Shown here: positions 1-24,000 of the stretch, one piece after another | How the letters are laid out: every line of letters starts with the position of its first letter | How positions within the stretch are numbered: position 1 is the stretch's first letter | Source of the DNA: Thaumarchaeota archaeon CSP1-1 | GTDB taxonomy: Archaea; Thermoproteota; Nitrososphaeria; Nitrososphaerales; Nitrosopumilaceae | NCBI GenBank assembly: GCA_001443365.1 | Contig: LDXL01000004.1 | Span: forward strand, 1-24,000 | Direction: 5' to 3' | Length of the DNA stretch: 24,000 nucleotides | The notes under the pieces: model-generated | What the model was told of the DNA's origin: nothing | What the model saw: the letters and a program-made list of their open reading frames with translations, nothing else | The model's database searches: none | Made by a program: the position numbers and the translations under genes

Positions 1-15
1 GGAGCATATGGTTCA

Positions 16-711
16 TTATTTGAGTATCTGTTTTGCAATGCTAATTATCTCGTCTCCGCTAAGGTCTTCTAGTCGCTTGTCTGACTCTATAACCTTTCCA
101 AACTGCTTTGCTATGTTCTGTAATTTTTTTCTCTTGTATGAAAATAGTTTGTTTACCATCTGAATTAGCTCCTTTGGAATAGTATTTTTTTGTGTTAATC
201 TCAGCACAACAGAGTCAACCTTTGGGGGTGGAGAAAAATTATTCTTGTTGACATTAATAATAGATTCAATGTCTGCTGCATGATTTACCAGTACAGATAC
301 TGCCTTTGAGTTTTTTTCTGCAATCTTTTCTGAAAACTCCTTTTGAACCATAACTACTGCCCGTCTAAATTTTTTCTGCACTAGCCACTCCATTGCGTCT
401 CTACTCTTAGAGTATGGAAGGTTTGATACAAAAATTGTAAACTTCTCTTCAGTCTTAAAGCCATCGCCGTGCAAAAGTGTCAGGTTTGTTATATCAGAAA
501 ATTTCTCCTTTGCTGTATTGTAGAGTTCTAAATCAGATTCTATTGAGATTACCTTACAAGCTTTTTCACACAATAACGGTACTAGTATGCCTTTTCCAGT
601 TCCAATCTCAAGCACTGTATCTTTTTTTGTTATTTCAGCTGCATCAACTATTTTTTTTGCAACAGATTGCGTAACTAAAAAGTGCTGGCCGAGTCGCTTT
701 CTTTTTATCAT
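16..711 (-). CDS. rsmA: 16S/18S rRNA (adenine-N6,N6)-dimethyltransferase KsgA/RsmA/Dim1
   Basis: 231 aa. N-terminal RLGQHFL, SAM-binding LEIGTGKGILV and an NLPY motif (FVSNLPYS). Last gene of the conserved archaeal L21e-RpoF-DUF655-KsgA cluster. Its ATG overlaps the upstream stop (ATGA at 708-711 on the minus strand). Confidence 0.9.
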   Translation of the reverse strand: MIKRKRLGQHFLVTQSVAKKIVDAAEITKKDTVLEIGTGKGILVPLLCEKACKVISIESDLELYNTAKEKFSDITNLTLLHGDGFKTEEKFTIFVSNLPYSKSRDAMEWLVQKKFRRAVVMVQKEFSEKIAEKNSKAVSVLVNHAADIESIINVNKNNFSPPPKVDSVVLRLTQKNTIPKELIQMVNKLFSYKRKKLQNIAKQFGKVIESDKRLEDLSGDEIISIAKQILK

Positions 712-1274
712 TTTTTAACGAAGAGGTTCATTCGAGCCTCTCCGGTTATCTCTTCCATTATTCTTTTAGCAATATGCTTTATTGGATCTTTTAGCCCAAC
801 TCTTCTCTGCAAGTCCTCAAAGCTTTCAAACTTGCGTTTCTCGCGCTCTTCTAGCATTATCTTCATGTACGTTTTCCCGATTCCAGGGATTAGCTCAAGT
901 GCATGTATTCGCGGAGTTAGCGGCTGGGAGTTGTTTAGATAGTCGATAAATCTTTTTTCGTTTTGTGTAACAATTTTTTGCACCACTCCAGAAATCTCAC
1001 TATGTGCAGTCTGGGAAATTTTTGCATATTCTAGCTTGCCTAGTACAGACTGGACCTTTGTTCGCCCTTGCTTTCCAATGTAGATTCGCTCTCCTACTTC
1101 AAACGTAGAATTTTCCACTCCAAGTACCTCAAGTAGAGTGAGTCTGTCTTCTCCTAGTGCAGTAAGAATAACTCCTTCACGTCCACGTACAGTAGATGAC
1201 TTGCCTCTCTCTACAAAGTCAAGCACGTAAGCGTACTCTTCGTATCTTCTTGGTTGGGTATATCCCCTATCCAA
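708..1274 (-). CDS. DUF655-family protein (predicted OB-fold plus helix-hairpin-helix nucleic-acid-binding protein)
   Basis: 188 aa. N-terminal EEYAYVLDF...RGK motif typical of DUF655, and a C-terminal HhH-like LELIPGIGKTYMKIM. Conserved position between rpoF and ksgA in archaea. Confidence 0.75.
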   Translation of the reverse strand: MDRGYTQPRRYEEYAYVLDFVERGKSSTVRGREGVILTALGEDRLTLLEVLGVENSTFEVGERIYIGKQGRTKVQSVLGKLEYAKISQTAHSEISGVVQKIVTQNEKRFIDYLNNSQPLTPRIHALELIPGIGKTYMKIMLEEREKRKFESFEDLQRRVGLKDPIKHIAKRIMEEITGEARMNLFVKK

Positions 1275-1291
1275 CTAAATCACCTAAAAAA

Positions 1292-1618
1292 TTACGCGTG
1301 CTCCTTGATAATCTTCAGCATTTTTTCTAGCGTTTCAGCTAAAATGAGTTTTTTCCAGCCAAATGTAAAGGAACGCAGCTCAGCTAGAGTAGTTGGTCTA
1401 ATGTTTACAATTTCTACTGCCTCTTCTTCTGTAATGTCGCACACTTTGACTAGCTCTTGTTTCATTTTCTTTGCAGCTTTTGGATCTATTTTTGCAAACT
1501 TTGAAACATAATCATAAGTCCAGCGTTGTATCTGGTCCATTTTTTCAAGATCATGTTCTTCTAAAATTTCTTTAACCTCAGAAATAGAGACTGCCTGTTT
1601 TTTCTTTACTTCTTCCAT
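1292..1618 (-). CDS. rpoF: DNA-directed RNA polymerase subunit Rpo4 (RpoF)
   Basis: 108 aa. The pattern ISEVKEILEE ... YDYVSKFAKIDPKAAKKMKQEL ... ITEEEAVEIVNIRPTTLAELR resembles archaeal RpoF. It starts 1 nt after the L21e stop, as in the conserved cluster. Confidence 0.75.
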   Translation of the reverse strand: MEEVKKKQAVSISEVKEILEEHDLEKMDQIQRWTYDYVSKFAKIDPKAAKKMKQELVKVCDITEEEAVEIVNIRPTTLAELRSFTFGWKKLILAETLEKMLKIIKEHA

Positions 1619-1619
1619 T

Positions 1620-1922
1620 CTACTTTACACCAAACGGTTTTACATGGTCTAATCTAGTGATTAAGGTTTTCGTCTTGTTTCCAAGCTTAATGTCCAATGT
1701 TACAGCTCTTCTTCCCACTTCTGTCACAACACCTACTTTCCCATGATATCTTCGATGTGGAAGTGACTTGTGTTGTCTTGGGTCTATAATGACTAGGGCT
1801 CGATCACCTACATTGTATTTCCTTAGCAAAAATGATACTCCTCTTGGAGCATCCTTTGTCATTACGGCTCTAGACTTGTGTCTAAATCCATAAGAGTGAC
1901 CAGATGGCTTTTTAGTAGTCAT
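1620..1922 (-). CDS. rpl21e: 50S ribosomal protein L21e
   Basis: 100 aa. N-terminal KKPSGHSYGFRHKSR and an SH3-like core (GDRALVIIDP ... YHGKVGVV) characteristic of eL21. Confidence 0.9.
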   Translation of the reverse strand: MTTKKPSGHSYGFRHKSRAVMTKDAPRGVSFLLRKYNVGDRALVIIDPRQHKSLPHRRYHGKVGVVTEVGRRAVTLDIKLGNKTKTLITRLDHVKPFGVK

Positions 1923-1956
1923 ATCTGACTAGCAGTCGGAGCCCTTAATTTAACAT

Positions 1957-2997
1957 TTACTCGATATTTTCAGAATCTATATCTTCAGTAGATACATCTG
2001 ATTTTTTTCCAGGTGCTTTCTTTTTCTTTGTACCATCTTCTGGATCAACTACTCCTGCTTCAGAGAGTGCAAAGATTACCTCATGCTCTGGATGGTGTGG
2101 GCTGTCAACCATTCTTGCAATTCTCTTTTTGCCAGATTTTTTAAAGTAAATTCTATAGGTGCTAGTGTGTGCTACAACATTTCCTCCAATGGGTCTAGTT
2201 GGGTCTCCAAAGAATACGTCAGGGGATGCCATAACTTGGTTTGTTGCAAGTGCAGCACAGTTGTATGTTTCAGCAATTCTTACTAGTAGATGAACAAAGT
2301 GATTTAGTTTTTGTTGACGTCCTGCCAGAGTTCCGCGTCCAAGATATTCTGCACGGAATAATCCTACTGCAGAGTCTGATATGATTAATTTAATATTATT
2401 TTCTTTAATTACTGCTCCGGCTTCCTCAAGTATTAGAATTTGGTGTGAGCTGTTGTATGCTCGTGCTACAATGATTTTTTCAAGTACTTGTTCAGGATTC
2501 ATCCCTTGAGCCTTTGCTATTGAGACAACTCTTTCTGGCCTAAATGTTCCTTCGGAGTCAATGTACAAGACTCCTCCGTCTAGTCCGCCTTCTTCTTTTG
2601 TTTTTTGAACCATTACACACATGGTATGACAGAACTGCGTTTTTCCACAGCCAAACTCGCCATAAACCTCAGTTAGTGCTTGTGTTTCTAGTCCCCCATC
2701 AAGTAATAGATCAAGGCACTCTGTACCAGTTGAGATTCTTCCTATCTCTTGTCGTCTCTTGTAAATTTCAGTAGCAGTAACAAACTCTTGCGCAATTAAT
2801 CCCTGCTCTACTAGCTGCAGTCTGGATTTGTTTACTATTTTTTCTGCAGTTTCCCTATCCATGCCAGTAAGCTCTGCAATCTCTACTGGACCGCGAACTA
2901 TTAGATCCATTATATTATGAACGCCTGCGTCTTCTAGTTTTTTAGTAGTAACAGGACCGACTCCTTCAAGGCTGTCTAATCGTAAATCTTCAACCAT
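1957..2997 (-). CDS. radA: DNA repair and recombination protein RadA (RecA/Rad51 family)
   Basis: 346 aa. N-terminal HhH (LEGVGPVTTKKLEDAGV), Walker A GEFGCGKTQ, Walker B LIISDS, and Rad51/RadA-like LYIDSEGTFRPER. It carries an extra charged C-terminal tail. Confidence 0.95.
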   Translation of the reverse strand: MVEDLRLDSLEGVGPVTTKKLEDAGVHNIMDLIVRGPVEIAELTGMDRETAEKIVNKSRLQLVEQGLIAQEFVTATEIYKRRQEIGRISTGTECLDLLLDGGLETQALTEVYGEFGCGKTQFCHTMCVMVQKTKEEGGLDGGVLYIDSEGTFRPERVVSIAKAQGMNPEQVLEKIIVARAYNSSHQILILEEAGAVIKENNIKLIISDSAVGLFRAEYLGRGTLAGRQQKLNHFVHLLVRIAETYNCAALATNQVMASPDVFFGDPTRPIGGNVVAHTSTYRIYFKKSGKKRIARMVDSPHHPEHEVIFALSEAGVVDPEDGTKKKKAPGKKSDVSTEDIDSENIE

Positions 2998-3188
2998 GTC
3001 CCTAGGGTAAGTATCATGATATCTTATAGTATTCTTTGTGATGATCGCTGACTATATGTGAAGAATTAATTGATGATATTGTAACTTTAAGACGGTATTA
3101 AGGCAAAATCCTATCAGCAAACGAGTTTATCGACAAAGCCCCCGCGTATGCACGAAAATTTCGCACTAACTAGCGTTATGATCAGGGT

Positions 3189-3800
3189 ATGATTTGTTGG
3201 AAATTTGTTAAGTATTACAAAGGCTTGTTTAAAACAATGAGAAAATCTACTGGTATCATTATAGGCTTTTTAGTAATCCTCATTATAATTTTATTAAGTA
3301 TTGGATTTGGTACAGCTGGTTTGCTACCCTCTATTTTGAATACGCATAAACAAATGATTGTAGATGCAACTATTGTGGTTCCCCCCATGCAATATGTTAT
3401 TTTTCCAATAGATCCTCATTCATCTTACAATAGTTGTAAAATTCAAGGAACATTTTCGGCTGGAGGTGGTAGTGATGACATAAGAGTATATGTTGTAGAC
3501 AAACAAGGTTTTGACGCTTTTAGGAGAGATGATAAATTTAACGCATATTTTTCTACACCACAACAAATAGGTGGTGATATTGCTGCAACAGTACCATGTG
3601 ATAGAACAATTTACTTAGTTTATGATAATTCATTCTCTCTTATCACAGGTAAAACAGTAACCACTAAAGTTGATTTTGAATTTGAACAAATTTTCCAAGA
3701 TCCAAATAAGTTATATTTAGACGATGACATTTTTCAGCCCTCAATTCCAGAAAAACCCGTTGGAGATCCTAATGATGGCTATTATGATCCTGGCGAATAA
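3189..3800 (+). CDS. hypothetical membrane-anchored protein with an extracytoplasmic beta-rich domain
   Basis: 203-aa ORF. An alternative and perhaps better start is the ATG at 3237 (MRKSTGIIIGFLVILIIILLSIGF, a basic N-terminus followed by one TM helix). I recognised no family. Confidence 0.55.
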   Translation: MICWKFVKYYKGLFKTMRKSTGIIIGFLVILIIILLSIGFGTAGLLPSILNTHKQMIVDATIVVPPMQYVIFPIDPHSSYNSCKIQGTFSAGGGSDDIRVYVVDKQGFDAFRRDDKFNAYFSTPQQIGGDIAATVPCDRTIYLVYDNSFSLITGKTVTTKVDFEFEQIFQDPNKLYLDDDIFQPSIPEKPVGDPNDGYYDPGE

Positions 3801-3936
3801 AGTAGAGGGGATTTTAAAAAACTAGTTTTAATGATTCTTTATGCAACTTGGTTCATCATATCCACTTAGCCATTTCTTCTCAAGGAAATATTTTTCAATT
3901 TAGAAACTTATAAGATAGGAAAATTAATCATGAAAA

Positions 3937-4353
3937 TTATCTCTGCTTTGCTCCAACACCATCTTTAATATTTATCTTGATTACCTTTCCCTGAGATTCT
4001 TCCGAGTCCACCTCAGGTGCCACATCTTCAGCTTCAGTAATTGTTAGATTTTCTTCAGGTACTTGAGAATTTATTTTTAATTCTACTAGTTCGTTTTTTA
4101 ATGCGCTCATTTCTTTCTTTAATGCATCAAGCTCTGCGTTTGTATCATCTATTTTTTTTTGTGCATCAGAATTTGAAATAAAATCTTGAGCCTCTTCTAA
4201 TGTAGGAACTATTGGGATGTCTTCTGGCAGAGTTTGAGAGTTTTCTATTGATGAAGGGTCGATTAAAACCTCGTCAGGCAATGATGCAATTCCAATAATG
4301 ACAGATAGCACTAGTACCGTTATACTTAACCCTATGACAGGGCGTCTTTTCAT
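3937..4353 (-). CDS. hypothetical signal-anchored coiled-coil protein
   Basis: 138 aa. N-terminal MKRRPVIGLSITVLVLSVIIGIA (TM or signal anchor) followed by a heptad-like segment AELDALKKEMSALKNELVELK. I recognised no family. Confidence 0.5.
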   Translation of the reverse strand: MKRRPVIGLSITVLVLSVIIGIASLPDEVLIDPSSIENSQTLPEDIPIVPTLEEAQDFISNSDAQKKIDDTNAELDALKKEMSALKNELVELKINSQVPEENLTITEAEDVAPEVDSEESQGKVIKINIKDGVGAKQR

Positions 4354-4534
4354 AATGATAAAATATATAATTTAACTTAGATACGAATGTGTTTAGTTTT
4401 TTTGAACAAACTATTCACAAACGCATTATTTGCAAATTGTAAAGTGATTTAACAAAATTGGTATCGAATCAATTCAGATTTTGTTCAAAGTTACTTTAAG
4501 ACTCAAGTTATTGGCATTATTCTAATCGATGAAT

Positions 4535-4717
4535 TTATCGTCTCTTTCGTCTCTGGCCTGGTTTGTTTTGTCCTGGGAATCTGTTTAAAACAAGTCTTTT
4601 TCTAAAGTTACTTTTGTGCTTTAGACCAGAGTTTGTGCCAATTTTTTTCCGTCCTTCTACCTTTGGTGTCTGACCTCTTACCTTTCCTGCCTTTGTAAGC
4701 GAGCCGTGGGTTGCCAT
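4535..4717 (-). CDS. rps30e: 30S ribosomal protein S30e
   Basis: 60 aa, very basic. HGSLTKAGKVRGQTPKV is the hallmark N-terminus of eS30. Confidence 0.85.
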   Translation of the reverse strand: MATHGSLTKAGKVRGQTPKVEGRKKIGTNSGLKHKSNFRKRLVLNRFPGQNKPGQRRKRR

Positions 4718-4760
4718 GATTAATCACTTGATAAAATTGAATTTATGCTTTTGTATTACT

Positions 4761-6488
4761 CTACCAGTACTTTACCTTAATTTTTTCAATCACTCGCTCG
4801 TGCTCTCCGCCTCTTTTTCTAGCATATCTTTCCATTGCTCCTAGTGGTACACCACCAAGTGACCTTGCTATGAGATTAAACATGCTCTTCATTACAGAGC
4901 CGTTTCTTGCAGTCTTTACCATGAACTTTTGAATTCCATACTTGAAGTTGTGTTGCCAAGTCTTGTACATGACACCTAACTGAGCAGGATCCATTTCATT
5001 TCCAATATTGAAAAATTCAGATTTCTCCAGCAATCCAATTGGTACAAAAGTAAGAGGAGTTGCAGTAAACATTGCATCTGGTTGCTCTCTTTCTAGCTCA
5101 CTGATTAGTTGTATAGTTTCCCAAGAGTCCTCTGGCGTTTCATCATTGTCTAGTCCCATGATTAATGTAAATGCAGGAACCCAATAGTTTTCATTTAGTG
5201 TTTTGACTGCCTCTTTGACTAGCCAGTGCCATTCCTCAGGCTTGTATGGGGCAAGTTTTCTGTCTGCATATTTTTCGATCAGTCTACGGCTGCCTGTCTC
5301 AAGGCCACACTGAACACCAATAAAGTTTCCAGGGCCTGCCTTGATTATTTTTGAGAGTTTTGGAAGCAGCTTTTCATCAGCAATTGCTCCTGCAAGTGTA
5401 CCATGTGTGGGATTTGTATGCTCTACACCTGTAGACATTATTGCAGTAAAGAGCTCTACTAGTGCCTCTCGGTTTGGCTCCATTTGTTTTGTTGTTCTAG
5501 GGTCCATTCCATAAACAAAAATATCATCACTTTGAATCCATGCAGATGTCTCTCCACCTTTTTTCAAGTTTACCTCAATTTCCTTTTTGACTTTCTCAGG
5601 AGAATAGTATCGCAATGATCGTAGTGTAACATCACAAAACTTGCATCCACGTCCGCATCCACGCATTACCTCAACCATTCCGTGCATGCTTGGCTCTACA
5701 ATTTCTGGAATGTCATCAAGATCTGGTCTGTCCCAGAAATTAACAAATCTTCCATGAATCGTTTTTTCACCGCGCTTGAACTCTTTGATGTCTACCTTAA
5801 AGTCACTTCTTTTTCTAAAGGGATCCATGTTTTCAAATTCTCCATTCATTAGATAATTAAAAAAGCGTCCAGCATGACCGTCTATTTCTGGTGCAATGCC
5901 GCCAAGCTCTCCTTCTAAAACTGCATACAGGCCATATTCTTCAATTTTTTCTGGATCATAGTTGTATTGCCATGTTCCTGAAGCGCCAGCAATTACCTTT
6001 GCATTGCTGTGATTTTTTTTCTTTGCAGCATTAATTTTTCTGTGAAGGTCTCTACAATAGTATTCGTCATAAGACATTTGCTTGCGTCCATAAGTAAATG
6101 TCATAGTAACTGGGCCCATGCCAAGTGGGTCCATCTCATATGTTCCAACAACTTGAGTTTCTGGACCAATGAATTTTTCAATGTGATCAGGATGAGCGAC
6201 AACTACCTCGTTTCGTTTAAAGCCGTCACGCAACAGACCTGCCTCGACTTTTCTTAACCCATATGGAGCATAGTTTGCAATTCCATTTGTGTGAGATGTA
6301 GTATTGCAGATAAAGTCAAACAAAATCTTTGGTGTAACTTGTTGTCCTAGGATTTTATACCAAAAGTCGCTTTTTGGTCTGTCAGGGTCAATGGCTGGCG
6401 CACAACCAAAAAATGTCGCAAGCGATATTCCACGATATGGAGACATTAATGTACGATCTGCAGTTAACACAATTTTTGGATTGCCCAT
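4761..6488 (-). CDS. radical SAM enzyme, large (575 aa), substrate unknown
   Basis: CxxxCxxC cluster motif in VMRGCGRGCKFCDV at about residue 285. It has a long N-terminal domain (KIVLTADRTLMSPYRG...) and a C-terminal extension. The subfamily cannot be assigned by eye. Confidence 0.8.
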   Translation of the reverse strand: MGNPKIVLTADRTLMSPYRGISLATFFGCAPAIDPDRPKSDFWYKILGQQVTPKILFDFICNTTSHTNGIANYAPYGLRKVEAGLLRDGFKRNEVVVAHPDHIEKFIGPETQVVGTYEMDPLGMGPVTMTFTYGRKQMSYDEYYCRDLHRKINAAKKKNHSNAKVIAGASGTWQYNYDPEKIEEYGLYAVLEGELGGIAPEIDGHAGRFFNYLMNGEFENMDPFRKRSDFKVDIKEFKRGEKTIHGRFVNFWDRPDLDDIPEIVEPSMHGMVEVMRGCGRGCKFCDVTLRSLRYYSPEKVKKEIEVNLKKGGETSAWIQSDDIFVYGMDPRTTKQMEPNREALVELFTAIMSTGVEHTNPTHGTLAGAIADEKLLPKLSKIIKAGPGNFIGVQCGLETGSRRLIEKYADRKLAPYKPEEWHWLVKEAVKTLNENYWVPAFTLIMGLDNDETPEDSWETIQLISELEREQPDAMFTATPLTFVPIGLLEKSEFFNIGNEMDPAQLGVMYKTWQHNFKYGIQKFMVKTARNGSVMKSMFNLIARSLGGVPLGAMERYARKRGGEHERVIEKIKVKYW

Positions 6489-6564
6489 CTTTTACCCTAG
6501 ACGAGCTTACTTTTCTAATTGATTTTAAACCTTCTGGGTATAGTTAAGGATGGTTCAGAGATAT

Positions 6565-7383
6565 CTAGTAGGCCTCTAAGATACCTGCCTTGTTTCGGTG
6601 TGTGTGACCAAATTCACTTTTTGAGAGTAAAGTCTTGCCATCAAATATTGTTCCATCCTTACACACTAGAAGGTCATTTACACAGCAACTGCCACAAATT
6701 CCTACTCCACACTTCATCATTCGCTCAAGGCTTGCTTCTACAAACATACCTTTGCTAGTTGCTATCGAAATAACCTTTGACATCATCAATTCTGGCCCGC
6801 AGGTATACACTGCATCAAATTTTGTGTCCTGACAGAGTTTATCCATTATATCAGTGACAAGCCCTTTTTGTCCATAGGTGCCGTCTTCTGTTGCAACTAT
6901 TACCTGGTGCTTGTTTTTATCAAGCAGCCTATTTGCATAGTCTTCAAAGAATACCTCATTTTTTGTTTTTGCCCCCATGATTAGAGTAACATCGTCTGTT
7001 GGTGTAAAAAATGTCAATAATCGCACTAGTGGAACAAGGCCTGTTCCACCTCCAACTAGCAAAAGCTTGCCTTTTTTGATAGTAAATGAATTGCCATATG
7101 GACCCCGTACACCAATTGATTCTCCAACTTTAACATTGTATAATGCAGTAGAAGATTGGCCATATTTTCGTATAGTAAATGCAGCTTTTCCCTTTTCTGG
7201 TGAAATCATTACACTCATTGGAAGCTCGTTTACACCTGGAACCCAGACCATTGCAAATTGGCCAGGCAAAACATCACACAGTACGTCATCAGAAAAAGTT
7301 AAAGTCCTAACTGTAGGTGTCTCGTCTGTAACTTTTTCAATTTTACAAATTGTTTGGCGATTAGAATTTCTTTGCACGACCAA
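6565..7383 (-). CDS. pyrK: dihydroorotate dehydrogenase (class 1B) electron-transfer subunit PyrK
   Basis: 272 aa. FAD/NAD-binding LLLVGGGTGLVPL and the C-terminal 2Fe-2S motif MKCGVGICGSCCV. There is no ATG near the N-terminus, so the start must be TTG (7383) or GTG (7377), which overlaps the pyrD 3' end. Confidence 0.85.
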   Translation of the reverse strand: MVVQRNSNRQTICKIEKVTDETPTVRTLTFSDDVLCDVLPGQFAMVWVPGVNELPMSVMISPEKGKAAFTIRKYGQSSTALYNVKVGESIGVRGPYGNSFTIKKGKLLLVGGGTGLVPLVRLLTFFTPTDDVTLIMGAKTKNEVFFEDYANRLLDKNKHQVIVATEDGTYGQKGLVTDIMDKLCQDTKFDAVYTCGPELMMSKVISIATSKGMFVEASLERMMKCGVGICGSCCVNDLLVCKDGTIFDGKTLLSKSEFGHTHRNKAGILEAY

Positions 7384-8287
7384 CCATGTCCTCTATTTTG
7401 GAAAATCCCTTTTTTTCCATGTACTGGAGTATTCCTTTGTTAATGTCATCAAAAACTGAAATCCAATTGTCCCCAACTGCACTGCCAATCTGAACTGCCG
7501 ATGCTCCTGCAAGAATAAATTCCACTGCGTCATCCCAGCTAGAGATTCCGCCACAACCAATTATTGGGATATCATATTGTGATGAGATTTCATATACGCA
7601 TCGCACCGCAACTGGTTTAATTGGAGTGCCAGACAAGCCGCCTATTTTGTTGCTAAGTATTGGTCGCTCTGTTTCAACATCTATTGCCATAGCACGCAAT
7701 GTGTTAATGGCAGTAATTGCATCAATTCCTGCCTTACATGCAGCATCAACTGTATCTAGATAGTTAGTTGTACCAAGGCCAACCTTTGCAATTACAGGAA
7801 CATCAGTTTTTGATTTTACAGTTTTTACAATTTTTTTAACCAGGTCTGGGTCGTCCCCTACTTCTAGTCCAACTTTAGCTACATGTGGGCATGACAGGTT
7901 TAGCTCAAAGGCTAGAACCTTAATGTCTTCAAATTGTTTTATCATAAATTCAAAGTCTTTTGGTATAGAACCAACAAGAGATACAATGATTGGTACATCC
8001 TTGTTAGATGAAATCATTTTTGCAAAGTTTGGAGCACCAGGGTTTGATAGACCAACTGCATTTATCCATCCGCCTCCCTTTACACCAAATATTGTTGGAT
8101 TTGGATATCCATCCCATGGCTCTTTACTAAGTGACTTGCTCACAACAGCTCCTGCCCCTGCCTGATAAATTCGATTAAAAACTTCTAGTGAGATTCCTAA
8201 AATCCCAGACGCTAAAATTGTCGGTCTTGCCAGCTTTATAGAGCCAATAGATGTGAAAAGGCTTGGATTCACTTTGATTCCTAGCAA
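7361..8287 (-). CDS. pyrD: dihydroorotate dehydrogenase catalytic subunit PyrD (class 1B)
   Basis: 308 aa. Motifs PTILASG, NLSCPH and GCGGISSWDDAVEFILAGASAVQIGSA. There is no N-terminal ATG; candidate starts are TTG 8287 or GTG 8272. Confidence 0.9.
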   Translation of the reverse strand: MLGIKVNPSLFTSIGSIKLARPTILASGILGISLEVFNRIYQAGAGAVVSKSLSKEPWDGYPNPTIFGVKGGGWINAVGLSNPGAPNFAKMISSNKDVPIIVSLVGSIPKDFEFMIKQFEDIKVLAFELNLSCPHVAKVGLEVGDDPDLVKKIVKTVKSKTDVPVIAKVGLGTTNYLDTVDAACKAGIDAITAINTLRAMAIDVETERPILSNKIGGLSGTPIKPVAVRCVYEISSQYDIPIIGCGGISSWDDAVEFILAGASAVQIGSAVGDNWISVFDDINKGILQYMEKKGFSKIEDMVGRAKKF

Positions 8288-8356
8288 ACCGTTCTCATAT
8301 AACAGTTAATTTCTATTTGGTACGTTTTTTAATGGCTCTTAGAGGATTATTTAATT

Positions 8357-9571
8357 ATGTATTCTGTTATTCTAACCGAATTAGGTATAGCTGTATTTGA
8401 AAATGAAAAATGTCTAAAGACATTTCCTTTTTTAGAACCTGTTGAAGATTATATTTTTGTAAAAAAGGGAGAATCACGGCTAAGTGATTTGGCAAAATTC
8501 CTATCAAATATAGAAAAAGGAATCGAGGTAAATGATCATGCGCTATTTGCAATACTCAAGAAAAAATCAATTAATGTTCAGTTGATGAGTGAAGAAGACA
8601 GTGCAAAAATCCAGTCATCAAAACCAAAAATACTACAGGCTGCAGGATTTGCAGAAGATGAAGATGATGCAATGGCAAAACTGAGAGAGTTTGCAATTTC
8701 GCTATCATCATCTAAAGTTTCAGAGGTTTCCCAAAGTCCAGATCTACATATTATCCAGGCAATTAATTCACTAGATGAAACCGATAAAATAATCAATGCA
8801 ATGAGCTCTCGACTACGAGAATGGTATGGATTGCATTTTCCCGAACTTGATAATATAATAGATAGCATAAACGGCTATTCACAAATTGTTTTGGCAGGAA
8901 GGCGAGATGATTTATCAAAAACTATCTACGAAGATGCAGGATTTCCAGAATCCAAAGTCGAGATGCTTACTCTAGTCACTGATAAAAGTCGCGGGGGCGA
9001 TATTTCAGATGCAAACCTTGCAATTGTTCAGACTCTGGCAAAACAAATACTTGAGCTATTTGATCTAAGAAAGAGTATAGAAGAGCATGTTGAAACAGAA
9101 ATGAAAAAGATAGCTCCAAATCTTTCTGTCATATTAGGTACTGCAGTTGGTGCAAGAATTCTTGCCCGTGCTGGAAGTCTCAAAAATCTTGCAGTAATGC
9201 CTGCAAGTACAATTCAGGTTTTAGGAGCAGAAAAAGCACTGTTTCGTTCGCTCAAGACAGGAGCACAGCCTCCAAAGCACGGACTATTATTCCAACATGC
9301 ACTAGTACATGCAGCACCACGTTGGCAGCGCGGAAAAATTGCAAGAGCTGTTGCAGGAAAGGCTGCCATTGGAGCTCGTGTAGACTTTCATGGTGGCGGT
9401 CTTAATCAGATGTTACTAGATAAGCTAAACATCAGGGTAGTTGAGATTGAAAAAAAATACGTAGATGCCCCACCTCCAAGGGAGATAAAGCCCGAGCCAT
9501 TTAGAGAAAGATTTAGATCAAAATTCAATAAACCCAAGGGTAAAAAGCGAAAGAAGTTTGGAAGAAGATAA
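8357..9571 (+). CDS. nop5: C/D box sRNP core protein Nop5 (Nop56/58)
   Basis: 404 aa. Nop domain motifs (LREWYGLHFPEL, APNLSVILGTAVGARILARAGSLKNLAVMPASTIQVLGAEKALFR, HGLLFQH) and a basic KKRKK tail. Immediately followed by fibrillarin. Confidence 0.9.
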   Translation: MYSVILTELGIAVFENEKCLKTFPFLEPVEDYIFVKKGESRLSDLAKFLSNIEKGIEVNDHALFAILKKKSINVQLMSEEDSAKIQSSKPKILQAAGFAEDEDDAMAKLREFAISLSSSKVSEVSQSPDLHIIQAINSLDETDKIINAMSSRLREWYGLHFPELDNIIDSINGYSQIVLAGRRDDLSKTIYEDAGFPESKVEMLTLVTDKSRGGDISDANLAIVQTLAKQILELFDLRKSIEEHVETEMKKIAPNLSVILGTAVGARILARAGSLKNLAVMPASTIQVLGAEKALFRSLKTGAQPPKHGLLFQHALVHAAPRWQRGKIARAVAGKAAIGARVDFHGGGLNQMLLDKLNIRVVEIEKKYVDAPPPREIKPEPFRERFRSKFNKPKGKKRKKFGRR

Positions 9572-10235
9572 GAATTTTTTTTGGGTTAAAGTAGATGGGC
9601 AACAAAAACTGGCAACTGAAAATCTAGTTATTGGAAACCAGGTTTACCAAGAAAAACTTGTTACAAAAAAAGGCATAGAGTACAGACTTTGGGATCCATT
9701 TAGGAGCAAACTTGCAGCAGCGATTATGAATGGATTAGAAATTTTTCCATTTGAAGAAAAATCAAAGGTGCTATACCTTGGTGTCTCCACTGGAACTACT
9801 GTCAGCCACATATCAGATATTGTAGGACCGCGAGGAATAATTTTTGGAGTCGAGCACGCAAGCAGAGTTGCAAGAGACTTTTTAGATAGAGTGGCAAGTC
9901 ACAGAAAAAATATTATTCCAATATTACAAGATGCAAGACAGCCACAGCAATATTTTTCTGTGTACAGTAAGGTCGATGTTGTTTATGTAGACATTGCACA
10001 ACCTGATCAAACAGATATAGCAATTAAAAATTGTAAAATGTTTCTAAAAGACGGAGGCTACATATTTTTAGTAATAAAAACTAGAAGCATTGATGTAACA
10101 AAGGCACCTAAAAAAATAATTGAAAATGAAATAAACAAATTAAGAGAAAATTTTGAAATTATTCAAGTAATTGATCTTATTCCATACGACAAGGATCATG
10201 CAATGGTTATTGCAAAGTATTTAGAAAAAAACTAG
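9558..10235 (+). CDS. flpA: fibrillarin-like rRNA/tRNA 2'-O-methyltransferase
   Basis: 225 aa. Motifs YRLWDPFRSKLAAAI, VLYLGVSTGTTVSHISDIVG and VVYVDIAQPDQ. It overlaps nop5 by 14 nt. The only start compatible with a full N-terminus is TTG at 9558. Confidence 0.9.
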   Translation: MEEDKNFFWVKVDGQQKLATENLVIGNQVYQEKLVTKKGIEYRLWDPFRSKLAAAIMNGLEIFPFEEKSKVLYLGVSTGTTVSHISDIVGPRGIIFGVEHASRVARDFLDRVASHRKNIIPILQDARQPQQYFSVYSKVDVVYVDIAQPDQTDIAIKNCKMFLKDGGYIFLVIKTRSIDVTKAPKKIIENEINKLRENFEIIQVIDLIPYDKDHAMVIAKYLEKN

Positions 10236-10236
10236 A

Positions 10237-10854
10237 TCATTTTAGCATTGCCTTGTATGGCTTCCAGCTCTTGCGAACAAAACTTGGCACTGCCTTACCA
10301 TCAGAGACGTAATTGGCAACAAAATCAATTGTCTTTGAATCAGATGGGTAACCACTGCCCAAATCATGATGTACTTTACGCAGTTTTGCAATGGCTCTAT
10401 CCCGATTTACCTTGGCAAGTATGGATGCCGCAGAAACTATAACAAATCTACTGTCTGCATGATGATATGACCTAATTTTACCACTTTTTGCCATTTTATC
10501 AATTTCATTTCCGTATCTTGCAGGATTGACATCACAAGAATCAACGTATGAAATATTTGGTTTGAGTTTTGAGATTACTTTGGCCATATATTTTGCTTCT
10601 AACAAATTGAGCTGGTGTTTTTTAACACTGCGGTCTATTGCTTTTGGATGAATTCTTGCAATGTAATAATTATCAGCGTACTTGATAATTTTTTCATACA
10701 GTCGTTCTCTTGCTGCAGGTGTTAGTTTCTTTGAATCACGAACCCCCATTGATGAGAGCTTTTTAATTTTAGAGGGCTTGAGGGACACGCCAGCAATTAC
10801 AAGAGGGCCCAAGAGAGAACCACGTCCTGCATCATCTACCCCACAAATGAGCAC
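10237..10854 (-). CDS. rnhB: ribonuclease HII
   Basis: 205 aa. Motifs GVDDAGRGSLLGPLVIAGV, YVDSCDV and HHADSRFVIVSAASILAKV. Convergent with flpA, with a single nucleotide between the two stops. Confidence 0.9.
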   Translation of the reverse strand: MLICGVDDAGRGSLLGPLVIAGVSLKPSKIKKLSSMGVRDSKKLTPAARERLYEKIIKYADNYYIARIHPKAIDRSVKKHQLNLLEAKYMAKVISKLKPNISYVDSCDVNPARYGNEIDKMAKSGKIRSYHHADSRFVIVSAASILAKVNRDRAIAKLRKVHHDLGSGYPSDSKTIDFVANYVSDGKAVPSFVRKSWKPYKAMLK

Positions 10855-10910
10855 AAAGGTCTTTGAAAATCTGCAAGTATTAAACCGTTTTAGTGGATCT
10901 TTTTTTTAAT

Positions 10911-11081
10911 TTACTTTATACTGCTAAGACTTTCCAACCTTTGATATTCTTTAAAGATTTTTCTTGTAATTTTTAGAAACTCTTGAGCCTCTGGGCATTC
11001 TTCAAGATGAAGTCTAAAAGTTTCCTTTTGATAAAAGACAGCACGGCAAGAACACTTGTAAGGTGCTAACTTCAAAGACAT
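10911..11081 (-). CDS. small C2HC zinc-finger-like protein (56 aa), below the ORF-track cutoff
   Basis: My own translation is MSLKLAPYKCSCRAVFYQKETFRLHLEECPEAQEFLKITRKIFKEYQRLESLSSIK, from ATG at 11081 to TAA at 10911-10913. Y-x-C-x-C-x3-F-x5-F-x2-H-x3-C resembles a C2H2/C2HC finger. Confidence 0.4.
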   Translation of the reverse strand: MSLKLAPYKCSCRAVFYQKETFRLHLEECPEAQEFLKITRKIFKEYQRLESLSSIK

Positions 11082-11186
11082 ACTATCTAATCGGTTATAG
11101 TTTAGTCATAACTCCTAGTAAGCTAGGTCTATGATTTTTCAGCTTATGATAACAGAATAGAGTCTAATTTTATTTATTTTTAGTAA

Positions 11187-11363
11187 TTAAACATCTTTTA
11201 TCTTGGATTTGACTTTTCTAATAATTTCATCAGGGATTTCTGACATTTTATGGGCCTTTTTAGCATGCTCTGATATTTTTTGAAATAACTCTTTTTCATC
11301 TTTTGCAGTAGTAGACCAAGCACAGCCATTTACTACATCGCCACATGCAAACTTTTTTGCCAT
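11187..11363 (-). CDS. DUF1059-family small metal-binding protein (58 aa), below the ORF-track cutoff
   Basis: My own translation is MAKKFACGDVVNGCAWSTTAKDEKELFQKISEHAKKAHKMSEIPDEIIRKVKSKIKDV. The pattern F-x-C-x-D-x3-C ... EHAKxxH ... PxExxxKV matches my recollection of DUF1059. Confidence 0.6.
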   Translation of the reverse strand: MAKKFACGDVVNGCAWSTTAKDEKELFQKISEHAKKAHKMSEIPDEIIRKVKSKIKDV

Positions 11364-11417
11364 ACTAATTAAACCGCGCTTTAAGAATTTAACATTATCT
11401 GCACCGAAAAAACAATT

Positions 11418-12080
11418 TTAGTAATGTCTTCTTTGTAGTGCAATGATTCCAGCTAACAAAATTAATGTAAAACCAACAACGCCTACTCCTAGTGATATTA
11501 TCAAGATCGCAAATGAGACAAAAAACAATATCTTTCCAACCTTCTTTGGTTTTTTGATAAGAAAAGAAATTGCTATAACAAAAATACATAGGACACTTGT
11601 AGCAATTCCTGCTGCGATAAATAAATTGGTAAATCCAGAAAGGTCTCGTCCTGTGTATGACTCTAAAGAAAACAGTATTCTTTCAATGGTATAGACAGCA
11701 ACCAATGAAGGAATCAAGGCAGCCAGTCCACCAAGTATTGCAAGGAGCTGGTAAAAGTTTACACCGAGATGAAAACGAAATGGAAATGAGCGTGAGCTAA
11801 ACCTTGATGAAAATACTTCAGCATCAAAGTATTTTTGCTGAGGAATTCCACAAAAGGAACAATAGTTTGAAGACTGTAAGATAGTGTTTCCACACTTGGG
11901 ACAGTTGAAAGATGTTGTTTTCTCTAAATCATTTGTCGGCTGCTCATTTTTTTCAAAATTAGCATCAATAAGTGATTCAACATACTCTATATCTGAATTG
12001 TATACCTTCTTTTTTTCAACAATAGAGTTTTTGATGTGAGTTAATCTGCTTACGTCTCCAATTCCGCTATTTATCAACAA
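11418..12080 (-). CDS. zinc-ribbon membrane protein (N-terminal cytoplasmic region, CxxC-x12-CxxC ribbon, about 4 TM helices)
   Basis: 220 aa. Zinc ribbon CPKCGNTILQSSNYCSFCG followed by hydrophobic helices (LLAILGGLAALIPSLVAV, FIAAGIATSVLCIFVIAISF, ILFFVSFAILIISLGVGVVGFTLILLAGIIAL). There is no ATG before the zinc ribbon, so the start is TTG 12080 or another non-ATG codon. Confidence 0.6.
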   Translation of the reverse strand: MLINSGIGDVSRLTHIKNSIVEKKKVYNSDIEYVESLIDANFEKNEQPTNDLEKTTSFNCPKCGNTILQSSNYCSFCGIPQQKYFDAEVFSSRFSSRSFPFRFHLGVNFYQLLAILGGLAALIPSLVAVYTIERILFSLESYTGRDLSGFTNLFIAAGIATSVLCIFVIAISFLIKKPKKVGKILFFVSFAILIISLGVGVVGFTLILLAGIIALQRRHY

Positions 12081-12277
12081 CTCTACTTTGCCAAGTAATG
12101 ATTTGATCTTCTTTCACCTATGAAATGTCTAGTTCCAACTTTCCATATTAAAGAATTTATCATAATTTATCTTACAAAATTAATAACATAATTTTTGCTG
12201 TCTCATATTATTCCATGTCACGATATGTTGATAGCAAGTCTTAATTGATTGGGCACGTACATTTGAATCCTGAGAGT

Positions 12278-13663
12278 ATGACAAAGGTAGCCCCCCTCCC
12301 CCCCGCACCAGTTTTAATGACTTGTTTTGGCCACTGTGGGATAGGATTAGGAGCCGAGACTTATCGTAGATTATTGCTTGATGTTGGGGCAAATCCATTA
12401 AAGCCAACTATTAAAAGCGCAAAGGAAGAGTCCAGAGTTTTAAAACGATATGGAAGCACCATACTCCGATTCGCTCCTTCCTATGGAACAGGTGAGATTC
12501 CACTTATACCAAGAGCCCTACTTGTTGATTTAGATCCAAGGGCTGCAAACCTGATACTTCAATCATACCCAGACCTTTTTGCATTACGTGAAAAACATGT
12601 GATACATGGAGCTGGCGGTGCTGCAAGGAATTGGGCTGAAGGAAGGACAAGATTCACCCAAGAGATGAAATCAAAAGAGGAGATCCAAAAACATCTAACT
12701 GCGCTCTCACCAGAACCAGTGCGAGGATTTATCGTTCCTTTTGCCATGGGTGGCGGCACAGGTAGTTCGTTTGCAAGCTCATTTATTGAATTTGTAAAAA
12801 AAGATTCTAAAGAGCATGCTACAGTTGCTACTTTTGGATTGCTTCCAGAATTTGGATGGGATCCAGTAATTTTTGAGGCAGCTGCAATAAACATTGTCAT
12901 GAATCTTGAATATCAGATAAAATACAGTGATTGTTCTATATTATTTTCAAACAAAACTCTAAGACAACTAGCACACCAACATGAAAAAAGATTACAAAAA
13001 ATTCCATCCATAATTGATGACTTGCCTAAAGAACAGGAAGTTGGATGGAAGGAGTACAAGGGAATGAATCTGATTGCAGCAAATGCAATTTCGATGTTTA
13101 TTTCCTCATTTGCAAGAGAGACAGAATGGGATATGTCAAATTATAGAACGTGGTTAACGACAAAGAGACCAAAGTTTGCAATACCATGGGCAATCCCTGT
13201 AATTGCAGAAGAAAGTCAATGGAACAAGGAATTGCTTGGTGGAAGATCAAACACAATGGATGACGTAATAACTAGAATAGGAAAAAGAGAGGATGCGCTT
13301 CTTTTTGACATTGATGAAAATGACATTAGAAACAAGGGTGGCAAAAAGGATTCCTGCTGTGTTTTGGTAAAAATTAGAGGAGAGTTTGATATCAAAGAAC
13401 GTGAAACGATTAAACGAATTATCAAAGATAAATTCAATATCGAAGAATCCAGAATGATTTTTGTAAAAATTCCAATTATGGATGGAGAACAGGCAAATGT
13501 CACCATCTTGGTCAATACTAAAGCCATAGGACCAAAAATTCTTGAAATTGCAACAGAGGCAGAAGAATCATGGGATGGTTATAAAGAAGAATATGGAAGG
13601 TGGGGCCTATCAACAGAAGAATTCAAACAAGGATTGATGGATGTAGTCCACCAATTTAGCTAA
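12278..13663 (+). CDS. tubulin-like GTPase (artubulin-type, tubulin/FtsZ superfamily)
   Basis: Motifs line up with eukaryotic tubulin. CFGHCGIGLG matches GQCGNQIG. IPRALLVDLDPRAANL matches VPRAxLVDLEPGTMD. GAGGAARNWAEG matches GAGNNWAKG. GGGTGSS matches the signature GGGTGSG. DMSNYRTWLTTKRPKFAIPWAIPV matches [25 protein letters not shown]. The track ORF begins at TTG 12245, but ATG 12278 (MTKVAPLPPAPVLMTCFGHCG) is the likelier start. Confidence 0.85.
   Translation: MTKVAPLPPAPVLMTCFGHCGIGLGAETYRRLLLDVGANPLKPTIKSAKEESRVLKRYGSTILRFAPSYGTGEIPLIPRALLVDLDPRAANLILQSYPDLFALREKHVIHGAGGAARNWAEGRTRFTQEMKSKEEIQKHLTALSPEPVRGFIVPFAMGGGTGSSFASSFIEFVKKDSKEHATVATFGLLPEFGWDPVIFEAAAINIVMNLEYQIKYSDCSILFSNKTLRQLAHQHEKRLQKIPSIIDDLPKEQEVGWKEYKGMNLIAANAISMFISSFARETEWDMSNYRTWLTTKRPKFAIPWAIPVIAEESQWNKELLGGRSNTMDDVITRIGKREDALLFDIDENDIRNKGGKKDSCCVLVKIRGEFDIKERETIKRIIKDKFNIEESRMIFVKIPIMDGEQANVTILVNTKAIGPKILEIATEAEESWDGYKEEYGRWGLSTEEFKQGLMDVVHQFS
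12291..12304 (+). repeat. C6-T-C7 homopolymeric tract inside the 5' end of the tubulin-like CDS
   Basis: Read directly as cccccctccccccc at 12291-12304, encoding part of APLPPAP. It is conspicuous in an otherwise AT-rich window. Confidence 0.9.
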
Positions 13664-13678
13664 AGGGCTTTTACTAAA

Positions 13679-14233
13679 ATGGCTGATTTTAATTTTCTTG
13701 AAAAAACTGCAGTAAGAATAAAAGAAAATAGAGCAAAATTAGCTCAGCTAGAAGAATCTCTTGCATACGTTAACACAGAAATACACGAGATTCCTCTAAA
13801 GCGCAACACCGAATCAACCTTTGCAAAGATTATTGGAATTGGATATGATGACAGAATAGATGAGCTTAAAAAATCAAAAGATAATCTTGAAAATCAAATA
13901 AAAAATTTGAGCGATGCAGTAACCTCCGACATGTCCTCATTTATTTCTGAAATTAGTTCACCAGATTTGGTGATCCCACTAGAACCAAATCCTAACCTGA
14001 AAGATGGCAAAACAATTTACAAGTATCGTGATGGTGCAAAATTTAATAATATTTTTGATGTATTAAGCGAATTGTTAGGCCTAAGTGCTCCACTTGTTGT
14101 AAAGGATGTCATGCTTTCTTCAACAGAGATAACAATTGCAACACGCGAAGAATTTGAGGCAAAACAAAAGTTTATCAGCGCCATGAATGAAATTCAAAAA
14201 ACCCTACTGATTAAAAAAAGTCATAAACCATAA
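13679..14233 (+). CDS. hypothetical coiled-coil protein co-oriented with the tubulin-like gene
   Basis: 184 aa. It starts 15 nt after the artubulin stop. The N-terminal segments are heptad-like (IKENRAKLAQLEESLAYVNTEIHEI; IDELKKSKDNLENQIKNLSDAV) and are followed by a C-terminal globular part. I recognised no family. Confidence 0.6.
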   Translation: MADFNFLEKTAVRIKENRAKLAQLEESLAYVNTEIHEIPLKRNTESTFAKIIGIGYDDRIDELKKSKDNLENQIKNLSDAVTSDMSSFISEISSPDLVIPLEPNPNLKDGKTIYKYRDGAKFNNIFDVLSELLGLSAPLVVKDVMLSSTEITIATREEFEAKQKFISAMNEIQKTLLIKKSHKP

Positions 14234-14348
14234 TAATCTAGTACAGATTAATCAAAACTAAATGTTACTTTGATCAAATCCTCAAAAAAATTCTAAATGG
14301 TTCAAAATTCAAGAAATTAACTTTGCTCTACAAAAATTGATTTTATTT

Positions 14349-14486
14349 TCAATTTTCTCTGTGAGTTTGAAAACATTCTTTGCAATAAACTGGTCTGTCC
14401 TCTTTTGGCTTGAATGGTATCTCACATTCGTTTCCACAGTCACCGCAAGTTGCTTTGAACATTTCTCGCTCTCTATCAAATGGCAT
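14349..14486 (-). CDS. small CxxC-x17-CxxC zinc-ribbon protein (45 aa), below the ORF-track cutoff
   Basis: My own translation is MPFDREREMFKATCGDCGNECEIPFKPKEDRPVYCKECFQTHREN. C-x2-C ... (V/I)PFKP ... RPVYC-x2-C is the hallmark of the widespread CxxC-x17-CxxC domain family. Confidence 0.55.
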   Translation of the reverse strand: MPFDREREMFKATCGDCGNECEIPFKPKEDRPVYCKECFQTHREN

Positions 14487-14759
14487 ATCTTACTAAAAAA
14501 ATGAAAAATTATGCTTTTATTAAACTATTGTAAAATTATTTTCCTTGAAGCCAACTAGATAAGAAATCTAATGAAACTTTAGTTACTGAATACCCTACTT
14601 GGAAGGAAAAATATATCATTTTAGTATGCATTTTTTAATGATTTTAGAGTGATTGATTTTTGCATTACAACATAAAATGGTCAAATTAATAAAACTCAAA
14701 CGATACTGGCAGGAAACATTTACAGAACCATTATAGGGGAAATAATTTTAGAATTCTGA

Positions 14760-15905
14760 TTGCAAACTAATGTAAAAGAGATTATTGAAATTACTGAGGG
14801 CGCAACTAAGATTCTAGTTCCATGCGGGTCAATGGATGAAAAAGTTCCACCAAGGGATCCTGCTTTTTTCAATCCCATGGCAAAATTAAATAGGGATTTT
14901 TCAATTATTGCTTACTCTGCTTTTTGGAAAAATTTCCAAGGCCCAAAAATTTTTCTTGATGGTTTGTCTGGGCTTGGAGCTAGAGGGCTAAGAGTTGCTA
15001 ATGAAATAAAAAAAACAGATAAAGTGATTTGTAATGATGTTAATCCAAGTGCAATAAAATTATGTGAAAAATCAGCAGCTATTAATAATTTACAAAATTT
15101 CCAAACTTCAGAAAATGAGGTTTGCAAATTCTTTAATGCATATTCTACAAAAAATGAAAGAGGTTCAATTATAGACCTTGATCCCTTTGGCTCACCTACA
15201 AAATATCTGGATTGTGCAATAAGAGCTACAATGCATGGAGGATTACTTTCAGCTACTGCAACTGATCTACAAGTTCTCCATGGATTATTCAATATGGCTT
15301 GTAAAAGAAGATATTCTGGAGTTCCAGTAAAAACAAAATATGCAAATGAAATTGCATTAAGGCTAATTTTAGGATGTATTTGTCTAGTAGCATATAGATT
15401 AGATATTCAAATTGTTCCTCTTTTTGTAGATAATGCCATGCATTACTACAGAACATATGTTAAGATACTAAACCGACCAGCACAAGAAGATAACATAGGT
15501 TACATATTACATTGTAAATTATGTGGGCATAGAAGTATTGAAAAGAATCAAAGTTTTTCGTGTGAACTGTGTAATTCTAAAATTGATATAGCAGGCCCTT
15601 TATGGATTGGAAAACTTTTTGATAAAGAATTTGTAAAAACTATGCTAGAAGAAATTCCAAATTATACAGTCAGCAATCGTTGTGAAAAAACATTGCAAAA
15701 ATGTCTATTAGAATCAGACATGCCTGGTACCTATTTTACCTTAGATGAGATTGCTTCAAAAATGAAGGTTGCTCCAATTGGACTAGAAAAGATAATAAAA
15801 AAACTAGAAATGGCAGGTTTTCTAGCTAGTCAAACATCGCTTAATCCAACGGGCTTTAGAACAAATTGTAAAATTAATCAAATTTGTGAATTATTTGCAA
15901 ATTAG
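14760..15905 (+). CDS. trm1: tRNA (guanine26-N2)-dimethyltransferase Trm1
   Basis: 381 aa. N-terminal ITEGATKILVP ... FFNPMAKLNRD, SAM site LDGLSGLGARGLR and IDLDPFGSP. Also a C-terminal Cys4 element, CKLCGH...CELCNS. The full-length N-terminus requires TTG at 14760. Confidence 0.85.
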   Translation: MQTNVKEIIEITEGATKILVPCGSMDEKVPPRDPAFFNPMAKLNRDFSIIAYSAFWKNFQGPKIFLDGLSGLGARGLRVANEIKKTDKVICNDVNPSAIKLCEKSAAINNLQNFQTSENEVCKFFNAYSTKNERGSIIDLDPFGSPTKYLDCAIRATMHGGLLSATATDLQVLHGLFNMACKRRYSGVPVKTKYANEIALRLILGCICLVAYRLDIQIVPLFVDNAMHYYRTYVKILNRPAQEDNIGYILHCKLCGHRSIEKNQSFSCELCNSKIDIAGPLWIGKLFDKEFVKTMLEEIPNYTVSNRCEKTLQKCLLESDMPGTYFTLDEIASKMKVAPIGLEKIIKKLEMAGFLASQTSLNPTGFRTNCKINQICELFAN

Positions 15906-16495
15906 CCATGATAACCAAGACAAACACAGTATAATTCACTACTAGGTTTCCTGCTTGCCAGAGGTTTTGTCATCTTTACCTTTGTAAATTTTTTCTTAAC
16001 GTACTGATAAAATTCTTGGGTATATTCACCATCAAAAACCTTGAAAAGTGCATTGCCTTTGTTTGCTAGCACCTGTTCTAAAATTTTTACCGCAGCATAA
16101 TTCAATGAAATTTGTTTTGCATGATCAACTGACCAATTTCCTGTAACATGTGGTGAAAGATCACAAATAACTGCGTTAATTTTTCCCCCAAAATATGATT
16201 GTACTTCACCTACAATGTCGTCGTTTTCGACGTCTCCTCTAATAAGCTGAGCACGAGGTATATCTTCTACGTAGGATAGGTCAACTCCCATAACCTTTCC
16301 TTTATTTCCAACTAGCTTTGATGCAACTTGTGTCCATCCACCTGGAGCACATCCTAAATCAAGAACAGAAAATCCACTGCCAATAACTCTATAGGATTTG
16401 TTAATCTGCTTTAGTTTATAGGAAGATCTACTTCTATAGCCTTCGTCATGTGCAAGTTTTCTATAATGATCTTTTCGTGCATCAATTAGTTTCAT
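15902..16495 (-). CDS. rlmE: 23S rRNA (uridine-2'-O)-methyltransferase RlmE/FtsJ
   Basis: 197 aa. Motifs YRSRSSYKLKQIN, VLDLGCAPGGWTQV and VICDLSP. It starts 2 nt downstream of the preceding gene's stop and overlaps the trm1 3' end convergently by 4 nt. Confidence 0.9.
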   Translation of the reverse strand: MKLIDARKDHYRKLAHDEGYRSRSSYKLKQINKSYRVIGSGFSVLDLGCAPGGWTQVASKLVGNKGKVMGVDLSYVEDIPRAQLIRGDVENDDIVGEVQSYFGGKINAVICDLSPHVTGNWSVDHAKQISLNYAAVKILEQVLANKGNALFKVFDGEYTQEFYQYVKKKFTKVKMTKPLASRKPSSELYCVCLGYHG

Positions 16496-16497
16496 AT

Positions 16498-17214
16498 CTA
16501 CTTTTTTGATTTATTAATTTCTATAAGAACCCAGTCTTCAATTAACTGACACGTTAGTGGACTTATCTCTCCCTCCAAGGAACATTTCTGTTCCACAGGA
16601 CATGTCAAACATGGTGCGTCTTCAATAGATTCTGTACTAACAGGTGTTCTTTTGATTATTAATTTATAGGTCCATCTACCTTTTTCGAGAATTTTTTCTC
16701 TTGAAATTATCCCTAATCTTTCTAATTTAAGAGCCAATCTAGAACCGTCTCTACTAGTTAGTTTTAATTTCTTCCATAATTCGCTTTGTAACATTCCATC
16801 TGTTTCATATTTGGCAACAATATCACAGACCTTGTTTGTTAGCTTCTCCATATCCATTTTTTCTATTTGAAAGTTTTGAATTTCTTCATCTGTGAGTTGT
16901 TCTTCTAACTCTTCTTCGTAGGTTTTAGGTTCCTCTTTCTCAAGTTCCTCTTTTATTTTCTTTTCTTCTTTCTTAGATGGAGCTTTTGTTTTCTTTTCTT
17001 CTTTCTTAGATGGAACTTTTATTTTCTTTTCTTCTTTCTTAGATGGAGCTTTTATTTTCTTTTCTTTACTTGAAGTTTTTTGTTCTAATTCCATCCTTAA
17101 TTTCTTAATTTTTTGTTCCAGCTGTTGAGCTTTTTTTGCAATTGCACTTGTTGTAGCTGGTGTATCTGATTCTGTTGATGATTTTTCTTTTTTTGGTTCC
17201 ATAATTTCTCTCAA
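16498..17214 (-). CDS. TFE-beta / RPC34-like transcription factor (winged helix plus Cys4 Fe-S domain) with an N-terminal K/E-rich repeat extension
   Basis: 238 aa. The C-terminal half has a wH-like segment (MLQSELWKKLKLTSRDGSRLALKLERLGIISREKILEKGRWTYKLI). This is followed by C-x2-C-x5-C-x10-C (CLTCPVEQKCSLEGEISPLTC). That architecture was described for crenarchaeal/thaumarchaeal TFE-beta and RPC34/hRPC39. The assignment is from memory of the architecture, not from a search. Confidence 0.55.
   Translation of the reverse strand: MREIMEPKKEKSSTESDTPATTSAIAKKAQQLEQKIKKLRMELEQKTSSKEKKIKAPSKKEEKKIKVPSKKEEKKTKAPSKKEEKKIKEELEKEEPKTYEEELEEQLTDEEIQNFQIEKMDMEKLTNKVCDIVAKYETDGMLQSELWKKLKLTSRDGSRLALKLERLGIISREKILEKGRWTYKLIIKRTPVSTESIEDAPCLTCPVEQKCSLEGEISPLTCQLIEDWVLIEINKSKK
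16950..17070 (-). repeat. 33-bp in-frame tandem repeat (about 3.6 copies) encoding (A/V)PSKKEEKK(I/T)K
   Basis: On the plus strand, the units beginning cttagatgg at 16972 and 17005 differ by 2 nt. The unit beginning at 17038 matches for its first 26 nt or so and then diverges. A partial copy lies at 16951-16971. The period of 33 nt equals 11 codons. Confidence 0.9.
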
Positions 17215-17268
17215 TAATGTATACTTTGATCAAATTAAAAATTTAATTCAATATATACCTCGCTTTTT

Positions 17269-17790
17269 TTATTTAACAATAAATGTCTCACTTGTAGTTA
17301 GGGTTTTTTTGAATTCTATGTCATTGATTTCAGCAACAATCTCGTATTGACCACTGTCTATTATTTCAGAAAATTCATCATCTATTGGCATCACGAGGTT
17401 ATTTTTTGAATAACATTGACCAAAAAATGCACTTTGAGTCACAACTTCTTTGGGAGTTTTTGAGATATCATAAATTGTTATGTATAAATCTCCACAATCA
17501 AAAATTGGATCACTAACTGAAACTGTAATTTTGATTGGTTGTGACTTTGATAATTCGTCATCTAATCCAATAATCGTAATTGCGCCCGAAGAAACTACAA
17601 TTTTATCCGAAAATTCAAAGGGCCACATATCAAGTTCTCGCTCAGGAGATTTTAGAACTTCACCTAGAACTATACTACCAAAAAATATTGAAATCACTGC
17701 TGGAAATAAAAAGACGACAAAAGCAATGTTTTTAACAGCCAATTCGAATTTAACAGCGCTAATTCCTTTATATCTATTTAGTAATGACAA
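17269..17790 (-). CDS. hypothetical membrane-anchored extracytoplasmic protein
   Basis: 173 aa. It has a single N-terminal TM helix (IAFVVFLFPAVISIFFGSIVLG) and then a beta-rich domain. No recognisable family. Divergent from the ATPase-Toprim gene. Confidence 0.5.
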   Translation of the reverse strand: MSLLNRYKGISAVKFELAVKNIAFVVFLFPAVISIFFGSIVLGEVLKSPERELDMWPFEFSDKIVVSSGAITIIGLDDELSKSQPIKITVSVSDPIFDCGDLYITIYDISKTPKEVVTQSAFFGQCYSKNNLVMPIDDEFSEIIDSGQYEIVAEINDIEFKKTLTTSETFIVK

Positions 17791-17849
17791 AAGTGTTCAG
17801 GATAATTATGTAGTATAGGTTAAAACATAGAATCGTAATAGCGACTAGG

Positions 17850-19952
17850 ATGAGACTAAGAAAATTTAGAGTTCGTGCATTTCGGTGCATTCATGATTCT
17901 GGGGAAATCAAAGTAGGAGACTTGGCAGCATTTGTTGGAAGAAATGAAAGTGGAAAAACAACAATCTTGCAGGGTCTTACATTATTGAACAAAGATGAGA
18001 ACGTTTCTAATCTTGATCTATGTGATGAGATGTCTGAAGAGTTAAAAAATGAGATAAATATTGCTGATGGGGATTTTGATCTAACAATAAATGAAACACA
18101 AATGATTAAGGATAAATTTCCAAATATCCCTGAAATTAAAAAATTAAGAATTTTCCGTACCAATAAAAAACAAAAAATCCAATATGACTTTGGTCCAATA
18201 AAAATAAGCAACGAAGAAAATAAAGCATTAAACTCTTGGGAAAACTTTGCAGAAAATATACTCAATTTTGTTGAAACTATTCCTAATCACATTAGAATAA
18301 GATTAGATACAACATTCTTTGAAGGGTCTCTACCAGAGAGTCGAGAAATTTTTGATTCTCAAATGAGAGAATTTGGAAATACGATTCATGTTTTAGCATC
18401 TGAAGAACCACAAATAATTTCAGAGTGGGAAAAAGTTTCCAAAAATGCTGATGCTGCTTTTGATAAGATGTTGGTAGGAACCACAGAACTTACTGCTTTA
18501 GAAAACTTTATTGAAGAATATCTACACCCACGTTTTGTTTATTTTTCTGATTATAAGAAAATCTATGGAAATATCAATCTAAATGAATATGTCAAAGAAT
18601 CAAAAGGTTATAGAACGGAAGGAATAGAGTTTGTTGAAGAATTTGACAAAGCAGAAACTGTTAGAAACTTATTTTATTTAGCTGAATTAGATATTGAAGG
18701 ATTAGAAGAGTTTCATAATAGTCCTTCAAAATTGATAAAGTATCTCAATACTGCAAGCAATAGATTAACTACAAGACTCAATCCTGCCTGGAAAGGGGAT
18801 CCAATACATGTTGATTTAAGATACAATCCTGGAAATATCTTGAGTGTTGTAATTTCTGATATTCATAAAGATGGTACAGTGACCAATACCGGATTGTTAA
18901 ATAGAAGAGCTGAGGGTTTCAAATGGACATTTTCTTTTATAGTTAATTTTGCTGCAGAGACTCAAAGAGCAGAACTTAAGGAGGCCATATTACTGCTTGA
19001 TGAACCTGCACGAAACTTACATCCTACCCAACAACGAGGAATCTCTGATCTGTTAAAGAACTTAGCTGGCTCAAACCAAGTCCTTTATGCAACCCACTCT
19101 CCTTTCATGATATTTGATTATACTCCAGGAAATTTACTAGTAGTTGAGCTTGATAAGAGAAAGCACCTAAGCAAGATATACTATGATTATTGGAATGCTA
19201 GTGATGAAACTCTCACACCGATTTTGTATGGATTATCAAGAGGTCTAGTGGAATCTATCGTAGATAGAGAAATTGGTTCTAATTCAAGACCAGTAATAAT
19301 TGTTGAAACAATGTCTGATGCGATGTATCTAAATGCGTTTGATAAATTTCTAGAAGATCCCAATATCTCAATGAATCCGCTAAACGTTGTCGCTGCATAT
19401 AGTAAAAATTCAGTATTACCGCTTGCAATATTTTATCGAGATCATGGATATAAAACCTTCATCTTACTTGACAACAGTGAAGAATCAAAACATATCTCGA
19501 CTCAGTTGACTGCAAATGATTTCTCTCAAGTACAAACTATATTTTTTGAGTCTGGTGGAAAACAAATACAATCAATAGAGGATTATTTACATATTGAAGA
19601 CTACCTTTATGCCGTAAACCAGACATACGAGATCATGCTAAGAAGGGAAGGATTTAGTAATTTAGCTAAAGAGGATGTTTTAGCAAGGGGGAAGAAGGGA
19701 ATTGTTGAGAATCTTAATGCAATCTGGATGGAACATAAAGATGAAGGATGGGGCAAATTCAACAACGAAGAAATTACAAGATATATTTGTGAAAAAATTG
19801 CTTTAAATGAAATTGACTTTTTATCTGATAAATCAAAGGAACAGTTAAGAACGCTGTATAGGTTAATTGCAGAAAGAATTCGCCAACATCAAAATCTAAT
19901 TTCAAGCGGGAATCTAGATAAATTACATATCAAGCGAAAGTTTGATCAATGA
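17850..19952 (+). CDS. ABC/AAA-type ATPase fused to a C-terminal Toprim-like domain (OLD-family / PARIS-like nuclease candidate)
   Basis: 700 aa. ATPase motifs: Walker A GRNESGKT, signature-like RRAEGFKWTFSFIVNF, Walker B LLLDEP and H-loop LYATHSP, with a long helical insertion between Walker A and the signature. The C-terminal region has VIIVETMSDAMY ... SKNSVLP ... FILLDNSEE, arranged like the Toprim E ... DxD. No helicase gene lies nearby. Confidence 0.55.
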   Translation: MRLRKFRVRAFRCIHDSGEIKVGDLAAFVGRNESGKTTILQGLTLLNKDENVSNLDLCDEMSEELKNEINIADGDFDLTINETQMIKDKFPNIPEIKKLRIFRTNKKQKIQYDFGPIKISNEENKALNSWENFAENILNFVETIPNHIRIRLDTTFFEGSLPESREIFDSQMREFGNTIHVLASEEPQIISEWEKVSKNADAAFDKMLVGTTELTALENFIEEYLHPRFVYFSDYKKIYGNINLNEYVKESKGYRTEGIEFVEEFDKAETVRNLFYLAELDIEGLEEFHNSPSKLIKYLNTASNRLTTRLNPAWKGDPIHVDLRYNPGNILSVVISDIHKDGTVTNTGLLNRRAEGFKWTFSFIVNFAAETQRAELKEAILLLDEPARNLHPTQQRGISDLLKNLAGSNQVLYATHSPFMIFDYTPGNLLVVELDKRKHLSKIYYDYWNASDETLTPILYGLSRGLVESIVDREIGSNSRPVIIVETMSDAMYLNAFDKFLEDPNISMNPLNVVAAYSKNSVLPLAIFYRDHGYKTFILLDNSEESKHISTQLTANDFSQVQTIFFESGGKQIQSIEDYLHIEDYLYAVNQTYEIMLRREGFSNLAKEDVLARGKKGIVENLNAIWMEHKDEGWGKFNNEEITRYICEKIALNEIDFLSDKSKEQLRTLYRLIAERIRQHQNLISSGNLDKLHIKRKFDQ

Positions 19953-20041
19953 GTTATTAATTTACTTTACTAGCAATTTCTTCCAAATTAAGAAAAATGA
20001 AAAATCCAAAAAGTAGTTAAGGTTAATTTGGAGGAAGTGAT

Positions 20042-22183
20042 TTGTTAAATAATATGTATTTGTCCTCGAGGGGAGGTTTTCTTTTCCTAGTTCTCATCGT
20101 ATCTATATTTGCAGTGACAACTATACCAGAACTTTATTCTCAGGAAGAATTAGTTACAGCAAAAAGTATAGGTTTTGAGGAAACCACAATAATAGAATTT
20201 GAAAACAGTAACGATAACACATCAGAAATTGATACCTTTCGAATATGGTTGGGTAGCGACTCTAACTTCAAATCGTTTAAGACTGAAAGAGGGTGGACTG
20301 GACAAAAAACACCAGAAGGAGTAATTGTATTTACAACTTCAAATCCTGTACAACCTGGCGAAGTAGTAAAATTTGGTGTAAAAACTGATAAACCAAAACC
20401 TGGAATAAACTGGAAGGCACTTACTGATACTGACCAACAAATAGCAACTGGAAAAACACTTGCTTCAGATTCGTCAAGTACTGAATCTAATATAGAAGCC
20501 TCTGAAAGTGGTACTGGTGTCTTTGAGAGTTCTTCTTTTCGCTTAATCCCAGAAAAGCCTAGTGTTGGTGCAAGTATGAGAGTAACTGGGGAGAATTTTG
20601 CAGCAAATCATAAGCTTGATTTCTACATAGATAACAAAAAGATTGATTCATTTGAAACAGATGGAGATGGCCGCTTTATGTTTACAAGTTCTGTCCCTAA
20701 AGATCAAACAGCTGATAGAGTAGATTTCAAAATAGTGGATGCTAAGGGAAACGAAAAAGCAATCAGTCTTAGACTAGGAGAAGAAACTGGAATCGCAACA
20801 ACAGAAAATATACCTCTTACCATAAGTGCGATACCTTCTATTGTGTATAGAGGTGATACTGTAAAAGTTACTGGAACTGGTCCTCCTGGAAAATCCGTTA
20901 CCGCTACAATAAAAGATGAGAGTGACAAGATTGTAACAACAATTGCAGTTAATGTAGATCTTAATGGTAAATGGGAGTATGAGGGATTAGTTGCAGTAGA
21001 TGCACCCTTAGGAAAACAAACTGCTGAAATTACCGATGGGGTTGAAACCATTTTACGAACTTGGACTGTAGAATCGTCAAAAAAAATAGAGATTCTTCCA
21101 ATCAAGGTAAGATTTGAACCTGGGGAAACAATCATTTTTAATGGTACTGCAAAGCCAAATGAAGAATTAGAAATTGTTGTAGAAGACCCTCAAGGAACTG
21201 AAGTTTACTCAGAGTTTTTGAACATAGATTCCTCAGGTGTAGTGAATATAGAACTCCCGACTTTCCAATCATCGATTGAGGGAACATATGTGTTATTTGC
21301 GTCCCAAGGTGACGATATTGATATTGTTATAGTTGGTTTGGGACAACTTCCAGAGGAGAAGATTGTAGTAAAACCCGATAAACTCAACTATTCAACATCA
21401 GAGAAGGCATTATTAGAAATAAAAGGTCCACCATCTGCAACAGTTTCATTATTGATAGTAGATCCTTCTGATAAGAACAAGTTTACTGATACTATAATTT
21501 TGGGACCAGATGGTCAATCACATTATGAATTAGATTTGAATGGGTATGGTTCTGGGGTGTATACTGCAGTACTTACTAGAGGAAACGCACAGACATCAGA
21601 TGTTTTCTCTGTTGGACTTCAGACTGGGTCTGGTGAGATAAATGCAAAAACAACAAAAGAAACGTATCAACCAGGAGAGTCAATTTTGATACTTGGGGAT
21701 TCGGCAGATAATATGCTCTTAACTATAGAACTAATAGATCCAGATGGAAACGTTCTCAAAACCAAAGATACCTTTACTAACAAAGATGGAATTTTCTCTG
21801 TGAGTTCGTTTAGAATTCCGGTAGAAGCTAAGGTTGGAACATGGACAATTCATGTAAAAAGTGGCCCTAACTTTGATGATGTCAAGGTAACTGTTCAAGG
21901 CAACATTGAAGAAGGTTTAGTGGTTTTTGTAGATAAAATTGAAGTTACGTCATCTGGAAGAATTGTAACAATTAAAGGATTTGGAGCAGAAATTAGTCAG
22001 AATGTAGTAATAACTATTTTAGATCAATCAGATGTAGAGGTAACTGAGCTTCGCGCAAGTACCACGGGTACTGGAGAATTTGGAATTCCATGGATTGTTC
22101 CAAGCGATGTAGCTCCTGGAACATACACATTAAAGGCAAAAGATCCCGTTACAGAAGTAGAGATTACTTTTGTTTTAAAATAG
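20042..22183 (+). CDS. secreted or surface protein with six tandem beta-sandwich (Ig/MG-like) modules of about 85 aa
   Basis: 713 aa. N-terminal hydrophobic signal or anchor (GGFLFLVLIVSIFAVTTIPELYS) followed by a Ser/Thr-rich linker. Repeated modules share PGE(S/T)I.. G ... (V/I)VDP.G..V ... G.F...F.(I/L)P... GTY/W. GGAGG at 20030-20034 precedes TTG 20042; the alternative start is ATG 20054. Confidence 0.65.
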   Translation: MLNNMYLSSRGGFLFLVLIVSIFAVTTIPELYSQEELVTAKSIGFEETTIIEFENSNDNTSEIDTFRIWLGSDSNFKSFKTERGWTGQKTPEGVIVFTTSNPVQPGEVVKFGVKTDKPKPGINWKALTDTDQQIATGKTLASDSSSTESNIEASESGTGVFESSSFRLIPEKPSVGASMRVTGENFAANHKLDFYIDNKKIDSFETDGDGRFMFTSSVPKDQTADRVDFKIVDAKGNEKAISLRLGEETGIATTENIPLTISAIPSIVYRGDTVKVTGTGPPGKSVTATIKDESDKIVTTIAVNVDLNGKWEYEGLVAVDAPLGKQTAEITDGVETILRTWTVESSKKIEILPIKVRFEPGETIIFNGTAKPNEELEIVVEDPQGTEVYSEFLNIDSSGVVNIELPTFQSSIEGTYVLFASQGDDIDIVIVGLGQLPEEKIVVKPDKLNYSTSEKALLEIKGPPSATVSLLIVDPSDKNKFTDTIILGPDGQSHYELDLNGYGSGVYTAVLTRGNAQTSDVFSVGLQTGSGEINAKTTKETYQPGESILILGDSADNMLLTIELIDPDGNVLKTKDTFTNKDGIFSVSSFRIPVEAKVGTWTIHVKSGPNFDDVKVTVQGNIEEGLVVFVDKIEVTSSGRIVTIKGFGAEISQNVVITILDQSDVEVTELRASTTGTGEFGIPWIVPSDVAPGTYTLKAKDPVTEVEITFVLK

Positions 22184-22240
22184 TTTTTTAATTCCCAAAC
22201 TAGAAACAACTTTTATTCCTCATCTTTAGATATCAGAACG

Positions 22241-22753
22241 ATGAATCTAAAAGAAAAAATTGACGAGTATCCAGATTTTCCTAAAAAAGGCATTTTGTTT
22301 AGAGATTTCAGTCCAATACTAAGAGATCCATCAGCAATCTCTTATGTTGTTGATGAATTTTCAAAATATTTTCATACAAAAGATTTTGATATTTTTGCAG
22401 GCATTGAATCTAGAGGATTTCTTTTTGCTTGTGCTATGGCCTTATATTACAAAAAAGGAATGATATTGATTCGAAAAAAAGGTAAATTGCCTGGTAAAAC
22501 AGAAAAAATCTCCTATAAGATAGAATATGGGAGTGATACAATTGAGATTCAGAAAAATTCTTTGAAAAAAGGGCAACGAGTTGTGATTTGCGATGATCTT
22601 TTGGCCACAGGAGGAACTGCAAAAGCATCTGCAAAGCTGATTGAAAAAATGGGCGGAAAAGTGGCTGGTTTTGCATTCATTATAGAACTAGTAGATCTTG
22701 GAGGTATGAAAGGAATTAACAAATACAACTGTAAGTCCTTGGTGAAATACTAA
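22241..22753 (+). CDS. apt: adenine phosphoribosyltransferase
   Basis: 170 aa. Motifs [21 protein letters not shown] and the PRPP-binding [16 protein letters not shown]. Confidence 0.9.
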
Positions 22754-23544
22754 TGAAACATCAAGCAGAAATTGGGATTTTTGGTGGAACTGGGATATAT
22801 GATTCTGGTCTACTCCAAGATACAAACGAAATTTCAATTGACACACCATATGGCAAACCTTCTGACACAATTACAATTGGAGATTTCAAAGATAGAAAAA
22901 TTGCTTTCATGCCCAGACATGGGAAAAAACACACCATACCTCCTCATATGATAAATTATAAGGCAAATATTTGGGCATTCAAAGAACTTGGCGTTAAACG
23001 AATTATTGCTCCATCTGCTGTTGGAAGTCTAAAAGAAGAATTTGCACCAGGACATTTTGCATTACCTTCACAGTTTCTTGATTTTACGAAATCACGTGAT
23101 GGATCTTTTTCAGAAAATGGCAGAGTGATTCACATCTCAGTAGCTGATCCCTTTTGTCCCGAACTTCAAGATTTAATTCTAAAAGTTGCACAAAATCAAA
23201 AAATAACAATGCATAAGGATTGTACTTATGTCTGCATTGAAGGACCAAGGTTTTCAACTAAAGCTGAATCAAAGTTCTTCAGAACAACAGATGCTGATAT
23301 AATAGGAATGACACTTGTTCCAGAGTGCCAATTAGCCAGAGAAGCACAAATCTGTTATGTTTCAATATCTAGCATAACTGATTATGATGTATGGGCTGGA
23401 AAACCTGTAACAGCAAAAGAAGTATTGGAAACCATATCAAAAAACGTTGTATTAACAAAGAATTTGCTTACTTCTATTATAGATAAGATTCCAAAAACAA
23501 GAGGATGCTATTGTGAAAAGGCTCTATCTGAAGCAGAGTTTTAA
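22753..23544 (+). CDS. mtnP: S-methyl-5'-thioadenosine phosphorylase (MTAP / PNP family)
   Basis: 263 aa. Motifs [41 protein letters not shown] and IIGMTLVPE. Its ATG overlaps the apt stop (TAATG at 22751-22755). Confidence 0.85.
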
Positions 23545-23825
23545 TCATCAACAAAAGTGTCTCTTTTTAATCCCTCTGGGAGTGATAAATTTCCTTCTAA
23601 CAAATTTTTTTGAAGAGTCATTATGACTTCTTCTACATCATATCCTAACTTTTCAAGGGATTTTTCAGTGGTTTTTGAAATTTTAACTCCTACGTTTTGA
23701 CCTCCAATTCTTCCAAATGCAATTGCTGTAAATTTAAACAAGTTATTTTCTATCTCAAACTTGCCAATAATTTTAGCTGCCATTTGGCTTCCATGAATGT
23801 TACTGATGTTCACCTTAATGTCCAT
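23541..23825 (-). CDS. hypothetical protein (94 aa)
   Basis: Clean ORF with normal amino-acid composition. Its stop overlaps the mtnP stop convergently. It starts 8 nt after the stop of an upstream partial ORF. No family recognised. Confidence 0.45.
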
Positions 23826-23833
23826 TCTTAAAC

Positions 23834-24000
23834 CTAAATTTCAACAGCTCTGCCTATGTGATCATCAATTAGAAAACTCCAATGGTGATCATCTTCTATT
23901 TTAAAATTTTTGATTTTTAATTCAATGATTTTCTCATCAACTGTTTCAAAATTGATAGAGCCACTTTCTTTTATTTTGGTTAATTTCCACTTGTCTTTTC
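23834..24000 (-). CDS. 3' end of a hypothetical CDS running off the window edge
   Basis: My own translation of the minus strand is ...KDKWKLTKIKESGSINFETVDEKIIELKIKNFKIEDDHHWSFLIDDHIGRAVEI, ending at the TAG at 23834-23836. The frame is open to the window edge. Product unknown. Confidence 0.3.
   Translation of the reverse strand, partial: KDKWKLTKIKESGSINFETVDEKIIELKIKNFKIEDDHHWSFLIDDHIGRAVEI

What the first reader, a model, noticed from the sequence alone, without database searches (positions are those of the whole stretch)
12278..13663. Eukaryote-like tubulin (artubulin-type) gene in an archaeal chromosome
Seen in sequence: the product matches eukaryotic alpha/beta-tubulin block by block rather than FtsZ/CetZ. 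The matches are as follows. T1 loop CFGHCGIGLG versus GQCGNQIG. IPRALLVDLDPRAANL versus VPRAxLVDLEPGTMD. GAGGAARNWAEG versus GAGNNWAKG. FAMGGGTGSSF versus the tubulin signature GGGTGSG. ILFSNKTLRQLA versus xIDNEALYDIC. DMSNYRTWLTTKRPKFAIPWAIPV versus alpha-tubulin [25 protein letters not shown]. Established knowledge: tubulin-like artubulins were reported only in Nitrosoarchaeum thaumarchaea (Yutin and Koonin 2012). As far as I know they remain functionally uncharacterised, with no data on polymerisation, localisation or partners. Inference: the C-terminal roughly 120 residues (DENDIRNKGGKKDSCCVLVKIRGEFDIKERE...) look unlike the tubulin C-terminal helices H11/H12, so the surface that binds motors and MAPs in eukaryotes is probably replaced here.
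Basis: partly seen in the sequence, partly recalled or inferred. Interest (0 to 1): 0.85.

Follow-up and report, generated by a model that had tools for sequence, protein, structure and literature searches.

The report
Known archaeal tubulin with conserved partner
The gene is a real "artubulin", an already described tubulin relative of ammonia-oxidising archaea; the useful additions are that it keeps the whole tubulin fold and is always followed by one small partner gene of unknown type.

Summary
ORF 12278-13663 (+) encodes a 461-aa protein whose motifs align with tubulin block by block. It matches Pfam Tubulin (3e-18) and a tubulin profile (hhalign 99.9%, E 1.5e-33, 398 columns). An E. coli FtsZ control gave 3.8%. 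The protein is not new. It is identical to GenBank KRT61526.1 ("putative Tubulin gamma chain", Thaumarchaeota archaeon CSP1-1) and belongs to the artubulin family of Yutin and Koonin (2012). The family is not confined to Nitrosoarchaeum: 200 species genomes encode a relative. AlphaFold and the profile alignment both recover S8-H10-S9-S10-H11-H12; only the acidic tail is missing. First, a 184-aa gene (13679-14233) lies 1-17 nt downstream in every locus with enough DNA: 79/79 when searched from artubulin, 79/79 when searched from the partner, and three distant lineages. It has no Pfam family or significant PDB fold match. Second, the published Snf7 linkage is absent here and present in only 13/80 loci. 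Third, the residue aligned with catalytic alpha-tubulin Glu254 is an invariant Asn. Most likely this is a GTP-binding, filament-forming tubulin with a dedicated adaptor or regulator. Its cellular role is untested.

The parts
12278..13663 (+). Artubulin gene. It encodes a 461-aa full-length tubulin-fold GTPase, with the stop codon at 13661-13663. An in-frame TTG at 12245 is not conserved as a start.
   Evidence: ORF. Pfam Tubulin 3.2e-18. hhalign to a tubulin profile gives 99.9%, E 1.5e-33. AF2 model pTM 0.81 with tubulin topology. Foldseek top 50 are all eukaryotic tubulins, TMt 0.67-0.77. Identical to GenBank KRT61526.1.
13664..13678 (+). 15-nt spacer between the artubulin stop codon and the partner start codon. 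This tight spacing is typical of an operon.
   Evidence: Sequence. The equivalent gap is 2-16 nt in 79 genome loci and 1-17 nt in distant lineages.
13679..14233 (+). Conserved partner gene, here called CC184 (184 aa). It is predicted as a long helical hairpin (4-52 / 56-92), a small alpha/beta domain (about 97-153) and a C-terminal helix (158-181). It belongs to no known family.
   Evidence: It lies directly downstream of artubulin in 79/79 genome loci with DNA. Artubulin lies directly upstream in 79/79 metagenome loci fetched through CC184. It is also present in three distant lineages at 25-32% identity. AF2 pLDDT 88. No Pfam or NCBIfam match. No PDB fold match at E<=1e-3.
12081..12277 (.). 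AT-rich divergent intergenic region upstream of artubulin. I presume it holds the promoter; this is not shown.
   Evidence: Sequence. Inference only. No promoter test suited to archaea was available.
11418..12080 (-). Divergently oriented gene for a zinc-ribbon protein with a hydrophobic C-terminal half that reads as membrane-spanning (220 aa). It accompanies the operon only in this clade and a sister clade (7 of 81 loci). It is listed as context and is probably not part of the module.
   Evidence: Pfam Zn_Ribbon_1 2.9e-5, which at 24.1 bits is just below Pfam's 25-bit cut-off. Cluster membership. The membrane reading comes from the translated sequence, not from a predictor.

Best explanation
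The ORF is the artubulin of a Nitrosopumilaceae archaeon. The protein is identical to KRT61526.1 of Thaumarchaeota archaeon CSP1-1. It is a member of a known, tight family that is restricted to thaumarchaea.

Shown: it has a complete tubulin fold, consisting of the GTPase domain, core helix H7, the intermediate domain and two C-terminal helices equivalent to H11/H12. The nucleotide-contacting residues are conserved. It is the first gene of a strictly conserved two-gene operon whose second gene encodes a 184-aa helical-hairpin protein of no known family.

Inferred: the protein binds GTP and assembles head-to-tail into homopolymeric protofilaments, as every characterised member of the tubulin/FtsZ superfamily does. 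The co-translated partner binds it as a dedicated adaptor or regulator of assembly. Possible roles are nucleation, bundling, capping or coupling to a cellular target.

The residue that aligns with the catalytic Glu254 of alpha-tubulin is an invariant Asn (N288). D285 is retained and E283 is gained. GTP turnover in the polymer is therefore probably slow or differently catalysed, and dynamics may depend on the partner.

The cellular process served (division, shape or positioning) is not determined. My confidence that this is an artubulin is about 0.97. The 0.55 given below applies to the filament-plus-adaptor mechanism.
For: Identity and family:
- Pfam Tubulin 3.2e-18.
- The best PDB hits are Asgard, gamma, alpha, Odin and Btub tubulins.
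- hhalign of the family profile against a 28-sequence tubulin profile gives 99.9%, E 1.5e-33, 398 columns, residues 10-453 of the window protein.
- Proteins from genomes titled Nitrosarchaeum are 81-84% identical over the full length.
- The sequence exactly matches KRT61526.1.

Fold:
- The AF2 model has pTM 0.81 and the order S1...S10, H11, H12.
- The Foldseek PDB top 50 are all eukaryotic tubulins, E about 1e-18, TMt 0.67-0.77, about 480 aligned columns.

GTP site:
- G18-x-x-G21-x-G23, GGAARNW (113-119), GGGTG (158-162), N225, Y260 and N264 are invariant in 26 family members.
- They align with tubulin T1, T3, T4, N206, Y224 and N228.

T7 loop:
- E283, D285 and N288 align with alpha N249, D251 and E254 by two methods.
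- The best-scoring alpha-tubulin chain is 7SJA, the E254N mutant, which does not hydrolyse GTP (PMC8764682).

Partner:
- Adjacent in 79/79 and 79/79 loci in the two reciprocal searches.
- Adjacent in three lineages whose artubulins are only 51-58% identical.
- The wider gene context differs between clades.
Against: There are no experimental data on artubulin anywhere in the searchable literature. Polymerisation and partner binding are inferences from homology and synteny. No complex prediction could be run.

The Asn at the catalytic position could mean that the protein does not cycle like a cytomotive filament. Beta- and gamma-tubulin also lack the Glu.

The AF2 confidence for the N-terminal domain is only moderate (pLDDT 52-81). 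The S7-H9 (M-loop) region is low-confidence (<50 at residues 312-321) and varies in length.

The partner has no recognisable membrane-, DNA- or tubulin-binding motif.
Confidence: 0.55

Rival explanations
1. The protein works with ESCRT-III (CdvB/Snf7) in cell division, as Yutin and Koonin proposed from gene adjacency in Nitrosoarchaeum.
For: In the Nitrosarchaeum-type loci a Snf7 gene (Pfam Snf7 6e-9) lies directly upstream, co-oriented, next to a dCMP deaminase gene. This reproduces the published neighbourhood.
Against: Snf7 is upstream in only 13 of 80 loci, 11 of them from records titled Nitrosarchaeum. It is absent from this window, where the upstream gene is a divergent zinc-ribbon protein. 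N. uzonensis was also reported to lack the linkage (PMC3835317). The universally linked gene is CC184, which is not Snf7-like: hhalign 1.9%, no ESCRT-III among the 50 best Foldseek hits, none of them significant.
Confidence: 0.15
2. It is not a polymer. Artubulin would be a gamma-tubulin-like or switch-type GTPase that forms a stable complex with CC184 and acts without GTP-driven filament dynamics.
For: The catalytic-position residue is Asn. The E254N change abolishes hydrolysis in microtubules. JGI labels the family 'tubulin gamma'. The partner is obligate.
Against: The longitudinal-interface elements (T7 loop with D285, H8, T3 and T5 loops) are invariant across the family. I know of no characterised tubulin/FtsZ-fold protein that fails to polymerise; this statement rests on my own knowledge.
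Confidence: 0.15
3. It is a divergent FtsZ/TubZ-type paralogue and not a tubulin-family member (Findeisen et al. 2014). On that view its tubulin-like motifs are convergent or an artefact of long-branch effects.
For: Published trees grouped artubulin with TubZ (PMC4202323). Its position remains 'never fully resolved' on a very long branch (PMC13394414). The Pfam Tubulin_C HMM does not match. In a library clustered at 50% identity the family stands alone, with a large gap to the next relatives.
Against: - The profile alignment to tubulins covers 398 columns including H11/H12, against 32 columns and 3.8% for E. coli FtsZ.
- No FtsZ model in NCBIfam matches at E<=1.
- There is no tblastn hit in 72,556 plasmids and no meaningful hit in phages, where I expect TubZ and PhuZ genes to be found.
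- The structural match to phage FtsZ/PhuZ models gives TMq 0.36-0.44, against 0.64-0.72 for eukaryotic tubulins.
- Santana-Molina et al. 2023 reach the same conclusion.
Confidence: 0.08
4. It is a TubZRC-like DNA-segregation or mobile cassette. Artubulin would be the motor and CC184 the adaptor that binds a centromere.
For: The two-gene unit sits in different genomic contexts in different clades, as if it moved as a cassette. This resembles operons that pair a tubulin-like gene with a small adaptor gene.
Against: - There are no iterons or tandem repeats flanking the operon.
- CC184 has no HTH or other DNA-binding family match that reaches its cut-off and no significant fold match.
- There are no plasmid, phage or defence-library matches.
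- The flanking genes here are core housekeeping genes.
Confidence: 0.07

Closest known systems
Artubulin of Nitrosoarchaeum limnia/koreensis (Yutin and Koonin 2012, PMC3349469)
   Same: It is the same family. Proteins from Nitrosarchaeum genomes are 81-84% identical over the full length. The tubulin-specific motifs are the same, and the host is a thaumarchaeon.
   Different: This copy has no Snf7 gene next to it and sits in a different chromosomal context, Nop5-fibrillarin-RNase HII | operon | Trm1-FtsJ. The downstream partner gene is not mentioned in the artubulin passages of the papers I read.
Eukaryotic alpha/beta/gamma-tubulin
   Same: The whole fold including H11/H12 is shared. So are the GTP-contact residues, including the equivalents of Y224 and N228 in H7.
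   Different: - Identity is only about 16-18%.
- There is no acidic C-terminal tail, and the pI is neutral at 7.1.
- Asn replaces the catalytic Glu254.
- It is a single gene, not an alpha/beta pair.
- The S7-H9 loop is long and variable.
- The Pfam Tubulin_C HMM does not match.
Asgard tubulins (Heimdall/Loki AtubA/B, OdinTubulin)
   Same: These are the best sequence hits among solved structures: 2e-17 with the single sequence and 4e-22 with the profile. They are also archaeal tubulin-family proteins.
   Different: The sequence alignments cover only the GTPase domain. AtubA and AtubB are encoded in tandem and form heterodimers and microtubules (PMC13394414). Artubulin is a single gene on a very long branch.
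BtubA/BtubB with BtubC (Prosthecobacter)
   Same: This is also a prokaryotic tubulin operon that carries a non-tubulin partner gene. That BtubC is a TPR-type partner is my own knowledge. BtubA is a PDB hit at 1e-9.
   Different: Btub is a heterodimer of two tubulins, and its partner is a TPR protein. Here there is one tubulin and a helical-hairpin partner. A TPR gene occurs upstream in only 25 of the related loci and not in this window.
FtsZ / CetZ / TubZ / PhuZ
   Same: They share the superfamily GTPase core and the GGGTG signature.
   Different: Similarity to E. coli FtsZ is limited to 32 columns. The structural TM-score to phage FtsZ/PhuZ models is 0.36-0.44.

Membership tests
Tubulin family (eukaryotic-type, including artubulin) | Tubulin/FtsZ GTPase domain above the curated threshold | tested here: met
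   PF00091 scores 67.1 bits against a cut-off of 33, residues 14-231.
Tubulin family (eukaryotic-type, including artubulin) | Nucleotide-binding loops T1, T3 and T4 (GGGTGSG signature), and the base contacts N206, Y224 and N228 | tested here: met
   GHCGIG, GGAARNW, GGGTGSS, N225, Y260 and N264 are present. They are invariant in 26 homologues and align to the tubulin positions.
Tubulin family (eukaryotic-type, including artubulin) | Intermediate domain plus two C-terminal helices H11/H12. I recall FtsZ lacking these helices; that point was not tested here. | tested here: met
   The AF2 model shows S7-H9-S8-H10-S9-S10 followed by helices 415-441 and 446-460, with pLDDT 75-93 for residues 401-461. 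hhalign reaches residue 458. Foldseek aligns about 480 columns to tubulins. This rests on prediction, not on a solved structure.
Tubulin family (eukaryotic-type, including artubulin) | Match to the Pfam Tubulin_C model (PF03953) | tested here: not met
   There is no hit at E<=1. Homology of this region is seen only at the profile-profile and fold level.
Tubulin family (eukaryotic-type, including artubulin) | Closer to tubulins than to FtsZ, TubZ or PhuZ | tested here: met
   - All 60 best PDB sequence hits are tubulins.
- No NCBIfam FtsZ model matches.
- TMq is 0.64-0.72 for tubulins against 0.36-0.44 for phage FtsZ/PhuZ.
- CetZ and TubZ were not compared directly.
Tubulin family (eukaryotic-type, including artubulin) | Catalytic acidic residue in T7/H8 (alpha-tubulin E254) that activates GTP hydrolysis in the polymer | tested here: not met
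   The aligned residue is the invariant N288. D285 (aligned with D251) is retained. By my recall beta-tubulin has Lys and gamma-tubulin Gly at this position, so the feature defines an activating subunit and not family membership.
Tubulin family (eukaryotic-type, including artubulin) | Acidic, disordered C-terminal tail | tested here: not met
   The protein ends ...LMDVVHQFS directly after the last helix.
Tubulin family (eukaryotic-type, including artubulin) | GTP-dependent polymerisation into protofilaments | not testable with these tools
   This needs recombinant protein, nucleotide assays and EM.
Artubulin (Yutin and Koonin 2012) | Full-length orthology to the Nitrosoarchaeum proteins, in a thaumarchaeal genome | tested here: met
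   Identity to proteins from Nitrosarchaeum genomes is 81-84% over residues 1-461. The family aligns end to end at 51-98% identity. The host is Thaumarchaeota archaeon CSP1-1.
Artubulin (Yutin and Koonin 2012) | Adjacent Snf7/CdvB gene (reported association, not a definition) | tested here: not met
   There is no Snf7 gene in the window next to the operon. Snf7 is upstream in only 13 of 80 loci.
ESCRT-III / Snf7 (considered for the partner CC184) | Snf7 profile match or ESCRT-III fold | tested here: not met
   There is no Pfam Snf7 hit at E<=1. hhalign against the Nitrosarchaeum Snf7 gives 1.9%. Foldseek against the PDB finds nothing at E<=1e-3 and no ESCRT-III among the 50 best hits.
TubZRC type III partition system | DNA-binding adaptor plus centromeric repeats, on a plasmid or phage | tested here: not met
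   There are no flanking iterons. No DNA-binding family match for the partner reaches its cut-off. There is no plasmid or meaningful phage homologue. The context is chromosomal housekeeping genes.

The most novel reading that the evidence does not exclude
Artubulin and the 184-aa helical-hairpin protein may form an obligate two-component cytoskeletal module of ammonia-oxidising archaea that has not been described. On this reading the partner is a new class of tubulin-binding protein. The invariant Asn at the catalytic position makes the filament intrinsically poor at hydrolysis, a natural 'E254N', so that assembly and disassembly are controlled by the partner and not by GTP turnover.
Probability: 0.3. 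Interest if true: 0.6.

Novelty: already known. Interest (0 to 1): 0.33.

Why it matters
Artubulins were once proposed as ancestors of eukaryotic tubulin. They have since been overtaken by the Asgard tubulins, and nobody has reported what they do.

This particular gene adds nothing new as a sequence, because it is already in GenBank. The analysis does sharpen what an experimenter should do:
- Express the tubulin together with its invariably co-encoded 184-aa partner.
- Expect a complete tubulin fold without an acidic tail.
- Test whether Asn288 makes the polymer hydrolysis-deficient.

It also corrects two ideas in circulation. The family is not confined to Nitrosoarchaeum, and its characteristic neighbour is not Snf7.

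Tried and rejected
- The PDB sequence search lists only the best 60 hits, so the rank of FtsZ, CetZ and TubZ was not visible.
- Partner protein: Pfam, NCBIfam, PADLOC, PHROGs, a PDB profile search and Foldseek all gave only weak coiled-coil noise. A comparison with Snf7 was negative.
- Centromere-like repeats, tRNAs and Rfam families around the operon: none found.
- Plasmid and phage collections gave no relatives.
- The distant artubulin-like protein P0248 sits on a 1.7-kb contig with no room for a downstream gene, so it tells nothing about the partner.
- No phylogeny was built. No ML program was available, and published site-heterogeneous analyses already leave the position unresolved.
Full report
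**1. The observation**

An ORF runs from 12245 (TTG) or 12278 (ATG) to 13663 on the + strand. Homologues are mostly 461 aa and align from the ATG, while the 11 extra N-terminal codons are not conserved.

The protein matches Pfam Tubulin (PF00091) at 3.2e-18, 67 bits against a cut-off of 33, over residues 14-231. No FtsZ model of NCBIfam matches even at E<=1. Against all PDB sequences, the 60 best hits are all tubulins. They are Heimdall and Loki Asgard tubulins (2e-17 to 1.5e-16), gamma-tubulin (1e-12), OdinTubulin (8e-12), alpha- and beta-tubulin, and BtubA. A family profile gives the same picture.

This includes DMSNYRTWL...PKFAIPW with alpha-tubulin [18 protein letters not shown]. The flanking genes are archaeal housekeeping genes: RadA, L21e, Rpo4, Nop5, fibrillarin, RNase HII, Trm1 and FtsJ.

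**2. What it is**

The exact protein is already public. It is KRT61526.1, 'putative Tubulin gamma chain', from Thaumarchaeota archaeon CSP1-1. It belongs to the artubulin family described by Yutin and Koonin in 2012 (PMC3349469). Proteins from Nitrosarchaeum genomes are 81-84% identical over the full length.

- An artubulin was reported in Nitrosotenuis uzonensis in 2013 (PMC3835317).
- Here 200 of the species-representative genomes encode a relative. The 80 listed carry titles such as Nitrosarchaeum, Nitrosopumilus, Nitrosotenuis, Nitrosotalea and Nitrososphaera.
- A further clade at 51-58% identity includes records labelled Nitrososphaerales.

The family is compact and isolated. In a library clustered at 50% identity it collapses to one full-length representative (E 1e-213). 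The next full-length relative is at 1e-22.

Annotation pipelines disagree about these proteins. NCBI's annotation mostly calls them 'cell division protein FtsZ', and JGI calls them 'tubulin gamma'.

**3. Tubulin or FtsZ-like?**

I built a profile of 26 artubulins and aligned it to a profile of 28 diverse tubulin representatives. The result was 99.9% probability, E 1.5e-33, over 398 columns, covering residues 10-453 of the window protein.

Three controls are available:
- A single gamma-tubulin fragment gave 97.6%.
- tblastn found nothing in 72,556 plasmids and nothing meaningful in 50,697 phage records, where I expect TubZ and PhuZ genes to be found.

An AlphaFold2 model built on the family alignment has mean pLDDT 74.9 and pTM 0.81. 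Its 50 best Foldseek matches in the PDB are all eukaryotic alpha- or beta-tubulins, with E about 1e-18, about 480 aligned columns, TMq 0.64-0.72 and TMt 0.67-0.77. The best viral FtsZ or PhuZ models reach only TMq 0.36-0.44.

**4. The C-terminus**

The evidence goes the other way. This stretch is the most confident part of the model, with pLDDT 75-93. The predicted elements are as follows:

| Element | Residues |
|---|---|
| S8 | 359-365 |
| H10 | 372-386 |
| S9 | 393-397 |
| S10 | 407-413 |
| First terminal helix (H11) | 415-441 |
| Second terminal helix (H12) | 446-460 |

This is the tubulin order of elements. The profile alignment pairs ILVNTKAIG with the tubulin 'LxNxTxI' S10/H11 junction. 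It pairs EYGRWGLSTEEFKQG with 'YxxEGxxxxEFxEA' at the H11-H12 turn.

Some real differences remain:
- The Pfam Tubulin_C HMM does not match.
- The chain ends right after the last helix, with no acidic tail.
- The whole protein is neutral, with pI 7.1.

**5. Active site**

The residues that contact the nucleotide are invariant in the family. They are G18/G21/G23, GGAARNW, GGGTG, N225, Y260 and N264, and they align with tubulin T1, T3, T4, N206, Y224 and N228.

The T7 loop differs. Artubulin E283, D285 and N288 align with alpha-tubulin N249, D251 and E254, and HMMER and hhalign agree on this. The catalytic glutamate is therefore an invariant asparagine. The best-scoring alpha-tubulin chain in the PDB search is 7SJA, the engineered E254N mutant. 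Its microtubules do not hydrolyse GTP (PMC8764682).

D285 is retained and E283 is acidic, so hydrolysis may still occur by another route. This is inference.

**6. A conserved partner**

The 184-aa ORF at 13679-14233 starts 15 nt after the artubulin stop codon.
- In 80 genome loci fetched through artubulin, a homologue lies immediately downstream in 79, with gaps of 2-16 nt. In the remaining locus the DNA ends 39 nt after the artubulin gene.
- In 80 metagenome loci fetched through the partner, artubulin lies directly upstream in 79. The remaining contig starts 17 nt before the partner gene.
- Three distant lineages, whose artubulins are 51-58% identical, also carry a gene of 185-190 aa placed 1-17 nt downstream. 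These align with the partner at 25-32% identity.

Nothing else in the neighbourhood is conserved. The window's context is shared by only three close genomes. The upstream neighbours are summarised below.

| Upstream neighbour | Loci |
|---|---|
| Snf7, co-oriented (mostly Nitrosarchaeum-titled records) | 13/80 |
| SHOCT-domain small protein | 33 |
| TPR protein | 25 |
| Divergent zinc-ribbon protein (including this window) | 7 of 81 |

The partner has no family match that reaches its cut-off in Pfam or NCBIfam, and only weak coiled-coil noise in PADLOC and PHROGs. Its AlphaFold model is confident (pLDDT 88). It shows a ~50-residue helical hairpin, a small alpha/beta domain and a C-terminal helix. 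No PDB fold matches at E<=1e-3, and it shows no similarity to Snf7. The artubulin passages of the papers I read do not mention this gene.

**7. Mechanism**

Shown: the protein has a complete tubulin fold and an intact GTP pocket, and it sits in a strict two-gene operon.

Inferred: it forms GTP-dependent head-to-tail homopolymers, with the co-translated partner acting as a dedicated adaptor or regulator. GTP turnover is slow or altered because of N288.

The cellular role is open. The ESCRT-III link proposed in 2012 is specific to one clade. No centromere-like repeats, DNA-binding domains, plasmid or phage relatives support a TubZRC-like segregation role.

**8. Verdict**

The finding is real and correctly identified, but it is already known at the level of both the family and this exact sequence. 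The strictly conserved partner gene and the Glu-to-Asn substitution are modest new leads. They make the long-standing lack of functional data on artubulins easier to attack.

Noticed in passing
window 17850-19952 (+), with 16498-17214 (-), 17269-17790 (-) and 20042-22183 (+): A 700-aa AAA_15 ATPase resembles the OLD, Gabija GajA and AriA defence ATPases (PADLOC AriA 5.7e-23, Old 8.9e-20). It is flanked by two ORFs with no family and by a 713-aa MG2-domain protein. This may be a small defence islet.
   Followed up: partly
window 16950-17066: A 33-nt unit is repeated 3.5 times at 95% identity inside the unannotated ORF 16498-17214 (-). This implies an 11-residue repeat in the protein.
   Followed up: no
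window 11187-11363 (-) and 14349-14486 (-): Two small genes flank the operon region. One encodes a DUF1059 protein (3e-22) and the other a 45-aa treble-clef zinc-finger protein (PF23477, 5e-20).
   Followed up: partly
L045 (BMAH01000059.1) 6001-7937: An artubulin-partner operon, 81% identical to the window's, sits on a contig whose record is titled 'Gammaproteobacteria bacterium BBSC-SA02'. This is most likely a mis-binned thaumarchaeal contig.
   Followed up: no
L087 290-1669 (protein P0248): A 459-aa protein is only 24% identical to artubulins but aligns with their profile over the full length, C-terminus included (hhalign 99.2%). It may be a second, deep artubulin-like lineage. It is known from a 1.7-kb metagenome contig only.
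   Followed up: partly
L010 3125-4318 and 24-32 other loci: In many loci, including ones titled Nitrosotalea, a TPR protein (25 loci) and a small SHOCT-domain protein (33 loci) lie co-oriented directly upstream of artubulin. As I recall, the BtubAB partner BtubC is also a TPR protein. Neither gene is present in the window.
   Followed up: partly
protein records of the family: Public annotation is inconsistent. NCBI records mostly name artubulins 'cell division protein FtsZ' and JGI names them 'tubulin gamma'. Some JGI records label the partner 'cell division protein FtsB' or 'phage baseplate assembly protein gpV'. I found no support for these partner labels in Pfam, NCBIfam or PHROGs.
   Followed up: partly
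window 12559-12900 (-) and 13216-13527 (-): Antisense ORFs of 113 and 103 aa lie inside the artubulin gene and recur in most related loci. They are shadows of the conserved coding frame, not genes.
   Followed up: partly

Follow-up and report, generated by a model that had tools for sequence, protein, structure and literature searches.

A hairpin and α/β protein encoded directly downstream of archaeal artubulin is a candidate partner of this tubulin-family GTPase

Artubulin (the name is used here as in Yutin & Koonin 2012, PMC3349469) is among the few archaeal proteins that are located near the root of the eukaryotic tubulins, and the literature found neither assigns it a function nor reports any biochemistry for it. 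A stretch of 24,000 nucleotides from Thaumarchaeota archaeon CSP1-1 (LDXL01000004.1:1-24000, to be referred to as the window) contains an artubulin gene that is followed almost immediately by a second, short gene on the same strand. What is the product of this second gene (to be referred to as p184), and does it work together with artubulin? The artubulin literature found does not single out the downstream gene. The closest published statement is a general remark, that coiled coils are frequent in the neighbors of archaeal tubulin-like genes.

The p184 gene and its linkage to artubulin

The artubulin gene is located at 12278..13663 on the plus strand. Its probable start codon is the ATG at 12278, which gives a protein of 461 residues, and the TAA stop codon is at 13661-13663. 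The longest open reading frame begins at a TTG codon (12245) and has 472 residues, but the ATG is most likely the correct start and is preferred, matching most of the public gene calls, in which the artubulin homologues mostly have 461-464 residues. The protein belongs to the tubulin family (Pfam PF00091, E = 3.4e-18), and its nearest solved relatives, aligned via the GTPase domain, are the Asgard AtubA/B proteins and γ-tubulin.

The p184 gene (13679..14233, plus strand) has an ATG start and encodes 184 residues followed by a stop codon. A spacer of 15 nucleotides (13664..13678, plus strand), with a weak purine-rich AGGG, separates this ATG from the end of the artubulin gene. An earlier reading of the DNA by itself (the sequence-only reading) had described a 184-residue open reading frame on the same strand, 15 nucleotides past the artubulin stop codon, and both the coordinates and the spacing are correct. 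The two open reading frames are in one shared reading frame in the window. A conserved read-through from artubulin into p184 is absent, however, because the spacers elsewhere are not multiples of three.

p184 is a genuine gene and not a chance open reading frame, on the basis of its homologues, its dN/dS ratio, and its retention in 94 artubulin-p184 pairs. Among 5.8 billion clustered proteins, 313 homologues were identified. Of the 120 that are listed, almost all have 181-186 residues and carry no functional name, and where an organism is given, it is a Nitrosopumilaceae-type archaeon. The dN/dS ratio (with dS ~1) indicates strong purifying selection, being ~0.07 in p184 and ~0.03 in artubulin. 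The rate of divergence of p184 is ~2.2 times that of artubulin, and the identity matrices of the two proteins are correlated (r = 0.89).

The linkage was examined in 80 artubulin loci, from GTDB contigs with one genome per species and with both genes placed by tblastn. A p184 homologue is found directly 3′ of artubulin on the same strand in 79 of the 80 loci, and in the one exception (L074) the contig ends 48 nucleotides past the artubulin gene. The spacer is 2-16 nucleotides in the complete pairs (n = 94), with ATG as the p184 start codon in 89 of them. Over all the artubulins examined, p184 is located 1-57 nucleotides 3′ of artubulin and on the same strand.

The reverse test was made with metagenome loci that were retrieved via p184. 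Artubulin is located directly 5′ of p184 in 17 of 17 informative loci. Upstream sequence is present in 18 loci, including L086, and three more loci start inside p184 and are uninformative. In L086 the last 65 residues of artubulin are found upstream of p184, with high-GC foreign DNA joined inside the artubulin gene; this locus is left out of the count because the contig is chimeric. A check proposed earlier, that p184 be located directly downstream of every artubulin, holds in every informative locus, in both directions and also in highly divergent lineages.

Five further artubulin lineages, with 51-56% identity to the artubulin of the window, retain a p184 homologue of 185-191 residues, located 1-57 nucleotides 3′ of artubulin. 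These loci (L107; L116-118; L119-120; L121-122; and the two GC-rich fragments L102 and L108) come from a profile search, with 47 relatives among 1.84 billion representative proteins, and from the divergent artubulins. The GC content of the contigs ranges from 0.38 to 0.69, and one of them is labeled Nitrososphaerales. Their p184 homologues match the profile of the p184 family with E values of 6e-43 to 6e-24, and have 23-34% identity to p184 of the window where measured. No tubulin-p184 (Rosetta-stone) fusion is present among the 47 profile matches, which all have 310 residues or fewer.

Signals for transcription and translation were compared in the 94 pairs. An oligo-T run is a termination signal in archaea. 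No such run (T5 or longer) is present in the last 150 nucleotides of artubulin and the junction (0/94 pairs). The density of these runs is 1.2 per kb within both open reading frames, as compared to 4.0 per kb in the 120 nucleotides 3′ of p184. The lack of oligo-T at the junction, together with its roughly three-fold higher density after p184, gives weak support for co-transcription of the two genes. Motifs similar to GGTG or GGAG are often present in the spacers. No transcript, proteome or interaction results for the pair were found in the literature.

The genes flanking the pair were surveyed by clustering all the open reading frames in 81 loci (L001-L080 and the window). There are at least five unrelated arrangements by the upstream gene, and the divergent lineages add others. 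The upstream product is a SHOCT-domain protein at 33 loci. At others it is an Nre protein (14 loci), Snf7 (13 loci, all Nitrosarchaeum-type), a zinc-ribbon membrane protein (7 loci, including the window) or a 210-residue protein (6 loci). A TPR gene is located two genes 5′ of artubulin in 25 loci and is also not universal. With the upstream gene varying by lineage, no universal third gene is found across the 81 loci. Since the flanks differ repeatedly, only the artubulin-p184 pair is invariant. The pair outlasts both rearrangement and sequence divergence, and is thus selected as a unit.

In the window, the gene for the zinc-ribbon membrane protein (11418..12080, minus strand) is in divergent orientation to artubulin. 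Its match to Pfam Zn_Ribbon_1 (E = 2.9e-05) is just under the Pfam cut-off. This gene stays beside the pair in the seven loci, which are otherwise unlike in their flanks, and its product has an N-terminal domain of roughly 60 residues in common with the SHOCT protein of the 33 other loci. The zinc-ribbon protein may be a lineage-specific, rather than universal, third component.

Snf7 is the one neighbor with a published functional proposal. It was found to adjoin artubulin in two Nitrosoarchaeum genomes, and cooperation with ESCRT-III was predicted on this basis (Yutin & Koonin 2012, PMC3349469). This Snf7 gene was later described as being upstream of artubulin (Santana-Molina et al. 2023), and it is missing beside the artubulin of Nitrosotenuis (Lebedeva et al. 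2013). All three accounts agree with the loci examined here. The Snf7 gene (for example L009:7158-7898, with a Pfam Snf7 E value of 7.8e-8, above the gathering score) adjoins artubulin on the upstream side in its 13 loci only, and has no counterpart in the window.

Predicted structure of p184 and searches for known relatives

The AlphaFold2 model of p184, based on an alignment of 50 sequences, has a pLDDT of 92.3 and a pTM of 0.79. The C-terminal half gives similar values when it is modeled alone (pLDDT 90.1, pTM 0.78). The predicted structure starts with a long hairpin of two antiparallel helices. A Pro-rich connector leads from it to a small α/β domain, which is followed by a C-terminal helix, and all of these parts are encoded in this order on the plus strand.

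The first helix of the hairpin (residues 4-51, 13688..13831; helix limits from DSSP here and below) has pLDDT values above 89, and is preceded by a conserved N-terminal M-x-D-F-x-F-L-E motif. The hairpin tip (residues 37-58, 13787..13852) has the sequence EIPLKRNTESTFAKIIGIGYDD and is conserved as EIPLKRxTESTFAKMIGxxYDD, in which P39, E45, F48, A49, G53, Y56 and D58 are invariant in the alignment. The second helix covers residues 60-92 (13856..13954). The two helical segments recognized by the sequence-only reading correspond to residues 14-38 and 60-81, and both are contained within these predicted helices. The helices have about 45 and 33 residues, and the hairpin is estimated to be roughly 50-65 Å long.

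The connector (residues 95-107, 13961..13999), with the sequence PDLVIPLEPNPNL, is located where a Pro-rich linker had been placed before, and its P100 is invariant. The α/β domain (residues 106-153, 13994..14137) has the order strand-strand-helix-strand-strand-strand, with the strands at residues 106-108, 111-116, 139-141, 144-146 and 150-153 and the helix at 123-133. The last helix (residues 158-181, 14150..14221) carries the basic motif QKTLLIKK at its end. This α/β unit and the helix that follows it correspond to the small C-terminal domain suggested from the sequence. The N-terminal motif, the α/β domain and the basic C-terminal helix are all positioned at the base of the hairpin in the model. 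The α/β domain is the most conserved part of p184, and conservation also peaks in the N-terminal motif, the hairpin tip and the connector.

p184 has a molecular weight of 21 kDa and is slightly acidic (pI 5.6). Neither a transmembrane segment nor a strong amphipathic membrane helix is present in its sequence; on these grounds p184 is predicted to be a soluble, non-membrane protein, and membrane anchoring was rejected. The net charge of the last helix is +3, as compared to −7 for the last 40 residues of artubulin.

p184 had not been assigned to any family before, and this assessment stands: it has no match in Pfam, NCBIfam, PHROG, PADLOC or the PDB sequences, or to any known fold. The curated families (Pfam, NCBIfam, PHROGs and PADLOC) give only coiled-coil noise. 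Examples are a tape-measure protein, DivIC, Prefoldin and ASRP, the last with E = 6e-4 where the cutoff is 300 bits. The PADLOC defence models have no match at E ≤ 0.001 to either p184 or artubulin. A profile search of the PDB gives nothing credible, and a match to cohesin SA-1 (E = 0.028) was rejected because it covers only a 54-residue helical stretch. With the program Foldseek, the whole model finds nothing better than E = 0.07 in the PDB and BFVD (TMq ≤ 0.45). Nothing is below E = 0.1 in the PDB for either the whole model or the C-terminal domain, and the best match of the C-terminal domain alone has an E value of 0.17 (TMq ≤ 0.38). A viral origin was also rejected, with no relative in the IMG/VR contigs.

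The families of known tubulin partners were included in these searches. For a winged helix or HTH, there is no Pfam or NCBIfam match to p184 and no winged-helix unit in the model. There is no TPR match either, and the model is a hairpin with an α/β domain. ZapA, SepF and other FtsZ-binding families have no match to p184 in Pfam, NCBIfam, the PDB sequences or Foldseek.

p184 and its homologues of about 181-191 residues form a proposed artubulin-partner family, which is previously undescribed. Its sequence motifs are F-x-x-L-E at the N terminus, a P-x-[KR] kink and an F-A-x-[LIM]-x-G tip in the hairpin, [LIV]-P-L-[ED]-P in the connector, L-G-L-x-x-P in the α/β domain, and [QR]-x-T-x-x-[LIM]-K at the C terminus. 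Alignments, group-specific conservation (see below) and profile matches in the divergent lineages all support this grouping, and the position of the gene, directly 3′ of artubulin on the same strand, is a further shared feature.

Relatives of p184 without an adjacent tubulin gene

The p184 scaffold is also found in proteins of other sizes. A Nitrosocaldus relative of 196 residues is encoded between a radical-SAM gene and a 100-residue open reading frame, beside the archaellum operon. Forms of ~135 residues, with most of the hairpin missing, and forms of ~240 residues have no neighboring tubulin gene. The longest forms have ~300 residues; 10 of these were found in one protein search, and one is labeled Thermoprotei. 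They align with residues 4-173 of p184 (hhalign probability 99.3%, E = 1e-20). Their C-terminal extension gives repeated sub-threshold winged-helix matches, always at one position (TFIIE-alpha, MarR, Z-alpha, ArsR, PF0610-N, SNF8 and TFE). The ~300-residue forms are therefore probably the p184 scaffold fused to a winged helix. Two or three paralogues are found in tandem, in one case beside a tyrosine integrase. Because the scaffold occurs without an adjacent tubulin, it is not tubulin-specific, and its core activity need not be tubulin binding.

The residues that set the artubulin-linked proteins apart were identified by comparing 25 members of the artubulin-partner type (four assigned by length alone) with 21 relatives that are tubulin-less or unplaced. 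P39 is present in 25/25 and a basic residue at position 41 in 23/25 of the artubulin-linked members, whereas the tubulin-less relatives have them rarely or not at all. The residues conserved only in the artubulin-linked group are E25, a basic residue at 36, P39, K/R41, a basic residue at 74, P105, G134, F/Y159, K164, T175 and I178. They cluster at the kink near the hairpin tip, at G134, and in the C-terminal helix. These signature residues are candidate contacts with artubulin, and they could equally reflect shared ancestry.

Possible roles of p184

p184 is a real gene, follows every artubulin examined and has no known relatives, and it is therefore the best candidate for an artubulin partner. 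The protein is probably a dedicated second component of an artubulin module, being co-transcribed with artubulin, forming a direct complex with it, and acting as an adaptor or regulator of the polymer. It is the linkage of the two genes that suggests binding to artubulin and regulation of its filament.

In the mechanism that we propose, artubulin and p184 would be transcribed as one mRNA, and p184 would be translated by coupling or from the weak Shine-Dalgarno-like site, giving a fixed ratio of the two proteins. p184 would then bind artubulin directly. The likeliest contact would be made by its globular base and basic C-terminal helix, on the acidic H11/H12-like C-terminal surface of artubulin. 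The hairpin, with the conserved P-x-K/R at its tip, would project outward and provide a second contact. These putative docking surfaces are drawn from the patterns of charge and conservation. Through them, p184 could control filament assembly (by stabilizing, bundling or capping) or tie the filament to another structure. It would be a functional counterpart of TubR/TubY, BtubC, ZapA or SepF, while being homologous to none of them.

The arrangement is similar to those of known tubulin-family systems, with differences in each case. TubZ-TubR(-TubY), of the type III partition systems of plasmids and phages, also combines a tubulin-family GTPase with a small dedicated partner, in a tight operon that is found in varying genomic contexts. 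TubR is a winged-helix DNA-binding protein of roughly 100 residues, and its gene is usually located upstream of tubZ. In comparison, p184 is encoded downstream of the tubulin gene, lacks an HTH or winged helix, and shows no sequence or fold similarity to any solved protein, although its distant relatives carry a probable winged helix, the fold of TubR. In Prosthecobacter, the operon for BtubA/BtubB and BtubC (bklc) is inserted into otherwise conserved neighborhoods (PMC3349469). This bacterial tubulin operon likewise has a non-tubulin third gene, whose product BtubC binds the filament. BtubC is a TPR protein, however, whereas p184 has no TPR, and artubulin is a single gene rather than an A/B pair.

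ZapA and SepF, which act on a tubulin-family polymer by bundling or anchoring it, resemble p184 in being small, soluble or peripheral proteins that combine a globular α/β unit with a coiled coil or helix. In contrast to them, p184 has no family match, no significant Foldseek match and no membrane-targeting amphipathic helix, and their genes do not strictly adjoin ftsZ, unlike p184 and artubulin. Snf7/CdvB resembles p184 in the length of its helical hairpin and is encoded near artubulin in Nitrosarchaeum, but as a different, upstream gene, and p184 has no profile similarity to it and contains a β-sheet. Cofactor A, prefoldin and stathmin hold tubulin subunits by means of a helical hairpin or a long helix. 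These proteins are either eukaryotic or general chaperones of archaea, and none of them has the α/β domain of p184. Overall, p184 lacks each of the membership features tested for TubR, BtubC, ZapA/SepF and Snf7. We rate artubulin-p184 as a filament system of the tubulin family in which the dedicated partner is encoded in the same operon and comes from a previously undescribed protein family.

A linkage this strong is also compatible with p184 being a chaperone, or sharing a pathway with artubulin without contact. As an assembly cofactor or chaperone, p184 would bind newly made, unpolymerized artubulin, either maintaining it in a soluble or GTP-loadable state or sequestering it, much as tubulin cofactor A, prefoldin or stathmin act on eukaryotic tubulin. 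The nearly spacer-less gene layout with its fixed ratio would suit a stoichiometric binder, and a long helical hairpin is the shape of prefoldin subunits, cofactor A and stathmin. The literature found contains no biochemistry of artubulin polymerization, which would fit a protein that misbehaves when expressed alone. Prefoldin matches are present as well, but they are at the coiled-coil level (Pfam E = 0.061; prefoldin beta E = 0.005 with the long-form profile), are confined to 27-100 residues of coiled coil and fall well short of every threshold, and Foldseek shows no match to cofactor A, prefoldin or stathmin. Binding to the monomer and binding to the polymer look alike on the results here, and we regard the chaperone role as unlikely overall. 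A placement of p184 in the artubulin pathway without contact, as cargo, downstream effector or third-factor regulator, is given a small but appreciable chance. The hairpin and α/β domain would in that case be a general adaptor, ancestrally joined to a winged helix in Thermoprotei-type elements, that was recruited beside artubulin. The tubulin-less relatives (in Nitrosocaldus, and in the tandem triplets of ~300-residue forms, once beside a tyrosine integrase) are in favor of this. Such a shared pathway would rarely produce an adjacency of 2-16 nucleotides, however, that is maintained through at least five changes of context and ~50% divergence of the partner.

A third alternative, raised as a guess in the sequence-only reading, is that p184 is a divergent membrane-remodeling protein of the Snf7/ESCRT-III type. 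The hairpin does have an ESCRT-III-like length, CHMP4B is among the Foldseek matches, and Snf7 has been reported beside artubulin. The CHMP4B hairpin match is at rank 19, however, and is not significant (E = 0.6, TMq 0.22), and the reported Snf7 is a separate gene, as described above. Pfam Snf7 (PF03357) has no match to p184 even at E ≤ 10, nor to any of the 50 family members at E ≤ 0.01 (0/50). The p184 profile aligns to the Snf7 neighbor of the Nitrosarchaeum artubulins with an hhalign probability of 4.8%, over 26 columns. In the ESCRT-III core, an α1-α2 hairpin is packed by helices α3-α5, and there is no β-sheet. This all-helical core was rejected for p184, as its model has the hairpin followed by a five-stranded α/β domain and lacks helices α3-α5. 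A Snf7/ESCRT-III identity is effectively refuted at the level of homology, and we consider this explanation of p184 highly improbable.

A more far-reaching version of the partner model can also be considered. Artubulin and p184 may form an obligate machine, with p184 as an ancient archaeal adaptor, that is derived from or analogous to a domesticated mobile-element system for segregation of DNA or other cargo. The ammonia-oxidizing archaea would have domesticated this system, and p184 would couple the tubulin-like filament to its cargo. In the Thermoprotei-type elements, this adaptor would be the part that is fused to the probable winged helix, in tandem triplets that are found once beside an integrase. 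This proposal is speculative, and we hold it to be doubtful. A Prc1/Snf8-like coiled-coil protein has been reported upstream of OdinTubulin, and it may belong to the p184 superfamily.

These results bear on what is understood about artubulin. The published hint of cooperation with ESCRT-III covers only one genus-level lineage (13/81 loci), and the sole published functional inference for artubulin is corrected in this way. p184 is its only universal neighbor and offers a direct way to test its role. The protein represents a confidently modeled family that has no detectable solved relative and is in no curated family. A partnership with p184 may explain why artubulin alone has not been characterized. 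If the complex forms, it would be a fourth kind of dedicated prokaryotic tubulin-family partner, beside TubR, BtubC and the FtsZ-binding proteins. If the neighbor of OdinTubulin is related to p184 as well, this type of partner would be common to the archaeal tubulins that are nearest to the eukaryotic ones. The role and the polymerization of artubulin become a simple experiment with two proteins.

Genes upstream of artubulin

The gene immediately upstream of the pair formed by artubulin (the archaeal tubulin-like gene) and p184 (the gene for its 184-residue partner) varies among the loci. In the window, a divergently oriented gene (11418-12080, minus strand) encodes a zinc-ribbon protein for which several transmembrane helices are predicted. 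The zinc-ribbon gene is kept beside the artubulin-p184 pair in 7 loci, despite differences in their other flanking genes. In 33 other loci, the immediate upstream neighbor of artubulin is instead a gene for a 121-residue SHOCT protein, which has in common with the zinc-ribbon protein an N-terminal domain of about 60 residues (hmmsearch E values of 1e-8 to 1e-12). The zinc-ribbon membrane protein may be a lineage-variable third component.

A 275-residue TPR-repeat protein is encoded by the second gene upstream of artubulin, ahead of the SHOCT gene, in 25 loci (for example, positions 3125-3952 of the GTDB locus L010). BtubC, the partner of the bacterial tubulins, likewise belongs to the TPR proteins; genes of this kind are common.

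A Snf7 gene adjoining artubulin was described earlier (Yutin & Koonin 2012, PMC3349469). It corresponds to the gene upstream of artubulin in L009 (7158-7898) and 12 further Nitrosarchaeum-type loci. Because this neighbor is found in only 13 of the 81 loci (the window and 80 GTDB artubulin loci), the proposed link between artubulin and ESCRT-III is lineage-specific.

Reading frame, annotation and genes around the pair

In the window, artubulin and p184 lie in one common reading frame (12245-14233), with only a TAA codon and five further codons between them. In other loci the spacer is often not a multiple of 3, so that a fusion of the two proteins by stop-codon read-through is not conserved.

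In public records, artubulin orthologues go by 'cell division protein FtsZ' at NCBI or by 'tubulin gamma' at JGI, and the partner is a 'hypothetical protein' in nearly all of those that carry names. Two contigs need separate mention. In the metagenome locus L086 (1-1465), high-GC, bacterial-looking DNA is fused within artubulin, leaving only its last 65 codons upstream of p184, and this contig is chimeric. Locus L045 (BMAH01000059.1) is titled 'Gammaproteobacteria bacterium BBSC-SA02' and carries a typical artubulin-p184 locus of the Nitrosotenuis type; this contig has probably been mis-binned or is a contaminant.

A 700-residue OLD/AriA/GajA-like AAA_15 ATPase (17850-19952, plus strand; PADLOC AriA, E=5.7e-23; Pfam AAA_15, E=1.5e-23) is encoded 3.6 kb downstream of the pair in the window, and toxin-antitoxin-type genes (MazE-PIN, HEPN-NTase) are close to the pair in L107 and L119, two loci of divergent artubulin lineages. 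Neither artubulin nor p184 has a match in PADLOC. Another window gene (16498-17214, minus strand) encodes a 238-residue protein with three copies of the lysine-rich repeat KKEEKKIK[VA]PSKKEEKK and a Cys-containing C-terminal region, and it has no match in Pfam or PADLOC.

Relatives of p184 and the neighbor of OdinTubulin

Homologs of p184 are also found away from tubulin genes. Nitrosocaldus has a 196-residue homolog with 31% identity (L123:6001-6591), located next to the archaellum operon and with a radical-SAM gene upstream; no tubulin gene is present within 6 kb. Longer forms, of about 300 residues each, are encoded in tandem arrays of two or three paralogs (L103:1338-4027, L113:1015-2872 and L114:332-3117), on short contigs that contain no tubulin gene. 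The array in L103 adjoins a tyrosine integrase gene, and one member of the family carries the label Thermoprotei archaeon. In each of these proteins a p184-like module is followed by a probable C-terminal winged helix. As a group, the long forms have a weak match to the SNF8 winged helix (E=0.02).

OdinTubulin has upstream of its gene that of a coiled-coil protein with Prc1-like similarity in its N-terminal region and Snf8-like similarity in its C-terminal region (Santana-Molina et al. 2023, PMC9871819). It is possible that archaeal tubulins have a partner superfamily in common.

Follow-up and report, generated by a model that had tools for sequence, protein, structure and literature searches.

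Proteins of the OLD family, which combine an ATPase with a Toprim domain, are usually taken as antiviral effectors. Class 1, which includes P2 Old, Thermus scotoductus OLD (Ts OLD, 6P74), Vibrio cholerae OLD and E. coli YbjD, is encoded by stand-alone genes that occur in variable neighborhoods and take part in phage conflicts. Class 2 includes Bp OLD (6NK8), Xcc OLD (6NJW) and GajA of the Gabija system (8X5I/8SM3), while PARIS, composed of AriA and AriB, represents class 4. The class 5 protein Cran1 is distributed throughout the Sulfolobales, is inherited vertically, possesses nickase and ATPase activities and is essential, acting in the cell cycle; an antiviral effect was not detected (PMC12796447). 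It was the evolutionary pattern of Cran1 that led to the discovery of its essential cell-cycle role (PMC12796447). A literature search for a link between OLD and Nitrosopumilus core genes found none, and the sole relevant mention concerned accessory OLD genes in thaumarchaeal casposons.

The window (the whole stretch of 24,000 nucleotides analyzed here, from Thaumarchaeota archaeon CSP1-1, family Nitrosopumilaceae) contains one gene for an OLD-family protein, referred to below simply as OLD. The initial annotation had proposed it as a candidate accessory single-gene defense system resembling a class 1 OLD or a fused PARIS. Its reading frame and all of the motifs quoted there are present at the residues given (Table 1). 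We found that OLD is a fixed, single-copy, syntenic core gene in the ammonia-oxidizing Nitrosopumilaceae examined, vertically inherited and under purifying selection.

Table 1 Features of OLD and its surroundings in the window
Feature	Position	Strand	Residues (aa)	Basis or remark
Conserved upstream region with TATA-like box	17806..17849	+		Upstream alignment, 80 sequences
TATA-like box GTTAAAAC	17819-17826			About -31 to -24 from the OLD ATG
Complete gene, OLD-family ATPase-Toprim protein	17850..19952	+	700	ORF call, ATG start; Pfam, PADLOC and PDB matches
ABC/SMC-like ATPase	17850..19169	+	1-~440; helical insertion ~60-330	AAA_15 match, invariant motifs, model
Motif GRNESGKT			30-37	Walker A, G30-T37
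Motif RRAEGFKWTFSF			352-363	
Motif LLLDEP			381-386	Walker B, D384-E385
D-loop His			H391	
Motif YATHSP			413-418	H-loop His, H416
Toprim core	19281..19592	+	~478-581	PF20469, wider family, beta-alpha pattern in model
Motif VIIVETMSDAMYLNAF			482-497	
Motif SKNSVLP			518-524	
Motif FILLDNSEE			537-545	
Candidate metal ligands, Toprim			E486, D490, D541, S/T543 (E545), S575, E577	Invariant or nearly so
C-terminal helical domain	19593..19949	+	~582-700	Like the C-termini of class 2 OLD proteins
Next gene downstream, MG2/Ig-like-repeat surface protein	20042-22183			Weak similarity to SlaB

The N-terminal part of the protein is readily recognized. The Pfam model AAA_15 matched aa 1-421 well above its cut-off of 32.1 bits (84.5 bits, E 1.5e-23); for AAA_21, the E-value was 2e-13. 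All ATPase motif residues are invariant among the 80 orthologue sequences, and H391 aligns with the 'LHP' D-loop of Ts OLD, in which the D-loop residue H283 is catalytic. In the AlphaFold model, the insertion within the ATPase is helical.

Recognition of the Toprim domain depended on relatives and structure. In the single sequence, PF20469 matched aa 479-542 below its cut-off (E 0.0027; 18.6 bits against 23.2), while 27 of the 42 members of the wider family matched it, the best with an E-value of 1.6e-10. Since a single-sequence phmmer search against the PDB reached the ATPase motifs only, a family profile was needed; this profile aligned with Ts OLD over the stretch between Walker B and the DxD motif of the Toprim domain, both included (E 1.1e-24). 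When an AlphaFold model of aa 440-700 (pLDDT 83, pTM 0.74) was compared by Foldseek, the first five matches were C-terminal regions of the class 2 proteins 6NJW and 6NK8, with probabilities of 0.99-1.0 and alignments spanning 223-241 of 261 columns, although the TM-scores against class 2 OLD and GajA were modest (0.38-0.47). The whole-protein model matched both 6P74 and GajA, 6P74 being the best (3e-13). Thus, the Toprim identity of the C-terminal region is confirmed through relatives and modeled structure, and the comparison of AlphaFold models with Thermus OLD and GajA suggested in the initial annotation bore out the ATPase and Toprim architecture proposed there. By family membership, fold and residue conservation, OLD is an OLD-family ATPase-nuclease by descent.

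The two-metal catalytic set of the OLD family consists of a Glu and DxD at metal A, an Asp/Glu (+4) and S/T-x-E at metal B, and a Lys or Arg. The candidate metal ligands were mapped to E377/D381/D431/D433/S478/E480 of Ts OLD by sequence pattern and spacing, following the published description. The 80 orthologues show no variation at E486, D490, D541, S575, E577 and D578, and 79 of them have E545. The second position of the DxD motif, which corresponds to the metal-A ligand D433 in Ts OLD and D457 in Bp OLD, is occupied by serine in 57/80 and by threonine in 22/80; it is D in a 691-aa sister clade, which has the canonical DND, and E in bacterial relatives. This replacement of the second aspartate in most Nitrosopumilaceae means that nuclease activity could be altered. 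In addition, the near-invariant glycine of the 'VEGxTD' motif is T487 here, and 'AAYSK' stands in place of 'PAGG'. The domain that follows the Toprim core is helical in the models, confidently so at aa ~582-690, with a pLDDT of ~90 up to aa ~680. It includes the invariant R598 and K616, conserved in at least 90% of the orthologues; these two might serve as the transition-state (Lys/Arg) residues, judging from their conservation.

With class 1, OLD shares its stand-alone organization, the order of its domains, a Toprim domain devoid of an insert helix and, with Ts OLD, the non-canonical D-loop histidine. The proposed likeness to class 1 holds for the stand-alone gene but not for the C-terminus: in Ts OLD the Toprim domain is not followed by a helical domain, whereas OLD has ~120 helical residues after the Toprim core, and at the spacing equivalent to R487 of Ts OLD it has D584 rather than an arginine or lysine. 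Moreover, OLD is fixed and syntenic, unlike the class 1 genes with their variable neighborhoods. The model of its C-terminal region is most similar to class 2, and alignments to the GajA HMMs extend across the Toprim domain as far as aa ~557; class 2 proteins differ in the DxD motif, which is DxS/T here, and OLD has no UvrD/GajB-like helicase downstream. Gabija was rejected because a helicase neighbor was found neither in the window nor in any syntenic locus.

The gene lies among tRNA/rRNA methyltransferase and purine-salvage genes, and its GC content agrees with that of its flanks. Divergent from it is g173, which encodes a small single-pass protein and is absent in one clade; downstream, a surface-protein gene is present in all syntenic loci. 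As the initial annotation had indicated, no second component adjoins OLD: we found no helicase, reverse transcriptase, AriB or other known defense component next to it in the window. PADLOC detected nothing above noise among the neighbors, its sole match there being LmuB for a 184-aa gene ~3.6 kb upstream (E 0.003, below noise and with no passing stretch). Neither an Rfam family nor a tRNA was detected in the window. Positions -45 to -1 of the OLD gene are unusually well preserved, with a mean column conservation of 0.86 across genera versus 0.56-0.66 in the other intergenic regions of the block, and the TATA-like box is kept in 80/80 upstream sequences. Immediately 5' of the ATG, the consensus and most orthologues have an in-frame TAG, where the window has AGG. 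Judging from this alignment, the region, which is shared with the divergent g173, is probably the promoter for a leaderless or short-leader mRNA.

Relatives of OLD are encoded by 208 species-representative genomes. The best 80 of these, from Nitrosopumilus, Nitrosarchaeum and Nitrosotenuis, are 73-98% identical, the top value being to MAG proteins named Nitrosopumilaceae; all 79 complete copies are intact, and orthologue length is 693-700 aa. In the 80 fetched species-representative genomes, the gene order Trm1-RrmJ-g238-g173-OLD-g713-APRT-MTAP is kept wherever the flanks permit, and OLD is also syntenic in the further, abundant 691-aa clade. Metagenome contigs were selected by the neighbor RrmJ, independently of OLD; OLD was in place on 35 of 35 informative contigs, with no empty sites. 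The dN/dS of OLD (0.04-0.09) is comparable to that of APRT, MTAP and Trm1; values of 0.15-0.40 were obtained for the lineage-specific genes on its flanks. Its pairwise distances follow those of four housekeeping neighbors (r = 0.965), and it evolves more slowly than they do (0.176 versus 0.232). A survey of presence/absence polymorphism among close relatives had been suggested in the initial annotation; neither such polymorphism nor an island context or horizontal transfer was seen. The same annotation had named universal conservation in syntenic position across the order as refuting an accessory role; the conservation shown here extends over the family Nitrosopumilaceae, rather than the whole order, and by this measure the accessory reading fails.

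Outside the family, the nearest relatives are 31-41% identical, sporadic and mostly bacterial singletons. The next full-length relatives are singletons at 36-41% identity; those with names are bacteria, and for most of this group, the neighboring genes served to decide between a bacterial and an archaeal origin. The search revealed no full-length orthologue of more than 41% identity outside the Nitrosopumilaceae cluster, so any cellular role would be lineage-specific. Four of the six outside contexts examined were island-like: one with an integrase and a transposase, one with M78, DUF4411, methylase and helicase genes, one with restriction-modification and toxin-antitoxin genes, and one with archaeal plasmid-like MJECL genes. 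The fifth consisted of small genes with no annotation except for a Peptidase_M78 gene; the sixth was unremarkable. Distant relatives are present on viral contigs.

In its evolutionary behavior, OLD resembles Cran1: both are archaeal ATPase and Toprim proteins that are lineage-wide, vertically inherited and located outside defense islands, with the catalytic residues of both domains kept. They differ in sequence and organization. BLASTP against a Cran1 sequence of 399 aa aligned only aa 1-49 and 380-421, the Walker A and Walker B/D-loop segments of the ATPase, and the Walker A and signature motifs of OLD had no match in Dataset EV1 of PMC12796447, which holds ~400 aa per sequence. Cran1 is a protein of ~57 kDa (PMC12796447) as opposed to 700 aa, its Toprim domain contains an alpha-helical insert that the model of OLD lacks between alpha3 and beta4, and it belongs to a putative operon with a membrane protein, whereas OLD adjoins the divergent g173 and the downstream surface-protein gene. 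Orthology with Cran1 was rejected because only the ATPase motifs align, and the analogy is thus one of evolutionary pattern. The class 5 hallmark, lineage-wide conservation combined with vertical inheritance, is found in Nitrosopumilaceae as a pattern and not as membership of the clade.

What, then, could the protein do? A fused PARIS, in which AriA and AriB form one polypeptide that cleaves tRNA upon a viral trigger, seems very improbable. The ATPase is similar to AriA, which was the top PADLOC match of the protein (E 5.7e-23), but only over the ATPase, aa 1-421; Old followed at 9e-20, GajA was also among the best, and the match to the fused AriAB model was weak (8e-11), its alignment stopping at aa 496. 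Moreover, the DUF4435 domain (PF14491) typical of AriB gave no match at E ≤ 1, the C-terminal model fits GajA and the C-termini of class 2 OLD proteins rather than AriB, and the family profile matches AriA far less well (5e-7) than it matches Ts OLD. It is also improbable that OLD works as a DNA-binding or structural protein driven by its ATPase, a clamp or sensor of the SMC/RecF/RecN type whose Toprim nuclease chemistry has been lost or changed. This possibility is in line with the kinship of the ATPase to Rad50, SMC and RecF (structure and family-profile matches), with the DxS/T replacement at the metal-A ligand, T487 and 'AAYSK', and with the phenotypes of E. coli YbjD, which are reported to need the ATPase but not the Toprim domain (PMC13261556). 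However, the invariance of so many acidic Toprim residues and S575 would be unexpected in a dead site, the sister clade retains DND, and metal binding by serine or threonine is known from metal B, where Ts S478 and Bp T506 serve as ligands.

Universal conservation alone is compatible with a fixed immune function. The protein might be an antiviral or anti-plasmid effector that is constitutive and has become permanently fixed, a class 1-like stand-alone enzyme whose ATPase senses infection and which then degrades nucleic acid; we regard this as possible but rather unlikely. The bacterial and phage OLD proteins characterized so far are all reported to act in defense, PADLOC places AriA, Old and GajA at the top, several of the closest outside relatives sit in defense, toxin-antitoxin or mobile islands, more distant ones occur on viral contigs, and the catalytic residues are conserved. 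Defense genes, however, are typically patchy, horizontally transferred and located in islands, whereas OLD occupies every informative contig, remains syntenic among methyltransferase and purine-salvage genes, has the dN/dS and distances of a housekeeping gene and lacks neighbors that match a defense model above noise. Furthermore, the sole tested archaeal OLD of similar evolutionary pattern, Cran1, was without antiviral effect (PMC12796447). A gene that is fixed, slowly evolving and always at the same chromosomal spot fits a conserved cellular role in DNA handling better than a mobile antiviral one.

On balance, we lean towards an ancient capture of OLD, its fixation in the ancestor of the Nitrosopumilaceae and a cellular role as an ATP-controlled Toprim nuclease. 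The ancestor would have been one of the sporadically occurring stand-alone OLD genes, a group with several members in defense or mobile islands; one copy would have become fixed and then been passed on vertically as a core gene. In the predicted enzyme, the ATPase, by binding and hydrolyzing nucleotide, would most likely control the timing of DNA nicking or cleavage at the Toprim site by two-metal catalysis, which would couple the two domains. By analogy with Cran1, its selective value would most likely be cellular, in genome maintenance, replication, chromosome handling or the cell cycle. A more specific proposal is that of an independent domestication, by which a defense-type OLD became an enzyme of chromosome handling that the cell cannot do without, such as a nickase gated by ATP that takes part in replication, segregation or repair; this is quite possible, and we put it forward tentatively. 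A link to the loss of Rad50/Mre11/HerA/NurA in mesophilic ammonia-oxidizing archaea was also considered; it is speculative, and a literature search gave no usable statement.

Automated pipelines would score the Nitrosopumilaceae gene as a defense match. In the ammonia oxidizers that dominate marine and soil habitats, it belongs instead to the syntenic core genes and is as constrained as tRNA-modification and purine-salvage enzymes, and this core status and constraint call for caution before OLD is added to the "defensome" of ammonia-oxidizing archaea. The family provides another lineage, independent of the Sulfolobales, for studying the function of a domesticated OLD enzyme, and the contrast with the sporadic bacterial relatives, several of them in defense or mobile islands, is a natural comparison for the changes that accompany fixation; candidates are the shift from DxD to DxS/T, the loss of the GG motif and the highly conserved putative promoter. 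If domestication is true, it would be the second convergent case after Cran1 of the Sulfolobales, in an archaeal lineage that is among the most abundant on Earth, and the recruitment of OLD nucleases to cellular functions would be a recurrent archaeal theme.

The open reading frame reported in the initial annotation is real, with an ATG start, and every motif cited for its 700-aa OLD-family protein was located (see table). The Pfam family AAA_15 matched residues 1-421 above its cut-off (E 1.5e-23), AAA_21 was also matched, and all ATPase motifs were invariant in 80 orthologues. H391 is a non-canonical D-loop His that aligned with 'LHP' of Thermus scotoductus OLD (Ts OLD, 6P74). The top PADLOC models were AriA of PARIS (5.7e-23, ATPase only), Old (8.9e-20) and the Gabija nuclease GajA (1.8e-15), the last of which aligned as far as residue 557. 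The assignment to the OLD family was correct.

Positions of the OLD gene, its motifs and candidate catalytic residues (aa) and other features of the window (nt), with counterparts in Ts OLD and Bp OLD (6NK8)
Feature	Position	Ts OLD	Bp OLD	Conservation in orthologues
OLD gene	17850-19952 (+)			
GRNESGKT	30-37			
RRAEGFKWTFSF	352-363			
LLLDEP	381-386			
YATHSP	413-418			
VIIVETMSDAMYLNAF	482-497			
SKNSVLP	518-524			
FILLDNSEE	537-545			
Metal A candidate	E486	E377	E400	80/80
Metal A candidate	D541	D431	D455	80/80
Metal A candidate	S/T543	D433	D457	S 57, T 22, G 1 (n=80)
Metal B candidate	D490	D381	E404	80/80
Metal B candidate	S575	S478	T506	80/80
Metal B candidate	E577	E480	E508	80/80
Basic residue	none assigned	R487	K562	
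Tubulin/FtsZ-family GTPase gene	12245-13663 (+)			
Coiled-coil protein gene	13679-14233 (+)			
g238	16498-17214 (-)			
g173	17269-17790 (-)			
Region before OLD ATG	17806-17849			
g713	20042-22183 (+)			

Residues 479-542 gave a sub-threshold match to the OLD-like Toprim family PF20469 (E 0.0027, 18.6 bits, cut-off 23.2). In a wider-family alignment of 42 members, 23-88% identical to the window protein, 27 matched PF20469 (best E 1.6e-10); E486, D490 ('VEGxTD' in the consensus) and E577 were invariant, and D541 and D578 were kept in at least 90%. The profile of these 42 members matched 6P74 (E 1.1e-24) in an unbroken alignment that begins at Walker B and ends at the DxD of the Toprim (profile 383-538, chain 275-433), followed by GajA, PtuA, Rad50 and AriA. 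The best Foldseek matches of the full-length AlphaFold model (pLDDT 82.6) were 6P74 (3e-13) and GajA (2.5e-10). For a model of residues 440-700 (pLDDT 83.3, pTM 0.74), the top five were class 2 OLD C-terminal regions, 6NJW (Xcc OLD) and 6NK8 (probability 0.99-1.0, E ~1e-3, 223-241 of 261 columns aligned), with GajA next. These four agreeing lines of evidence (PF20469 and residues, the profile and two models) identify the C-terminal part as an OLD-type Toprim. The modelled Toprim has a four-stranded beta-alpha core (residues 482-565); it resembles class 1 in passing from alpha3 to beta4 without an additional helix, and class 2 in being followed by a helical domain (residues 582-690), which is absent from Ts OLD (PMC7049728).

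The two metal sites of OLD nucleases were defined by Schiltz et al. (PMC7049728); residues were mapped onto Ts and Bp OLD by pattern and spacing, without superposition. One predicted metal-A ligand, position 543, is changed in a lineage-specific way: it is D ('DND') in a sister clade and E ('DNE') in bacterial relatives. Two residues further on, E545 is kept in 79 of 80 orthologues. No basic residue was found at the spacing of Ts R487; two residues of the helical domain, R598 (invariant) and K616 (kept in at least 90%), are candidates for this role. Conservation of the candidate residues in both the ATPase and the Toprim indicates that both active sites are under selection.

When one genome of each species was scanned with the OLD protein, 208 genomes proved to contain a relative. 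The 80 best matches were 73-98% identical and came from Nitrosopumilus, Nitrosarchaeum, Nitrosotenuis and unnamed Nitrosopumilaceae. With neighbours named by protein length (g) or housekeeping function, the order Trm1 - RrmJ/FtsJ - g238 - g173 - OLD - g713 - APRT - MTAP - g94 was found in all loci with sufficient flank, and all 79 complete OLD copies were intact (693-700 aa). Because loci found through OLD carry ascertainment bias, the test was repeated on metagenome contigs with RrmJ as the anchor (RrmJ identity 68-100%). Of these contigs, 35 extended 2 kb or more beyond RrmJ in the direction of OLD; every one had OLD in place and none had an empty site. Several shorter contigs encoded the N-terminal part of OLD as far from RrmJ as expected. 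With synteny fixed across the family Nitrosopumilaceae, the proposal of an accessory single-gene defence system is, by its own refutation test, not supported at that level. Synteny is also kept in an abundant clade with a 691-aa OLD (70% identity, in a 787-member cluster), at least one member of which (P0397 in L086) carries canonical 'DND' rather than 'DNS/T' in the Toprim. This clade lacks g173 (L086, L102, L103, L118, L120, L121, L128), which is therefore no obligatory partner of OLD.

Against nine relatives, OLD is under strong purifying selection (dN/dS 0.04-0.09), with values of 0.03-0.12 for APRT, 0.07-0.14 for MTAP, 0.09-0.13 for Trm1 and 0.15-0.40 for the lineage-specific flanks g173 and g713. 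OLD distances correlated with those of four concatenated housekeeping neighbours at r = 0.965 (41 genomes, 820 pairs); the neighbours reached 0.92-0.96 among themselves, so the fit of OLD is equally good. Its mean distance (0.176 vs 0.232) indicates slower evolution, and its GC content (0.31-0.34) is like that of the flanks. These data mark OLD as a core gene passed on vertically.

Across genera, mean column conservation in the 45 nt before the OLD ATG (L001-L080) was 0.86, vs 0.56-0.66 in other intergenic regions of the block; the g173-OLD region exceeds even some coding stretches. Within this region, a GTTAAA(T/A)C box lies about 31 to 24 nt before the ATG, at roughly the same distance from the OLD and g173 start codons. 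The consensus, like most sequences, has an in-frame TAG immediately 5' of the ATG, where the window has AGG. These features fit a predicted conserved core promoter that OLD shares with the divergent g173 and that would yield a transcript with a short leader or none; the region may act as a bidirectional promoter of both genes or as a regulator site.

Among the neighbours, g173 encodes a small single-pass protein. The g238 protein (238 aa), always adjoining RrmJ, combines a variable Lys/Glu-rich N-terminal repeat, KKEEKKIK(A/V)PSKKEEKK, with a C-terminal half (residues ~106-238) of 65-100% identity and four Cys in the final ~40 residues; it had no match in Pfam, NCBIfam or PADLOC. Always directly downstream of OLD, though fast-evolving (33-50% identity across genera, dN/dS ~0.2-0.3), g713 (713 aa) carries MG2 and Ig-like repeats besides a hydrophobic N-terminal segment and weakly matches the S-layer protein SlaB (E 7e-14, far under cut-off); it probably belongs to the cell surface or the S-layer. 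The 472-aa GTPase (Pfam Tubulin, E 3e-18) is directly followed by a 184-aa predicted coiled-coil protein whose only matches, both weak, were LmuB (E 3e-3) and an SMC-related protein specific to archaea (E 6e-4); the two genes adjoin Trm1 in close relatives too (L089-L092, L098). Window GC is ~0.38-0.41 in most of 1-10000, dipping to 0.32-0.33 around 3000-4500, and ~0.30-0.37 in 10000-24000; gene strand switches near 8.3 kb. tRNA and Rfam scans of the whole window returned nothing.

When 1.84 billion representatives were searched exhaustively, all Nitrosopumilaceae orthologues fell in one 50% cluster; the next full-length relatives, singletons or tiny clusters, were only 36-41% identical, and a profile search added members as low as 31%. 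Named outside relatives belong to Methylacidiphilales, Acidiferrales/Acidoferrum, Planctomycetales and Acidobacteria. Individual relatives lie beside a phage-type integrase and Y1 transposase (P0136), Peptidase_M78, DUF4411, DNA methylase and helicase/MZB (P0127), Type IIG R-M and HicB/PemK (P0123), MJECL32/33 plasmid genes on an archaeal contig (P0121), Peptidase_M78 and many small unannotated genes (P0289, bacterial), or unremarkable DNA polymerase B, MacB/FtsX transporter and PadR genes (P0287, bacterial). The clusters and these six contexts indicate that members of the broader group are scattered as accessory genes are and frequently sit in defence or mobile islands, unlike the Nitrosopumilaceae clade. 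Viral contigs held only relatives of 22-32% identity, often full length (L167-L188, IMG/VR, predicted viral or proviral), none of them close to the Nitrosopumilaceae clade; they are in keeping with a wider OLD group that is mobile and associated with phages.

How does this protein relate to known OLD systems? Its C-terminal helical domain makes it no clean member of class 1, and without a GajB helicase it is not class 2. A fused PARIS, suggested by the AriA match, is very hard to reconcile with a protein that has no AriB domain and no DUF4435 match in the Pfam scan. The closest conceptual precedent is Cran1, a Sulfolobales-restricted class 5 OLD whose gene tree mirrors that of the species. Cran1 is essential and its expression is cyclic; the protein associates with chromatin, has nickase and ATPase activity and showed no antiviral effect (PMC12796447). 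Orthology with Cran1 was rejected, as only ATPase motifs align (399 aa of Cran1 compared). The sequence dataset of PMC12796447 includes other, class 1, OLDs from Nitrososphaerota, and the motifs of the Nitrosopumilaceae protein were not found in the ~400 aa per sequence searched. OLD is also known as an accessory gene of thaumarchaeal casposons. Our literature search found no paper on a Nitrosopumilaceae-wide OLD clade.

The defence and mobile contexts of the wider group would suit a fixed, constitutive antiviral effector, a possible but rather unlikely reading of a gene with housekeeping-like inheritance. That the protein has altered Toprim chemistry and works mainly via its ATPase is improbable: position 543 speaks for it, selection on both active sites against it. 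By analogy with Cran1, we lean slightly towards a domesticated OLD, part of the core genome, that serves the cell in handling DNA. The protein would then be an ATP-gated, metal-dependent DNA nickase or nuclease, whose value to the cell would most likely lie in genome handling, that is, replication, segregation, repair or the cell cycle.
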